64,000 bases of DNA from assembly GCA_050309605.1 (NCBI GenBank), contig JBNRMN010000092.1:17928-81927 (forward strand), read 5' to 3'. Of this stretch, positions 1 to 64,000 are shown in pieces. Under the pieces are notes generated by a model. That model was given only the letters and a program-made list of their open reading frames with translations, was not told the origin of the DNA and did no database searches. Both the position numbers and the translations under genes were made by a program. The number at the start of each line of letters is the position of its first letter. The first letter of the stretch is position 1. The DNA comes from Anaerohalosphaeraceae bacterium. GTDB taxonomy: Bacteria; Planctomycetota; Phycisphaerae; Sedimentisphaerales; Anaerohalosphaeraceae.

Positions 1-877
1 ACGCCGGAAACAGGAACCAAAATGCATTGAGAATCCGACGCATGTCCTCGGCCTGCGCATCAAAGAGCATACTCCGCAGCCAGCCGCGAAGCACCTGCGA
101 TGCCATTTTGCGGAAACTGTCCAGCCGTCCATATCGCTCGGCCAGGGTCAGATGGCGACCGATCAGCTCGATATAATGGTCGGCATTGACGCGGCGTTTG
201 GAGATGCTCTGCGGCACGGCAAGATGATAAATCGCCGTCGGCTCGGCGACGTAACCGGCCATCGGTTCCAGATAGGCCACGCGCCACCACATATCCAGGT
301 CGTTGGCCTTGGGCTGTTCTACACGGAACAATCCCGCCTCAAGCAGCACGGTCTTTCGAATCAGCATCGTGTCGGTATGCCCCCCCAGCCCGCGGCTGAA
401 GGTCAGCAGATAATCCGGCGTGATCATCCCGTCGATGAGCCATTTTCGCGCCTTGTCCGGTCGGATATACGGCGCCTGCCGGTTCTCGGCGCAGGAGCAT
501 GTCAGGTAATTGCCCGTCACCCAGCCCAGATTCGGATACCGCTCCATAATCGCCGTTTGCAGGGCCAGCCTGGTCGGCAGCCATTGGTCGTCGGCGTCGA
601 GCAAGGCGATCCATTCGCCCCGTGCGGCACGAATACCGGTATTGCGCGCCGCCGACGCACCGGCGTTGGCCTGTTCTATCAGCCGCACCTTATCGCCGTA
701 AGACCGCACAATCCGGGACGTGCCGTCGGTTGAGCCGTCATCGACCACAATAATCTCCTCAGGCGGGCGCGTTTGAGCCAGCACGCTGTCAATCGCCCGC
801 CCGATATGAGCGGCGATGTTATACGCCGGAATGACGACGCTGATGTCCAATTGATTGCCGGGGCCTAATGTGTTCAT
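1..877 (-). CDS. Glycosyltransferase family 2 (runs off window start; 3' end missing)
   Basis: Hand translation from ATG at 877: MNTLGPGNQLDISVVIPAYN...IIVVDDGSTDGT...ARNTGI...WIALLDADDQW. Paralog of 2165..3103. Absent from ORF track because no stop lies in the window. Confidence 0.9.
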   Translation of the reverse strand, partial: MNTLGPGNQLDISVVIPAYNIAAHIGRAIDSVLAQTRPPEEIIVVDDGSTDGTSRIVRSYGDKVRLIEQANAGASAARNTGIRAARGEWIALLDADDQWLPTRLALQTAIMERYPNLGWVTGNYLTCSCAENRQAPYIRPDKARKWLIDGMITPDYLLTFSRGLGGHTDTMLIRKTVLLEAGLFRVEQPKANDLDMWWRVAYLEPMAGYVAEPTAIYHLAVPQSISKRRVNADHYIELIGRHLTLAERYGRLDSFRKMASQVLRGWLRSMLFDAQAEDMRRILNAFWFLFPA

Positions 878-959
878 ACTGTGATAAATTATAATCAGAT
901 GAATCGAAACACAAACAAAAAACCCGATTCGAACGGCACTGACAATTTGATACAGGCTA

Positions 960-2168
960 CTAATGTTCCGGCTTGCCCGTAACGTCTGTCGAAGGCGTTT
1001 TGGCGACAGTCTCTGCCGCCGCGACGATGGAACGGCCGATCTTGTCCCACGTGTATTTTTCACAAAACAGCGTCCAGGCTTCATCGGCCAGTTGATGTCC
1101 CCGCTCAGGCTGATCGGACAACATCAGACAGTATTCGGCAAACTTTTGCGGCTCATCGGCCAGCAGAAAATGCCGCCCGTGCTCACCCTGAATACCGTAA
1201 GCTCCGATGGAAGTGGCCACGACCGGACAGCACTTGCTAAAAGCGTCCAGTATTTTGATTCGTGTTCCTCCGCCGTAAGGAATCGGCACAATCATCGCCG
1301 ACCAGCGCTGGATTTCTTCAGTCGGGTCGTCAATATACCCCACATAGTCAAACCCCTCTGCACGGATAAGATCATTGTCTGACGGGATGCGCCCCACAAT
1401 GCGCAGGCACATATTCGGTTTTTCCCGACGAATCAAAGGCCATATCCGATCACGGAACCAAATCAGACCGTCGCGATTTGGCCCATAGGCCAGATGGCTG
1501 ATAAATCCCAAACGCAGGGGGTCGGGCGGTCCGCAGGTCGGTTTTTCGGCGGGCAAAATAAATCCGTTTGGCACGACCGCGATTTTGTCGCCGCCGCCGA
1601 GCAGTTGTTTGTCCTGCTCACTGCACACGACCACCGCCGCATATCGCTTCAGGGCCTCACGTTCCAGCCGTTTCCATTTGTACGACTGGACGTGGGCGGA
1701 CAGCCGAAAACGCAGCGTCGTCTGAATCCGGGCGCTCTGTTCGTATTTGCAGTGATTCAGGTCGTCCAGATCCATAACCATACGCGCGGTGCGGGGCAAT
1801 GAAAACGGCTGGGCCGCACCCAGCGTATGAAACCAGATAATGTCGTGCTCTGCGGCCAGCGTATCAAACAAGGCCTGCCCCTGCCGGTCAGCACGGATCC
1901 CGCAAAGCGTCGGCCAGTGCATATGAAACTTGCGAAGCAGTTCGCCCCGGCGTTTCGGAAAATCGGTATAAGACCTCAAAATAATTTGATCAAAGCGGGA
2001 GAACTCCTGCCGGCATACGTTGACCGAATCCGAATCGAACTGCCGGTTGACCGCCAGCATCGTTACCTGGCCGCAGGACTTAAGCTGACGCGCGATATGG
2101 ACGGTTCGCTGCATACACCCGGCATGGGGCGGCGCGATCAGGGCTTTGGTGACATAGAGAATCTTCAT
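960..2168 (-). CDS. Glycosyltransferase family 4 (GT-B)
   Basis: MKILYVT N-terminus, VVPNG, GGGTRIKILDAF..PVVATSIGAYG. Start moved to ATG 2168, which overlaps the upstream stop (ATGA). Confidence 0.9.
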   Translation of the reverse strand: MKILYVTKALIAPPHAGCMQRTVHIARQLKSCGQVTMLAVNRQFDSDSVNVCRQEFSRFDQIILRSYTDFPKRRGELLRKFHMHWPTLCGIRADRQGQALFDTLAAEHDIIWFHTLGAAQPFSLPRTARMVMDLDDLNHCKYEQSARIQTTLRFRLSAHVQSYKWKRLEREALKRYAAVVVCSEQDKQLLGGGDKIAVVPNGFILPAEKPTCGPPDPLRLGFISHLAYGPNRDGLIWFRDRIWPLIRREKPNMCLRIVGRIPSDNDLIRAEGFDYVGYIDDPTEEIQRWSAMIVPIPYGGGTRIKILDAFSKCCPVVATSIGAYGIQGEHGRHFLLADEPQKFAEYCLMLSDQPERGHQLADEAWTLFCEKYTWDKIGRSIVAAAETVAKTPSTDVTGKPEH

Positions 2169-3103
2169 GGCTTGCCCCGCACTGCGTTTTTCATCTTGAG
2201 ATAGACATCCACCGACCGACGCAACGAACGCGGCAGCCGCAGCCGCAGAGCTGCTTCCCGACAAAAGCGTTTCGGTAACTGCTGACAATAGCGCTCCAGC
2301 AGCACATGGGCATCGTCGGTTCTGTCTTGCCGGATCAGGTCGCGAATCCAGATCTGGAGCATATGCGCTGCACAGGCCGCAAAGGCGTCGCTGCGATGAT
2401 GTTGTTGCGCCAATGTCCGATGTCGTTCAACCAGCTCAATCATATAATCCACCCGGTCGTTGACTTTCGTGGAACTGGCAGGCGTATCCAGATGATACAC
2501 CGCCAGCGACCGCGGCACATACCCGACCTGCGGAAACTGATAGGCGATGCGAAACCACAGGTCGTTGTCCTGCGCCCGCTTCATCCCCGGCTCAAATCCG
2601 CCGACGGCATCAAATACCGAACGATGAATCATCACCGTGATTGTCGAGATAAAAAACCCCCTGCAATAGGCGGCCAGATAATCCTCAAACACCCGATAGG
2701 CGTCTTCGCATCCCGGATGCGCCACACAATGCGCCTTCCAGTGCGGATGCGCCCATGCCAGACGGGTAAACGACCACTTCAGATGAGGATTGCGATGATG
2801 ACCGTCCGCCTGAAGCCGAAGCTTGTCGGGCATCCACTCATCGTCGGCATCCAGAAACGCAATCCATTGTCCCGTTGCCGCGGCGATTCCGGTATTGCGT
2901 GCAACGCTGACGCCGGCGTTGGGCTGCTGAATCAGCCGCACCGCCTCGCCGAACGTCCGCACTGCCGCGGCCGTGCCGTCGGTCGAACCGTCATCGACAA
3001 CGATGATCTCCTCGGCCGGCCGCGTCTGGGCAAGCACGCTGCGCAACGCGCGGCCGATATGCCGTTCGGCATTCCAGGCCGGGATAATCACGCTGAGTTT
3101 CAT
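2165..3103 (-). CDS. Glycosyltransferase family 2
   Basis: SVIIPAWN, VVDDGSTD, ARNTG, FLDADD (DXD) motifs. Confidence 0.92.
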   Translation of the reverse strand: MKLSVIIPAWNAERHIGRALRSVLAQTRPAEEIIVVDDGSTDGTAAAVRTFGEAVRLIQQPNAGVSVARNTGIAAATGQWIAFLDADDEWMPDKLRLQADGHHRNPHLKWSFTRLAWAHPHWKAHCVAHPGCEDAYRVFEDYLAAYCRGFFISTITVMIHRSVFDAVGGFEPGMKRAQDNDLWFRIAYQFPQVGYVPRSLAVYHLDTPASSTKVNDRVDYMIELVERHRTLAQQHHRSDAFAACAAHMLQIWIRDLIRQDRTDDAHVLLERYCQQLPKRFCREAALRLRLPRSLRRSVDVYLKMKNAVRGKP

Positions 3104-3105
3104 CG

Positions 3106-5340
3106 CTATCCAAACAGAATGCGCAGGATGTCGTTGTAGGTCACCAGCAGCATCAGTGCCAGAATCAACGCAAGCCCGACATACGTAATTGCCGCCTGCA
3201 CCTTTTCGTTGATCGGGCGACCGATGATCTTTTCAATCGCCAGCATCACGATCACCCCGCCGTCCAGCACCGGCAGCGGCAGCAGATTCATCACCGCCAA
3301 AATCGAGCTGAGCAGACCCAGAAAATACAGATAATGAATCAGCGATGAACCGGCAATCGTATAACTGACGCTAATAATGCCGACCGGCCCCATCAGCGAG
3401 GTCGTGGGCACTTCCTGCTTAATCAGCCGGTAGAGCGTCATCAGAGTGCGGATGATGAACTGATGCACTTTCTTGACGCCCATCCCCACGGCCTGAAAGG
3501 CATTGTCGGACTTAAAGGTCACGCGGTAGTCTTCAAACGGCAGCGCCGCCAGTTTTGTATCCAACTGCGCCTGCGCATGGACGGCCCCGCGTTCGGGCAC
3601 AACCATTCCCGTTCCGCCGGCGCACCCCTGCGCGTCGATAAAGTCGATGGGGATACGCTGACCCCGTCTTTCTTTCAAGAGGTTCGCCACGTCATAAAAG
3701 GCTTCTACCGGCAGGCCGTCCACCGCGACGATTCTTGCGCCGGGCGGCAACTGCGGCTGTGCGGAGCCGGAGCCTTCTTCAATCACATGTGCGACAATCG
3801 GTTGTTCCATGGCCAGTTCCGGAATAAAACCAATGGTCACCCGATCGCTGCGCGGCACTTCATACGGCCGAACCGTCAACTCCACTTTCTGTAAGTGCCC
3901 CTGTGCATCGGGACGCAGCACGGTCAGCGGCAAGTCTTTGCCTTTGTGGGCCGTAGTCACCTCGCGAAGGTCCTGAAAGTCGGGATAATCAATGTCCGCC
4001 ACACGAATCAGGATATCGCCGGCAGCCAGTTTCCCGTTGGTCTGATTGTCGTCATCCGGCGCATCAGCTCGAAACAGGCTCTTGAGACCCTCAATCAGCC
4101 GCTCAAACAAACCCAGCACCTGAGGCTGTTCCGACACGGCCGCAACTTTCAGACAGGGCCGCAAACCGAAAATATGCGCCAAGTCGAATTCTTCCCGGAA
4201 ATTCGGAACGACCGGATTGATGCGAACCGGAAGCGAAACGGTCTCCAGCGTTCGCGGACTATCGGCCGGCCAGGATCGCGACACCGTCAGCACAGCCGTC
4301 GGCGCCAGTGTTTCGCGGACACGTTCGTTGAATTCCCACGGGGTCCTGACGGTCTGATTGTTGACGGCCTTGATTTCATCGCCCGGACGCAAACCAGTCA
4401 GTTCGTACAGCATGTTGACTTCTTTGGGTTTTTGGGCGATTTTCGGTGAGATGGTCAGCGTATGCGCCGAAGAAATCCCAATCGTCCGCATCCCGGCCAT
4501 TTCGCCGGCCGAGACAGCCGGCTCCTCGGCCACAACGCGAATCGTGTCTTCGCGTCCGCCTTCGCGGCGCACCACCAGTGAGATCGGACGCCCCTTGCCC
4601 GACAGCACCGGCGCCAGCAGCAGCGACTCATAATCAACAAACCGCTCGCCGTTGATCTCCACGATCTCATCGCCCGGACGCAAGCCCGCTTCATAGGCCG
4701 GCGAATTGGGCACGACCTGGCCGACGACCGCCGGAATCAGATCAATGCCGCGCGAAAACAAGGCCATAAACAATAGAATGGCGGCAATGGCGTTGAAGGT
4801 CACCCCCGCGGCCACGACCGCGATCCGAATCCACGTAGGACGGTTCTGGAACGACCGCGGATCGTCCGTCTGTTCAGCCGGGCCGGAATCCGACTGGCCG
4901 AGCATCTTGACATATCCGCCCAGCGGAACCAGACCGATTTGATATTCGGTTTCGCTGTCGCCTTCCTCAAGCGGTTGCCGCTGCCCGATACGAGGCAGAA
5001 AACGAACGCGAAAGCCCTTTTTGAGTTTGCGAATACCGAGGAAAACCGGCGGAAAACCAATCGAAAACGCTTCCACCTTGATGCCGCCCAGTTTGGCCAC
5101 GAGAAAATGGCCCAGCTCGTGAACCATCACCACGCCGCCGAACCCCAGTGCCACCAGCAGCACGGATCGGGCGGCGCTGGGGTTAACGAAGGCAAACACG
5201 ATCAAGGCGACCACCACCGCCGCGAATATCCCCAACTGAACAAACGGATTGGATTCTTTCAGCTCGCTTTGTTCATTGTGTTGCTGCGCGTCCTGCTGGG
5301 ATTCGGGTGGCTGCGGCGTTGTATTTTTTTCTTCGGTCAT
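3106..5340 (-). CDS. rseP: RIP metalloprotease RseP (site-2 protease, M50) with multiple PDZ domains
   Basis: HELGH zinc motif, PLGGYVKM, AGVTFN, NLLPLPVLDGG; directly downstream of dxr. Likely start MTEEK at 5340. Confidence 0.93.
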   Translation of the reverse strand: MTEEKNTTPQPPESQQDAQQHNEQSELKESNPFVQLGIFAAVVVALIVFAFVNPSAARSVLLVALGFGGVVMVHELGHFLVAKLGGIKVEAFSIGFPPVFLGIRKLKKGFRVRFLPRIGQRQPLEEGDSETEYQIGLVPLGGYVKMLGQSDSGPAEQTDDPRSFQNRPTWIRIAVVAAGVTFNAIAAILLFMALFSRGIDLIPAVVGQVVPNSPAYEAGLRPGDEIVEINGERFVDYESLLLAPVLSGKGRPISLVVRREGGREDTIRVVAEEPAVSAGEMAGMRTIGISSAHTLTISPKIAQKPKEVNMLYELTGLRPGDEIKAVNNQTVRTPWEFNERVRETLAPTAVLTVSRSWPADSPRTLETVSLPVRINPVVPNFREEFDLAHIFGLRPCLKVAAVSEQPQVLGLFERLIEGLKSLFRADAPDDDNQTNGKLAAGDILIRVADIDYPDFQDLREVTTAHKGKDLPLTVLRPDAQGHLQKVELTVRPYEVPRSDRVTIGFIPELAMEQPIVAHVIEEGSGSAQPQLPPGARIVAVDGLPVEAFYDVANLLKERRGQRIPIDFIDAQGCAGGTGMVVPERGAVHAQAQLDTKLAALPFEDYRVTFKSDNAFQAVGMGVKKVHQFIIRTLMTLYRLIKQEVPTTSLMGPVGIISVSYTIAGSSLIHYLYFLGLLSSILAVMNLLPLPVLDGGVIVMLAIEKIIGRPINEKVQAAITYVGLALILALMLLVTYNDILRILFG

Positions 5341-5378
5341 ATCAATCCTCAAAACAAATGATGTCTTTCAAAAGACGG

Positions 5379-6560
5379 TTATTTCTGAATCACGGTCTTG
5401 AACGAAGCAGACAGATGCTGCCCCGTGTACTGTCTGGCCCAGGCGTCCGCCGCCATCAATTCCTCAAGCGACAACAAATGGCTTTGGTTCGTGTGTGCCT
5501 CCAGACACTGTTCAATCGAATCCACGATCGCCCCGAATGGAATCCGTCCGGCCAGGAACGCTTCCACCGCCACTTCATTGGCTGCGTTAAAAACCACCGG
5601 CGCCGAACCGCCGCTTCGCGCCGCCTCAAAACCCAGCGTCAACGCGCGAAATTTACTCAGATCCGGCGGCTCAAACGTCAGCTTGCCCAGGCGATCCAGC
5701 CGCAGCCGATCGCATGCGCCTCGGACACGTTTCGGATAGGTCAGGGCATACTGAATCGGTAATTTCATATCGGGGGTGCCGAGCTGAGCGATAACGGAGC
5801 CGTCAACAAACTCCACCATCGAATGCACTACTGATTCAGGATGAATCAGCACATCAATCTTATCCACCGGCAGTCCGAACAGCCAGACCGCCTCAATCAC
5901 TTCCAGCGCCTTGTTCATCATCGAGGCCGAGTCCACCGTAATCTTCGGCCCCATCGTCCAGGTCGGGTGCTCCAGAGCCTCTCGGATGGTCGCCCGACGC
6001 ATCTGCTCCGGGGTTTTGTTGCGAAACGGCCCGCCCGATGCGGTCAAAATCACCTTATCGACCTCGGCCGAACAGCCAGACTGCATCGACTGAAACACCG
6101 CCGAATGTTCGCTGTCCACCGGCAAAATCATCGCGCCGTGTTGCCGTGCCGTTCGGGTCAAAAGTTCCCCGGCAATCACCAGCGGTTCCTTATTGGCTAT
6201 CGCCAGCGTCTTGCCGGCCTGAGCCGCGGCCAGCGCCGCCGGAAGTCCAGCCGCTCCGACCACCGCACACACCACGATGTCCACCTCGTCCAATGAGGCG
6301 ATTTCAACTAAACTGTCCGGCCCGGCCAAAATCTCGCACCCGCCGTTGCCCAGCCGCTCTCGGCAGGCCTGCGCCGCCTGCGGATCGGTCATCGCCGCCA
6401 CGGATGGACGTACCGCCTCAATCTGTTCGCAGAACAGATCGACACGATGATGAGCCGACATCGCCGCGACTTCAAAGGCCGGCTCCAACGCGGATATCAC
6501 CTCAAGGGCGTTGCGGCCGATAGACCCCGTTGAACCCAATATTGCAACTTTTTTTGCCAT
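5379..6560 (-). CDS. dxr: 1-deoxy-D-xylulose-5-phosphate reductoisomerase
   Basis: ILGSTGSIG, LAIANKE, LPVDSEHSA, LTASGGPF, HPTWTMGPKITVDSA. Confidence 0.98.
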   Translation of the reverse strand: MAKKVAILGSTGSIGRNALEVISALEPAFEVAAMSAHHRVDLFCEQIEAVRPSVAAMTDPQAAQACRERLGNGGCEILAGPDSLVEIASLDEVDIVVCAVVGAAGLPAALAAAQAGKTLAIANKEPLVIAGELLTRTARQHGAMILPVDSEHSAVFQSMQSGCSAEVDKVILTASGGPFRNKTPEQMRRATIREALEHPTWTMGPKITVDSASMMNKALEVIEAVWLFGLPVDKIDVLIHPESVVHSMVEFVDGSVIAQLGTPDMKLPIQYALTYPKRVRGACDRLRLDRLGKLTFEPPDLSKFRALTLGFEAARSGGSAPVVFNAANEVAVEAFLAGRIPFGAIVDSIEQCLEAHTNQSHLLSLEELMAADAWARQYTGQHLSASFKTVIQK

Positions 6561-6909
6561 AAACTTTTGATTATCGTAAAAATCGCCTTAAACGTCAAGG
6601 AACCCTTTGGATTCTTGGCCCGATCTGCGGCAACAAAGAAACGGCGATTGTAAAAACAATATCGCCTCAAACAAGACAGTCTAAGTCAAACTCAAAGTCA
6701 AAAATTGCGTATATAATAGATACGTTTAGTTTTAATTTTTTTTCGTCATATTCTATGTTTATCGGGAAAATACTATCAAAGAGCTATAAAAATCCAGAAC
6801 ATTTATGAAAATCAGCAACCGCTATTGTTTTTGAGGTGAATATTACCCATGATAGGCTCTTAGCCTATACGCGCAGAAAACGTGAATAAACAATTTCAGG
6901 AGTTACTTT

Positions 6910-7740
6910 ATGAACAATCAGGTTGCCAAGACGGATTATACCCCATCCCGTAAACCCATACCCGGTTTCACCCTCATTGAGCTTCTGGTCGTGATTGCCA
7001 TTATTGCCTTGTTGTTGTCCATTGTTACCCCTGCGTTGCGCAAGGCCAAAGAGCACGCCCAGCGCGTCATCTGCGGCAGCAACAGTCGTCAGACCGCTAT
7101 CGGGCTGATTACCTATGCCCAGAATAATGACGGCAGACTCATTGAGATCACCAATGATCAGGGCAATCCGAATAATCCGCTGGCCTGGCATAGTGTGATT
7201 GCATACAGTCCAAATAATATGATTTCCGGCACCTCCACTCCGCGTCCGATGCATCTGGCGGTGCTTTATGATCTCGGTCTAATCGGCGATCCGGGCATTT
7301 TTTATTGCCCCTCCCAGCCGCGAACGTCAGATTATCCCATCCCGTATTATTACGATTTCTATACCGATAACGGAACCAGACAGTGGGGGTCTTTCTTTCC
7401 GCAAATTCCAGGCATGTCAGGACATTTATTTGTGCGCACCTCCTACAATTACTGGACATACGATCAAACACGTCTGAATCGTATCGGCAGCCACAGGCCG
7501 TTTCTGGTCGATAATCTGCAGCACTGGAAAGTCATCCCCCATCGACGGGGCAATAATCTTTCCCATCCGCCTCTGGGCGTAACGGCGGTCTATCCCGACG
7601 GCCACGCTGCCTTTGTAACCGACAGCGGAAACTATGTTTTTGACCCGGACATCTGGCAGCCGGATGCCGCCTTTGATAATGGACCGGGAAACCGGCTGGA
7701 TGCTTATCTGACCATCCTGCAGCGGCTTCAGGGCAATTGA
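6910..7740 (+). CDS. Prepilin-type N-terminal cleavage/methylation domain protein (planctomycete DUF1559-like pseudopilin family)
   Basis: GFTLIELLVVIAIIALLLSIVTPAL..AK..AQRVICGSN; internal FYCPS; C-terminal H..GVTAVYPDGH (H-X9-DG-like). Confidence 0.9.
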   Translation: MNNQVAKTDYTPSRKPIPGFTLIELLVVIAIIALLLSIVTPALRKAKEHAQRVICGSNSRQTAIGLITYAQNNDGRLIEITNDQGNPNNPLAWHSVIAYSPNNMISGTSTPRPMHLAVLYDLGLIGDPGIFYCPSQPRTSDYPIPYYYDFYTDNGTRQWGSFFPQIPGMSGHLFVRTSYNYWTYDQTRLNRIGSHRPFLVDNLQHWKVIPHRRGNNLSHPPLGVTAVYPDGHAAFVTDSGNYVFDPDIWQPDAAFDNGPGNRLDAYLTILQRLQGN

Positions 7741-7767
7741 TATTCGGTCTTGTGCCGAGCAATTCGA

Positions 7768-7814
7768 AAAAAGCAAACGCTGCGCACCGCTTCGAGCGGC
7801 ACGCAGCGTTTTTG
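7768..7814. terminator. Bidirectional intrinsic terminator between convergent genes
   Basis: AAAAA..AAACGCTGCG-..CGCT-TCG-AGCG..-CGCAGCGTTTTT inverted repeat with A/T tails. Confidence 0.7.
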
Positions 7815-7843
7815 TCTGGTCTTGTCGTTTCGACCCGTCGTGA

Positions 7844-9118
<1,275 letters not shown>

Positions 9119-9145
9119 TGTGGACTCCTTTAAAGTCAACTCAAG

Positions 9146-10432
9146 TTATATTAGGACAGTTTTACCTGGTATAGCCACCGGTTCGGCGGGTCTGTCGCCG
9201 AAGGTGTAGGAAGGCAAGGTATAATCCAACGTCGAGGCACGCATTGCCCAATCCCATCGAATCGCACGGCCCGTATAGGCGCTCATACGTCCAATGATGG
9301 CGGTCATCGTGCTCTCGGCGATACGTTTGGCGTGATTGACAGGCGAGCCGCTGCGAATCGCCTCGATCAAATCTTTGTGTTCCTGAACCATCGGGTCATT
9401 GCCCTGACCCTGGAAACGGTAGGGGCGTTTTCCGTCCAGGACGCCGGATTCCATACTCAAAATCGCAGTACCGTCTGAGCCGCGGAAAAACTCGCCGATG
9501 CGGTCGGCGCAGCCGTTAATCTGGCGCGACATACTGGTTACCCGCCGATTGCCGGGATACTCAAACTCGACGGTGAAATGATCGTAGATGTTGCCCAGCG
9601 TGCGCACCTGCCGCCCTCCGAGGGCCATGGCCGAGATGGGATGCGCGTCCAGTACCCAGTTGACGACATCGATATTGTGGACATGCTGTTCAACAATGTG
9701 GTCGCCGCTGGTCCATGCGAACCACGGCCAGTTACGACACTGATACTGAATGTCGTCCATATCCTCTCGGTCGTACCATTTCCAGTAACCCAGCATATCG
9801 GCACCGACCCAATAGCAGTTGGCCGAGAGAATCTCGCCGATCTGACCGTCCTGCAGGCGTTTGACGACGTCCAGGTAGAGATTCTGGTGGCGACGCTGAG
9901 TGCCGGCGACAATGGACAGCCCTTTTTGTGCCGCCAGTTCGGCCGATGCAATAACCGACCGAACGCCGGCCGGATCGACTGCCGCCGGCTTTTCTATGAA
10001 GCTGTGTTTACCGGCTTCGACGGCGGCCTTGAGATGGATCGGACGAAAGTGCGGCGGCGAGGCGTCAAGCACAATATCCACCTCACGCATTGCGCACACT
10101 TTTTGATAGGCATCAAAGCCGACAAAGCACGTTTCAGGAGTAACCTTGATGCGAGTGGCGTCGTGTCGTTCTCTAAGCCAATTCAGTGTCTGGCCAAGTC
10201 GATCCTCGAACAAGTCAGCCATCGCAACCAGACGGACATTCGGATCGGCCCGGAAGCAGTCTTCCACCGCGCCGGCTCCACGCCCACCGCAACCAATCAG
10301 CGCAATAGTAAGGGTTTCCGAGCCGGCTGCGAAAACCGCTTCAGGCCTAAACAGCACCGAAGCGGCCGAAGCCGTGGCGGCTCCTTTGACAAACTCTCTT
10401 CGTGACAGGGGCCTTCCAAAAACATTAGCCAT
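9146..10432 (-). CDS. Gfo/Idh/MocA family oxidoreductase, Tat signal (tandem paralog)
   Basis: SRREFVK, LIGCGGRG, FIEKPAA, GDHIVEQHVHNID; CAGGAG RBS before ATG 10432. Confidence 0.92.
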   Translation of the reverse strand: MANVFGRPLSRREFVKGAATASAASVLFRPEAVFAAGSETLTIALIGCGGRGAGAVEDCFRADPNVRLVAMADLFEDRLGQTLNWLRERHDATRIKVTPETCFVGFDAYQKVCAMREVDIVLDASPPHFRPIHLKAAVEAGKHSFIEKPAAVDPAGVRSVIASAELAAQKGLSIVAGTQRRHQNLYLDVVKRLQDGQIGEILSANCYWVGADMLGYWKWYDREDMDDIQYQCRNWPWFAWTSGDHIVEQHVHNIDVVNWVLDAHPISAMALGGRQVRTLGNIYDHFTVEFEYPGNRRVTSMSRQINGCADRIGEFFRGSDGTAILSMESGVLDGKRPYRFQGQGNDPMVQEHKDLIEAIRSGSPVNHAKRIAESTMTAIIGRMSAYTGRAIRWDWAMRASTLDYTLPSYTFGDRPAEPVAIPGKTVLI

Positions 10433-10488
10433 CAACGATTCTCCTGGCAATCAAATTGAATGGTGGCATTCCGGTCATACGACCTGTT

Positions 10489-11136
10489 TCACCGTAACGG
10501 GGTCAGCACGATATTGCGAAACTCAATCGGCGAGCCTTCCGATTGCAGCGCAATCGCGCCGGAAGACGGCCATACATTAAACGCCCGGTTTTGATGCACA
10601 CCGTTGACATACAGATCAATGGTGTCGCCCAGGCAGACTATTTTATAGTGATTCCACTGTCCGGCAGGATGTTCACTGGACGAGTCCTTTTTCGGCACGA
10701 TCCTGAAGATGCTCTCGCCTTCCGGCTGATAACGCACACCGTTGACGGTAATGATCGAGCCGGGCTGAATCGTTACCAAATCGCCGGCGTTTTGGTGTTT
10801 GAGCTGCGCTTCGATGCACTGCGGCCAAATCTTATCCTCGCCGATGGTATGCAGCAAAACGCCGCTGTTGGTCGGCTCTTCGGGCCAGCGCCATTCCAGT
10901 TCAAGAATGTAATCGCTGTAGGATTCGATGGTGCGAATATAGCCCGTCGGCGTTCCCTTGCAGTGCAGCACACCGTCATGAACCGACCAGACCGCCTCCG
11001 GTTCGGCGGCATTGTCCTGCACATACGTTGTCCAGCCATCCAGATTGTCTCCGTTAAACAGGGCGATGCGCTGCGTACAGCCGCCCATCACCAGTGCCGC
11101 CGCCAAACACCCTATACCCGTCAATAATCGCTTCAT
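10489..11136 (-). CDS. DUF1080 / 3-keto-glycoside hydrolase family lipoprotein
   Basis: LVMGGC lipobox-like; LFNGDNLDGW, NSGVLL, GQWNHY, GAIALQSEGSPIEFRNI. Confidence 0.88.
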   Translation of the reverse strand: MKRLLTGIGCLAAALVMGGCTQRIALFNGDNLDGWTTYVQDNAAEPEAVWSVHDGVLHCKGTPTGYIRTIESYSDYILELEWRWPEEPTNSGVLLHTIGEDKIWPQCIEAQLKHQNAGDLVTIQPGSIITVNGVRYQPEGESIFRIVPKKDSSSEHPAGQWNHYKIVCLGDTIDLYVNGVHQNRAFNVWPSSGAIALQSEGSPIEFRNIVLTPLR

Positions 11137-11204
11137 CCTGTGTGTTCTCCTGAAAACCGATCGTGGATCGCTATTCTCTGGCGTCCGTCTTTTGACCTCT
11201 ATCC

Positions 11205-12089
11205 TTACACGTCGCATAGTTTCACCGCCTCGGCCAGCGACCCGAGCGGATCGCGCCGCGGGATAAATTCCTGCCCCACATAGCCGTCAAAGCCGGTCTC
11301 CGCAATGGCCCGCATGATCGCCGGATAGTACAGTTCCTGCGTCTGGTCGATTTCATTGCGTCCGGGCACGCCGGCGGTGTGATAATGCCCGATACAGTCT
11401 TTGTATTCGCGAATCGTCGCAATCACGTCGCCTTCCTGCACCTGCATATGATAGATGTCATACAGCAGTCGGAAGTTGGGCGAGCCGACGCGCCGCACGA
11501 GCTGGCCGCCCCAGTGCGTGCGGTCGCACATATAGTCCGCATGATTGCGTTTGGAGTTGAGCAGCTCCATACAGACAGTCACTTTTTTCTGCTCGGCAAA
11601 CCCGACGATTTCTTTGATGGCGATTTCGCAGTTTTTCATTCCTTCATCGTCATCCATTCCGGCGCGGTTGCCCGAAAAACAGATGACATTGGGAAAACCC
11701 GCCTCGGCGGTTTTTTCAATGCTCGCGCGAATTTGCGCCAGACACTGGGCGTGGTTTTGTGTTCGATTCAGCCCGCGAGTAATGCCGTGGCTGGGCGTCA
11801 TCGCACAAATCAGGCCGTGTTTTTTGAGGATCGGCCACTCGTGCGGCTCAACCAGTTCAATCGATCGAATGCCGATTGAAGCGCAATAGGCTGCAAAATC
11901 ATCCAGTGGTTGATTGCCGAAACACCACCTGCAGACGGATTGTTTGATGCGTCCTTTATGTTCCATAGGCCTCTCTTGTGCAAAAGCGTCTGAACAAGTC
12001 AAGATCCCCGCAACACCGGCCGCCAGACCCGCCGAGGAACCGGCCACAAATCCACGCCGCGTCAAGCCTGTATCTGGCTGCTTTGTCAT
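11205..12089 (-). CDS. Hydroxypyruvate isomerase (Hyi)-like sugar isomerase TIM barrel, Tat signal
   Basis: TRRGFV; MELLN, LLYDIYHMQVQEGD, GHYHTAGVPGRNE, GYVGQEF. Confidence 0.88.
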   Translation of the reverse strand: MTKQPDTGLTRRGFVAGSSAGLAAGVAGILTCSDAFAQERPMEHKGRIKQSVCRWCFGNQPLDDFAAYCASIGIRSIELVEPHEWPILKKHGLICAMTPSHGITRGLNRTQNHAQCLAQIRASIEKTAEAGFPNVICFSGNRAGMDDDEGMKNCEIAIKEIVGFAEQKKVTVCMELLNSKRNHADYMCDRTHWGGQLVRRVGSPNFRLLYDIYHMQVQEGDVIATIREYKDCIGHYHTAGVPGRNEIDQTQELYYPAIMRAIAETGFDGYVGQEFIPRRDPLGSLAEAVKLCDV

Positions 12090-12147
12090 TGTCTATCCTT
12101 TCGTCGCATTTAACCGCATTAAACGCTATCTATTTTCCGATAAACCT

Positions 12148-13059
12148 TCAGAAATCGTCTGCCTTGCGATAGGCGTCAATGAGCACTCTCTCACCCTCTC
12201 GGCCGCCGGCGCTGATGCCGTGTTCCATACAGATCACGCCGTCATAGCCTTTTTGATGCAAATGCTTGAAGATATTGCGATAATTGATCTCGCCGGTGCC
12301 CGGCTCTCGTCGTCCGGGGTTGTCGCCGACGTGGAAACTGGCGATTTCACCCCAGGCATTGTCGATATTGGGGATCAGATTGCCCTCGGTAATCTGCTGA
12401 TGGTACAGGTCATTGACGATCTTGCAGCAGGGATGGTTCACCGCCCGGCAGATGGCATAGGTCTGCGAGATCGTCGTCAAAAACAGCCCCGGATGGTCGC
12501 GTTTATTCAGCGGCTCCAACACAATCACCAATCCTGATTCTTCGCAGACCTCGGCAATGTATTTCAGGTTTTCTATAACATTGGCCGTCTGATAGCCCCA
12601 ATCCATTCGCTGGTTATACCGACCGGGGACCATCAGGCCCCATTTGGCGCCGGTGCGCTGGGCCGTTTCGATGCCGCTGCGGACGCGATTGATCAAATCC
12701 CGCCGGATGTCCGCATCATTCAGGACAAAGCTTTCCTTGCCGAAATCCGCATAAATGACGAACGGCCCCATCTCCATATTCCGCTCGCGCAGGGCGTTGC
12801 CGATGCGTTCCTGCAAATCGGCCGGTTTGCCCATCAGGCCGTTGTCAAAAATCGCCCGAAACCCCTGATCGTGCATAAATCGAATCCCGTCAATCAGATC
12901 ATTTCCGGCGTGCTGACGAAATCGTCCGATGTCGGGGGCATACTTGAGTTTGAAAGGGGTGTTCGAAGACGTGTGTTCCGCTGCCCCTGCTGTACCCAAA
13001 CCGGTCGAAAGGGCGGTTCCCGCGGCCAGACTGCTTGCTAAAAAATGACGTCGATCCAT
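12148..13059 (-). CDS. Hyi/xylose-isomerase-like TIM barrel protein, Tat signal
   Basis: MDRRHFL; LEPLN, DLYHQQITEGNL, HVGDNPGRREPGTGEINY; GGAGG RBS. Confidence 0.88.
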   Translation of the reverse strand: MDRRHFLASSLAAGTALSTGLGTAGAAEHTSSNTPFKLKYAPDIGRFRQHAGNDLIDGIRFMHDQGFRAIFDNGLMGKPADLQERIGNALRERNMEMGPFVIYADFGKESFVLNDADIRRDLINRVRSGIETAQRTGAKWGLMVPGRYNQRMDWGYQTANVIENLKYIAEVCEESGLVIVLEPLNKRDHPGLFLTTISQTYAICRAVNHPCCKIVNDLYHQQITEGNLIPNIDNAWGEIASFHVGDNPGRREPGTGEINYRNIFKHLHQKGYDGVICMEHGISAGGREGERVLIDAYRKADDF

Positions 13060-13282
13060 AACAGACCTCCATAACAGAGACAAAATATCAGTTTACATCG
13101 CAATAGGGTCAATCATCCATCTCCCCTGATGCAATGCCACTATACGCTAAATTTTCTCAAAAAACAACGAGGCACGGAAAAAGACGCTTTGATGGTCTTT
13201 CTTATTGCACAAAGACCGTCGCGGTCGTTATCGAGTCGTTGTTTCAGCGTTTCTGTTTCAGTCGTTTTGACGATCAGCAGCG

Positions 13283-14857
13283 TCATTCATTGAGCGTGCC
13301 GGCGTCTTTGAGCAGTTTATATTCGACGCTGTCCACCAGCGCCAGCCAGCTTGCTTCGATGATATTTTCCGACGCCCCGACGGTTCCCCACATATCCTGC
13401 GAGTCGCGGCTTTCGATGACCACACGGACCCGCGCCGCCGTACCCGCACGGGCGTTGACCACACGCACCTTATAATCAATCAGGCTCATGCTCTTGATGT
13501 TCGGATAAAACGCCTCCATGGCTTTGCGCAAGGCCCCGTCCAGGGCGTTGACCGGGCCGTCGCCCTCGCTGACCACGTGCTCGATCCGCCCATCGACAGA
13601 CAGTTTAACAGTCGCCTCGGTGATCATTCGACCGGACTCGGCGCGTTCGATATCGACGTGATACTTAATCAGCTCAAAACTGGGCTGATATGTCCCCAGC
13701 AGTTTTTTGATGAGCAGGTCAAAACTGGCCTCGGCGGTTTCGAACTGATAGCCTTCTTTCTCCAGTTCCTGAACTTTCTGCAAAATGGCACGCGCGACCT
13801 GTCTGTCGCTGACGATTTTTTTCTTTTCGAGTTTGTCCAGTACATTGGACGCTCCGGACAATTCCGAAATCAAAAACCGGCGTTCATTGCCCACCAGTTC
13901 GGGCGAAATATGCTCATAGGTTTTCTGATTCTTGCGGATGGCGTCAATGTGCAGTCCGCCCTTATGGGCAAACGCGCTTTCACCGACATACGGCATATGC
14001 GTAACCGGCGTCAGATTGGCGATTTCGAAGGCAAACCGCGACACCTCCGTCAAGCTGCGCAGATTCTCGTCCCCGACGGTTTCATACCCCATTTTCAGCG
14101 ACAGATTGGGGATAATCGTACAGAGATTGGCGTTGCCGGTGCGTTCGCCCAGACCGTTGAGCGTGCCCTGAACGTGGCGCGCGCCGGCGCGTACCCCGGC
14201 CAGCGAGTTGGCCACCGCACAGTCCGAGTCATTGTGGCAGTGGATGCCGATGGTCGCGCCGGACAAGCTCTGACAAACCGTTCGGGTTATTTCATAGACC
14301 TCATCCGGAAGCGCCCCGCCGTTGGTTTCGCACAGGGCAATCGTGTCGGCGCCGGCTTCAGCAACAGCGGCCAGCACCTTCAACGCATAGTCCGGATTGT
14401 TCTTGTAGCCGTCGAAAAAGTGCTCCGCGTCAAAAATGACCTCACGACCCTGTTTTTTCAGATAGGCCACCGAATCGGCGCAAAGTACAATATTGTCTTC
14501 CAGACCGCACCGCAGCACATCGGTGACGTGCATATCCCACGTCTTGCCGACAATCGTAATCACCGGCACATCACAGGCCAGCAGGGCGGCGATACCGGCG
14601 TCGTGTTCGACCGGATTATTCGCCCGCCGGGTGCTGCCGAACGCCGCGATGCGCGCATGCTCGAATGGAATCTCGCTAAGCCGACGGAAAAACTCCTCTT
14701 CCTTGGGATTGCTCAGCGGAAACCCGCCTTCGATATAATCAATACCGAACTCGTCGAGCCGTCGGGCCAAAAGCAGCTTGTCCTCAACCGAAAAACTGAT
14801 GCCCTCGGCCTGCATCCCGTCCCGCAGCGTCGTATCGTAAATCTTTACTTTTTGCAT
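13283..14857 (-). CDS. cimA: Citramalate synthase
   Basis: YDTTLRDGMQAEG, IVGKTWDMHV, FDAEHFFDG, HCHND, GERTGNANL, AFAHKGGLH, C-terminal LeuA-type regulatory domain. Confidence 0.93.
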   Translation of the reverse strand: MQKVKIYDTTLRDGMQAEGISFSVEDKLLLARRLDEFGIDYIEGGFPLSNPKEEEFFRRLSEIPFEHARIAAFGSTRRANNPVEHDAGIAALLACDVPVITIVGKTWDMHVTDVLRCGLEDNIVLCADSVAYLKKQGREVIFDAEHFFDGYKNNPDYALKVLAAVAEAGADTIALCETNGGALPDEVYEITRTVCQSLSGATIGIHCHNDSDCAVANSLAGVRAGARHVQGTLNGLGERTGNANLCTIIPNLSLKMGYETVGDENLRSLTEVSRFAFEIANLTPVTHMPYVGESAFAHKGGLHIDAIRKNQKTYEHISPELVGNERRFLISELSGASNVLDKLEKKKIVSDRQVARAILQKVQELEKEGYQFETAEASFDLLIKKLLGTYQPSFELIKYHVDIERAESGRMITEATVKLSVDGRIEHVVSEGDGPVNALDGALRKAMEAFYPNIKSMSLIDYKVRVVNARAGTAARVRVVIESRDSQDMWGTVGASENIIEASWLALVDSVEYKLLKDAGTLNE

Positions 14858-15027
14858 AGTTAGGGTCTTCTTAGTCGAATCATCAAAAGCCTATATTATA
14901 CGCAAAATTCGCCGAAAGTAAATAGAGAAAACCACTTTTTGCGGACGGGGTCGTTCTGACTTTGCCCGGCTCTTGGCAGACTCACAGGCCGGCGTTATAA
15001 TGGCCTGACAAAACAGGAGAACAAACG

Positions 15028-15831
15028 ATGCCTTATGTACACGGTTATTCGGCGCGCGAGACGCAGCGGCTGTATGAACAGGCCGAGATATTAGAGGACA
15101 TTCTGCATTCGGATACGTCCTATCCCGCCGGTGCGAAGGTGCTCGAGGCCGGCTGCGGCGTCGGCGCCCAGACGCGCCTGCTGGTCAAACGCAGCCCGCA
15201 GGCGGTCTTTACCTGCATCGACATCTCCGAAACGTCACTGGCCTCGGCCGGCCGCCTCAAAGACGCCCACGGCTTCGAGCAGGTCACATTCGAACAGGCC
15301 GAGATCCACCACCTGCGGTTTGCCGATGCGTCGTTTGACCACGTTTTTGTGTGTTTTGTGCTGGAACACCTGGACGACCCCGTCGCCGCACTGAAAGAAC
15401 TCAAACGCACCCTCCGCCCCGGCGGGACACTGACCGTCATCGAAGGCGACCACGGCTCGTGCTTTTGGCACCCCGAAACGCCCGCCGGCCGCTGCGCTTG
15501 GCACAGCCTCATCGCCGCCCAGCAGGCCAACGGCCACGACCCGCTCATCGGACGCCGGCTGACCCCGCTGCTGACCGCCGCCGGCCTGGCCGTGGCGTCC
15601 TGCCGACCCGCCTGGCTCTGGGCCGACCGCCTGGCCCCCGACCTGCGCGACGGCATGGTCAACCACATCATCGTCCCAATGGTCCAGTCGGCGCGCCGAC
15701 AGATTCTTGACGATGCACTGCTCGACACGAAAACCTTCGAACAGGGCTGCGCCGAGATCGCCGCCGTCGATACCTGCGAGGAAGGTACTTTTTTCTACAC
15801 CTGGTTCAAAGCCGTCGCCCAACTTATATAG
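15028..15831 (+). CDS. Class I SAM-dependent methyltransferase
   Basis: VLEAGCGVGAQT, FDHVFVCFVLEHL, LRPGG; AGGAG RBS. Confidence 0.9.
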   Translation: MPYVHGYSARETQRLYEQAEILEDILHSDTSYPAGAKVLEAGCGVGAQTRLLVKRSPQAVFTCIDISETSLASAGRLKDAHGFEQVTFEQAEIHHLRFADASFDHVFVCFVLEHLDDPVAALKELKRTLRPGGTLTVIEGDHGSCFWHPETPAGRCAWHSLIAAQQANGHDPLIGRRLTPLLTAAGLAVASCRPAWLWADRLAPDLRDGMVNHIIVPMVQSARRQILDDALLDTKTFEQGCAEIAAVDTCEEGTFFYTWFKAVAQLI

Positions 15832-15879
15832 GTAAGCGTTCACCGTATTCATGCTGGAGAACAACGATGTTAAATTCTT

Positions 15880-15965
15880 TCGGCCTGAAAGGCCATTTGA
15901 CCTTAGCCCGGCCCAGCGGGGGCGGGGTGGAAATGCACATGACAGCCTTCGCCCTGAAAGGGCAG
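15880..15965. repeat. REP-like palindrome pair (second REP family)
   Basis: GGCCTGAAAGGCC (15882-15894) and GCCCTGAAAGGGC (15951-15963) flanking TAGCCCGGCCCAGCGGGGGCGGGG. Confidence 0.55.
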
Positions 15966-16116
15966 GATAGCGGCAGGGGATGCGACTCTTTTAGAGCCAA
16001 TCCGGAAGAATGTCTTACATCCAGGCAAAATGTAAAGAAGTGACGAAGATGCATTCTTGAAATGCTCCTTGTTTATGCTTATGTTTCTGAAAGAGACCCT
16101 GTTTTAAGGAATTCAA

Positions 16117-17283
16117 ATGAAGATCGTAGCGGATCAGAATATCCCGTTTGTTGAGGCGTGTTTTTCGTCGATTGGACAGGTCAAAACCCTTCCGGGGCGT
16201 GCCTTGACCGCCGAGCAGGCGGCCGATGCGGACGTGCTGCTGGTGCGCAGCGTCACCCAGGTCGATGAATCGCTGCTGTCCGGCAGCCGTGTTCAATTTG
16301 TCGCGACGGCGACCATTGGCATCGAGCACGTCGATACCGACTACCTGGCCGCACAGGGGATCGGCTTTGCCTCAGCGCCCGGCTCGAACGCCAACAGCGT
16401 CGCCGAGTATGTCGTCGCTGCCTTGCTGAAGCTGGGCAAAAAATACAGCATTGAATTGGCCGGCACGTCCATCGGCGTCATCGGCGTGGGCAATGTCGGC
16501 TCGCGCGTCGCCCATAAGTGCGCCGCACTGGGGATGGCGGTCAGACTCAACGACCCGCCGCTGGCTCGGCAGACCGGCGACCCGAAGTATCGCCCGCTCA
16601 ATGCACTGTACGACTGCGATTGTATCACCCTGCACACCCCGCTGACCCGGCAGGGACCGGACAAAACCTATCACCTGGCCGATGCGGCGTTTTTCAAATC
16701 ACTCAAGCCGGGCGCGTTTTTTCTCAACACCTCGCGCGGCGGCGTTCACGACACGGCCGCACTCAAAAACGCAACAGCCGACGGCAAGTTGGGCGGGGTT
16801 GTGCTGGATGTGTGGGAAAATGAGCCGAACATCGACGCCGATCTGCTCGGCCGGGTCGATCTGGCCACCCCGCACATCGCCGGCTATTCATTTGACGGTA
16901 AGGTCATCGGAATGCTGATGATTTATCGCGCTGTCTGTGAGCATTTCGGCCTGAGGCCGGTACACACCGAGGCGGATTTTCTGCCTGCTCCGGATGTACC
17001 CGAAATCGCCCTGACGTCTAAACAGCTTGACGCCCCCGGGGAACAGATCATCGATCAGGTCGTTCGGCAGGTCTATGACATCCGCCGGGACGATTTGAAT
17101 ACGCGCAAGATGCTGGCCTTACCGCCGACGCAGCGCAGCGCATTGTTTGACCGCCTCCGCAAGGAGTATCCCCGACGACGCGAATTTCACAATACCACGG
17201 TGGTTTTGCCAAACAGCGACCGGTCTTATCCGCTGGCCCAGGTCTTGCGCGGCATCGGTTTTCAGGTTCGGGAGCAACGATGA
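16117..17283 (+). CDS. pdxB: 4-phosphoerythronate dehydrogenase
   Basis: MKIVADQNIP, LLVRSVT, APGSNANSVAEYV, GVGNVG, LDVWENEP, TPHIAGYS, FDRLRKEYPRRREF. Confidence 0.95.
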   Translation: MKIVADQNIPFVEACFSSIGQVKTLPGRALTAEQAADADVLLVRSVTQVDESLLSGSRVQFVATATIGIEHVDTDYLAAQGIGFASAPGSNANSVAEYVVAALLKLGKKYSIELAGTSIGVIGVGNVGSRVAHKCAALGMAVRLNDPPLARQTGDPKYRPLNALYDCDCITLHTPLTRQGPDKTYHLADAAFFKSLKPGAFFLNTSRGGVHDTAALKNATADGKLGGVVLDVWENEPNIDADLLGRVDLATPHIAGYSFDGKVIGMLMIYRAVCEHFGLRPVHTEADFLPAPDVPEIALTSKQLDAPGEQIIDQVVRQVYDIRRDDLNTRKMLALPPTQRSALFDRLRKEYPRRREFHNTTVVLPNSDRSYPLAQVLRGIGFQVREQR

Positions 17284-18134
17284 ACAGGCCGTCAGAGTTT
17301 CTTGAATGGCCAAGCGGCCGGCTGGATTTTTCCGGCGGCTGTCGGGTAATGGGCATTGTCAACGTCACGCCCGACTCGTTCAGCGACGGCGGACAATTGT
17401 TCGACGTGGACAAGGCCGTGGCCGGCGGCCTGGAAATGGTCCGACAGGGCGCAGCCATTCTCGATGTCGGCCCCGAATCCACCCGTCCCGGCGCAGCACC
17501 GGTATCTGTCGATGAACAAATCCGCCGTGCTGTGCCGGTCATTCGGAAGCTGCGCGAGCACACCGCTATCCCCGTCAGCATCGACACACGCAATGCAGAG
17601 GTTGCCGCCGCAGCCCTTGACGCCGGCGCGTCCATGCTCAATGACATTACCGCGCTGAGCGATGAGGCGATGGCCCGCCTGGCCGCCGAGCGCCGCGTGC
17701 CGGTGGTTCTGATGCATATGCAGGGCACACCGGAGACAATGCAGCACAATCCTCGGTATGATGATGTCGTCGCCGAGGTACGCGATTTTCTCATGCAGCG
17801 TGCAAAACACGCCGAATCGATGGGACTTTCGAGTGATATGATTATTCTTGACCCCGGCATCGGCTTTGGCAAGACCACCGAGCACAACCTGCAACTGCTC
17901 AAGCGGCTGGAGGTGTTTGCCGGATTGGGTTATCGTCTGCTGGTCGGAACCAGCCGCAAACGATTCATCGGACAGCTCACCGGCAAAGACAACCCGACCG
18001 ACCGACTGTTCGGCACCGCCGCCACGGTCGCGCTGGCGGCATGGAAGGGCGCATCGGTCGTGCGCGTCCACGATACGGCAGCGATGGTTGATGTGGTCAG
18101 GGTCATCGCCGCTGTTCAGAACGCCGAGACCTGA
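17280..18134 (+). CDS. folP: Dihydropteroate synthase
   Basis: MGIVNVTPDSFSDGG, SIDT, DPGIGFGK, GTSRKRFIG, VRVHD. Confidence 0.97.
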   Translation: MNRPSEFLEWPSGRLDFSGGCRVMGIVNVTPDSFSDGGQLFDVDKAVAGGLEMVRQGAAILDVGPESTRPGAAPVSVDEQIRRAVPVIRKLREHTAIPVSIDTRNAEVAAAALDAGASMLNDITALSDEAMARLAAERRVPVVLMHMQGTPETMQHNPRYDDVVAEVRDFLMQRAKHAESMGLSSDMIILDPGIGFGKTTEHNLQLLKRLEVFAGLGYRLLVGTSRKRFIGQLTGKDNPTDRLFGTAATVALAAWKGASVVRVHDTAAMVDVVRVIAAVQNAET

Positions 18135-18997
18135 GCCTTGGCAAGCGAGGGGCGAAGCGTTTCGGCGACAGGAAAGGTAAAGGCTGTTTTTTCCAGATAC
18201 AGCGCCCGTCCGAAATCAAGCATCGTGTCATTGCCCACCACCGACACGGGCAAAGGCGATAACAGCAGATTGGCAAACATCGCCTTGATTGAACCGATCA
18301 CCCCTTCGGATCGGTCGGCTTTCTGGACGGAGGCCACCTCGACGCTCATACGAGGCGACTGCTCGCTGCGGCTGAACGTCAGGGTATTGACCCGTGCGAT
18401 GACGGGGTTTTCTCGGTTAGCATAGTGATACCGGTCGTTCTTGCGGGGCACATCATACAGGGCGATGGTCACGGGGCTTTTCAGACGGTCGCGCGTGAAG
18501 CTGACGGTGACCTGCTCGACGATGATGTCGTTCTCATGCACCTGCCCGACGGCGTCCACCCGTCCCAGACAAGGCCCGTCAATCTGAATCCACTCCAGCA
18601 GATTCTTGAGGCGGCGTTTCTTGGTGTCGCCGCCGCTGACCAGTGCAATCATTTCGTCGGGATCATAGACCACCCGATATAACCCGCCGCCGACGATCTC
18701 AAAATCGCAGGACAAAATAAATCCGTTATCGCGTTTTTCGTCACATCGACGACTGACAATGCCCGCGGTAAAGTTCGTATTGGGGTCGGTTGCGGTACTG
18801 ACCGCCGTCAGCGAAGTCAAAGGCACAAAATACATAAACGTATCAACCGAATTGGAGAGGGCCTCGGATGAATAGCCCAGCTTCAGCGTAGGCCCTGCGT
18901 CGGACCCGTCGTTCGCGTCTGCCTGCGCCGAGGCCGAAGCGCCCGTAACGCCCGCGGCGGCAAGTCCCATAAACATGACAATATAACGTATCCACAT
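18116..18997 (-). CDS. Hypothetical secreted protein
   Basis: Long ORF; signal-peptide-like MWIRYIVMFMGLAAAGVTGASASAQA after AAAGGA RBS; no family recognised. Confidence 0.7.
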   Translation of the reverse strand: MWIRYIVMFMGLAAAGVTGASASAQADANDGSDAGPTLKLGYSSEALSNSVDTFMYFVPLTSLTAVSTATDPNTNFTAGIVSRRCDEKRDNGFILSCDFEIVGGGLYRVVYDPDEMIALVSGGDTKKRRLKNLLEWIQIDGPCLGRVDAVGQVHENDIIVEQVTVSFTRDRLKSPVTIALYDVPRKNDRYHYANRENPVIARVNTLTFSRSEQSPRMSVEVASVQKADRSEGVIGSIKAMFANLLLSPLPVSVVGNDTMLDFGRALYLEKTAFTFPVAETLRPSLAKAQVSAF

Positions 18998-19111
18998 GGT
19001 ACAATCCTTTGGGTCGTATTTACCGTCTATGGGGGCATTATAACCGACTGCGTTCACGATGTCTGTTAAAATTTAGTTATTGTCGCGGTGGATGTCAAAT
19101 CCGAGCCTGCG

Positions 19112-19888
19112 TCAATAAGGAGGTTCCGGATAAGTAATTGCCGCCATCAGCGCCGCCCCGTAACGCTGCCAGAGCTGATCGGCGGTCAAACGATCATCGG
19201 CGCGTTCCAATTCCATCGTAATGGTCGCTATACCGAGCTTTTCACCGGCATACGCCCCGAATGAACCGGGTCGTGCTCCGAGCTTGTTGACCGGTAAATG
19301 GCAATAGGCCGCGATATGCTGAGCCAGCGCCTCGGCCGGACCGTCATAGTCAATACATTTGAGCGGCTGGTGAAGACTGACGACCCGAATCGGTCGGTAG
19401 TGTTCGATCAGGTCATATAATAATTTCGATTCGGGTTCGGAAAGGGCATAATACCCAAAGACAGACGTATTTTCACGGTTGGCCGCGGGAAAATTACGAT
19501 TCAGATCAATCCCATTGGCATTGCCGCGTACATTGCGCACCACACCGTCCGGGTTGGCGTTGGGAATAATCAGAATGCGGTATTTGTCCAGCAGATCGCA
19601 TCGATGGCGAAGCCGCTCCATCAGCCTGTAGCACAATGGAATCCCCGCCTGCTCATTACCGTGGATGGCCGCAAAAATAAAGATGGTTTCATATCCGCTG
19701 CCGGCCCTATATAAATCAATGGGACGCCGTTCAACCGAAAGCCCCAGCGTATGGACCGAAAAGGTTTGCGGCGTGGCAATCGGCCCGACCGCGGTCGCGC
19801 GTTCCATCCGGGTGCAGCCGCTCGGCAGGCCACACGCAATCATCCCGATAAGGATGTAAATCGTTTGTTTAACGGTTGTTTTTTGCAT
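19112..19888 (-). CDS. M14 zinc carboxypeptidase, murein peptide amidase A (MpaA)-like, probable lipoprotein
   Basis: AAIHGNE, NPDG, NANGIDLNRNFP, SEPES, VSLHQP, ITMEL; N-terminal LPSGC. Confidence 0.85.
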   Translation of the reverse strand: MQKTTVKQTIYILIGMIACGLPSGCTRMERATAVGPIATPQTFSVHTLGLSVERRPIDLYRAGSGYETIFIFAAIHGNEQAGIPLCYRLMERLRHRCDLLDKYRILIIPNANPDGVVRNVRGNANGIDLNRNFPAANRENTSVFGYYALSEPESKLLYDLIEHYRPIRVVSLHQPLKCIDYDGPAEALAQHIAAYCHLPVNKLGARPGSFGAYAGEKLGIATITMELERADDRLTADQLWQRYGAALMAAITYPEPPY

Positions 19889-20031
19889 TCGTCAAAGAGG
19901 GATTATAACGGTTCAAGGTTGCTTCAAAAACGATACATCTCAATGTTTATCGAACAATGAGGCCCAATTGCATTAGAAAACAATACAAACTCAAAGAAAT
20001 CGTCAAAAATGTCATTTTTTTGAAAAATTGT

Positions 20032-20057
20032 ATAAACTGTTTTTTCTCTGATACGTA
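20032..20057 (+). promoter_or_regulatory. Putative ECF-sigma promoter (AAAC-N16-CGTA)
   Basis: ATAAAC-tgttttttctctgata-CGTA about 70 nt upstream of the ORF at 20129. Confidence 0.45.
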
Positions 20058-20128
20058 TTTAGTCCACAATGTGAGATAAAAAAAGTCTTATTAACCGAAG
20101 TCATTGAAAAAAACGAAAGGGGACAACC

Positions 20129-20404
20129 ATGAACGCACATGTACTGAAGAAAATTCTGGCGGTTTGTGTCGTATTGGCGGTATCCGGCGCTGCGTGGGCC
20201 TGCGGCGGCAAGGGCGGCGACAAGGATAAAGGCAGCACCTCAACAGTGATCGCGAATGCGCAATACCTGGGGGGTGGCTGCGGCGGCGGCACTTGCGGTG
20301 ACAAGGACAAGAAAGACGCAGCCGCATTGTCGGATCAGGCACAGTATCTGGGCGGCGGCTGCGGCGGCTCGGATGACGGGACAAAGGACTGTCCTAAGAA
20401 ATAA
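20129..20404 (+). CDS. Small secreted Gly/Cys-rich repeat protein (91 aa)
   Basis: AAAGGGGA RBS; signal peptide ending AAWA; two AQYLGGGCGG repeats with synonymous codon differences; followed by terminator. Confidence 0.85.
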   Translation: MNAHVLKKILAVCVVLAVSGAAWACGGKGGDKDKGSTSTVIANAQYLGGGCGGGTCGDKDKKDAAALSDQAQYLGGGCGGSDDGTKDCPKK

Positions 20405-20423
20405 CAGGAATCCACAACCATTT

Positions 20424-20491
20424 GAAAAAGGCCGCCTTGGTGCGGTACGGCAGGTATGATGTTGTCGTGCGGCGCGGAGGCGGTTTTTTTG
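20424..20491. terminator. Bidirectional terminator-like hairpin
   Basis: AAAAAGGCCGCC...GGCGGTTTTTTT with long loop, between convergent genes. Confidence 0.55.
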
Positions 20492-20518
20492 TGCCGGTTC
20501 GGTCCGGCGGCGCGGGAC

Positions 20519-21250
20519 TTAGCGGCTGTGGTTTTTGGCGACGGTCGGCAGCTTTCCGCGGCAGCGATCGCAGGTGCACGCATGCACGATTTTCAGAGAG
20601 GACACGCCGAACAGCGAGCGGGTTTCCAGCAGTTTGGCTCCTTTGGCCTGCATTTTTCGCAACGCCACTTGCGCGGCGTTTTTATCCAGCGATCCGATAG
20701 CGTCATAGACCACAATCACATTTTTTTGCCGCACCAACAGCCCCAGCACGGTTGACAGAACCGAGGTTTCCGCCGGGCCGCCGATGACGATCAATTCATT
20801 GGCTTTCGTCTCAGTCAGAACCCGTTCGGCGCGCGGCTCATCAAACGGGTCAAGCGTGCGCTTGTACAATACAATCTGCTCGACATCCTGCATGCTTTCG
20901 CGAGGCAGATCGGTATTGTCGTCGGCGTCAAAAACGACATGACGATAGCGGAGCGTATAACGCAGTTTGCGAACGCCGTTGGTTCCGATGCGGCAATACG
21001 GCTCATGGTGGTCATTGGGCGGATGGATCAGGGCAGTGGAGATGACGCGGATATGCTCGCGTCTGGCCCAGGCCATCACCCGGCGAATATTGGCCAGCAC
21101 CCGCCGATGATTGCGAATGCACATTTGACCATCGGCCAGAAAAAAATCACGCTGCGTATCCACATCAATGAGGATGCGTTTCTTTCGCAGGTTCAAAATC
21201 GGCCGTATCATACGCAATCTGCCGTAGTTATAGTTATTTTGTGCATCCAT
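20519..21250 (-). CDS. Isochorismatase/nicotinamidase-like (cysteine hydrolase fold) protein
   Basis: IDVDTQRDF, YKRT.DPF, IVIGGPAETSVLSTV.G, VVYDAI; start uncertain (21250 or 21211). Confidence 0.8.
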   Translation of the reverse strand: MDAQNNYNYGRLRMIRPILNLRKKRILIDVDTQRDFFLADGQMCIRNHRRVLANIRRVMAWARREHIRVISTALIHPPNDHHEPYCRIGTNGVRKLRYTLRYRHVVFDADDNTDLPRESMQDVEQIVLYKRTLDPFDEPRAERVLTETKANELIVIGGPAETSVLSTVLGLLVRQKNVIVVYDAIGSLDKNAAQVALRKMQAKGAKLLETRSLFGVSSLKIVHACTCDRCRGKLPTVAKNHSR

Positions 21251-21419
21251 GCTGGTTCTACGAGCCTTATGCCGAGCGGTTCTCGTTTCATGTTCGTATC
21301 GTACCGTACAGGGCTTGACTTTATTACTATTTCGGCACAAAATAGGGTTTTCGTTCAGTTTTCAGCCTCATCGTTACCCTATATATATAAAGCAAGACAG
21401 AAAAATTACCAGAATAAAT

Positions 21420-22052
21420 ATGACGGCGCGACAGCTTCAGGATTACCCGGCGATTGCGGTCCGGACGGAAACGCTGGACGGACGGCTTGATTTCAAGGTG
21501 CTTTTCGGACGTTCCGGGCCGGTCGAGATTGAGATCGGCTCCGGCAAAGGCACATTTCTGCTCAACCAGGCCCGCGCATTCGAAAAAACGTGTTTTTTGG
21601 GTATTGAATGGGCTAATAAGTATTATCGCTATGCGGTGGATCGCATCGGTCGCTGGGGACTGCAAAACGTGCGGCTGATTCGCACCGACGCGGCTGAGTT
21701 TCTGGCCGAGCATGTGCCCGACGAAAGCGTCGATGGATTTCACCTGTATTTTCCCGATCCCTGGCCCAAAAAACGTCATCACAAACGACGATTTTTTTAT
21801 ACGGACAACCTGGCTCAGATGGCCCGATGCCTGAAGCCCGACGGCTGGATCAATATCGCCACTGACCATCAGGATTATTTTGACCAGATGCAGCAGGTCG
21901 CCCGACAGGCCGTTGAGGCCGGGCAGGCTCGACTCATTCCGTTTAAGCGTCCGGTCGGCGCCGGCCAGGGCGAACAGGTCGGCACCAATTATGAACGCAA
22001 ATACAGGAAAGAAGGTCGGCCCACTTATACGCTGGCCCTGCAAAAGCAATGA
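21420..22052 (+). CDS. trmB: tRNA (guanosine(46)-N7)-methyltransferase
   Basis: EIGSGKG, FPDPWPKKRHHKRR, ATDH, TNYERK. Confidence 0.95.
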   Translation: MTARQLQDYPAIAVRTETLDGRLDFKVLFGRSGPVEIEIGSGKGTFLLNQARAFEKTCFLGIEWANKYYRYAVDRIGRWGLQNVRLIRTDAAEFLAEHVPDESVDGFHLYFPDPWPKKRHHKRRFFYTDNLAQMARCLKPDGWINIATDHQDYFDQMQQVARQAVEAGQARLIPFKRPVGAGQGEQVGTNYERKYRKEGRPTYTLALQKQ

Positions 22053-22789
22053 ATGCGCAACCGCTTGATTTGACGTTAGCCGCTGAATCGCTGGCGGCAC
22101 AGCCGCAGGCCTTTGAACGATTCGCTCAGATGCTCATAGAACACAATCGTTCGCTGAACCTGACGCGAATGGATCACCCGCAGGACATCCGCACACGGCA
22201 TTTTCTCGATTCGCTGGCGGCCTTGGCGATCGTAGATGAACCGGCCTCGAGACACCCGACCAATACGCCGTTTTCGGTGTTGGATGTTGGCTCGGGGGCG
22301 GGGTTTCCGGCGCTGGCTCTGGCAATTGCCCGCCCGAACTGGCGCGTCGTTTCGCTGGAGGCCACCGAAAAGAAGGTGCGTTTTCAGCGGCGGGTCTGTG
22401 AAGCGCTGGGTCTGGGCAATGTCGAGCTGCTGCACGGACGGGCCGAGATCTTGGCGCATGATCCGACGCGGCGAGAGCGGTTCGATGCGGTAACGGCCAG
22501 GGCGGTCGCTCCGCTGAACGTGCTGGCGGAGCTGACGCTGGCATTCATTCGACCGGGCGGATTGGTCCTGTTCTGGAAGGGACCGAACGTGCGGCAGGAA
22601 TACGACGCGGCCCGCCAAGCGATAAAAATGATGGGCGGTTCAGCTTTAACGCTGCATTCTTATGCGTTGCCGAACTTGCCGGAGACGGCGTTTTACCTGG
22701 TCGCGGCTGCCAAACACGCCGCCTCGCCGGTCAATCTGCCGCGCCGGCATTTTGGCATCATCAAAAAGCGTCCTCTGTCGCTGCTTTGA
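22049..22789 (+). CDS. rsmG: 16S rRNA (guanine(527)-N7)-methyltransferase
   Basis: NLTR, HFLDSL, LDVGSGAGFP, GRAE, VTARAVA, WKG. Confidence 0.95.
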   Translation: MNAQPLDLTLAAESLAAQPQAFERFAQMLIEHNRSLNLTRMDHPQDIRTRHFLDSLAALAIVDEPASRHPTNTPFSVLDVGSGAGFPALALAIARPNWRVVSLEATEKKVRFQRRVCEALGLGNVELLHGRAEILAHDPTRRERFDAVTARAVAPLNVLAELTLAFIRPGGLVLFWKGPNVRQEYDAARQAIKMMGGSALTLHSYALPNLPETAFYLVAAAKHAASPVNLPRRHFGIIKKRPLSLL

Positions 22790-22790
22790 C

Positions 22791-24773
22791 TTAAAAGTTG
22801 ATCGTTAACCCGCCATAGAAGGTTCTGCCGGGGCCGTCAGGAAAAGAATTCGGTACGCCGGCGTAAGCAAGCGTGGGCACGTAAGTTTTCTCGTTCAGCA
22901 GATTTTCCACCCTGAACACCAAACTGGCCCGGCCTTTGGGAATATCCAGCCATCGGGACGGGTCTACCTGGAAATTCATCGACAGCAGATTGAGCCTGTT
23001 GGGCTGCGGGTTGACGGTTACCGGCGATTCCACGCGGGGAGGCGTCCCATAGTGGCTGTAAAACAGCGCCGCCGAACCCCAATCCCATGTATATCCCGTT
23101 CCGAATTTGAACATATTGTTCGGCACGACGGTGTGGTCAAGTCCTTCGTCGATATTGCTGTGCTGGTGCATAAAGGAGCCGAGGATGTGCCAGTTCGGCG
23201 TAAAAAAGTGCTTGGCCTCAAACTCAACGCCTTCAAATCGCTGCCGGCCGCCGTTCATATACGTGGTCACCGGTCCGCTTGTATCAAACAGAATCTGATC
23301 GTCAATCGTACTGAAAAAATACGTCACGGCCGCATACGTCGTGCTATCGTGAAAAAACAGTTGTGCGTCGTAAGTGGTAATGGTTTCGGGTTTAAGACTG
23401 TTGTTGCCGACCTTCAGCGGCGGATCGTCCAGATCCGATTCCATGGCTATCGGCCCGCGAAAGGCCTCGCCGCGCAGCAATTTCACGCCCCATTTCTCAA
23501 ACGGCGTATAGATCACCCCGTACCGGGAGACCAGATCCGAATCGCCCAGCGGCGATTTATGCCATTGGGTGCCGGCAATAAGTTTCAGCGAATCGTCAAT
23601 TTCATAATCGCCCTGGGCATAGGCGCTGCGAGGGTCGTAGCTGTAGCTGCGGATGGATTGAAAATGACGATTTTTGGGTGAATAGCTTTTTCGATGCTCC
23701 TGTAAAAACCCGAATACGAGGTTCATCTCGTCCAGCGGATTGGCGAACAGCGTGATCTCTCCGAGAACATCCGATGTGTTGTTGGCAATCGGAATGGCTT
23801 CCGGGCTGGACAGCGTGTTTTCCTGAAGATTATACGTCAGATTCCACTCCAGCCTCAGCCGGTCATCCAATGGGGTTGAATACCCCAGATTGACAAACAG
23901 CCGTTTGTTGGTGATTTTCTGTCGGGGAACCGACCACGCCGGCCAAACACCGATATGAAACAGATCGATCTCACTGGCGAAGATGTCCAGCGTAAAATCT
24001 TTATACATCAAATGAACGGTTCCGGAATGACTTTTTTCATACCTGTTCCGCTTGCCGGGCATGCCGTCCGCATCGGTCATTTGATACGGCCAGCCGTCAT
24101 AGTCAAGGGTACGAAACGCCGCAACGTAACCCAGTTCGCCGGAGCGGCCGGCGGCGGATACGGTCGTATCGCAATAGCTGTAACTGCCGACCATTGATGA
24201 AATCGAAAACTCTTTTTCTTCCGGAACGTCGCGGGTATTCAGATTGATTACGCCTGTAAATGCGTTGGTCCCGTAAAGTACCGATCCGGGGCCGCGGATG
24301 ATTTCCACGCTGTCAAGGACGGACAGAGGGTACGTCAAATAAAGGGGGAAATTGTGCCCTTGGGCACTTTCACGAACAGGGCGACCGTTCAGCAAGATCA
24401 GGGTGTGCGTTTCCGAATGAGCCGTTAAATCGCCTCGAAAGCTGGCATGGTTATTCGCATAGGCAAACGAATTGTAGATATAAACACTTGGCTGGCGCTG
24501 CAGAAGCTGGAGTAAATTGCGGTCGCCGTACAGGTCAAATTCGCTGCGTGGAACGATGGCGACCACCCCGGGCGCCTTGAAATGCGGCTCTTCTTTTTTG
24601 GAAGCGACAAAAATATCCACTTCGAGCAGTTCTTCAAGCGACATATCAAAAAAACCCGTGTCCGTGTCGAATTGAGAGGAGTAGGCCGAAACATCCGCAA
24701 TCAGACAGCACAACACCGATACCCCAACCACACCCATCCAGTGCCATATCGATGACCATTTGAGGGACGACAT
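22791..24773 (-). CDS. TonB-dependent receptor
   Basis: Signal peptide; MSLEELL; plug motif VEIIRGPGSVLYGTNAFTGVIN; LKPETI; VENLLN; GRTFY..INF (terminal Phe). Confidence 0.92.
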   Translation of the reverse strand: MSSLKWSSIWHWMGVVGVSVLCCLIADVSAYSSQFDTDTGFFDMSLEELLEVDIFVASKKEEPHFKAPGVVAIVPRSEFDLYGDRNLLQLLQRQPSVYIYNSFAYANNHASFRGDLTAHSETHTLILLNGRPVRESAQGHNFPLYLTYPLSVLDSVEIIRGPGSVLYGTNAFTGVINLNTRDVPEEKEFSISSMVGSYSYCDTTVSAAGRSGELGYVAAFRTLDYDGWPYQMTDADGMPGKRNRYEKSHSGTVHLMYKDFTLDIFASEIDLFHIGVWPAWSVPRQKITNKRLFVNLGYSTPLDDRLRLEWNLTYNLQENTLSSPEAIPIANNTSDVLGEITLFANPLDEMNLVFGFLQEHRKSYSPKNRHFQSIRSYSYDPRSAYAQGDYEIDDSLKLIAGTQWHKSPLGDSDLVSRYGVIYTPFEKWGVKLLRGEAFRGPIAMESDLDDPPLKVGNNSLKPETITTYDAQLFFHDSTTYAAVTYFFSTIDDQILFDTSGPVTTYMNGGRQRFEGVEFEAKHFFTPNWHILGSFMHQHSNIDEGLDHTVVPNNMFKFGTGYTWDWGSAALFYSHYGTPPRVESPVTVNPQPNRLNLLSMNFQVDPSRWLDIPKGRASLVFRVENLLNEKTYVPTLAYAGVPNSFPDGPGRTFYGGLTINF

Positions 24774-24831
24774 TGTCTTTTCCTCATTCTAATTGACATA
24801 CTTTGTCTTTTTTAGCTCGGTCTCGGTATCG

Positions 24832-24858
24832 CTATCGGACAACAGAAGCGGTCACTTA
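24832..24858 (-). promoter_or_regulatory. Putative sigma28 (FliA-type) promoter of the TonB-dependent receptor
   Basis: Minus strand TAAG-N15-TCCGATAG versus consensus TAAA-N15-GCCGATAA. Confidence 0.45.
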
Positions 24859-24863
24859 ACTAC

Positions 24864-24918
24864 ACATTGGAAAAATGAAGCCGACCGGGGAAAGAGGATT
24901 TTTTGAGAGGGTCGGCCT
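24864..24918 (-). terminator. Intrinsic terminator after secretin pair
   Basis: Minus strand GCCGACC...GGTCGGC followed by TTCATTTTTCC. Confidence 0.55.
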
Positions 24919-24928
24919 TAACCCACGG

Positions 24929-26878
24929 CTACGGCGTGTCCGAGGGGCTGGATTGTTCAGTATCCGATTGTTCGGCCGGCGGAGCGGCTTCCTGCGGCTC
25001 GGCGGCTTGCTCCTGCTCGAGGGCTTGGGCTTCACGTTGCGCGTTTTCGGCTTGTTCCTGTGCTTGCTGAGCGGCCTGGCGGCTTTGCTCAAGCTGCTCA
25101 GCGGCTTGTTGGGCCTGCTGCGCGGCCTGTTGGGCGGCCCTGGCAGCTTGTTCGGCCTGCTGCTGCGCGTTTTGAGCCTCGGCCTCGGCAGCGTCTTTTT
25201 GCTGCTGCAACTCCATAATGCGTTGGCGTTCGGCTTCGGTCAGTTCGGCGGCCTGGCGGGCCTTTTCTATCGCCTGTTGAGCGTCCTGCGCGGCCTTGTC
25301 CGCTTCGCGCCTCAGTTGCTCGGCCTTTTGACGCAGTTTCTCGGCCTCGACGGCGATGCGATCGGCGCGCTGGCGTTCAGCCTGTGCTCGTCTCATCGCT
25401 TCTTCGCGAGCCAGCTCGGCCTCTTTTCGCTGCAATTCCGCATCAACGGCCTTTTGTTCTACCAGCGAGCTGTAAATGCTTGGTTCGAACGGCTCGGTCA
25501 GCATTTGACGAAGGCCCGTCTTGTAATCCGATTCCGCATATTTATCGCGGATCTCCTGAACAACACGACCGTGATCTTCACCTCCGGCTGAGATACTCGG
25601 CGTCAGGATATAAATAATTTCAGTGGCCTTTTCTTCAAAATCTTTGCTGGAAAACAACACCCCCAGCAAGGGCAAATCCTTAAAGAACGGTATGCCGCGA
25701 ATCACAGACCGCTTTTCCATTTTGCGCATCCCGCCGATAATCAGGCTCTCGCCGGGCAGAATGCGGTTTTCGGCCACGTTGATCGAGCGTTCGGTAATGA
25801 TGGCCCGCTGCACGACGCCTTCGGGTTTCGACCGCGAACCGATTTTGATATCGGTTACCAATCCGATAGACCCGTCGGCATAGACATGCGGCGTAACCGA
25901 AAGCGTGTTTTCCACCCAGACATACTCCGTGATGTTATACACGCTTGAGGCGCCGCCGAGGCCGGTTTTGACGACCTCGATGGGCGCATGATCCTTGATG
26001 GTCACCGCCGCCGGCTGGGCATTGACCGTTTCGAGGGTCGGATTCAACAGCACCTTCAGGTAGCCTTTTGAAATCAACACGTCCACCACGGCCCGAAACT
26101 GGTGACCGGGAACCCCCCTGTTGCGCCAGTAGCCGAAGTCCAGCCCGAACTTGCCCCGCTCCGGCTCGCGAAGCGACGCGCCCGGAAACGCCGGGTCCAG
26201 ACCAACCAATACTCTTTCGTTAATCTCAATTTTATCAAAATCGATCCCAGCATAATTTGATACATTGACGTTTCCTGGCAATAGATTGTCTCTTCCGTCA
26301 ACAAATCGATAACTGTTGTCTCCAATTTTTTTGATGAATGTACCTCTGTCTTCACCAAGGGTGATGCCTTCCCCGAGGAGATTTTGAATCATCACGGAGG
26401 TTTCCCAGTCCATCGTAATATCGCCGAACCGCTCGAGAATCAGACAGTCGATATTGACCTGCACCGGCGGCACATCAATCAGCCGCAAATAATCTTCAAC
26501 CGCCGTAGCCTGAGCGTCGTCTGCGCAGTACAAGACCAATTGATTGATCGCGGCGTTGACCGAGGCATCGACGCCGAGCTGCTCTTTGACCAGCCCGGCC
26601 AGATTGCCCGCCGGATGGTGCTTGGTAAAGTAAAACAGTTTGGTGCCCTCGCGGATCTGCAGTCGTGCCGGCGGCTGCCGATAGACTTCGGGCAGGGGAT
26701 TGTGAATATGGGGGCTTTCCCGAACTTGCCCCAGCTCTTCAAGTATCTCACGCGCCTGAACCTCGGTCGGTTTCTGTGCAAAGAAATCGCCGCAGCCGCT
26801 CAGCAGCAACACCGCCCCCGCGCCGATAATGGCCGGTGCAATAACTGCAACACGTTTTCTCAGGTCATACCACGTCAT
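24929..26878 (-). CDS. Secretin-family (GspD/PilQ-like) lipoprotein with C-terminal coiled coil
   Basis: LLSGC lipobox; IDVPPVQVNIDCLILE; KVLLNPTL; GESLIIGG; GIPFFKDLPLLGVLF; EIIYILTP; A/E/Q/R-rich tail. Confidence 0.85.
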   Translation of the reverse strand: MTWYDLRKRVAVIAPAIIGAGAVLLLSGCGDFFAQKPTEVQAREILEELGQVRESPHIHNPLPEVYRQPPARLQIREGTKLFYFTKHHPAGNLAGLVKEQLGVDASVNAAINQLVLYCADDAQATAVEDYLRLIDVPPVQVNIDCLILERFGDITMDWETSVMIQNLLGEGITLGEDRGTFIKKIGDNSYRFVDGRDNLLPGNVNVSNYAGIDFDKIEINERVLVGLDPAFPGASLREPERGKFGLDFGYWRNRGVPGHQFRAVVDVLISKGYLKVLLNPTLETVNAQPAAVTIKDHAPIEVVKTGLGGASSVYNITEYVWVENTLSVTPHVYADGSIGLVTDIKIGSRSKPEGVVQRAIITERSINVAENRILPGESLIIGGMRKMEKRSVIRGIPFFKDLPLLGVLFSSKDFEEKATEIIYILTPSISAGGEDHGRVVQEIRDKYAESDYKTGLRQMLTEPFEPSIYSSLVEQKAVDAELQRKEAELAREEAMRRAQAERQRADRIAVEAEKLRQKAEQLRREADKAAQDAQQAIEKARQAAELTEAERQRIMELQQQKDAAEAEAQNAQQQAEQAARAAQQAAQQAQQAAEQLEQSRQAAQQAQEQAENAQREAQALEQEQAAEPQEAAPPAEQSDTEQSSPSDTP

Positions 26879-26882
26879 AGCG

Positions 26883-28604
26883 TTACTCTTGCTCCGTTGG
26901 CGGCGGCTGCGTTTGCTGTTGTAAGGATTCGATTTCAGCCTGTATGGCTTCCTGACGAGCCTTCAGTTTTTCTGTTTCCTGTCGGGCCGCTTCGGCTTTC
27001 TGCCGGGCCTGTTGCAATTCGGCCTCGGCCTGCTGGGCGGCCGCTTTGGCCGCTTCGGCCGCGGCGGCGGCGCTTTGGATCTCTTCTTCAGCTTGCGAAA
27101 TCAGCGCCTGCTGCACCTGCGTTTCTTTGGCGGCGGCCTGGGCCTGGGCCTGGGCCGCCTTGTTTTGGGCAACGGCCTGCTCGTATTCACGGCGAGCCTG
27201 TTCGATCTGAGCCTCCAGAAGCTGCATCTCGACCAGCATCTGTTCGGCGCGCAGGCGATCCTGCTCGGCCTCAAAGTCAGCCCGTTGAGCCTCCCGCTCA
27301 AACCGAATCGTCTCGGCGCGCGCCTCGTCGGCCTTGTCCTCCAGATACTGGGCATAGACATCGCCGGCCAGCGGATCGGCAACCAACTCGTCCAGAATGG
27401 CGTCATAATCCGGCGTCCGGTGTTTCTCGCGAATCATATCGGCCATTTCCGAATAATGGACGCTGCCCGAAGAAATGCTCGGCGTCAGGATAAACACAAT
27501 TTCGGTGGCGTTTTCTTCAAAGTCCTTGCTCGCAAAGAACGTCCCGATCAGCGGCAGATCCTTGAAGAACGGCACCCCGCGGATGACCGAGCGGTTTTCG
27601 CTTTTGCGCATCCCGCCGATAATCAGGCTGTGCCCCGGACGGATGCGGTTCTCGGCCACGTCAATCGAGCGCTGCGTGATGATCGACGTTTGAACCACGC
27701 CTTCGGGTTTGGAGGCCGAGCCGATGTTGATCGAGGTTTTCAGTCCGATCGAGCCGTCAGCATAGACATGCGGCGTTACGGTCAGGGTATCGGTGACCCA
27801 TTCATATTTCGTCAGGGTATAAGGTTCTTTGTCTTTTTCCGTTACGCGAATGGGAACCGGCTGACGGTCGCGAATCTGCACGGTCGCCGCCTTGCCGGTT
27901 ACGGTTTCCAGCGTCGGATTGAGCAGGATTTTCAAATACCCGCGGGATTCAAGAATGTCAATAATCGCGCGCACCTGATGTCCGGGAATCCCTTCATTCC
28001 GCCAGAATCCGAAGTCCATCCCAAACGTGCTGCGCTTGCTTTCCCGAAGCGATGCACCGGGCAAAGCGGGTTCGGGGAATTTACTCTCGCCAAGAGTGAT
28101 TCGTTCGCCAAAAAGGTTTTCGATTAAGATCGATGTTTCCCAGTCTTTGGTCACATCGGCAAATCGTTCCAGAATGATGCAGTCGATGTGCACCTGGATC
28201 GGCGGCACATCCGTGCGTACCAGATAGGCTTCGATCACGTCGCATTCGGCTTCATCCGAGGCGTGGATAATGACCTGATTGGTGCTCGGATTCTGGCTGA
28301 CCTTATAGCCCAGTCGTTTCAGGTCGTTGGCGATCTGCTGGGCCGGGTGGTGTCGGGTAAAATAGAACATCCGCACCCCGTCTTCCATCACCAACCGTCG
28401 CGGCGGCGTGCGGTACATTTCCGGAAGCGGATTATAAATATGGGGATTTTCGCGAACGCGCGCGATGTCGCGAATGATCATTTTGGATTCAATTTCGGTC
28501 GGTTTTTTTCCGAAAAATTCTTCGATACTGCCGGTCTGGGCGCAGCCGGAAAACACCGCAGACGCGGCAATCGGGACGATCCAGCGCATACAGCGACGTC
28601 GCAT
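26883..28604 (-). CDS. Secretin-family lipoprotein with C-terminal coiled coil (tandem paralog)
   Basis: VFSGC lipobox; TDVPPIQVHIDCIILE; GHSLIIGG; GVPFFKDLPLIGTFF; EIVFILTP; coiled-coil tail. Start uncertain (28604 or 28589). Confidence 0.85.
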   Translation of the reverse strand: MRRRCMRWIVPIAASAVFSGCAQTGSIEEFFGKKPTEIESKMIIRDIARVRENPHIYNPLPEMYRTPPRRLVMEDGVRMFYFTRHHPAQQIANDLKRLGYKVSQNPSTNQVIIHASDEAECDVIEAYLVRTDVPPIQVHIDCIILERFADVTKDWETSILIENLFGERITLGESKFPEPALPGASLRESKRSTFGMDFGFWRNEGIPGHQVRAIIDILESRGYLKILLNPTLETVTGKAATVQIRDRQPVPIRVTEKDKEPYTLTKYEWVTDTLTVTPHVYADGSIGLKTSINIGSASKPEGVVQTSIITQRSIDVAENRIRPGHSLIIGGMRKSENRSVIRGVPFFKDLPLIGTFFASKDFEENATEIVFILTPSISSGSVHYSEMADMIREKHRTPDYDAILDELVADPLAGDVYAQYLEDKADEARAETIRFEREAQRADFEAEQDRLRAEQMLVEMQLLEAQIEQARREYEQAVAQNKAAQAQAQAAAKETQVQQALISQAEEEIQSAAAAAEAAKAAAQQAEAELQQARQKAEAARQETEKLKARQEAIQAEIESLQQQTQPPPTEQE

Positions 28605-28690
28605 CACTCTTTTCAGATGATTTGTGTTCAAGAGAAAACGCATCCAACACCCATACAAAAGGCCGGCTTATTTGTCATAACTTACAGTCC

Positions 28691-28717
28691 TTATCGGCAC
28701 GGAAGGCGTTTTTTCTA
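28691..28717 (-). promoter_or_regulatory. Putative sigma28 (FliA-type) promoter of secretin pair
   Basis: Minus strand TAGA-N15-GCCGATAA (perfect -10, one mismatch in -35). Confidence 0.55.
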
Positions 28718-28937
28718 TAGTGAAAACACGTACTTCGGACAAATCCATTGGGATCGAACGCCTCTGAACGACAGCACTTGATTCGCGCAATAAGAACGCC
28801 TTAATCGTTGCGTTTATTTCCTTGTTTTCTAAAGATGATTGTTTTTTTGGCTTTGTGTGGAACCTACTGGCATTGACGGGATGTTTTTGTTAAGATTTTG
28901 CCGATTCGCAACTCAATTTAAGGACAACATACACGAC

Positions 28938-30317
28938 ATGGCAAGAAAGGACAAGCAAAACCCGGCGGTAACCGTCGGATTGGTGGCACTTGGCTGCCCC
29001 AAAAACATCGTTGACAGCGAGGTTATGCTGGCTCGACTGGGACAAGCCGGTTTTGTGCTCAGCGGCGAGGCCGATTGTGCGGATGTGGTGGTGATTAACA
29101 CCTGCGGCTTCATCGCCCCGGCCAAAGACGAGGCCATCGAGGTGATTCGACAGGCTGTTCGTCAAAAAAAGAGAGGGAAGATCAAAAAGATTATTGTGGC
29201 CGGCTGTCTGTCCGAACGGATGGGCGAGGCGCTGAGACAGGAAGTCAAAGGGATTGATGTTATTGTTGGCCTTGAACAGCGAGATCAAATTGAACGGATT
29301 GTGGCCGCCTCTTTGGGGCAGTGCCAGCCAACACCCCAAGCCGTTCGGCCGCGGTCGAGCACGTCGAAAAACGACGATATCAGTGTTATGGCGGCCCACG
29401 ACGACCGCGGACGTCTGCTGATCAGCCCGAACCATTGGGCGTATTTACGCATCAGCGAGGGATGCGATCGAAAATGTTCGTTTTGTACGATTCCCGCTAT
29501 CCGCGGCCGATTTCGGAGCAAGCCGTTGGAACTCGTCGCCAAGGAAGCACAGGAACTAGTCGAAAACGGGGCGGTCGAACTGAGTTTGATCGCACAGGAC
29601 AGCAATTATTACGGGCGCGACCTGAAAATGAAAAACGGCCTGGTTCAGCTTATTGCTGAGCTGGAAAAACTCGAATCGCTCCGCTGGATTCGACTGATGT
29701 ATCTGTATCCGTCCGGGATCGATGAAGCCCTGCTGGAAGCGATGGCGCAGAGCCAAAAAGTCGTTCATTACGCGGATATTCCGATGCAGCACATCAACAA
29801 TCGAATTCTCAAGTCGATGCGCCGAGCGGATACAAAGGAAAACAATCTCCGTCTGATTGAACGGCTGCGAATGCTGATGCCCGATGTGGTTCTGCGAACG
29901 ACGATCATCGTCGGCTATCCGGGCGAAACAGAAGCGGAATTCGAAGAACTGCTGGAGTTTGTCCGCCGGGCAAAGTTTGATGCGCTGGGTTGTTTTCCGT
30001 TTTACGCCGAGTCGGGCACACCCGCGGTCGAGCTGCCCGATCAGGTGCCTCAGGACATCAAGCTGCAACGCGTGGACCGATTGATGCGAACCCAACAGGA
30101 GATGCTGTTTGCCAAAATGAACGCGCGAATCGGAGACGAATTGACGGTGCTGGTCGATGAAACGGGGCCTGATGGGGCAATCGGGCGTTACTACGGCCAG
30201 GCTGCGCACATCGACAGCGTCTGCCTGATCAGGGCCTGCGACGATCCGCCGGGCACATTCATCAAAACCCGCATCACCGGACGCGATGGATACGATTTTA
30301 CAGTGGAAAAAATATGA
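28938..30317 (+). CDS. rimO: Ribosomal protein S12 methylthiotransferase
   Basis: LGCPKNIVDSE, INTCGFI, AGCL, AYLRISEGCDRKCSFCTIP, C-terminal TRAM domain. Confidence 0.96.
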   Translation: MARKDKQNPAVTVGLVALGCPKNIVDSEVMLARLGQAGFVLSGEADCADVVVINTCGFIAPAKDEAIEVIRQAVRQKKRGKIKKIIVAGCLSERMGEALRQEVKGIDVIVGLEQRDQIERIVAASLGQCQPTPQAVRPRSSTSKNDDISVMAAHDDRGRLLISPNHWAYLRISEGCDRKCSFCTIPAIRGRFRSKPLELVAKEAQELVENGAVELSLIAQDSNYYGRDLKMKNGLVQLIAELEKLESLRWIRLMYLYPSGIDEALLEAMAQSQKVVHYADIPMQHINNRILKSMRRADTKENNLRLIERLRMLMPDVVLRTTIIVGYPGETEAEFEELLEFVRRAKFDALGCFPFYAESGTPAVELPDQVPQDIKLQRVDRLMRTQQEMLFAKMNARIGDELTVLVDETGPDGAIGRYYGQAAHIDSVCLIRACDDPPGTFIKTRITGRDGYDFTVEKI

Positions 30318-30326
30318 CCCATACCA

Positions 30327-30930
30327 GCGCGGCACAATAGCGCGGCCGCGCAAGCGGCCCGATAAGCGATGCGAATACGCCAAACGCTTTTCGAGGCGGA
30401 GTGTATTATCCGGCGGCTCGCGCCGCTCGGCTGGTGTACGACGACGCAATGGCGCGGCGCAACAGCGCGGCCGCGCAAGCGGCCCGATAAGCGATGCGGA
30501 TACGCCAAACGCTTTTCGAGGCGGAGTATTATCCGGCGGCTCGCGCCGCTTGGCTATTGTACGATGACGCAATGGCGCGGCGCAACAGCGCGGCCGCGCG
30601 AGCGGCCCGATAAGCGATGCGAATACGCCAAACGCTTTTCGAGGCGGAGTATTATCCGGCGGCTCGCGCCGCTCGGCTGGTGTACGACGACGCAATGGCG
30701 CGGCACAATAGCGCGGCCGCGCAAGCGGCCCGATGAGCGATGCGGATACGCCAAACGCTTTTCGAGGCGGAGTATTATCCGGCGGCTCGCGCCGCTCGGC
30801 TGTTGTACGATGACGCACTGGCGCAGCACAATAGCGCGGCCGCGCGAGCGGCCCGATAAGCGATGCGGATACGCCAAACGCTTTTCGAGGCGAAGTATTA
30901 TCCGGCTCACTCGCGCGGTTCGGCTATTGT
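30327..30930. repeat. Tandem array of five ~123-bp REP-pair (REPIN/BIME-like) units
   Basis: GAT(A/G)AG anchor at 30361, 30486, 30609, 30732, 30855 (period 123; first 125). Each unit holds AATAGCGCGGCCGCGCAAGCGGCCCGATA and an inverted relative TATCCGGCGGCTCGCGCCGCTCGGCT. Confidence 0.95.
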
Positions 30931-30936
30931 GAATCA

Positions 30937-31593
30937 ATGACAGCAGGATTTATGATGGATACAAATACAATGGTCAATAAACCTGAAAAAGGAATCATTC
31001 GGCATATTCCCAATGCCCTGACAGTCGGCAGACTGATTTTGACGCTGATCTTTTTGGGGATGATTCTGTATGCGCCGAAACTGGAGCAGGACAAACCCGC
31101 CGCCTATTTAATGGGAGCGTTCGTCTTGTTTGTGGTGGCCGGTCTGACGGATATTGTCGATGGCCATCTGGCACGAAAATATGAGGTAACCAGCCGGTTC
31201 GGTCGAACGGTGGATCCGCTGGCCGACAAGATTCTGGTCTGCGGGACGTTTTTTTGTTTTGCGATGGTCGCCCAGCCGCGTCTGGCCGGTTTCGGCTTTT
31301 CCGATACGACGCTTCATGTGATTCGCTGGGGGACGGCGGTCATTCTTTTTGCGCGGGAGGTGGCGGTGCAGACGCTGCGGCACATCGCCGAGTCGCACGG
31401 CGTCAACTTCGGTGCTGTGGTCTATGGCAAAATCAAGATGTTCCTGCAATCGTTCGGCATCGGCACGGTGCTGATCGGCTGGGCGTTTGTCTCGCGTCCG
31501 TGGGGCGATTGGTTTACGTTGGTCACGTATTTTTTGATGGTCGTCGCGACTGTGTTGTCCGGGATCCATGCACTCCGACGCGTCCGACACTGA
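30937..31593 (+). CDS. pgsA: CDP-alcohol phosphatidyltransferase (PGP synthase-like)
   Basis: IPNALTVGR, TDIVDGHLARK..VTSRFGRTVDPLADK, GKIKM; follows rimO as is common. Confidence 0.85.
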   Translation: MTAGFMMDTNTMVNKPEKGIIRHIPNALTVGRLILTLIFLGMILYAPKLEQDKPAAYLMGAFVLFVVAGLTDIVDGHLARKYEVTSRFGRTVDPLADKILVCGTFFCFAMVAQPRLAGFGFSDTTLHVIRWGTAVILFAREVAVQTLRHIAESHGVNFGAVVYGKIKMFLQSFGIGTVLIGWAFVSRPWGDWFTLVTYFLMVVATVLSGIHALRRVRH

Positions 31594-31684
31594 TGGTTAT
31601 GCGGCACGGATTGGCCGGTTTCTTTGAACCGTCATCACAAATCCGAATAACCGTGTCGCCTGCAAACGGTTGGAATGCAGAAAC

Positions 31685-31719
31685 AAAAAAGGCCGGCTCT
31701 CAGTGAACCGGCCTTTTTT
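31685..31719. terminator. Bidirectional intrinsic terminator
   Basis: AAAAAAGGCCGG-ctctcagtgaa-CCGGCCTTTTTT. Confidence 0.85.
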
Positions 31720-31749
31720 CTGTTAAGGCACTCAATGAAGTGTTTAGAC

Positions 31750-32547
31750 TTAGAAGCCCAAACTGTAGGTCAATCCGCAGAACAGATAATCCTTTTTGTT
31801 GTCATTCAGGGTGCGAGTGAACATGTTCTGGAAATACACCGCAGGCGTCAGCGTGCCGCCGGTCAGGGGGCACTGCATATCCGCTTTCAGACCCCAGAGC
31901 ATATGCGTCCAGCCATTGATGACGCTCTTATCCACGACGCCGTCGTTATAGACAATATCCCAGGAGAAGGTCATCGGAACATCGGGCACTTCATTCAGCG
32001 TAAAGTTATAGTCCGCACCGACTTGAACGATGCTGCCGCTGGCAAAGCTCAGAGGTGTGCCATCGGGAGCGGTGCTTCTGCCGCTGCGGGCCTGCCACAG
32101 ATAGTAGTAGTTCACGTGAGGAACCAGGCCGGCGCCGACGAGATTCGGCATATCCATCTCCAGGAAGACTTCCTGATAGTCCACACCCTTGGACGGCATA
32201 TCGATCAAATCATAGTACCGCCATCCGAGTGTGTAGTCGGTTTTCAGGCAATCGCCTTCGAGAACGCTGCCGCCATAGTACAGCGTGTACTGATATTCCG
32301 TGGCGTTGACGGTGCCGGCATTGTGACCGTAAGCTGCCAGCAGGTTGGCGCCGAAACCGCCGCCCAGGTCAAAATCCACACTGGGCTTCCACACCGGCGA
32401 GCTGCCCATTTTGTTGTAGCCCCGCCAGATGTACCGGCTCATGTATTCGACGTCCACCGTGACGCCGACATCCGTGCCGAACACATCTACGGCGCTTGCT
32501 GCGGGAACCAATCCACACAGTACCACCATTGCTAACATTTTCTTCAT
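31750..32547 (-). CDS. Putative outer-membrane beta-barrel protein (TorF/Gcw_chp-like porin)
   Basis: Signal peptide; early SRYIWRG motif; aromatic alternating strands; C-terminal GLTYSLGF beta-signal. Confidence 0.7.
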   Translation of the reverse strand: MKKMLAMVVLCGLVPAASAVDVFGTDVGVTVDVEYMSRYIWRGYNKMGSSPVWKPSVDFDLGGGFGANLLAAYGHNAGTVNATEYQYTLYYGGSVLEGDCLKTDYTLGWRYYDLIDMPSKGVDYQEVFLEMDMPNLVGAGLVPHVNYYYLWQARSGRSTAPDGTPLSFASGSIVQVGADYNFTLNEVPDVPMTFSWDIVYNDGVVDKSVINGWTHMLWGLKADMQCPLTGGTLTPAVYFQNMFTRTLNDNKKDYLFCGLTYSLGF

Positions 32548-32778
32548 TTTCGATCTCCTTTCAAAAACAGTGTTTTTTCCTTACGTTTTGCCGTCGTTTA
32601 CTAACCGTTTTCTTGTCAGGCCTTAACAATATACTCACTGAAAGTGTATCGGCATACGAACCGAAATCAACCAAAAAATTTTTCTTTTTTTGTGGAATGG
32701 CGGTCAATTTTCACCCGATTTTGGCCGATTTTGCTTTCGATACGACCCATCGAGTGAATTTGTTCACGTATTGAGCGA

Positions 32779-34215
32779 TTATTTCTGCGGAGAAAACAGA
32801 TCTCTGGCCTGCCCGACCAGATAAAAACTGCCCGTAACGCAGATTAAATCTTCCCGTGTGACCGCGCTGCGGGCGATGCGGAGTGCCTCGCGCAGCGTCA
32901 TCGCGGTCTGGCACATCTTGCCGCAGATGTCGGTGTACATCTCAGCCAGATCGCTCGGAAAAACGGCTTTGGGTGAATTGCTGCGTGTGAAAATGACCTT
33001 ATCGGCCCCGTATTGCAGCTCGGAAAGCATCCCTCGTACATCTTTATCGGCATTGCACCCGAAAATAAAGATCAGCGAATCGTAGGGGATATGCTGTCCG
33101 ATCGCCTGGATCAGAGCGCGGATGCTGGCGGCGTTATGGGCGGCATCGACGAGGATCCGCGGATCGTCGCACAGCATTTCCATCCGTCCGATAAGGGAGA
33201 CGCCCAGCAGGCCGGTAACGGCTTTTTCGTCGTCAATCGTGTAGCCTTGCGCCTTTAACCGATCCAGCATCGCCAACGCCAGGCCGCAATTGATGGCCTG
33301 ATGCTCGCCCGGCAATGGAACCCGAAGGTGTTCAAAGCGGCTGGTCGGCGTAGTCAGACAAATGCGGGTGTGCGGCCCGTGTTCGCGAGATGACTCAAAC
33401 CGATAGGAAAAGTCAATATCTTTGCCCGTGACGGTAAACGGCGCTTTGAGGCTGGACGCCTGCTTTTTGAGGATTTTCATCGTAACGGGGTCTTGTTCCA
33501 CGGTGACCACGGGAATTCCTTTTTTGATCACGCCGGCCTTTTCTTTGGCGATACTGTCCAGCGTATTGCCCAGCAGATTCTGATGGTCCAGACTGATGCT
33601 CGTAATCCCCACCACTTCCGGCATAATGACATTGGTGCTGTCCAGTCGGCCGCCCAGGCCGGTTTCGATGATGGCGATATCCACTTTGTGATCGCTGAAA
33701 TGCAGAAACGCAATCGCCGTGAGGATTTCGAAAAAAGTGGGACGGTCGTCTTGACCATCGGTTTTTTTCAGTATCGGATAGACCCGATTGAGTAAATCTA
33801 AAAACTCTTTTCGCGTAATCAATTGCGAATTGACCGCGATCCGCTCATGCAGACTGGTCACGTGCGGCGAGGTATAAAGCCCGACTTTGTACCCGTTGGC
33901 CTCCATCATCTTGGCCAGCATCGCGGCGGTGGAGCCTTTGCCCTTGGTGCCGGCAATATGCACACACTTGATTTTTTTGTGCGGATTGCCCAGCCCTTTG
34001 AGCAGATTGTTCATCCGATCCAGGTCAAACGTCGTTACATTGTAGCGAAGCCGCTGCTGCTTTTCATAATCGGTCGTCTTAAACAGGTATTCCATCGCCT
34101 GCTCATAGGTCCGAAACGCTTTGCTGGTCCGTTTGACCTTCGCCGCCGAAGTTGAGGACTTGCGGGTGGTGGTTTTCGCCGTCTTTTTGGTATTGGATTT
34201 TTTTATTAGTGCCAT
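32779..34215 (-). CDS. folC: Bifunctional folylpolyglutamate/dihydrofolate synthase
   Basis: HIAGTKGKGST, YTSPH, TFFEILT, ETGLGGRLDSTN, EKAGVIK, DAAHN, TGSFYLVG. Confidence 0.95.
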   Translation of the reverse strand: MALIKKSNTKKTAKTTTRKSSTSAAKVKRTSKAFRTYEQAMEYLFKTTDYEKQQRLRYNVTTFDLDRMNNLLKGLGNPHKKIKCVHIAGTKGKGSTAAMLAKMMEANGYKVGLYTSPHVTSLHERIAVNSQLITRKEFLDLLNRVYPILKKTDGQDDRPTFFEILTAIAFLHFSDHKVDIAIIETGLGGRLDSTNVIMPEVVGITSISLDHQNLLGNTLDSIAKEKAGVIKKGIPVVTVEQDPVTMKILKKQASSLKAPFTVTGKDIDFSYRFESSREHGPHTRICLTTPTSRFEHLRVPLPGEHQAINCGLALAMLDRLKAQGYTIDDEKAVTGLLGVSLIGRMEMLCDDPRILVDAAHNAASIRALIQAIGQHIPYDSLIFIFGCNADKDVRGMLSELQYGADKVIFTRSNSPKAVFPSDLAEMYTDICGKMCQTAMTLREALRIARSAVTREDLICVTGSFYLVGQARDLFSPQK

Positions 34216-34546
34216 AATCTGAATTATCCTATCATAATAATGCAATACAGTCAATTAAATCCTTTTGCCGGAGGTGATGACGGACGATTTAAGGCCGCAT
34301 GTCAATGTCATAAATGCCTTTTTTATAAAAGCATAAAACAATATTCACAAACTTTGAGAAATTTCTGTTAAACGGCCACTTTGATCATTTCTGCTTATTT
34401 TACAATATGTTTTTCTAATAACAAAAAGGTCCGGATAAAGCGGCATTGGCAAGAAATGGCTTGCAAGCGGCCAAGGTGTGGGGTACGATAGCCCCGTTTT
34501 TGAGGCAAGGAACCATTACTTTAAATTTTTACTAAAAAGGGAAAAT

Positions 34547-36568
34547 ATGGCGGAAACTGCAAAAAAGACAGGTTTAACACCGTTGGACGAATTGTGTGTG
34601 CAGACTATCCGGTTTTTATCGGCCGAAGGTGTGCAGGCGGCCAAATCCGGCCATCCGGGGATGCCGATGGGTATGGCGGCTGCGGCCTATGCGCTCTGGA
34701 TGCGGCATCTTCGGCACAACCCGGCCGACCCGAAATGGATGAACCGCGATCGCTTTGTCCTCTCGGCCGGGCACGGCAGTATGCTGCTGTATTCGCTGCT
34801 GCATCTGTGCGGCTACGATCTGTCGCTGGATGAACTCAAGCGATTCCGTCAATGGGGCAGCAAGACCGCCGGCCATCCGGAATACGGCCTGACACCCGGC
34901 GTAGAGGCAACGACCGGCCCGCTGGGACAGGGTATTTCCAATTCGGTGGGTATGGCGATTGCCCAAAAATATCTGGCCGCCCGCTACAACACCGCCGACC
35001 ACACCATCTTCGACTATATGGTCTATACGATTTGCGGCGACGGCTGTATGCAGGAAGGCATCAGCAGCGAGGCGAGCAGTCTGGCAGGCCACCTGGGGCT
35101 GGACAATCTGGTGGTCATTTATGACGACAACCATATCACGATTGACGGCCAGACCGATCTGTCGTTCAGCGAGGATGTAGCCGCGCGGTATCGGGCCTAC
35201 GGCTGGCACGTTATCGAAATCGGCGGCGACGGACAGGACATCGAAGCGCTGGACAAGGCGCTGGATTTTGCCAAGGCCCAAACCGAACGCCCGACGCTGA
35301 TTAAATTCCGTTCGCAAATCGGGTTCGGAAGTCCCACTATGCAGGGCACATCCAAGGTGCACGGCGCACCGCTCGGCGAGGATGAAATCAAGCTGATGAA
35401 AAAGCAGTTCGGCTGGGATCCGGACAACGCGTTCTATGTGCCGAAGGACGTGGCCGAGCATATGGGCCAATGCAAACCCAAGGGCCAGCAGCTTCAGGCA
35501 GAGTATCAGAAACGGCTCGACGCCTGGAGCAAAGCCAACCCGGCTCTGGCCGATGAACTCAAAGCCGCGATGGCGGGGACGGTCTCGATTGACCCGGCTG
35601 CGCTGCCGACGTTTGATGCGGATAAACCCATTGCGACCCGCGCCGCTTCAGGCAAGACGCTCGATGCGCTGATGCCCTCGATGCCGCTGGTACTGGGCGG
35701 ATCGGCGGATTTGACGCCGTCCAACAATACGCGATTCAAGGACGCCGAGGACTTTTCCAAGACCAACCGTGCCGGTCGATACATCCGTTACGGCGTCCGC
35801 GAACACGCGATGGGCGCGATTATGAACGGTATTGCGATCAGCGGTATGGTGCGTCCTTACGGCGGAACGTTTCTGGTCTTTGCCGACTATATGCGCGGGG
35901 CGGTGCGTTTGGCGTCGCTGTCGCACTATCCGACGATCTTCGTGTTTACGCACGACAGTATCGGCGTCGGCGAAGACGGCCCGACCCATCAGCCGGTGGA
36001 AACACTGGCCTCGCTGCGGGCGTTTCCGAATCTTAAGGTCTTCCGCCCGGCTGATGCCAACGAGACGGCCCGGATGTGGAAATATATCCTTGAGCATAAG
36101 GACGGCCCAATGGCCACCGCTCTGACGCGGCAGGGGCTGCCGGTTCTTGATCCGGCCAAATATCCGGGGATGAAGGATTTTGAGAAAGGCGCGTATGTGC
36201 TGATCAAGGCGGACAAGCCCGATGTGCTGCTGCTGGCGACCGGTTCGGAAGTCCAGGTGGCACTGGCTGCGGCCGAGACCCTGGCCGCCGAAGGCGTCAA
36301 GGCCCAGGTGGTCAGTATGCCGTGCTGGGAGCTGTTCGAGCAACAGGACGCGGCCTACAAAGAAAGCGTCATTCCCGCCTCAGTCAAGGCCCGCGTGGGT
36401 ATTGAGGCCGGGGTGCGGCTGGGCTGGGACCGCTGGCTGGGGCCATGCGGCGAATTTGTCGGGATGCACACGTTCGGTTCGTCGGGGCCGTTCAAGGAGT
36501 GCTTTAAACAATTCGGCTTGACCCCCGAAGCCGTTGTCGCCGCGGCCAAAAAGTCGATGAACAAGTAA
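34547..36568 (+). CDS. tkt: Transketolase
   Basis: [58 protein letters not shown]. Confidence 0.98.
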
Positions 36569-36594
36569 AATTCGACCCGGCCCGAAGGCCCGAC

Positions 36595-36732
36595 ACCAGC
36601 GCGGCGCAACAGCGCGGGGCAATAGCGCGGCACAACAGCGCGGCCGCGCAAGCGGCCCGATACGGGATACGGATAAATGGGGCGTTTTCCAAGACGCCAG
36701 ATTATCCGGCGGCTCGCGCCGCTCGGCTGTTG
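36595..36732. repeat. Dispersed REP-pair copy after tkt
   Basis: Same two inverted palindromes as the 30.3-kb array, different central spacer, preceded by iterated AGCGCGGC(A/G)CAA units. Confidence 0.9.
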
Positions 36733-36804
36733 CTCTTTGTCGCTTCGGGGTGAAAATGGAACCGGCTGACGCCGGGAGCGGTTTTGATTATGGAGACGAT
36801 TGCT

Positions 36805-37905
36805 ATGGCAGCCAAAAAACGATTCAAACGGATTGCGGTCATGACCGGCGGGGGCGATTGTCCGGGGCTGAACGCGGTGATCCGAGCGGTGACCAAGACC
36901 GCGATCAGCCGTTACGGCGCCGAGGTCTGGGGCATTGAGGACGGCTTTCTCGGTCTGATCGAAAACCGCTTGCACCCCTTGAGTTATGAGCAGGTCAGCA
37001 ATCTGCTCACGGTCGGCGGGACCATTCTCGGCTCGTGCAACAAGTCCAATCCGTTTGCCTTTCACGTGAAAAGCGGTCGCGGATCCCGCAAAAAAGACGT
37101 TTCGGATGTATGCCTGGAGCACCTGGCGGCCAAAGACATCGAGGCGATGATCTGTATCGGCGGCGACGGCACAATGGCCTCAGCGGCGGCTTTCGCCAAA
37201 AAAGGCCTGCCGGTGATGGGCGTGCCCAAGACCATCGACAACGACGTCTGGGGAACGGATGTGACGTTTGGGTTTAATTCTGCGGTAACCACGGCCACTG
37301 ACGCCATCGACAAGGTACACACCACCGCCAGCTCGCACCATCGGGTGATGATTGTCGAGGTGATGGGCCGATACGCCGGCTGGATTGCACTGTATGCGGG
37401 TGTGGCCGGCGGGGCGGATGTGATCTTACTTCCCGAGATTCCCTACGAACTGGACAAGATTGCCGATTATGTGCACGCTCGATCCCAAAAAGGCAAACGC
37501 TTCAGCATCATCGCCGTGGCCGAAGGGGCCAAACCCAAAGGCGGCAAGCCGTTCGTGGCCAAAGTGCTCAAAGACAGCCCCGATCCGATTCGTCTGGGCG
37601 GTATCGGGACGACCCTGGCTGACCAGTTGGAAGAGATGACCGGTCGGTCGTGTCGGGCGGTGGTGCTCGGCCATGTCCAGCGCGGCGGGACGCCCACGGC
37701 ACTGGACCGAACGCTGGCCACGCAATTTGGCCACCACGCCATTGAAATGCTGATGAAAGGGCAGATCAACCGGCTGGCGGTGTTGAAAAACGGCCGGCAG
37801 GACAGCGTCCCTCTGAGCCAGGTCGCCGGACGCATCAAGACCGTCCCGAAAAACCACCCGCTCGTCCGAGCGGGCAAGGCGGTCAACACAAGTTTCGGGG
37901 TTTAA
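36805..37905 (+). CDS. pfkA: 6-phosphofructokinase (group III type; GGDG/PKTIDND, probably ATP-dependent)
   Basis: TGGGDCPGLNAVIR, GGTILGS, IGGDGT, PKTIDND, EVMGR, LGHVQRGG. Confidence 0.93.
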   Translation: MAAKKRFKRIAVMTGGGDCPGLNAVIRAVTKTAISRYGAEVWGIEDGFLGLIENRLHPLSYEQVSNLLTVGGTILGSCNKSNPFAFHVKSGRGSRKKDVSDVCLEHLAAKDIEAMICIGGDGTMASAAAFAKKGLPVMGVPKTIDNDVWGTDVTFGFNSAVTTATDAIDKVHTTASSHHRVMIVEVMGRYAGWIALYAGVAGGADVILLPEIPYELDKIADYVHARSQKGKRFSIIAVAEGAKPKGGKPFVAKVLKDSPDPIRLGGIGTTLADQLEEMTGRSCRAVVLGHVQRGGTPTALDRTLATQFGHHAIEMLMKGQINRLAVLKNGRQDSVPLSQVAGRIKTVPKNHPLVRAGKAVNTSFGV

Positions 37906-37906
37906 T

Positions 37907-38040
37907 CGCGGCGCACCAGCGCGGCACAATAGCGCGGCGGCGCAAGCCGCCCGATACGGGGATACGGGTAGATGGGGCGTTTTGCAAGTCGCCAGATTAT
38001 CCGGCGGCTTGCGCCGCTCGGCTATTGTACGATGACACAA
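37907..38040. repeat. Dispersed REP-pair copy after pfkA
   Basis: AATAGCGCGGCGGCGCAAGCCGCCCGATA...TATCCGGCGGCTTGCGCCGCTCGGCTATT; spacer nearly identical to the 36.6-kb copy. Confidence 0.9.
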
Positions 38041-38092
38041 CGCACCAGCCCGGCGGTCCGGTGGGAGGCGGTCAAGCATTGTTTGCTGCCTC

Positions 38093-38121
38093 TTGCATTT
38101 GGCCTGGGATGAGTTTATCAT
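38093..38121 (+). promoter_or_regulatory. Sigma70-type promoter, probably leaderless transcript
   Basis: TTGCAT-N17-TATCAT, 6 nt before ATG 38128, no SD. Confidence 0.6.
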
Positions 38122-38127
38122 ATCGGT

Positions 38128-39276
38128 ATGACCGCGATTATCACTCAGCCCGATACTTTTGAGAAGCTCAAAATTCTCAGCGCCGATGCGCAGTATGATC
38201 TGGCCTGTGCCTGCGGATCGGTCAAGGATGAACACCGGCGGCGGGGCGGCGACGGCAAATGGATTTATCCGGTCACGCTGCCGGACGGCGGACGGGCCAG
38301 TCTGTTCAAGATTCTGCTGTCCAATGTCTGCGGCAACGACTGCACGTACTGTCCGCTGCGGCATGATCAGGACATTCGCCGCTGTACGCTGCAGGTCGAA
38401 GAGGCCGTGCGGGTGTTTTGGGAGTATTACACGCAGGGCAAGGTCTTCGGTCTGTTCATCAGCTCCGGCGTCATCGGCACGCCCGATGCCACGATGGAAC
38501 GGATCAACGCCATCGCCCGTCTGCTGCGCAGCCGCTATCGATTTGGCGGCTACATTCATCTGAAAATCATCCCCGGCGCCGGGCTTGCGGCCATTGAGGA
38601 GGCGGTGCGGCTGGCCTCGGCGGTATCGCTGAATATCGAGACACCGGGGGCGGAATTTTTGGCCAACGTCTCGGCCAAAAAAAACTTTCTGCGGGACATT
38701 ATTGAGCCGATCAAACGCATCAGCCAACTGGTGCAGGAGCCGAATGCGTTTCGGCGGCATGTGCACCAGACCACCCAGTTCATTGTCGGGGCCGCCGGCG
38801 AGAGCGACCGCCGCATCGTGCGTTATATGGAAGGGCTGTACCGACGGCTTCGGATGCATCGGGTCTATTTCAGCGCCTATCAGGGCGGCCTGGGTGATCC
38901 GGAATTGCCCGGCGAACGAACCGCATCAGGACACGATCGCCTGACACGGGAACACAGGTTGTATCAGGTTGATTTTCTCATGCGAAAATACGGCTTCCAC
39001 GATACGGAAATCCCCTTCGACGGCAATGACCGTCTGCCGCTGGACAAAGACCCCAAAGAGGCCTGGGCACAGCTTCATCCGGAATGTTTCCCCGTGGACA
39101 TCAACCGCGCCGACCGCGAAACGCTGCTGCGCGTGCCGGGGTTGGGGCCGGTGACCGTGCGAACCATTCTCAAACGCCGCCGACAAGGCCGTCTGACCGA
39201 CATCACCGACATCGGCGCACCCAACAAACTCCTGAGCAAAGCCGCCGGATACCTGACATTCCAAAAGAGCGATTGA
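38128..39276 (+). CDS. Putative DNA modification/repair radical SAM protein with helix-hairpin-helix (TIGR03916-like)
   Basis: KLKILSADAQYDLAC, CGNDCTYC (CxxxCxxC), GYIHLKIIPG, TQFIVGA, REHRLYQVDFLMRKYGF, LLRVPGLG. Confidence 0.9.
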   Translation: MTAIITQPDTFEKLKILSADAQYDLACACGSVKDEHRRRGGDGKWIYPVTLPDGGRASLFKILLSNVCGNDCTYCPLRHDQDIRRCTLQVEEAVRVFWEYYTQGKVFGLFISSGVIGTPDATMERINAIARLLRSRYRFGGYIHLKIIPGAGLAAIEEAVRLASAVSLNIETPGAEFLANVSAKKNFLRDIIEPIKRISQLVQEPNAFRRHVHQTTQFIVGAAGESDRRIVRYMEGLYRRLRMHRVYFSAYQGGLGDPELPGERTASGHDRLTREHRLYQVDFLMRKYGFHDTEIPFDGNDRLPLDKDPKEAWAQLHPECFPVDINRADRETLLRVPGLGPVTVRTILKRRRQGRLTDITDIGAPNKLLSKAAGYLTFQKSD

Positions 39277-39296
39277 TGCCGGTGACAAGCGAATCC

Positions 39297-40178
39297 TTAT
39301 TTTAGCGGCAGGATTTCGACGCGGCGGAACTCACAGGGATGGCTTTCGGCCTGAAGGGAGATATAGCCGCCGGTCAACAGCGTTTTGCCGTCCTTAATCA
39401 GTTTTTTCGCGTCGGCATCAGATTCGTCCAGTTGGGGCTTGTGGTATTCGAGCACAAGCTTGCCGTTGGCGTAATGACGAATCACGTCGCCGCCGCGGAC
39501 TTCCACCTCGGCGGTGACCCACTGGTCGCCGTGGAAGGTCTCGGAGCTGGATGCGATGCAGTGGCGAGTATCAAGTTTGCCGTCAATCACCACGTGCGTG
39601 CCCGGCGTGCAGACGCTGAGGGTGGGACGTTTGTTTCGACCGTCGCCGCCGAGCAGTTGGGCTTCAATGCTCACCGGAAACGACTGGTCTTTGGTCATCG
39701 TGTTCGGGTCCTGGCAATGCAGCATGATACCGCTGTTGCGAAAAGCCCACCCGGCGCCGCCGGCGACCTGCTCGCCGACAAAGCGATAGTCCACGCGGAG
39801 CCGATAATGGCTAAAGGGCGTGCGATAGAACAAATGGCCAAAGCGATTGTCGAAGGTTTTATACTGGTCGTAAGCCACCTTCAAGACGCCGTCTTCGACG
39901 CGGAATGTATTGCCGACGTTCTCGCCCAGCTTATAGCCGGTAAATTTGGGAATCCAGCCGTCCAGATTTTTGCCGTTAAATAAAGGAATCCAATTTTCTT
40001 CGGCCTTCTCTTCGGCCTTTTCGATATGGGCGTCGGCATAGACCAGGCCGCCGCACAGCAGCATCATGACCAGCCAAGTTGCGATTAACGGACGAAAAAT
40101 GACTGTATTCGAGGCGTGATCCGTGTTGTGTATCATCGTTGACCTTTCCAAATAAAGTCCCTTGTTTTTCTTTACCAT
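39297..40178 (-). CDS. DUF1080 / 3-keto-glycoside hydrolase family protein
   Basis: WIPLFNGKNLDGW, NSGIMLH, GYISLQAESHPCEFRRV; start uncertain. Confidence 0.88.
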   Translation of the reverse strand: MVKKNKGLYLERSTMIHNTDHASNTVIFRPLIATWLVMMLLCGGLVYADAHIEKAEEKAEENWIPLFNGKNLDGWIPKFTGYKLGENVGNTFRVEDGVLKVAYDQYKTFDNRFGHLFYRTPFSHYRLRVDYRFVGEQVAGGAGWAFRNSGIMLHCQDPNTMTKDQSFPVSIEAQLLGGDGRNKRPTLSVCTPGTHVVIDGKLDTRHCIASSSETFHGDQWVTAEVEVRGGDVIRHYANGKLVLEYHKPQLDESDADAKKLIKDGKTLLTGGYISLQAESHPCEFRRVEILPLK

Positions 40179-40216
40179 ACGTCAGCTTGTCCGAATTTGT
40201 TCCCGTCGGCTGCTGC

Positions 40217-40750
40217 TCAAGGGTTCGCATTGTTCTGCTGCGGAAAAATCAATGCGTCTGTCGCATAACCCCATGCGGCCGCTTTGCTTAGCAGCTCGTT
40301 AAGAATGTCATCGTCCAGTGTCGGCGTGCGCGCCAGAATCCACAAATAATGCCGAGAATGGCTGGTGACCATCGCATAGCGGTACTGTTGCCGGTCCAGT
40401 GCAATGATATGATAGTCGGCCCAGAAGGGGCGAAAGAAGCTGACCTTCAGGCTGCCGACAGTCGGATCGCCGGCCGGCCGGGCAATCGCGCGGGCGGAAC
40501 TCCATGTTTCTTTGGCATCGTGATAGCCGCGATTGAGCACGTCAATGCGCCCGTCGTCGCGCAGCGTGTATTGGGCCGTCACCTGCGACAGGCCCCGCTC
40601 GAAAGAGTGGTCCAGTCGGGCGATTTCGTACCACGTGCCCAGATACCGGTCCAGCGCGAAGTCCTGAACGACCTCAACGCCCGACGGCACACCGGAACAC
40701 CCCGCCCATACGGCCATCATCAGGGCCGAGAGGATACTGTGTTTGGCCAT
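40217..40750 (-). CDS. blc: Bacterial lipocalin (lipoprotein)
   Basis: WAGC lipobox; YLGTWYEIARLDHSFERG, LKVSFF.PF, YLWILARTP. Confidence 0.92.
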   Translation of the reverse strand: MAKHSILSALMMAVWAGCSGVPSGVEVVQDFALDRYLGTWYEIARLDHSFERGLSQVTAQYTLRDDGRIDVLNRGYHDAKETWSSARAIARPAGDPTVGSLKVSFFRPFWADYHIIALDRQQYRYAMVTSHSRHYLWILARTPTLDDDILNELLSKAAAWGYATDALIFPQQNNANP

Positions 40751-40811
40751 TTGTTTCCCTTATTGTATTTGTATGGAAAGTTTCATCACCGGCGGTCCGG
40801 CGCGACGCGCC

Positions 40812-42695
40812 TTATGTGGCGTTGTGATTCTTTTTCAGTTCATAAGTGATGGTGTAGCAGTCGCCGTCGAATTCGGTGTTGATCTTGTAGCCGGAGTTGT
40901 AAAAGATGCTCAGCATCGCTTTGTTGCTGGGCAGGACGGTGGCGTAGAAGGATTGGACCCCGCGTTCTTTGGCAACCTTGGTCAGATAATCCAGCAGCAG
41001 CGATCCCATGCCCTTGTCCTGCCATTCGTCCTGCACGATGAAGGCCACCTCGGCGACCATCGTCTTGGGGTCAAGAAAGTATTGGGCGATAGCGACGATT
41101 TCTTCTTCGCCTTCGGGGCCGGGCACCACGCCGACAATCGCCAGATTTTGATCATAATCAATATTCGTCAGTTTCTGCACATCTTTTTGCGGAAAGGTGC
41201 GGGTATGGGTAAAGTACCGCCGCCGGACGGAGGTCGGCGACAGGGAATACAGCATTTCCGCCAGCGCCGAGTCATCGGTCGGTTTGACCGGACGGAAAAA
41301 GATTTCCGTGCCGTCCCGCAGGGTGTCGTAACGTTCCAGTTCAGACGGATAGCGCACCTTGTCCCATTCGAGTTCAATCTGGTCGGGCTGGATATAGCAC
41401 TGGGCCTTGGCGGCCTGGATCAGTTCCTTGCGAAACTTCGGATGGGCGATATTGACCAGCGACAGCACCCGCTCGCGGATAGACTTGCCGTGCAGATAGG
41501 CAATGCCGTACTCGGTGACCACATAATGCACGTCGCCGCGCGTGGTGACGACCCCGGCGCCGTCGGTCAATTTGGGGACGATGCGCGACACGGTGTCGTC
41601 TTTGGCGGTGGAGGGCATGGCGATGATGGGCTTGCCGCCGCGCGACCGTGCGCAGCCGCGAATAAAATCCACCTGCCCGCCGATGCCGCTGTAAAATTTA
41701 TACCCCAATGAATCGGCGCACACCTGTCCGGTCAAATCAATCTCCAGGCCGACATTGATGCCGACCATTTTGTCGTGCTGGGCAATGATAAACGGGTCAT
41801 TGACGTACTCGGTCGGATGAAACTCAAAGAACGGGTTGTTGTTGATATAGTCGTAGAGCGTTTGCGATCCCATGCAAAAGCTGGCCACGACCTTGCCGTG
41901 ATTGATGGTTTTTTTGCTGCACGTGACCGCACCGCATTCAATCAGTTCGATGATCCAGTCGCCGAACATCTCGGTGTGCACACCCAGGTCTTTTTTGTCG
42001 TGCAGAAACTCGGCCATGGCCTGCGGAATGCGCCCGATGCCGCATTCGATGGTGCTGCCGTCCTCAATCAGCCGCCCCAGATTGCGCCCGATGCGGCGCA
42101 GCACGTCGCTGGACGCAGGCGGCTCGACGGTAATGATCGGCTCGTCATACGAAACCATTACATCAATCGAATTGACGTGGATGAAGCTGTTGCCCAGCGT
42201 CCGCGGCATCGACGGATTGACCTGAGCGATGACGAGGCGTGCATTGGCGGCGGCGGATTTGACGATGTCCACCGAGACGCCCAGACTGCACAGCCCGTTG
42301 ACATCCGGCGGGGTCACCGAGATCAGTGCCACATCCAGCGGAATCCGACCGCTTTCAAACTGACGGGGGATATCCGACAGGAAGATCGGCGTATAATCAC
42401 CGATGCCCTGTTCGAAAGCGCCGCGCACGTTTTCGGCGATGAAAAAGCTGTTCATCTTGAATTTTTCACGGAAGTGTTCGTTGGCGTACGGCGCTTCGCC
42501 CATCGTCAGCAGGTGAATGATATGCGCATCATAGATGTGATCGCCGTGTTCAATCAGCGCACGCACCAGATGCTGCGGCTGGCCGCAGCCGGTGCCGATA
42601 AAAATCGAATCACCCGATTTGACCTGCTGCATCGCCTCGCGCGCCGACATCATCAAGTGGCCGTAACGTGTTTTCCAGTCAAATGGTTCCATCAT
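40812..42695 (-). CDS. Acetyl-CoA hydrolase/transferase fused to C-terminal GNAT domain
   Basis: SLGVSVD, GIGRIP, LGVHTEMF, EIDLTGQVCADS, SGIGGQVDF, VVTEYGIA; then FRPVKPTD, AEVAFIVQDEWQDKGMGS, NKAM. Confidence 0.92.
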   Translation of the reverse strand: MMEPFDWKTRYGHLMMSAREAMQQVKSGDSIFIGTGCGQPQHLVRALIEHGDHIYDAHIIHLLTMGEAPYANEHFREKFKMNSFFIAENVRGAFEQGIGDYTPIFLSDIPRQFESGRIPLDVALISVTPPDVNGLCSLGVSVDIVKSAAANARLVIAQVNPSMPRTLGNSFIHVNSIDVMVSYDEPIITVEPPASSDVLRRIGRNLGRLIEDGSTIECGIGRIPQAMAEFLHDKKDLGVHTEMFGDWIIELIECGAVTCSKKTINHGKVVASFCMGSQTLYDYINNNPFFEFHPTEYVNDPFIIAQHDKMVGINVGLEIDLTGQVCADSLGYKFYSGIGGQVDFIRGCARSRGGKPIIAMPSTAKDDTVSRIVPKLTDGAGVVTTRGDVHYVVTEYGIAYLHGKSIRERVLSLVNIAHPKFRKELIQAAKAQCYIQPDQIELEWDKVRYPSELERYDTLRDGTEIFFRPVKPTDDSALAEMLYSLSPTSVRRRYFTHTRTFPQKDVQKLTNIDYDQNLAIVGVVPGPEGEEEIVAIAQYFLDPKTMVAEVAFIVQDEWQDKGMGSLLLDYLTKVAKERGVQSFYATVLPSNKAMLSIFYNSGYKINTEFDGDCYTITYELKKNHNAT

Positions 42696-42712
42696 TCATC
42701 GCCTTGTTTTTG

Positions 42713-42795
42713 GAATTAAGAATGTAGAATTGAGAATGCAAGAATTTAGGGTGGATCAGGTTTTTTTAATTCTTCGTTCTCAATTCTTCATTTTG
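42713..42795. repeat. Inverted clusters of degenerate heptamer repeats
   Basis: AATTAAG-AATGTAG-AATTGAG-AATGCAAG-AATTTAG followed by TAATTCT-TCGTTCT-CAATTCT-TCATTTT. Confidence 0.7.
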
Positions 42796-42797
42796 TT

Positions 42798-44909
42798 CTA
42801 TCGTTTTTCCAGCGTCATCATGGCGTCCACGGCAATCGGTGTTGTGCCTTCGCGTCCGACGACATACGGATTGATATCCATTTCTTTGATCTGCGGAAAT
42901 TCGGTCACCAGTTGGCTCAATCGCTGAAGCCCTTCGGCGATGGCGTCGATGTCCACGGCCGGCTGGCCGTCCGAGCCGCGAAGTAAATTGTATGTGCGGG
43001 TGCGCACCAGCATCTCGCGGGCCTCTTCGGCCGTCAGCGGGGCCGGGTAAAACACCACATCTTCCAACACCTCGACCAGTTTGCCGCCCATGCCGAACAT
43101 CATCAGCGGCCCGAATCGCGGATCGCGGTTCATGCCGAGAATCACTTCCCGCCCGGCCGTACACATCTGTTCCACGCAAATACCGAGGATATTGGCCTGC
43201 GGGACTTTTTTGGGTATGCGATACATCATCAGGTCAAACACATCCATCACTTCCTGTTCGCTGTTGACGTTGGTTTTGACCCCGCCGACCTCGGTTTTGT
43301 GCAGAATATCCGGCGACCAAATCTTCAGGACGACCGGATAGCCGATCTGGTTGGCGATATTGGCCGCCTGTTCCGGCGTGGTCGCCACGCCGCCCTGGGG
43401 CACGACAAAGCCGTAAGCTTCAAGCACTTCCTTGGTTTCCATCTCGCCGACCTCAAGCTGATTGAGCCGCAGATGCCGTTCGATAATCAGCTCCACTTTT
43501 CGCCGATTAACGTTGAACAGCTTGACGACGCGCTTGGGCCGCGACCGCCATTTGGCGTAACGGCACATAATCTTGATGGTCTTGACGGCGCTTTCGGGCG
43601 AGTCATACGGCGGCACATGACCCTGCCGCAGGATCTTGACGGCAGCGGCGACCCGACCGGCCCCCAAAAAACACGCCAGAACCGGCTTTTTGTGTCCGGA
43701 TTCGTCAACGACGCGCACGACCGCCTGGGCCGTTTCCTCGCAGGCGGTCATCGCATGGGGACTGAGCAGCACCATCGCCGCGTCAACATTCGGGTCATCC
43801 AGCACCGCGCGAAGCGCAAACTCATAGCGGTCGGCCAGGGCGTCGCCCAGCAGATCAATCGGGTTGGCGACGCTGGCGGCACGCGACAGCTCTTCGGATA
43901 AGGCCAGACGGCTCTGGGTTTCCGGCGTAAAGACGGCCAGTTCCAGATCTTCGCGTTCGATGGCATCGGTGGCCATAATCCCCGCACCGCCGGCATTGGC
44001 GATCACCGCCACACGCGGGCCTGACGGCAGCGGCTGATACGCAAACGCCCGTGCATAATCGAACTGGTCTTTGATGGATTCGCAGCGGACCACCCCGGCC
44101 CGCTCAAAGACGCATTCAAAAGCGCTTTCGACCTCGGCCAGTCGTCCGGTGTGTGAGGAGGCCGCCCGCGCCCCGGCCTCGGTAAAGCCGGCCTTCATCA
44201 GTAAAATGGGTTTTTGCCGGCTGATCCGCTCGGCGGCACGGATAAAGGCGTCGCCGTCAGCGATGGTTTCCAGATAGCCGGCGATAACGTTCGTCTCGTT
44301 GTCCTCGCCCAAGGCACGAATCAGAGTCAGTTCATCGACATCGGCCTTGTTGCCGATACTGACGAGCTTGCTGAACCCCAGCCCTGTTTCCCTTGCCATA
44401 TCCACAATCGCCGCCAGCAGCGAGCCGGACTGAGAAAAATAGCCGATGCCGCCGGAATTGGGCAGTGATCCGCCGAAACTGGCGTTCAGTTTGTTGGCCG
44501 GGACCATGGTACCGATGCAGTTGGGGCCGATGATGCGGATACCCGCGGATTTAGCGATACGCAATATCGATTGTTCCAGTTCCGCCCCTTCCGGCCCGAT
44601 CTCCTTAAAGCCCGACGAGATAATTAAAACCGCCTTGACGCCGATATCGGCGCAATCCTGCATGATTTTAGGCACATGCTTGGCCGCCACCACGACAATG
44701 ACCAAATCAGGGGCTTGGCCGATGGATTTCAGATCGGCAAAGGCCTTCAACCCCTGCACTTGCTGATGCTTCGGATTGACGGGAAAGACCGCCCCTTCGT
44801 AGCCGTCCCGCAGCAAACCGGCCAATATCTCATAGCCGACCTTGCCTTTTTGGCAGGACGCACCGACAATCGCCACCGAGCGGGGATTAAAAAAAGCGTC
44901 CAGACTCAT
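42798..44909 (-). CDS. Acetate--CoA ligase (ADP-forming) family, fused alpha/beta
   Basis: PRSVAIVGAS, IIGPNC, SQSG, SIGNKAD, ASSHTG (catalytic His present), NAGG, NPIDL, HKTEVGGV, DINP. Confidence 0.92.
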   Translation of the reverse strand: MSLDAFFNPRSVAIVGASCQKGKVGYEILAGLLRDGYEGAVFPVNPKHQQVQGLKAFADLKSIGQAPDLVIVVVAAKHVPKIMQDCADIGVKAVLIISSGFKEIGPEGAELEQSILRIAKSAGIRIIGPNCIGTMVPANKLNASFGGSLPNSGGIGYFSQSGSLLAAIVDMARETGLGFSKLVSIGNKADVDELTLIRALGEDNETNVIAGYLETIADGDAFIRAAERISRQKPILLMKAGFTEAGARAASSHTGRLAEVESAFECVFERAGVVRCESIKDQFDYARAFAYQPLPSGPRVAVIANAGGAGIMATDAIEREDLELAVFTPETQSRLALSEELSRAASVANPIDLLGDALADRYEFALRAVLDDPNVDAAMVLLSPHAMTACEETAQAVVRVVDESGHKKPVLACFLGAGRVAAAVKILRQGHVPPYDSPESAVKTIKIMCRYAKWRSRPKRVVKLFNVNRRKVELIIERHLRLNQLEVGEMETKEVLEAYGFVVPQGGVATTPEQAANIANQIGYPVVLKIWSPDILHKTEVGGVKTNVNSEQEVMDVFDLMMYRIPKKVPQANILGICVEQMCTAGREVILGMNRDPRFGPLMMFGMGGKLVEVLEDVVFYPAPLTAEEAREMLVRTRTYNLLRGSDGQPAVDIDAIAEGLQRLSQLVTEFPQIKEMDINPYVVGREGTTPIAVDAMMTLEKR

Positions 44910-45165
44910 AGATTCTCTTATCCATTCAGGGTCGTCAATGCCCGTTTTGTCGCCGATTCGAATCCATCCGGTTTTTTATATCGGGCATCCGGGCCTTTGT
45001 AAAGCGTTTTTGTCCCTTCGGTGTCGTTTTTGGGAACAATCAAACACAACGACGGCACTCTAAAAGGGTTTTCGGCGTTTAGCCGGTCTGTTGTGAAGGA
45101 ATAACGCCCGATACGATCGGTCTTCGCGTGAAAAGGGAAATTTTTCTTTATTTTCATATTTTTTG

Positions 45166-45215
45166 TTGAACAAAGTGGAGCCGAATGGTAATATACGACT
45201 GAACGAATCGTACTT
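45166..45215 (+). promoter_or_regulatory. Sigma70 promoter overlapped by putative Rrf2/IscR-type operator
   Basis: TTGAAC-N17-TAATAT; overlapping 25-mer ATATACGACTGAACGAATCGTACTT (45191-45215) with a TACGA/TCGTA inverted repeat. Confidence 0.55.
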
Positions 45216-45226
45216 AAGGTATTAGT

Positions 45227-45691
45227 ATGAAAATATCCAGGAAAACTGATTACGCCCTGCGCGCCTTGTTTACGCTGGTCGAACAGTATCAGCGCGGGCC
45301 GGTTTCCATTCGTGAGCTGGCCCTCCGAAACGATGTGCCAAAGCGGTTTCTGGAGCAGATTATGCTTGAGATGAAGGTCAAAGGCTGGGTCGCCAGCGTG
45401 ATGGGCAAGCAAGGCGGCTATGTGCTGGCCACATCGCCCGACGCGATCACCGCCGGCCAGGTGGTGCGCCACTTTGACGGCGTCATGTCGCCGATTGCCT
45501 GCGTGTCGGTCCATCACTACCAACCGTGCAGTCAAGAGCCGATCTGTCGGTTTCGCCGGTTGTTTCTGGATGTGCGCAATCACGCTTCGCGCCTGCTTGA
45601 ATCGGCCACGCTTGCAAGCCTTTATCAGGGCAAGCCCGTCCAGCCGGAAGAAGTGTTTGCACTGGAACTGACCGGCGGGGCAGGAATCTAA
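45227..45691 (+). CDS. Rrf2 family transcriptional regulator (CymR/IscR-like, three Cys)
   Basis: [29 protein letters not shown]-x8-C-x5-C. Confidence 0.93.
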
Positions 45692-45783
45692 GCTGCTCGG
45701 TCGCGGAACAGATGAAGAACAATCACCGTCGAAACGAGAACAAACGCAGAGAAATGAATCATATTCAAGGAAAGGGTCACATT

Positions 45784-46731
45784 ATGGCGGGTTACTATCA
45801 GAACATCATTGAGTCCACCGGCGGTACGCCGCTGGTGAAAGTGAACAAGCTGATCAACGGCGCAACGGTACTGGCCAAGCTGGAAAGCCGCAATCCGCTG
45901 GCGTCAGTTAAAGACCGTATCGGCGTGTCGATGATCGAAGCGGCGGAAAAGGCGGGCAAGATCAATGACAAGACGGTGATCATCGAGCCGACCAGCGGGA
46001 ATACCGGCATTGCACTGGCGTTTGTCTGCGCGGCCAAGGGCTATCGGCTGCTGCTGACGATGCCCGAATCGATGAGCCTGGAGCGGCGCAAGGTGCTCAA
46101 GGCGCTCGGCGCCGAGCTGGTGCTCACGCCGGCGGCCGGCGGGATGAAAGGCGCCGTGGCTACGGCCTTCGAGATCGCCGAGTCGGAAAAGAATGCGTTC
46201 GTGCCCCAGCAGTTTGAAAATCCGGCCAATCCGGAAGTCCATCGTCGCACGACCGCCGAGGAAATCTGGGCCGATACCCACGGCAGCATCGATTATCTGA
46301 TCTCCGGCGTCGGCACCGGCGGAACGATCACCGGCGTAGCCGAAGCCATTAAATCGCGCAAGCCGGATTTCAAGGCCGTGGCCGTCGAGCCGGCTCAAAG
46401 CCCCGTGCTGACCCAGACGCTGGCCGGACAGGAACTTAAACCCGGCCCGCACAAGATTCAGGGCATCGGCGCCGGATTCGTACCAAAGGTGCTGAATCTG
46501 AAGATCATTGATGAGGTGGTGACGGTCGATCAGGATGAGGCCGTTGACTGGGCGCGTCGGGCGGCCAAACTGGAAGGGCTGTTTATCGGTATCTCGTCCG
46601 GCGCAGCGCTGCGGGCGGCGGACATCGTGGCGTCCCGACCGGAAAACAAAGACAAGGTCATCGTCGCGATCATTCCCAGCTTCGGCGAACGGTACTTGTC
46701 CTCGGTGTTGTTTGCGGATATTATTGCGTAG
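45784..46731 (+). CDS. cysK: Cysteine synthase A
   Basis: [53 protein letters not shown]. Confidence 0.97.
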
Positions 46732-46752
46732 CGATGTAGTGTGTGAATGCCC

Positions 46753-46888
46753 GTCCGGCCCACTGGCGGCGCTGGGTTGTTGCGACAATAGCGCGGCCGC
46801 GCAAGCGGCCCGATATGCGATATGGACAGAGTAAAACATTTGAGATAGCGTGGCGTAATCCGGCTCACTGGCGCCGCTCGGCTTTTGT
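46753..46888. repeat. Dispersed REP-pair copy inside the sulfur operon
   Basis: ACAATAGCGCGGCCGCGCAAGCGGCCCGATA...TAATCCGGCTCACTGGCGCCGCTCGGCT, with a third spacer type. Confidence 0.85.
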
Positions 46889-46900
46889 TTAGGAGAATGT

Positions 46901-48049
46901 ATGAAATTTGCGACCAAAGCGATTCGGGTCGGTCAGGAACCGGATCCGACAACCGGCGCGGTGAACGTGCCGATTTATCAAACGGCGAATTTTGTCTTCA
47001 GGGAGGTCGGCCAACCCAATGCCTTTGAATATTCGCGCAGCGGCAATCCGACCCGCAGCGCCTATGAGACATGTTTAGCGGCGCTGGAAGAGGGCCAGTA
47101 CGGCCTGGCGTTCGGCTCCGGCATGGCGGCGGTGGATGCGGCGCTGTCGGTGCTGCGCCCCGGCGATCATATCGTCAGTTCCGAGAATATTTACGGCGGG
47201 ACGTTTCGGCTGTTTGAAGGCGTCGCCGCCGGCCGCGGCATTCGCCTGACGTATGTGGACGGTACGCAGCCGGAGGCGTTTGAGGCGGCCATTGAAGAGA
47301 ACACAAAAATGATCTGGATCGAAACGCCTGCCAATCCGCTGCTGCAACTGGTGGATGTGCGGGCGGTCGCGGCCATCGCCAAACGGTATCATATCCTGCT
47401 GGCCGCGGACAACACGTTTTCCTCGCCGTTCTTTCAGCGTCCGCTGACCCAGGGCGCCGACGTGGTCATTCACAGCACGACCAAATACATCAGCGGCCAT
47501 TCCGATGTCATCGGCGGGGCGGTGGTAACCGGCGATGCCGCGCTGCACGAACGGCTGGCCTATTACCAGAATACCGTCGGGGCCGTGCCCGGGCCGTTCG
47601 ACTGCTGGCTGAGTTTGCGCGGCCTCAAGACGCTGGCGGTGCGGATGAAAAAACACGAAGAAAACGCACTGGCCGTTGCCCGCTGGCTCGAAGCCCAAAC
47701 GACCGTCGAAGGGGTCGTCTATCCGGGACTGCCGTCGCATCCTCAATATGCGCTGGCCAAAGACCAAATGGATGGATTCGGGGCAATCATCACGTTTCGA
47801 CTGCCGGGCGGCTTGAAGGCGGTCGAACGCTTTGCCAAGGGGCTGGACATCTTTCTGTTTGCCGAGAGTCTGGGCGGCGTCGAGTCGCTGGTCTGCCACC
47901 CCTGGACGATGAGCCACGGCGTGATGAGTCCCGACGACAAGCAAAAAATCGGTATCACCGAAGGAACGATTCGATTATCCATCGGTATTGAAGATGCCGA
48001 CGATTTGATCGCCGATCTTGAGAAGGCCTTGAAACAAACCGTTCAATGA
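46901..48049 (+). CDS. Cystathionine gamma-synthase/lyase (Cys/Met metabolism PLP enzyme)
   Basis: YSRSGNPTR, SGMAA, ETPANP, DNTF, HSTTKYISGHSD, AESLGGVESL, RLSIGIED. Confidence 0.93.
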   Translation: MKFATKAIRVGQEPDPTTGAVNVPIYQTANFVFREVGQPNAFEYSRSGNPTRSAYETCLAALEEGQYGLAFGSGMAAVDAALSVLRPGDHIVSSENIYGGTFRLFEGVAAGRGIRLTYVDGTQPEAFEAAIEENTKMIWIETPANPLLQLVDVRAVAAIAKRYHILLAADNTFSSPFFQRPLTQGADVVIHSTTKYISGHSDVIGGAVVTGDAALHERLAYYQNTVGAVPGPFDCWLSLRGLKTLAVRMKKHEENALAVARWLEAQTTVEGVVYPGLPSHPQYALAKDQMDGFGAIITFRLPGGLKAVERFAKGLDIFLFAESLGGVESLVCHPWTMSHGVMSPDDKQKIGITEGTIRLSIGIEDADDLIADLEKALKQTVQ

Positions 48050-49128
48050 CAACCCCACTCAACAAAAACAAGGTCCTTGTCGCGCTGAGCGGCGGGGTGG
48101 ATTCGGCCGCGGCGGCGGTGCTGCTGAGCCGGGCGGGTATGGAGGTCTGTGCGGTGTTTATCTGCCTTCAGCAGGAACGCACTGGCCAACCGTCCGAACG
48201 GTCGTGCTGCTCGCCGCAGGATGCCGCCGATGCCGCCGCGGTTGCCGCACGGCTGGGCATCGATTTTCAGACGCTCGACGGCAACGACGAAATGACGCAG
48301 ATCAAAGGCGCTTTTGTGCGCGCCTATGTCGAGGGCAAGACCCCCAATCCGTGCATCGCCTGCAATCGACTCATTAAATTCGGCAAGCTGTTTGGTCTGG
48401 CCGATGAACTCGGCGCCCGGTACGTCGCAACCGGCCACTACGCCGCGCTGACCGAAACCGGCAATGGGGTTTCGCTCGAACGCGCCACGGCAGCGGATAA
48501 AGATCAGTCGTATGTGCTGTTTGATATTCCGCGGTCGCGGCTGGAGCGTATTCGCTTTCCGCTGGGTACGCTCAAAAACAAGCAGCAGGCGCGCGCCCTG
48601 GTCAAAGACGCCGGACTGGTCGTCCACGACAAACCCGACAGCCAGGAGATTTGTTTTGTGCCGCAGGATGACTATCGGTTGTTTCTTGCAGGACGGGCTG
48701 ACCGCGCCTTGCAGCCGGGGCCGATTCTGGATGAGGCGGGCAATGTGCTGGGCACGCACAACGGCTATGGACAATTTACCATTGGTCAGCGCCGCGGTAT
48801 TCGTATCGCCGCGGCAAAGCCGCTGTATGTAGTGGGCATCAATCCCGAACAGTGCAGCATCACCGTCGGGCCGCGCGAATCGCTGGCGTGCCGGGGGCTG
48901 ACGGCCTCGCGTGCCAACTGGCTGGCGGATGTGCCCGAGTCGTTTCATTGTCAAATTCAGATCCGTTATAAACATCGCGGCGTCCGCGGCGCTGTTCACC
49001 GCATCGGCGACGACCGTTTTGAGGCTGTCTTTGATGCGCCGGTTGATGCCGTGACACCCGGCCAGGCGGCGGTGTTGTATGACGGCGATACCGTTCTGGG
49101 CGGCGGCTGGATTGAGCGCGGGATGTAG
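48046..49128 (+). CDS. mnmA: tRNA 2-thiouridine(34) synthase
   Basis: ALSGGVDS, TPNPCIACN, ATGHYA, KDQSY, DSQEICF, TIGQRRG, TPGQAAV. Confidence 0.95.
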   Translation: MTTPLNKNKVLVALSGGVDSAAAAVLLSRAGMEVCAVFICLQQERTGQPSERSCCSPQDAADAAAVAARLGIDFQTLDGNDEMTQIKGAFVRAYVEGKTPNPCIACNRLIKFGKLFGLADELGARYVATGHYAALTETGNGVSLERATAADKDQSYVLFDIPRSRLERIRFPLGTLKNKQQARALVKDAGLVVHDKPDSQEICFVPQDDYRLFLAGRADRALQPGPILDEAGNVLGTHNGYGQFTIGQRRGIRIAAAKPLYVVGINPEQCSITVGPRESLACRGLTASRANWLADVPESFHCQIQIRYKHRGVRGAVHRIGDDRFEAVFDAPVDAVTPGQAAVLYDGDTVLGGGWIERGM

Positions 49129-49168
49129 AATTGAGAATTGAGGATGTAGGATTGGGTATTGGGAATAG
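49122..49168 (+). repeat. Degenerate heptamer tandem repeats
   Basis: GATGTAG-AATTGAG-AATTGAG-GATGTAG-GATTGGG-TATTGGG; same family as 42713..42795. Confidence 0.7.
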
Positions 49169-49190
49169 TCGAGGTGAAAGCCAAAGGCAG

Positions 49191-49979
49191 ATGACCTCAA
49201 AACGATATGCACGACAAATCGCCTTTACCGCATTCGGCGCCGAAGGGCAAAGACGGCTGGCCGAAAGCTCCGTCCTGGTCGTCGGCGCGGGGGGCTTAGG
49301 TTCCTGGGCGGCTGACTTGCTGGTGCGCGCCGGCGTGGGACATCTGCGGCTATGTGATGATGACAGCGTGGAGCTGTCCAATCTGCATCGCCAGTCGCTC
49401 TATACCGAGCAGGACGCGGCGGCGTGTCCGTTGAAGGCAGAAGCGGCCGCGGCGCGGCTGCGGGCAATCAACAGCGAATGCCGCATTGAGCCGTTCGTCG
49501 AGCGGATTGATCACCTGACGATTCACCGCGCGGCCAAAGGCGTCCATGTGATCGTGGACGGTACGGACAATTTTCCCACGCGGTTTCTGCTGAACGACTA
49601 TGCCGTCAAATACGGCATTCCCTGGGTCTCAGCCGGGGTGATGGAAGGCCAGGGACAGGTGCTGACGTTGATCCCCGGCACAACGCCCTGCCTGCGGTGC
49701 ATCATTCCATCTGTTCCACCGTGCTGCGGCGAGGATGACGCACAGGGCAACGTCTGCTGTCAGTTCGGCGTACTCGGCCCGGCCGTGGCCGCGATCAGCG
49801 CCATGCAGGCGGCCGAAGCGATCAAACTGCTGTCCGGCCATATCGCACAGGCCAACCCAATGATGGTCAAATTTGATTTCTGGGACAATACGATACAGCG
49901 TATCGCCTTATCCAAGCTGCGGCCAAGCACGCCGTGTCCCTGTTGCGGCCAAAACGAGTATGAATACCTTGAACCCTGA
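49191..49979 (+). CDS. ThiF/MoeB family adenylyltransferase
   Basis: RYARQ, VVGAGGLGS, SNLHRQ, DGTDN, PCLRC, CPCC. Confidence 0.92.
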   Translation: MTSKRYARQIAFTAFGAEGQRRLAESSVLVVGAGGLGSWAADLLVRAGVGHLRLCDDDSVELSNLHRQSLYTEQDAAACPLKAEAAAARLRAINSECRIEPFVERIDHLTIHRAAKGVHVIVDGTDNFPTRFLLNDYAVKYGIPWVSAGVMEGQGQVLTLIPGTTPCLRCIIPSVPPCCGEDDAQGNVCCQFGVLGPAVAAISAMQAAEAIKLLSGHIAQANPMMVKFDFWDNTIQRIALSKLRPSTPCPCCGQNEYEYLEP

Positions 49980-51129
49980 TACAGCGCCGATTTATCTGGA
50001 CTATAACGCCACTACGCCGCCGGATCCGCAGGTACTGGAGACGATGACGTTTGTGCTGCGCGAGGTCTTCGGCAATCCCTCCAGTCAGTATCACCGCTGG
50101 GGTCGAGCGGCGCAGGATAGCATCGAAACGGCCCGCGCGCAAACGGCAGCGCTGATCGGCGCATCGCCGTCGGAGATTGTCTTTACGTCCGGGGCAACGG
50201 AAAGCTGCAATCTGGCCGTCAAGGGCGTCGCCGCGGCCTATCGCGAAAGGGGCAATCACATCATCGCTTCGATGGCCGAGCACAAGGCCGTGCTGGAGCC
50301 GCTTAAGCAACTGGCCAATGATGGCATTGACATCACCTTGCTGCGACCCGACCGAAGCGGACGCATCACGCCTGAGCAGGTGCAGGAGGCCCTCACCCCG
50401 CAGACGATTCTCGTTTGTGCAATGGCGGCCAACAATGTGCTGGGCACGCTCAATCCGATTGCCGAGATTGCGGCTTTGTGCAAAAAACGCGGCGTGCTGT
50501 TATTTTGCGATGCGACGCAGGCCGCCGGCAAAATTCCGTTCCACGTCGAGACAAACGGTGTCGATCTGGCCGCACTGTCGGCGCACAAGATGTACGGCCC
50601 CAAGGGCGTCGGCGCATTGTATGTCCGCAGCCGCGGCCCGCGGGTGCGTCTGTGCCCGCTCATCCTCGGCGGCGGACAGGAACGCAGCCTTCGCGGCGGC
50701 ACGGAAAATGTCCCCGGCATTGCGGCTCTGGGCACGGCCGGTGAACTGGCTGCCCGCCAGCAGCCGCACGACGCACCGAGAATGCAGCGGCTAAGAGACC
50801 GTCTGGAAGAGGGTTTGACCGCCGCCGTTGACGGCGCCGAAGTGCTGGGCCGCCGCGTCGAGCGACTGCCCAATACCAGTCTGATCGTCTTTCCGGACAT
50901 CCGAGCCGAATCACTGCTTCGTCGATTGGCCGATGTGCTGGCCGCTTCCACCGGCTCGGCCTGTGACTCGGCGGCCGGACAATCCAACTACGTCCTCAAG
51001 GCCCTCGGCCTGGAACAGGACAAAATCGCCGGCGCCGTGCGGTTCAGCCTCGGCCGGTTCACCACCGAACATCACGTGGATACCGCTATCACAATCCTTA
51101 CCGATGCCATCCGCGCGCAAAACGACTGA
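49960..51129 (+). CDS. iscS: Cysteine desulfurase (IscS/NifS type)
   Basis: YLDYNATTP, FTSGATE, SAHKMYGPKG, RGGTEN, STGSAC (catalytic Cys), VRFSLGRFTT. Confidence 0.92.
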   Translation: MNTLNPDTAPIYLDYNATTPPDPQVLETMTFVLREVFGNPSSQYHRWGRAAQDSIETARAQTAALIGASPSEIVFTSGATESCNLAVKGVAAAYRERGNHIIASMAEHKAVLEPLKQLANDGIDITLLRPDRSGRITPEQVQEALTPQTILVCAMAANNVLGTLNPIAEIAALCKKRGVLLFCDATQAAGKIPFHVETNGVDLAALSAHKMYGPKGVGALYVRSRGPRVRLCPLILGGGQERSLRGGTENVPGIAALGTAGELAARQQPHDAPRMQRLRDRLEEGLTAAVDGAEVLGRRVERLPNTSLIVFPDIRAESLLRRLADVLAASTGSACDSAAGQSNYVLKALGLEQDKIAGAVRFSLGRFTTEHHVDTAITILTDAIRAQND

Positions 51130-51290
51130 TGGCGGAAATCGGCTATTTTGACTTTTTTAATCTGACCATACATCATCCGGTATTGGTTTTGACGCGGAAT
51201 TTTAGATGAAATTGTCTTTTTTTGAATTCAAAAGCTCTCCTTAACCATCTATAATAAAGGCTCAAGGACAGACAACGTATCGATCCTTTT

Positions 51291-51926
51291 ATGGACACTG
51301 AGAATACAAAAAATCCGGTCAGCTCGATGACCGACGCTGATTTGTTGCGGCAGTATCGGCAGGGGCAGGAATGGGCGTTTCGTGAGCTTGTAAACCGCTA
51401 CAAGGATTCGCTGTACGCCTTTTTGCGCCGGTTTGTCAGCCAGCAGGACCTGGTCGAAGACGTCTTTCAGGAGACGTTTTTGCAGCTTTACACCAGCCAG
51501 GACAGCTTTGACGTGGACCGTCCGCTGCGTCCGTGGCTGTTTACCATCGCGGCCAACAAGGCCAAAGACGCCTTGCGCAAGATGCAGCGGCAATCCTCAA
51601 TGAGCATGGGGACGTTGGCCGATGCCGGCGATGTGTCGATAGATGAGGTCGTGAATATACTGACCTCCTACGAAACGACCCCGGACGATGAGGTTTCCCG
51701 CGATGAAACCGCCCGTCGAGTCAGAGAGATTATAGCGGATATGCCGGAAAATCTGCGAGGGATTCTCATTCTGGCGTATTTTGAGCAATTTTCATACAAA
51801 CATATGTCCGAGATTTTGAGTATACCAATAGGGACGGTCAAAAGCCGCCTGCATACGGCTGTCGTGCATTTTATGAAAAAGTGGAAAGCTGCCAATCGCG
51901 GGACCGATAATTATGGGGTATCTTAG
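51291..51926 (+). CDS. ECF RNA polymerase sigma factor
   Basis: EDVFQETFL, PWLFTIAAN, YKHMSEILSIPIGTVKSRLH. Confidence 0.95.
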   Translation: MDTENTKNPVSSMTDADLLRQYRQGQEWAFRELVNRYKDSLYAFLRRFVSQQDLVEDVFQETFLQLYTSQDSFDVDRPLRPWLFTIAANKAKDALRKMQRQSSMSMGTLADAGDVSIDEVVNILTSYETTPDDEVSRDETARRVREIIADMPENLRGILILAYFEQFSYKHMSEILSIPIGTVKSRLHTAVVHFMKKWKAANRGTDNYGVS

Positions 51927-52992
51927 TTCGGAAGAACAACAATTAATTCTCGATTTTTATTTTCGCTGCGGCGCGGAGGATGACATCCTCCGCGGGCGCG
52001 ATCTGATCGCCTCCAATCCTGATGCCGCGCGTTTATATGCGGGGCTGGAAGAAGCGTTGACGGAGTTGGACAGCATCAAATATGAACCTTGCCCCGACAA
52101 CCTGGCCGAGCTGACGGTAGCCCGTCTGAAGCTGGCCGCCTCGTCCAAAGTTTCCGGCACAAGCAAACTTCAGGCCCTGCTTAAGGAACAGCAGGAACAG
52201 CAGGAATACCTTCCGACGGAGGATTCTAAGCAGGCAGCCCAAGGGCGGTTATGGCGGCCTGTGTTTGAGATTTTGGCCACTGCCGCAGCCATTGTTGTGG
52301 CGGCGGGAATTTTGTTCCCCTCGTTCGGAGCCATGCGGGAACGCAGTCGGCGGGCGGCCTGCGCGCAAAATCTGAGCCGGATCGGCCAGGCCATGGCGGT
52401 TTTTTCCAACGACCATAACGGCCGTCTCGGCGAGATCAAGGTCAAGACAGGCTCGCCGTGGTGGAAAATCGGATACCAAGGGCCGGAAATTCATTCGAAT
52501 ACCCGCTATGCGTGGCAACTGGTCAAAGAAGGGTATGTCGATGGGCGCGTTTTCGTCTGCGGAGGGCATATCGAGGGCCGACCGGTGCGCTATGAAGCCG
52601 GCCAGATGGCCGAGTTAAATGATTTTCCGTCGCGCCGTCATGTCAGCTACAGTTTTATGCTGTTGTGCGATAAAAACGACAGCCTGACAGACCGCTCGCG
52701 CAGAATTATTGCCGCCGATATGAATCCGCTTTTCCAGCAAATCCCCTTCCAGCCTTCCATTTATCATCAGCTCAACGAATTTGAACGTGTCCAGCTCAAC
52801 GAACAGCTTCGCCGGATGTTAAGCCCGAACCACCGACGCAAAGGCCAAAATTCTCTGTTTTGTGATGGTTCGGTGGAATTTATTCAGACCCGCTTCTATA
52901 ACCAGGATGACATCTTCACGATTGAGGGTGTCGATACCTATACCGGCAAAGAAACCCCCTTCACTCCCGATGATATTTTCCTCGTTCCCTAA
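51913..52992 (+). CDS. Putative anti-sigma factor: cytoplasmic N-domain, TM helix, DUF1559/H-X9-DG-like domain
   Basis: Overlaps sigma gene by 14 nt; TM ILATAAAIVVAAGILFPSF; RERSRRAACAQNLSRIG..F.ND; FVC; HRRKGQNSLFCDGSV. Confidence 0.8.
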   Translation: MGYLSSEEQQLILDFYFRCGAEDDILRGRDLIASNPDAARLYAGLEEALTELDSIKYEPCPDNLAELTVARLKLAASSKVSGTSKLQALLKEQQEQQEYLPTEDSKQAAQGRLWRPVFEILATAAAIVVAAGILFPSFGAMRERSRRAACAQNLSRIGQAMAVFSNDHNGRLGEIKVKTGSPWWKIGYQGPEIHSNTRYAWQLVKEGYVDGRVFVCGGHIEGRPVRYEAGQMAELNDFPSRRHVSYSFMLLCDKNDSLTDRSRRIIAADMNPLFQQIPFQPSIYHQLNEFERVQLNEQLRRMLSPNHRRKGQNSLFCDGSVEFIQTRFYNQDDIFTIEGVDTYTGKETPFTPDDIFLVP

Positions 52993-53066
52993 GAGCATGC
53001 ATCGCTGTTTTCCCCGCATGTGACTGTTACTGCGTCTTTGTTCCTTTCGACCAGTCCGGTTTGTTG

Positions 53067-53609
53067 TTAAACGGCCGAGGTCTCAAGCTGTCTGCGTGCA
53101 TCGAGAAAACTTTCAAGATCATTGAGGATCAATTGCCGCAGCAGTGATTTTCGCAGTCGTGCAACGTTCATCCCCAATACCTTTTCCTCAACGCTTGCGG
53201 CAACAGCACGGGCAGTCAGCGCATCAATCGCATGTTTTCTGACCAGCGATTCGGCCAGAAGCGACTTGTTCCAGGCGGCGGCCTGTGCGTTATCGGTAAT
53301 ATCGCCGAGTACCTCGATTCGCCGCCGTTTGAGTCGCCGCATCAGACGATGGCGATTCAGCGCCTCGGCGGCGTGGATAAACCCCGTGGCCGAGAGGACC
53401 GATTCAATCATCAGATGGATTTCATCGGTGGTGATGGCGCCGTTCGGTTTTTGACGATAAAGATAATAGGTCACCGCTTCGGCCATCTGTTCGGCGGCAA
53501 ACAGCGTTGCATCACTGACCAGAGCCAATGCGTTGTGAAAAGTGCCCAGCACTTTTGTGTGCAGGTACGGCTCGATTTGGCCGTCTGCTTTTATCACCCG
53601 AATCTGCAT
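53067..53609 (-). CDS. Stand-alone ATP-cone domain protein (two cone-like units)
   Basis: RVIKADG..EPY...KV; ITTDEIHLMIESVL; second unit WNKSLLAESLV..TARAVAASVEEKV..SLLRQLI. Confidence 0.75.
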   Translation of the reverse strand: MQIRVIKADGQIEPYLHTKVLGTFHNALALVSDATLFAAEQMAEAVTYYLYRQKPNGAITTDEIHLMIESVLSATGFIHAAEALNRHRLMRRLKRRRIEVLGDITDNAQAAAWNKSLLAESLVRKHAIDALTARAVAASVEEKVLGMNVARLRKSLLRQLILNDLESFLDARRQLETSAV

Positions 53610-53657
53610 GGTTCACCCTTTCCGATTCAGATCCATCACGATTTCGTCTTGTTCTGA

Positions 53658-54146
53658 CTATGGAAACAGGCCGGGTTGTTCGGGGGTGTCCAGTTCGGAG
53701 AAGGCCTGACTGACTTCATCCAGCAGGGCGTCGGCGTCGGTAAATTCACGGTACACGCTGGCAAAACGAATATAGGCGACTTTGTCGATATGGCGCAGAT
53801 GGCGCATTGCCCGTTCGCCGATATAGTCCGAGGCCACTTCTTTGTCGAAATTGCGAAATATGTCCTCTTCGATTTTGTCGGCAATGTCCTGAATCTGCTC
53901 GACCGAAACCGGTCGCTTATAACAGGCTTTTTGCAGGCCGGCAATAACCTTGTATCGGTCATACGGGACGCGGGCGCCGTCTTTTTTGATGACACTGAGC
54001 TTGACGCTCTCGCCGATGCGTTCATAGGTGGTAAACCGACGCCGGCACGCCAAACACTCCCGCCGCCGTCGAATGACCCTGCCGCCGTCGCTCGAACGGG
54101 AGTCGATCACCTTGTCGCGGTCTTCTTTGCAATACGGACACCTCAC
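53658..54146 (-). CDS. nrdR: Transcriptional repressor NrdR
   Basis: RCPYC..DKVIDSR, IRRRRECLAC.RRFTTYER, VAYIRFASVYREF. Confidence 0.97.
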   Translation of the reverse strand: MRCPYCKEDRDKVIDSRSSDGGRVIRRRRECLACRRRFTTYERIGESVKLSVIKKDGARVPYDRYKVIAGLQKACYKRPVSVEQIQDIADKIEEDIFRNFDKEVASDYIGERAMRHLRHIDKVAYIRFASVYREFTDADALLDEVSQAFSELDTPEQPGLFP

Positions 54147-54185
54147 CGTCTTGCTGTCCCTCCCTGACTCAGTCTCTTGCCTGAA

Positions 54186-54233
54186 TACAATTATATAGAC
54201 ATTTTTGGTATTATGAATAACAATATGTAGTGT
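54186..54233. promoter_or_regulatory. Tandem NrdR boxes upstream of nrdR
   Basis: TAACAATATGTAGTGT (54218-54233) fits acaCwAtATaTwGtg; degenerate TACAATTATATAGACA starts 32 bp away (54186). Confidence 0.65.
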
Positions 54234-54301
54234 GTCAACCCTATTTTTTTAATTATCGTCCCGGCCCAAACCGCATCGAGGGTTCAGGGGACTTGGGGGT
54301 G

Positions 54302-55915
54302 TCAAGTCCCGGCCATGGGCAATTTCAACCCGACAAACCCAATCGCCTTTTTGGGAACATCCTCGGCACATTCCACTTCTGATGATGCCAGTCCGTCAAT
54401 GATGATGGCGCTGCTTTCGGCGCCTTGCACATAAACGAGCGGCTGCCGACCGAACAACTTGACATTGCTGATGAACGACTCGGCCGCATTGTCCAGCAAA
54501 ACGGGGCGTCCCTCGGTGTGGATTGCAACGTCGTCAAGTCGAAGCGCCTTGACGCGGCGAACCACTGCACCGTTGCGCACATTGTTAAAGACGGCACTTT
54601 TGATATTGATGTTTTCCAGCCACATTTCGGGCAATCCGATCAATTCGATGGCCGTCGCCGCTCCGTCAACGCGGATATTGTTGAGGTACACATTGCGAAA
54701 ACGGGGGGGCGGACCGCCTTCGATGCCGCCGGCATAAGCGGTGTTAAAGTTGATTGCCTGGCGAGTGATGTTTTTCATGTGCACGTTTTCAATAAAAATA
54801 TTTTCGACGACATTGCCGCGTCCGCGTGTGGATTTGAAGCGTATGCCCCGGTCGGAGCCGTCGAATAAGGCGTTATGTACAAAGACATTACGGATGCCGC
54901 CGGAGGTCTCGCTGCCGAACACGACCCCGCCGCTGCCGGTTCGAACCTCGCGGGCGGTGAAGTTGCGAATCACGATATTCTCGCTGGGGATGCCGATCTT
55001 CAGGCCGTCTTCGTTCAGCCCGGACTTGATGACGACCGCATCGTCGCCGGTTTCAAGGTGGTTGTACTCAATCAACACGTTTTTACACGAATCGGGGACG
55101 ATGCCGTCCCCGTTGGGCGATTCGAGACTGTGGACGGTGATGCCGCGAACGATGATGTTTTCGCTATAGACCGGATGCACGTTCCACATCGGCGATTCTT
55201 TGAGTGTAATCCCTTCGATCAGGACATTCTTGGCCTTCCACGGCACGATAAACGACGGCCGCATCCCTTTCCGTCCGGCGCCTTTGCCGTAACGGCGCTG
55301 CTCAAGGGGCAGCTTGGCCGCCTGCTCTCGATTGCCCGCATCGTTGTCCCGGCCCCATTGCCACCACCAGCGACCGTGGCCGTGAAGCGTCCCTTTGCCG
55401 GTCACAGCGATATTTTCGACGTGAGGCGCATAGATCAGCGGCGAGTAGTTGTACGCCTCTACACCCTCATAACGCACATGAACGAGCGGCAGATAATCTT
55501 CCAAATCGTTGCTGAAATGCACAATCGCCCCTTCGGCAATATGCAGATGAATATGGCTTTTCAGATGGATGGGGCCGGTGAGCCACTGGCCTTCGGGAAT
55601 GAGAACCGTTCCGCCGCCGGCCTTGCTGCACGCTTCGATGGCCCGGCGAATCGCCTCGGTGCTTTTGTGCTGCCGGGCATCTTCCCATCGGCACTCTGCC
55701 GCGCCGAAGTCGCGAATATCGAATGTCCTGTCGGCAAATACCGGCCGTTTGAGCTGAGGCATTTCAAAAGGGGCACTGAGGGGTGCTATTTCATCAGGGA
55801 TCGATCCGGCGGTTGTCTGCTGGGCCGCCGCACCGGGTCCGCCCGGACCGCAGACCCCTGCACATACCATCACTGCCGCAAACATACATCGACGCGCCGT
55901 GCTGTTCGTTTTCAT
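54302..55915 (-). CDS. Glycoside hydrolase family 28 (polygalacturonase-like), secreted
   Basis: FDIRDFGA, TGPIHLKS, SPMWNVHP, NGDG, GDDAVVIKSG, FGSETSG, GIRFKS. Confidence 0.9.
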   Translation of the reverse strand: MKTNSTARRCMFAAVMVCAGVCGPGGPGAAAQQTTAGSIPDEIAPLSAPFEMPQLKRPVFADRTFDIRDFGAAECRWEDARQHKSTEAIRRAIEACSKAGGGTVLIPEGQWLTGPIHLKSHIHLHIAEGAIVHFSNDLEDYLPLVHVRYEGVEAYNYSPLIYAPHVENIAVTGKGTLHGHGRWWWQWGRDNDAGNREQAAKLPLEQRRYGKGAGRKGMRPSFIVPWKAKNVLIEGITLKESPMWNVHPVYSENIIVRGITVHSLESPNGDGIVPDSCKNVLIEYNHLETGDDAVVIKSGLNEDGLKIGIPSENIVIRNFTAREVRTGSGGVVFGSETSGGIRNVFVHNALFDGSDRGIRFKSTRGRGNVVENIFIENVHMKNITRQAINFNTAYAGGIEGGPPPRFRNVYLNNIRVDGAATAIELIGLPEMWLENINIKSAVFNNVRNGAVVRRVKALRLDDVAIHTEGRPVLLDNAAESFISNVKLFGRQPLVYVQGAESSAIIIDGLASSEVECAEDVPKKAIGFVGLKLPMAGT

Positions 55916-56017
55916 CCTGTCACTCCCGAATAAAGACTGCTTTGATTGTTTGGCTCAATCGTTACGATCTTTCGGGACACAGGGGCGGTCGGCGTCGGTT
56001 GTTTGGGTCTTGTCGGC

Positions 56018-57361
56018 CTATGTCCCGATGTGGCGTTCAATAAAGCTGGTATCGACCTGATTTTTGGCGAACAGGTTATGCGAGAGGATTTCCAGGCAGA
56101 CCGGAATGGTGGTCTTGATCGGCTCAATCCTGAACTCGCGCAGTGCCCGCTTCATCGTCGCAATGGTCTGTTCCCGCGTCGGCTGGTGGACAATCAGCTT
56201 GCCGACCATTGAGTCGTAATACGGCGAGACCATTGCGCCCTGACATAAATGGGTATCGACTCGCACGCCGGGGCCGCCGGGCACGATGAATTTTGAAATC
56301 CGCCCCGGACAGGGGGCATAGCCGTGCGCCGGGTCTTCGGCGTTGATTCGGCATTCCATCGCCGCACCGGTGTGCCGGATGTCGCGCTGACGCAGGTCAA
56401 GGGGCTGACCGGAAGCGATTTTCAACTGCCACTTGATCAAATCCTGTCCGGTCACCAGCTCCGAGACAGGATGTTCCACCTGAATCCGGGTGTTGACCTC
56501 AATGAAATAAAAACGTTTGTCTCGATCAAGCAGGAACTCCACCGTTGCGGCACTGTAATAATCGGCTTCTTTGATCAGCCGCAGGGCGGCACGGCACAGC
56601 TCTTCCCGCGTCTTTTCGTCCAGCACCGGACACGGCGATTCTTCGATGAGCTTCTGGTGGCGGCGCTGGATGGTGCAGTCGCGCTCGTAAAAATGCAGCG
56701 CATTGCCGTTCTGGTCAGCCATGACCTGCACTTCCACATGGCGCGGCTCAACGATGAATTTTTCGATGTACAGCGTGCCGTTCTTAAAGGCCGCCTCGGC
56801 CTCCGACCTGGCCTGACTGAACGCCTTATGCAAGCTGATATCGTTATGGGCGACGCGCATTCCGCGTCCGCCGCCGCCGGCGGCGGCTTTCAAAATCACC
56901 GGATAGCCGATCTTATTGGCCAGTTGAATCGCCTCGGCCTCGTTTTTGATCTCGCCCTCCGAGCCGGGCACGACCGGGACTTTGGCCTTGCGGGCCAACT
57001 CCTTGGCGGCGACCTTATCGCCCAGCAGGCGCATCGCGTCCGGCGACGGCCCGATGAACGTAATACCGCACTCGCCGCAAATTTCCGCGAAATGCGCATT
57101 TTCCGCCAGAAACCCATACCCCGGATGAATCGCATCCACATCCGCAATCTCGGCAGCGCTGATGATGGCCGGGATATTCAGATAGCTTTTGGCGGCAGGG
57201 GCCGGCCCGATGCAGACGGCGCCATCGGCCACGTCCACATAGGCCGCCTCGCGGTCCGCCTCGGAATGGACCACGATCGCTTCGACGCCCAGTTCATGGC
57301 AGGCGCGAATGATACGCAGCGCAATTTCGCCGCGATTGGCAATCAGTACTCGTGAAAACAT
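56018..57361 (-). CDS. accC: Acetyl-CoA carboxylase biotin carboxylase subunit
   Basis: [53 protein letters not shown]. Confidence 0.97.
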
Positions 57362-57422
57362 AACAGTCCAACCTGTTCAGTTGAGATTCATTTGCAGGAT
57401 TCCTGCGTCGCCGGTTGACGCA

Positions 57423-57887
57423 TTACGGACGCACGCGGAACAAGACCTGGCCGTATTCGACGGCCTGGCCGTCTTTGCAGCACACTTCGACAATCGTCCC
57501 GCCGGTTTCGGCCTTGATTTCATTCATCACCTTCATCGCCTCAATAATACAGACCACCGTATCGGATTCGACCCGCGAACCGATGGTTACATACGGCTCG
57601 GCATCCGGGCTGGGCGCCTGGTAAAAAGTCCCGACAATCGGCGATTTAATTTCCATCAATCCCGCTTGCGAAGCCGAAGCGGGCGCCTCGGCGGGCGGGC
57701 CGGAAAGCACCGGCGTCGGCTGGGGCACCGGCGATGCCTGAACCATCGCACCTTGAGCACCGGGGCGCTTTAAGTGAATTTTGGAATCCCCGTCCACCAG
57801 CTCGATTTCAACAAGATCGTGTTCCTTCATCAGATCAATCACATCCTTGACCTTTTTCAGATCCATCATATCGTGCCTTTCCGCCAT
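57423..57887 (-). CDS. accB: Biotin carboxyl carrier protein
   Basis: [27 protein letters not shown]. Confidence 0.97.
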
Positions 57888-58263
57888 TGCGTCAGTTTAT
57901 TTTCTCAGTCTTTTATGTCGCTTTTTCTGTCTGGTTTAGCCACATAGTATAGTACACTGTCGCCATTTTGCAACTTTTTTCAAACCCTACTGTCGCCCGC
58001 CCGCGGCACCCTTAAAATCCGACTCAATTTGGCCGATTTTTCTTGCATTACAGGCCTGAATCGGCTATGATAACGTTCTACGGAGATCGGGCAACTAATC
58101 GTTCTCTCGGGGTAAATAAGCACAAAATTTATTTTTTCTGCAAGAAAACTTCGTCATTTTCAGCCCAGAGAGTCATTGCATAATAAAATGGCATGGACAA
58201 CGCCGAAAAATGGGGTCAGGATCTGATAAACGGTACGCTTTTCCATTAAATCAGAGGACAGTG

Positions 58264-61200
58264 ATGGTTGGTACAGGTTTTTGGCGGTGCAATCTCTTCT
58301 TTTTGGTTTTGTGCGGTGTTTCCCTTTCGGCGGCTGTTCCGGTTGCAGATGGCTTACTGTTTCATGCAGCCGCCGACGGTCTGTCCGGCTACGACCAGGC
58401 AGACCCTGTTTCGATGTGGCCGGATTTATCGGGCAATGACAACCATGCGTTTCAAACTGATTCCGGACATCGTCCCGTTTATATATCCAATGTCTTGAAC
58501 GGCAAGCCGGTTCTTCGGTTCGACGGCATCAACGACTATTTTTCATTGCCGGAATTGCCTGAGGTGGGCACCGTTTTTTTTGTCCTGTGCGAAGACCCCA
58601 ATGCGACGCCTAATTGGCGCCCTTTCATCTCCCATGCGCTGCCTGGCAACGAGCCGGCCAATTGGCACCGCGGCGAGAATCGAACATTTTGGTCGCAGCA
58701 ATGGGGCCAGCCCGTTGTCTATGCAGGTCAAACAAAAGTCAACGGCGTGATCGTGGACGGCTTGACGACGCCGATACCCACGTCGCATGCTCTGGTCTCC
58801 CAGATCAATCTTGCGCCGGTGCCGGCGAATCTGATCGGCCGCGACCGAAGTTTTTCAGATCGTGTCTGGCATGGCGATATCGCCGAGATTCTGCTGTATA
58901 ACCGCGCGCTCAACGAACAGGAAGAAAATGCTGTGGGCTGGTATTTGGCCCAAAAATACAATCTTGCCTCGGCGTATGCCTATCCGGGACTTCGGCCTGT
59001 CTATCCCCCCTTGCAGGCATTGGGAGTTCCGCGCACTGACGTGCAATTATCGTGGTGGACTGTGCCGCAAGCGGATTCTTATCGGCTTTATTTCGGCCGC
59101 TCGCTGCCGCTGCCGGTCGCCGCCGTGGTGTCGGAACCGGTCATGGCATGGGCGACTGCGCTAGAGCCGCAAACCACCTATTTCTGGCAGGTGGAAGCAC
59201 TCCGCGACGGCGACGTTGTCGAAACCGGTGACATCTGGTCGTTTCGTACCGCCGGCCCCTGGCAGGATTGCCCGCCGGCCGATCTGACGGGCGATTGCGC
59301 GGTTGGACTGGATGATTTGCTAGTATTGGCCTCAGAGTGGCTGGAGCCGGAGCCGACGCCGGCGGTGAATTTGGACGGACGCGACGGCGTCGATATGCGG
59401 GATTTTGCGATCATGGCAGATTATTGGGGACAGCGCATCGACGGCGCGATCATCAGCGAATTTATGGCGCGAAACAGGGCCGTCGTCCCGCTTCGTCCGC
59501 AGGATGTGCTCGATGAGGACGGCGACGCGTCCGACTGGATTGAGCTGCACAATACCACCAATCGTCCCATGTCTCTGAAAAATTGGTATTTAACAGACGA
59601 CCAGGACGACCTGACCCAATGGCAATTTCCGGATGTCACCCTGCCGGCGGGAGGGTATCTGGTTGTCTTTGCGTCCGGCAAAGACCGCACCGACCTGGAT
59701 GCACCGCTGCATACCAATTTTTCACTGGCTGCGGCGGGTGAATACCTTGCCCTGGTCTATCCTGACGGCCAAACGATTGCCCATACATACGGCGTTTATC
59801 CTGTCCAGTTTGCCAACATTTCTTACGGGATCAGCGAGGCCGGAACCGCCGCCATTCAAACCACGACCCTGCTGGCCGAAGGCGCACCGGCCAAAGCGTT
59901 CATTCCTTCCGACAGTGCCCTTGGCGACAGTTGGCGTTATTATGATTATGATGACCAAAACTGGCTGACCGGCTCGGTCGGCGTCGGCTATGAAGCCAAT
60001 CCCAACGATCCGATCCATTATGCCGATCTAATCGGTCTGGATGTCTCCGCGATGAGAGGCGCCAACACGACGGTGTATATTCGAATCCCATTCGAGGTGG
60101 ACGAACCTCAAAAAGTGTCCCAGCTGCATTTGCTGATGCGTTATGATGACGGGTTTATCGCCTGGCTTAACGGCGTCGAAATCGCCCGTGCCAACGCCCC
60201 GGAGACGCCCGCATGGAACAGTCGCGCCACGCGACAGCATCTTGATGAGGATGCGGTGATTCCGGAAGTTTTTGATTGTACGCTGGCCATTGAACACCTT
60301 CGCCGGGGAACCAATCTATTGGCGATTCAGGGACTGAACAGCTCACTGAACAGCTCAGACTTGCTGATCTTGCCCGAAATGGAATCTTTTGTGATGATTC
60401 CGCCGCCGGAGGAGAGGCTGGAAGGCTATTTTTCCGTTCCGACGCCGGGTCGACCCAATTACGCCGCGGATCTGGCCATTGGTCCGGCGATTACGCCGCT
60501 GGAGGAAAACCCGCCGCGTCCTGAGCCGGGTGAACACCTCATTCTTACCGCAGAGATCGCGCAGCATATTGATCCGGTGGCTGACGTTACTCTGCACGGT
60601 CGTCGGATGTTCCATCCGGAAGTGCAGTTTCCGATGCGGGATGACGGCGTCTGGCCGGATGAAACCGCCGGCGACGGTATTTATACCGTCCAGATTCCCA
60701 CCGACACTGTCAATCCGGGCGAAATGGTGCGCTGGTACTTTACCGCCGAGGATACCGCCGGCCGGCTGACGCGCGACCCGTTGTTTCCGCATCCGACCGA
60801 TTCGCCGCAGTATTACGGAACGGTGATCAGGGATCCGGAGGTGGACAGTCAAATGCCGGTCTTTGAATGGTTCGTTGAAAACGTCGGCGCCTCTGAAACC
60901 CGCGGCGGGACGCGCGCATCGGTTTATTACAACGGGCGCTTTTATGACAATGTCTTTATACGCATTCGCGGCGGCAGTACGGCCGGTATGCCCAAAAAAC
61001 ATTTCAAGTTTGATTTCAATCGCGGGTTTAATTTTATTTACGATGACAACAACCCTGCCGTCAGAGAAATCAACATCAACAGCACGTACAGCGACAAGGC
61101 CTATATTCGCCAGCCGCTGGCCTTTGAGGTGTATAATCTGTGCGGCAATCCGGCGAGCATGTCGTTTCCGGTACACAGTCGGCGCAACGGAGCGTTTTTC

Positions 61201-64000
61201 GGTATTTCCATCTTCATTGAAGAGCCGGAAGAAGAAATGCTCCAGCGCCACGGACTGGACCCGGACGGGGCGCTTTATAAGGTCTATAACACCTTTGTTC
61301 CGGGTGGTTCACTGCGAAAGAAGACCCGAACCTGGGAAGGTCGTCAGGATTTTGACACCTTTGCCTCGCAGATCCATTCCCTGAGCGGCTCGGCACGGCA
61401 CAATTATATCTTTGACGCGGTGGATGTGCCCCGCACCATCAACTATTTAGTGGCGACGGTGCTGGTACATCAAAACGACCATCCCCACAAAAACCATTAC
61501 CTCTATCGCGATTCGGACGGCAGCGGCGAGTGGTTTTTTATGCCGTGGGATCATGATTTGACCTGGGGGTCAAACTGGATCGGCGATTCAGGCGGGTCCT
61601 TCAGCGACGTGATTTACGCCGCCAACGATCAGATTCCCTTCAGAGATGTTTCCGTCAAGCCCTCGCATCCGTTTATCGGCAAAGCAGACGCCAAGGAATG
61701 GAACAATCACTGGAACCATTTGATTGATGCACTGCTCAATAATGAGACGTTTCGGGAAATGTATTTACGTCGTCTGCGAACCATGATGGACAGCCTCCTT
61801 CAGCCGTCCGACACGCCGTACGCCCAGCGCAAACTGGAGCAGCGAATCGATGAGATGGTCGCGGCGATGGAGCCGGAGCTGGCGATGGATTACGCCAAAT
61901 GGGCCAACCCGTGGACGTGGGGCGGTCAGGGTGGTTACCAACGAGACCAGACGCCTGCTATGGCGATTGACATTTTGAAAACCGATTATCTGAATGTTCG
62001 GCGAGACCACCTGTTCATTACACATCATGTGGACAACGCCGATTTTTATCCCATTGCCGGATCGTATTCAGCCCGTATTCCGAATGCCCAACCGGCCGAG
62101 CCGACAGTAATCTTCGGTCAAATCGAATATAACCCCGCTTCGTTTAATCAGGACGAAGAATTTATCCAACTGATCAACCCCGCTCCTTATGCGGTGGACA
62201 TCAGCGGCTGGCACATTCGCGGCGCCGTGGAGCACACCTTCCGGCCGGGGACGGTCATTGCCTCAGAGAATGTGATGTATGTCTCGCCCGACGTCGCGGC
62301 GTTTCGCAGCCGCAACAGCAGTCCGACCGGCGGTCAGGGGCTGTTTGTTCAAGGCAACTACAAAGGGCGCTTGTCCAATCGGGGCGATACCGTCGAACTG
62401 GTTGATGCTGCCGGTCGTGTAGTAAACAGCAAAACTTATGAAGGCAACCCCAGCGATGCCCAGCGGGTTTTGCGCATCACGGAATTGATGTACAATCCAG
62501 CGCCATTGGACGTCTCCACGTGGCCGACACAGGACTATGAATACGTCGAATTGACCAACATCGGCGAGGAAATGCTGCCGCTGGCCGGCGTTCGGTTCAG
62601 CGACGGGATTTATTTCACCTTCCCCGCCGATGCGCAGATCGCGTCCGGCGAATCTATTGTGCTCGCCAAGAATCCGGACGCCTTTTGCGCCCGATACGCG
62701 GTTGCACCGGATACGCAGGTTTTCGGCGGCTATGACGGCCAACTGTCCAACAGCGGCGAACGACTTACCCTGGCCGACCATACCGGCGACGCAATTCTGG
62801 ACTTTGTCTATAGCGACCAGTGGTATCCCGCTACCGACGGGCTTGGTTATGCACTGGTGTTCTGGGCCGATTTACACAGCCATTACACGCTGTGGAATGA
62901 GATGACGTACTGGAAGGCCGGGGTGTTGCGCGACGGCACGCCCGGCCGAGCCGAACCGAATCTGCGTTTGATGCACTATTGGAGTTTTAATGACACCCTG
63001 CTGCCAACCTACAGCCTCGACCAGGCCGAGATGATTATCGCACCCGGCCCGACAACGGAAATCACCACCGGAACCGGTCAGGACTTTGAAGGGCTGAACA
63101 ATCGACTGGATGAGCCGATCGGCGCTCATCTGCGTATCAACAATCCGCTGGGCGCAGCGGTGACGCTGCGGCTTGGCACAACCGGTTATAAAGATATTGT
63201 GCTGAGTTATGAAACCCGGCGTTCCGGACAAGGCGCCGGCATTCAGACAATTTCATACAGCATCGACGGCGACAACTTTGAGCCGTTCAGAACGATTGCC
63301 GTCTTTGACGCCGCGCCCGAGCTGCATCAGTTTGATTTTGCACACATCGCCGGTGTGGCGGACAACCCCTACTTTGCCGTGCAAATTGAATTTGAGCAGG
63401 GCGACGGCGGCACATCCGGCAACAACCGCTTTGACAATATCGTCCTGGACGGCGTGCCGCTGGCGGGTACGAATCAGCCGCCGCAGTTGACCGCGCCGCT
63501 GCCGTTTACCGAGGCGATTGAGGACGCGCCCGTTCAGATCGACTTGTCGGCTTATTTTACTGATCCGGACGGCGACGAACTGACCTTTGCCGCCCAGGCG
63601 GACAAACCCTTTGTGGCCGAGACGTCGGTTGTCGGCCAATGGCTCACGCTTGCGCCGCTGTATCGCGGCGATGCAGTGATTACGGTTACCGCCGAAGACG
63701 GCCACAATCCGCCGCTGGAAACACGGTTTCGGCTGTTGGTGTATCCGGCGGCGCAAACGCTGCGTCTGGGAGCATATCGCTTTGACCACTGGTCGCCCGA
63801 CTCGCCGGAGCACACGTTCCCCGACGGGACGCTGTTTATGCAGAGCGACACCTCCGACCCGGGGCTGGATACGCCGCTCGAATACGCCTATTTCATCCCG
63901 CACGACGGCGATGACGGCTACCACGACGACGACATCCCGGACCACGTCGGCTATCCCTATCGAACGACGAAGCGGTCGCGGATCAACGGGTTAAACGAGG
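58264..64000 (+). CDS. Giant secreted multidomain protein (LamG-like, FN3-like, dockerin-like, lamin-tail domains, CotH kinase); runs off window end
   Basis: Open frame from ATG 58264 (GAGGA RBS) to the window end, more than 1900 codons. Signal peptide; WPDLSGNDNHA..RFDG..GDIAEILLYNRAL; DLTGDCAVGLDDL; IISEFMA..DWIELHN; RIRGGS..KKHFK..KNHYLY..PWDHDLTWG; ITELMYNP..EYVELTN. Confidence 0.9.
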   Translation, partial: MVGTGFWRCNLFFLVLCGVSLSAAVPVADGLLFHAAADGLSGYDQADPVSMWPDLSGNDNHAFQTDSGHRPVYISNVLNGKPVLRFDGINDYFSLPELPEVGTVFFVLCEDPNATPNWRPFISHALPGNEPANWHRGENRTFWSQQWGQPVVYAGQTKVNGVIVDGLTTPIPTSHALVSQINLAPVPANLIGRDRSFSDRVWHGDIAEILLYNRALNEQEENAVGWYLAQKYNLASAYAYPGLRPVYPPLQALGVPRTDVQLSWWTVPQADSYRLYFGRSLPLPVAAVVSEPVMAWATALEPQTTYFWQVEALRDGDVVETGDIWSFRTAGPWQDCPPADLTGDCAVGLDDLLVLASEWLEPEPTPAVNLDGRDGVDMRDFAIMADYWGQRIDGAIISEFMARNRAVVPLRPQDVLDEDGDASDWIELHNTTNRPMSLKNWYLTDDQDDLTQWQFPDVTLPAGGYLVVFASGKDRTDLDAPLHTNFSLAAAGEYLALVYPDGQTIAHTYGVYPVQFANISYGISEAGTAAIQTTTLLAEGAPAKAFIPSDSALGDSWRYYDYDDQNWLTGSVGVGYEANPNDPIHYADLIGLDVSAMRGANTTVYIRIPFEVDEPQKVSQLHLLMRYDDGFIAWLNGVEIARANAPETPAWNSRATRQHLDEDAVIPEVFDCTLAIEHLRRGTNLLAIQGLNSSLNSSDLLILPEMESFVMIPPPEERLEGYFSVPTPGRPNYAADLAIGPAITPLEENPPRPEPGEHLILTAEIAQHIDPVADVTLHGRRMFHPEVQFPMRDDGVWPDETAGDGIYTVQIPTDTVNPGEMVRWYFTAEDTAGRLTRDPLFPHPTDSPQYYGTVIRDPEVDSQMPVFEWFVENVGASETRGGTRASVYYNGRFYDNVFIRIRGGSTAGMPKKHFKFDFNRGFNFIYDDNNPAVREININSTYSDKAYIRQPLAFEVYNLCGNPASMSFPVHSRRNGAFFGISIFIEEPEEEMLQRHGLDPDGALYKVYNTFVPGGSLRKKTRTWEGRQDFDTFASQIHSLSGSARHNYIFDAVDVPRTINYLVATVLVHQNDHPHKNHYLYRDSDGSGEWFFMPWDHDLTWGSNWIGDSGGSFSDVIYAANDQIPFRDVSVKPSHPFIGKADAKEWNNHWNHLIDALLNNETFREMYLRRLRTMMDSLLQPSDTPYAQRKLEQRIDEMVAAMEPELAMDYAKWANPWTWGGQGGYQRDQTPAMAIDILKTDYLNVRRDHLFITHHVDNADFYPIAGSYSARIPNAQPAEPTVIFGQIEYNPASFNQDEEFIQLINPAPYAVDISGWHIRGAVEHTFRPGTVIASENVMYVSPDVAAFRSRNSSPTGGQGLFVQGNYKGRLSNRGDTVELVDAAGRVVNSKTYEGNPSDAQRVLRITELMYNPAPLDVSTWPTQDYEYVELTNIGEEMLPLAGVRFSDGIYFTFPADAQIASGESIVLAKNPDAFCARYAVAPDTQVFGGYDGQLSNSGERLTLADHTGDAILDFVYSDQWYPATDGLGYALVFWADLHSHYTLWNEMTYWKAGVLRDGTPGRAEPNLRLMHYWSFNDTLLPTYSLDQAEMIIAPGPTTEITTGTGQDFEGLNNRLDEPIGAHLRINNPLGAAVTLRLGTTGYKDIVLSYETRRSGQGAGIQTISYSIDGDNFEPFRTIAVFDAAPELHQFDFAHIAGVADNPYFAVQIEFEQGDGGTSGNNRFDNIVLDGVPLAGTNQPPQLTAPLPFTEAIEDAPVQIDLSAYFTDPDGDELTFAAQADKPFVAETSVVGQWLTLAPLYRGDAVITVTAEDGHNPPLETRFRLLVYPAAQTLRLGAYRFDHWSPDSPEHTFPDGTLFMQSDTSDPGLDTPLEYAYFIPHDGDDGYHDDDIPDHVGYPYRTTKRSRINGLNE

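Follow-up and report, generated by a model that had tools for sequence, protein, structure and literature searches.

Two secretin genes and their products

Two genes for lipoprotein secretins lie side by side on the minus strand of the window, the whole 64-kb stretch of DNA analysed here, and both ORFs are real; all features of the two genes given below are on this strand. The first gene of the pair, SecB (26883..28604), encodes a protein of 573 aa and the second, SecA (24929..26878), one of 649 aa, and both were modelled with AF2. The mechanical ORF of SecB spans 26883-28658, with a TTG at 28658, and the ATG at 28604 gives a normal 21-residue lipoprotein signal, MRRRCMRWIVPIAASAVFSGC. A spacer of 4 nt (26879..26882; TAA-CGCT-ATG) joins the SecB stop to the SecA start, and the proteins align over 515 residues at 48% identity (E 5e-175), which bears out the initial annotation of adjacent paralogs 4 nt apart. 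Among 22 related pairs no gap between the ORFs is longer than 20 nt, and in seven of them the two ORFs as called share 4 nt.

Pfam PF00263 (Secretin) scores 87.5 bits on SecA and 97.0 bits on SecB, both above the gathering cut-off of 27.5, and the core motifs first picked out by eye, GESLIIGG/GHSLIIGG, G[IV]PFFKDLPL and EI[IV][YF]ILTP, are all present. The secretin beta-domain of SecA comprises residues 140-429 (25592..26461), as placed by Pfam, AF2, PDB profile search and Foldseek. All 40 Foldseek matches at E <= 0.001 are secretins (best E 3.4e-12, probability 1.00, for the SecA model against solved structures), and TM scores are low because a long-tailed monomer model served as query. The PDB profile search matched pIV, PilQ, GspD and RcpA. 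A gap in the SecA/SecB alignment marks a SecA-specific insertion at about residues 178-225 (26204..26347), which has no counterpart in SecB or in many SecA orthologs and in which one DNA run has a 12-nt in-frame insertion at 26227; among SecA orthologs the core ends at position 391 as against 428. Both proteins continue with a conserved 40-residue post-core segment. In SecA (residues 430-467; 25478..25591) it has an S-domain-like short helix at 436-447 in the model, and R444 and P463 are nearly invariant in the alignment.

At the other end, each protein opens with a signal peptide and lipobox, L-S-G-C29 in SecA (26792..26878) and F-S-G-C21 in SecB (28542..28604). The cysteine predicted at the outset is invariant in 42/42 rows of the SecA alignment A1 and 32/32 rows of the SecB alignment A2, and a simple lipobox pattern occurs in 102 of the 120 homologs examined. 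Both proteins are true secretins whose lipobox is invariant. A conserved 40-residue segment follows the anchor in both. The SecA segment (residues 30-70; 26669..26791) contains a modelled helix at 37-53, the motif NPLPE.YR.PP and, in the alignment, the invariant residues F32, P63 and Y66. A beta-alpha-beta-beta-alpha unit is then predicted at residues 71-134 of SecA (26477..26668) and 69-131 of SecB, with pLDDT 84-90 in each. Its modelled fold suggests that this unit is N3-like. Alignments to N3 of pIV and PilQ in the PDB profile search were non-significant and Pfam Secretin_N matched neither protein, even at E <= 10, so that the single N3-like domain proposed earlier stands as a predicted fold and not as a Pfam assignment. 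No N0-N2, AMIN or BON domain is recognisable in the pair, for which Pfam gives PF00263 alone, in keeping with the minimal N-terminal region first described; Pfam searches of isolated N-terminal fragments and tails returned noise only (E >= 0.03).

The C-terminal tails are acidic, rich in Ala, Glu and Gln and about 150 residues long, and AF2 predicts them as helices with pLDDT about 80. In SecA (residues 468-625; 25004..25477) two helices of 75 and 78 residues (468-542 and 548-625) fold back in the model as an antiparallel hairpin of ~11 nm, whereas the tail of SecB (residues 414-563; 26916..27365) is modelled as a single continuous helix of 150 residues and ~22 nm. A periplasm-spanning tail of 20-25 nm, as once suggested, would thus fit the SecB model but not that of SecA. 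Heptad (3.5-residue) periodicity lies above shuffles in both (SecA 0.89 against a 95th percentile of 0.33; SecB 0.60 against 0.43), and a core followed by a tail is found in 120 of 122 proteins compared, the exceptions being P0003, the TonB-dependent receptor, and P0022, which is a truncated fragment; the long helical tails of the initial annotation, which stand where other secretins have a short S domain, are thereby upheld. Among homologs the coiled-coil tail ranges from 130 to 300 residues, with a median of 202 aa and 64% A/E/Q/R/K; the tail varies in length, while its presence and composition are conserved. In a set of 62 secretin representatives from outside the family, only four end in an A/E/Q/R/K-rich tail of at least 100 aa, three of them being fragments of the pair family, and the long tail is all but confined to this family. 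When superposed, the SecA tail model (467-632) matches 9hmx (Z 13.5), 4mh6 (Z 13.1) and colicins (Z 11.6-12.3), values that are common for long helices and imply neither a sequence relation nor a common function; its likeness to long antiparallel coiled-coil hairpins (colicin E3/E9 receptor-binding domain, YscO, SteB) is one of geometry only.

Genomic setting and inheritance of the pair

The neighbours of the pair are genes for a TonB-dependent receptor, rsmG, trmB, miaB, pgsA and a Mur ligase and, as noted at first reading, include no T2SS, T4P, Tad or T3SS gene. The sole pilin-like ORF of the window (6910-7740) lies 17 kb away, and filament-machine genes adjoin the pair in none of 33 related loci. 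SecB and miaB are divergent, an arrangement kept in 24 of the 33 loci, and the region between them (28605..28838) presumably holds the promoter; a promoter scan of it gave consensus-level matches only, at chance level. After SecA there is a weak candidate terminator (24871..24918, minus strand; 9-bp stem, 23-nt loop, U-rich tail; -15.6 kcal/mol, z -1.86), which was not reported by a terminator scan that itself performed at chance level. Rfam had no match in 22000-32000. The TonB-dependent receptor directly downstream on the same strand (22791-24773) was rejected as a partner, since it stands next to the pair in no related locus; the only receptor match there is ~7.5 kb downstream, in locus L023. 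The closest relative has rsmG directly after SecA, and no same-strand gene is kept across the related loci, which disposes of a conserved downstream operon partner. A small ORF after the single-copy gene is seen in three loci only.

In a sample of 151 genomes of the class Phycisphaerae the pair is confined to one order, where it occurs in 18 genomes, all in two families (14/15 genomes of family f1, 3/3 of f3). All 18 carry two adjacent copies and 22 of the 33 related loci hold the tandem pair, so that a check on conserved pairing came out in its favour; where paired, the genes are always adjacent and in the order SecB/SecA. The family is sharply bounded, with about 67 clusters at 50% identity, and its ESM Atlas matches are Planctomycetota secretin clusters only. 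In the tree, first-gene and second-gene copies form separate clades (supports 100/96 and 100/98) that group as sisters (100/100); each subtree mirrors the other, and the tree also mirrors genome relationships. A single old duplication gave rise to SecA and SecB, which have since been passed on together. Single-copy relatives occur in genomes outside the pair clade. In one genome, G127, both genes have been cleanly lost together, and miaB there abuts the gene that elsewhere follows SecA.

Type II and type III secretion, type IV and Tad pili and filamentous phages all use a secretin as their outer-membrane gate, and current views of how secretins are targeted, anchored and joined to the inner membrane are built on domains N0-N3 or AMIN, pilotins and a short S domain. 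The pair has the secretin core and gate region in common with GspD, PilQ, SctC and RcpA; unlike them, it is without N0-N2, AMIN and BON domains and without operon linkage. The NCBIfam models score far below their cut-offs on the two proteins: 67.6 and 89.0 bits against 351.35 for GspD (TIGR02517, core only matched), 64.1 and 68.1 against 284.35 for PilQ (TIGR02515), and 52.7 and 64.3 against 238 for SctC. No gsp genes were found near the pair, which qualifies neither as GspD nor as PilQ. Nor does it qualify as the Tad secretin RcpA/CpaC, the Tad-like TadB being present in 5/15 genomes of f1 and 0/3 of f3, a distribution unlike that of the pair. BfpB/TcpC-type secretins of type IVb pili are lipidated and have the same core fold (9u5s, BfpB-BfpG, Foldseek E 7e-9), with a sequence relation at the superfamily level only, but these are pilus-operon genes with a partner such as BfpG and no coiled-coil tail. 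The liposecretin HxcQ is a single gene inside a T2SS operon and keeps domains N0-N3; to our knowledge, it has no long C-terminal coiled coil and is not part of a conserved pair. Like SecA and SecB, HxcQ, from work of 2009 cited in PMC12475490, is a secretin with a lipoprotein signal, and it needs no separate pilotin. The architecture of the pair was said to be undescribed, and we found no description of it in the freely accessible full-text literature on secretins, lipoprotein secretins, Planctomycetes and Sedimentisphaerales; in PMC11131199 the word 'secretin' occurs in the reference list only.

The pIV secretin of filamentous phages is phage-encoded and has a short N-terminal region of N0 plus N3; we know of no lipid anchor or tail in it. 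Among solved structures f1 pIV (7ofh) is the best sequence match to the pair (E 6.1e-11), and its periplasmic part is likewise reduced compared with GspD. Such a match, and the short N-terminal region of both, would be expected if the pair were the remnant of a pIV-like secretin from a filamentous phage or other mobile element. We regard this origin as highly improbable: the chromosomal place next to miaB is fixed in most related loci, the tree follows the genomes, no phage genes occur within 20 kb, no N0 domain was detected in SecA or SecB and the base composition is unremarkable.

Candidate partner machines

What might a channel made by SecA and SecB serve? The same genome holds three filament clusters without a linked secretin, one T4aP-like (pilMNO-pilBTC), one T2SS-like and one Tad-like, and because of them the pair may still be an unlinked cognate secretin. 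The description of the pair as stand-alone therefore survives in part: no machinery adjoins it and its distribution is matched by none of the three orphan clusters, but the genome does contain these secretin-less candidates. The pilMNO cluster lies on another contig than the pair. It recurs, again without a secretin, in families that have no pair, and since it is secretin-less in families with and without the pair, no displacement by the pair can be read from it. GspF of the T2SS-like cluster is found in 146/151 class genomes, and G127 has kept orthologs of all three clusters. A giant orphan secretin, present class-wide (72/151 genomes; orthologous frames mostly 1000-1300 aa), could serve the filament clusters instead of the pair. 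Its copy in this genome (G000), on contig C59, was considered as a small Tad-type secretin, a reading that was dismissed, as this copy is cut by the contig end and the orthologous frames are mostly of the length just given. A 362-aa protein of the T2SS-like cluster (14/15 genomes of f1, 1/3 of f3, 0/2 of f2 and 1/130 of other families) was likewise dismissed as a distribution match, because it diverges too fast and disagrees with the pair in G127, G078, G106 and G113.

We tentatively favour a reading in which this lineage-specific, lipid-anchored pair forms one or more gated outer-membrane channels, most likely as the exit of a type IV filament-type machine whose genes lie elsewhere. Candidates for that machine are the T4aP-like pilMNO-pilBTC cluster and the T2SS-like cluster found across the class, neither of which has a linked secretin. 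Against this reading stand the apparent lack, judged from sequence, of an N0 domain with which the pair could dock GspC or the PilP homology region, the absence of linked filament genes at all 33 loci, a distribution unlike that of the three clusters and their retention in G127 after loss of the pair. These same points, together with the tail specific to this family, would suit a ring that works without any type IV filament machine. Such a ring might let polymers or other cargo through a gated pore, or serve mainly as a spacer, a lipid-anchored link from outer membrane to wall whose coiled coils reach peptidoglycan or the inner membrane. PMC12475490 links secretins to slime export besides protein and pilus export. 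We nevertheless think an autonomous conduit or tether rather unlikely, given that the genome does hold secretin-less filament clusters and that no cargo gene is linked to the pair, the downstream TonB-dependent receptor not being kept in relatives. Every characterised secretin known to us works with an inner-membrane partner, and we know of no opening mechanism for a gated 12-15-mer pore without an energised one.

A model for the channel

In our favoured reading of the pair as a filament-machine exit, the N-terminal lipid would take SecA and SecB along the Lol pathway for lipoproteins to the outer membrane, with no pilotin needed, as in the liposecretin HxcQ, and the subunits would assemble into a multimeric ring. 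The paralogs probably cooperate, either in one mixed ring or as two cooperating rings. Their periplasmic tails, 11 to 22 nm long, may form a coiled-coil crown around a short vestibule, which would take over the spacing and anchoring that fall elsewhere to N0-N2 or AMIN domains, to pilotins or to GspB-like scaffolds.

Do the two proteins share one ring? A hetero-oligomer had been proposed, and the support for it is circumstantial (co-inheritance, co-loss and stop/start coupling), with weak modelling added. A model of the SecA-tail and SecB-tail complex scored 0.52 and the best of three controls 0.00, although these controls are unrelated proteins rather than coiled coils and thus say little on specificity; contacts agreed between runs to at least 81%, with a partner pLDDT of 79 or more. 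Of solved complexes, 116/157 reach the mark for this score, as do 2/215 mismatches; at scores <= 0.60 the figures are 18/157 solved complexes and both mismatches. Tail lengths tell against the proposal, as SecA and SecB show no covariation in this respect (Pearson 0.39, p 0.12; Spearman 0.05) across 17 loci, with five pairs left out because a contig end cuts SecA. The strictest form of the idea, one obligate mixed ring, self-piloted by its lipids, with a tail cage that spans the periplasm in place of N0-N2 and no usual filament-machine docking, seems to us doubtful. If true, it would be the first mixed-subunit secretin.

It is also unlikely, if a little less so, that SecA and SecB are two separate homo-oligomeric secretins, each serving one of the T4aP-like and T2SS-like clusters. 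Two paralogs would then answer to two widespread orphan clusters; the independent evolution of tail lengths, the modelled hairpin in one protein and single helix in the other, and the insertion confined to SecA are consistent with such a division, and all solved secretin rings among the matches listed are homo-oligomers. Constant adjacency in a fixed order with stop/start coupling argues for a joint role instead, as do the joint loss in G127, where both clusters stayed, and the single-copy relatives in genomes outside the pair clade.

What are the implications of the pair for secretin biology? The family keeps the secretin gate and replaces both ends, with a lipid anchor and N3-like front and a coiled-coil back, in a stably co-inherited pair. 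Tails that act as spacer or anchor in the periplasm, or a mixed ring, would be a new way of building and coupling secretins; if the pair is merely the unlinked gate of a secretin-less filament cluster, N0-mediated docking would be shown to be dispensable. Some anaerobic Phycisphaerae have been cultured, and with such tails or such a ring the pair would offer a way into the little-known envelope of these bacteria.

Gene pair and domain anatomy

SecA (P0001; 24929-26878, minus strand, 649 aa) and SecB (P0002; minus strand, ORF extent 26883-28658) are adjacent paralogs, with 4 nt separating the SecB stop from the SecA start. The start of SecB is most plausibly the ATG at 28604, because translation from there gives MRRRCMRWIVPIAASAVFSGC, a normal lipoprotein signal. 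The two proteins are 48% identical over 515 residues, and SecA has an extra stretch of ~45 residues (about 178-225) relative to SecB. Pfam Secretin is the sole Pfam family matched in either protein, and both pass its cut-off of 27.5 (SecA 87.5 bits, SecB 97.0 bits), as expected from the secretin identity proposed in the initial annotation. The NCBIfam matches are restricted to the core and lie far under every family cut-off (GspD, 67.6/89.0 versus 351; PilQ, 64.1/68.1 versus 284; MshL and SctC likewise). The pair belongs to the secretin superfamily, yet falls within none of its defined subfamilies.

AlphaFold2 models were built from the family alignments of SecA (42 rows, mean pLDDT 65.9) and SecB (32 rows, mean pLDDT 64.1). 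In these models a signal helix (SecA 2-27; SecB 2-20) is followed by a conserved helix after the lipobox (37-53; 35-49), a beta-alpha-beta-beta-alpha unit with pLDDT 84-90 (71-134; 69-131), the secretin beta-domain (140-429; 137-377), a short post-core helix (436-447; 384-394) and the tail (468-542 plus 548-625; 414-563). All 40 Foldseek matches in the PDB at E <= 0.001 are secretins (best E 3.4e-12), GspD, InvG, PilQ, BfpB, pIV and RcpA among them. A profile search of PDB sequences ranked f1 pIV first (6.1e-11), then PilQ and GspD; we consider it very unlikely that the pair derives from a phage remnant. Across both alignments the lipobox cysteine never varies, and the same holds for many core residues and for an N-terminal motif around F32, P63 and Y66 (SecA numbering). 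Pfam Secretin_N has no match in the pair even at E <= 10, so 'N3-like' denotes a fold and not a family, and N0, N1, N2 and AMIN domains are undetectable in both proteins. The initially proposed layout of lipobox, N3-like domain, secretin core and minimal N-region is thus retained, the N3-like assignment by fold alone.

A precedent for self-piloting is the liposecretin HxcQ, which is cited in PMC12475490. Judging from its lipobox, the pair is predicted to resemble HxcQ as a lipid-anchored secretin that pilots itself. In full-text literature outside subscription journals we found no description of a conserved pair of paralogs that combines a lipobox with just one N3-like domain and a long coiled-coil tail.

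Close SecA orthologs differ in whether they have the SecA-specific insertion (core end at 428 or 391), and in one public DNA run it is lengthened in frame by 12 nt at SecA residue ~217 (window 26227). These observations fit a variable loop, possibly exposed on the surface. DNA nearly identical to 24929-28658 occurs, among the runs listed, in 20 public runs; these belong to 11 studies and include metagenomes of poultry litter, sludge, digesters, soil and gut, and one of the runs may be the source sample.

Helical tails and a possible mixed ring

Of the 122 proteins collected, 120 have a tail after the core; the two that lack one are the TonB-dependent receptor next to the pair (P0003) and a fragment that is truncated (P0022). 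Counted from the ..ILTP motif, the tail measures 132-426 residues (median 202), with a median A/E/Q/R/K content of 64%; sequence conservation is limited to the first ~60 residues after the core. Such tails are rare outside the SecA/SecB family: an A/E/Q/R/K-rich one of at least 100 residues was found in 4/62 non-family secretin representatives, and three of these four are fragments of the family itself. With net charges of -17 and -20, the two tails encoded in the window are acidic. Since a 3.5-residue periodicity is present in both (SecA 0.89 versus a 95th percentile of 0.33 for shuffles; SecB 0.60 versus 0.43) and opposite-charge i/i+4 pairs are enriched in SecA but not in SecB, the sequences favour a coiled coil over a pure single alpha-helix.

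The modelled SecA tail consists of two 75-residue helices forming a rod of ~11 nm (0.15 nm per residue), and superposes on the antiparallel hairpins of SteB (Z 13.5) and YscO (Z 13.1) as well as on those of colicin E3/E9 (Z 11.6-12.3). The SecB tail is modelled as a single 150-residue helix of ~22 nm, with declining confidence. Monomer models are not decisive for such tail sequences, and the 11-nm hairpin and 22-nm helix therefore stay predictions. Long coiled-coil tails, as first suggested, are supported by the predicted helix, the heptad periodicity and retention across the collected proteins; the single continuous helix of 20-25 nm is modelled only in SecB.

Do the two paralogs build one ring? 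The initial annotation called the channels possibly hetero-oligomeric, and a mixed ring is favoured by the way the two genes keep their tandem order, couple stop to start, diverge in parallel and are lost together, as well as by a weak tail-pairing model. In this complex model the SecA and SecB tails score 0.52, against 0.00 for the best of three controls (a weak pass); the runs share at least 81% of contacts, and pLDDT for the partner is 79 or higher. The mark is reached by 116/157 solved complexes and 2/215 mismatches, and at scores of 0.60 or below by just 18 of those 157 complexes and both mismatches. Against a mixed ring stand the choice of controls, which are unrelated proteins and not other coiled coils, the tail lengths of SecA and SecB, which do not co-vary, and the solved secretin rings among the PDB profile and Foldseek matches, all of which are homo-oligomers. 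We weigh this evidence as making a mixed ring, provided that SecA and SecB assemble into rings in the first place, a possible but somewhat doubtful arrangement; the alternative of two separate homo-oligomeric secretins appears improbable.

Inheritance and distribution

A word-indexed search returned 901 proteins at E <= 0.001 among 7999 scored candidates; all of the best 120 contain PF00263, and their source names, where given, are 'hypothetical', GspD or CpaC. An exhaustive search with query residues 30-440 gave 67 representative clusters at E <= 1e-30, beyond which scores fall sharply to generic secretins. At the same threshold the pair was matched in 18 of 151 sampled genomes of the class Phycisphaerae, comprising the window's own genome, 14/15 genomes of family f1 and 3/3 of f3; there was no match in f2 (0/2) or in 18 other families (0/130). 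The 33 related contigs bear the names Phycisphaerae, Sedimentisphaerales or Anaerohalosphaeraceae, and seven are labelled 'uncultured Pirellulales'. Single-contig genomes are among the sources of family members, as is the record of a named isolate (L012).

Every one of the 18 positive genomes holds two adjacent copies. Across the 33 related loci the tandem pair occurs in the same order in 22, a single copy in 10 and a fragment in one; the gap within pairs never exceeds 20 nt, and seven pairs overlap by 4 nt. The gene miaB lies divergently upstream in 24 of these loci, usually with pgsA behind it, and no same-strand downstream gene is conserved across them. The TonB-dependent receptor (Plug plus beta-barrel; 22791-24773, minus strand) was rejected as part of the secretin unit: it is a local insertion between SecA and rsmG, because rsmG directly follows SecA in the closest relative (L028).

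In a maximum-likelihood tree of 52 core sequences, all with the core-end motif and a core longer than 300 residues, the first genes form one clade (100/96) and the second genes another (100/98). The clades are sisters (100/100) with mirrored subtrees, which indicates one old duplication followed by co-inheritance; nine single-copy sequences fall outside both. Both genes are absent from G127, a draft genome of the same family (99% complete, 200 contigs) whose best match is a generic secretin (3.7e-12). On its contig C123 (L056 970-4743), miaB directly adjoins a 221-aa gene, the one located after SecA in eight other loci, and the two genes beyond it match as well; this reads as a clean joint deletion, subject to the draft state of G127. 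Conserved tandem pairing, which the initial annotation proposed to check, is supported.

In three single-copy loci (L030, L037, L038) a small same-strand ORF of 124-147 aa lies downstream of the secretin; it was not found after pairs. In L033 (9745-11489) SecA is split into ORFs of 235 and 342 aa, owing to a frameshift or stop codon in that MAG or else to misassembly. Window 30327-30930, between miaB and pgsA, consists of 4.9 tandem copies of a 123-nt unit (93% matches); this array has no tRNA or Rfam match. Because the array covers it, the ORF at 30369-30932 is unlikely to be a real gene. Blastn (123 rows) places fragments of the unit on five or more contigs of this genome, in many cases likewise arranged in tandem, and read depth over the array is ~20 times that of the flanks in three runs. 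At 58210-63999 (plus strand) an ORF of more than 1930 aa continues past the end of the window; it matches the Lamin Tail Domain three times and contains a CotH kinase domain.

A possible partner machine elsewhere in the genome

The window's genome (3.4 Mb, 97 contigs) contains 7 secretin, 13 T2SSE and 18 T2SSF matches, and four of its secretins share contigs with GspE/GspF genes. No secretin lies near three filament clusters: a T4aP-like one (C63; pilM-pilN-pilO-(218 aa)-pilB-pilT-pilC-pilins), a T2SS-like one (C21; gspE-pilT-gspE-gspF, then six pseudopilin-like genes) and a Tad-like one (C82; cpaF-tadB-tadC). It is therefore possible that the pair is the unlinked cognate secretin of one of them, which qualifies the initial description of the secretins as stand-alone. 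That description draws support from distribution, which matches none of the three clusters. The C21-type GspF occurs in 146/151 class genomes, unlike the pair; a pilM homolog is present in 5/5 other genomes examined, and the full secretin-less pilMNO-x-pilB in four of these, including the pair-less families f2 and f14; the Tad-like TadB is patchy (f1 5/15, f3 0/3). In G127, from which the pair has been lost, each of the three clusters still has orthologs (PilM 62%, GspF 76%, TadB 54% identity).

A further orphan secretin (C59 20493-21665; L044 10491-11666) has an apparent length of 391 aa. We rejected its reading as a small Tad-type secretin, as it is cut by the contig end and orthologous frames are mostly 1000-1300 aa. 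This type occurs in 72/151 class genomes and could serve the class-wide filament clusters. The mismatched distributions, retention of the clusters in G127 and this giant alternative together make it less likely that the pair is nothing more than the detached secretin of an ordinary system. Separately, sugar-metabolism genes 17 kb away from the pair surround a lone 276-aa ORF (6910-7740, plus strand) with a prepilin-type N-terminal methylation motif.

What might the pair do? The main rival to our model, a channel or tether working without any filament machine, accords with the distributions and sits less easily with three clusters in want of a secretin; we consider it rather unlikely. The model we put forward, tentatively and at slightly less than an even chance, is that of a lipid-anchored secretin pair that pilots itself and in which SecA and SecB act together. 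The periplasmic coiled-coil tails would do the spacing and anchoring in place of N0-N2 or AMIN domains and pilotins, and the pair may provide the exit of a filament-type machine encoded elsewhere in the genome.
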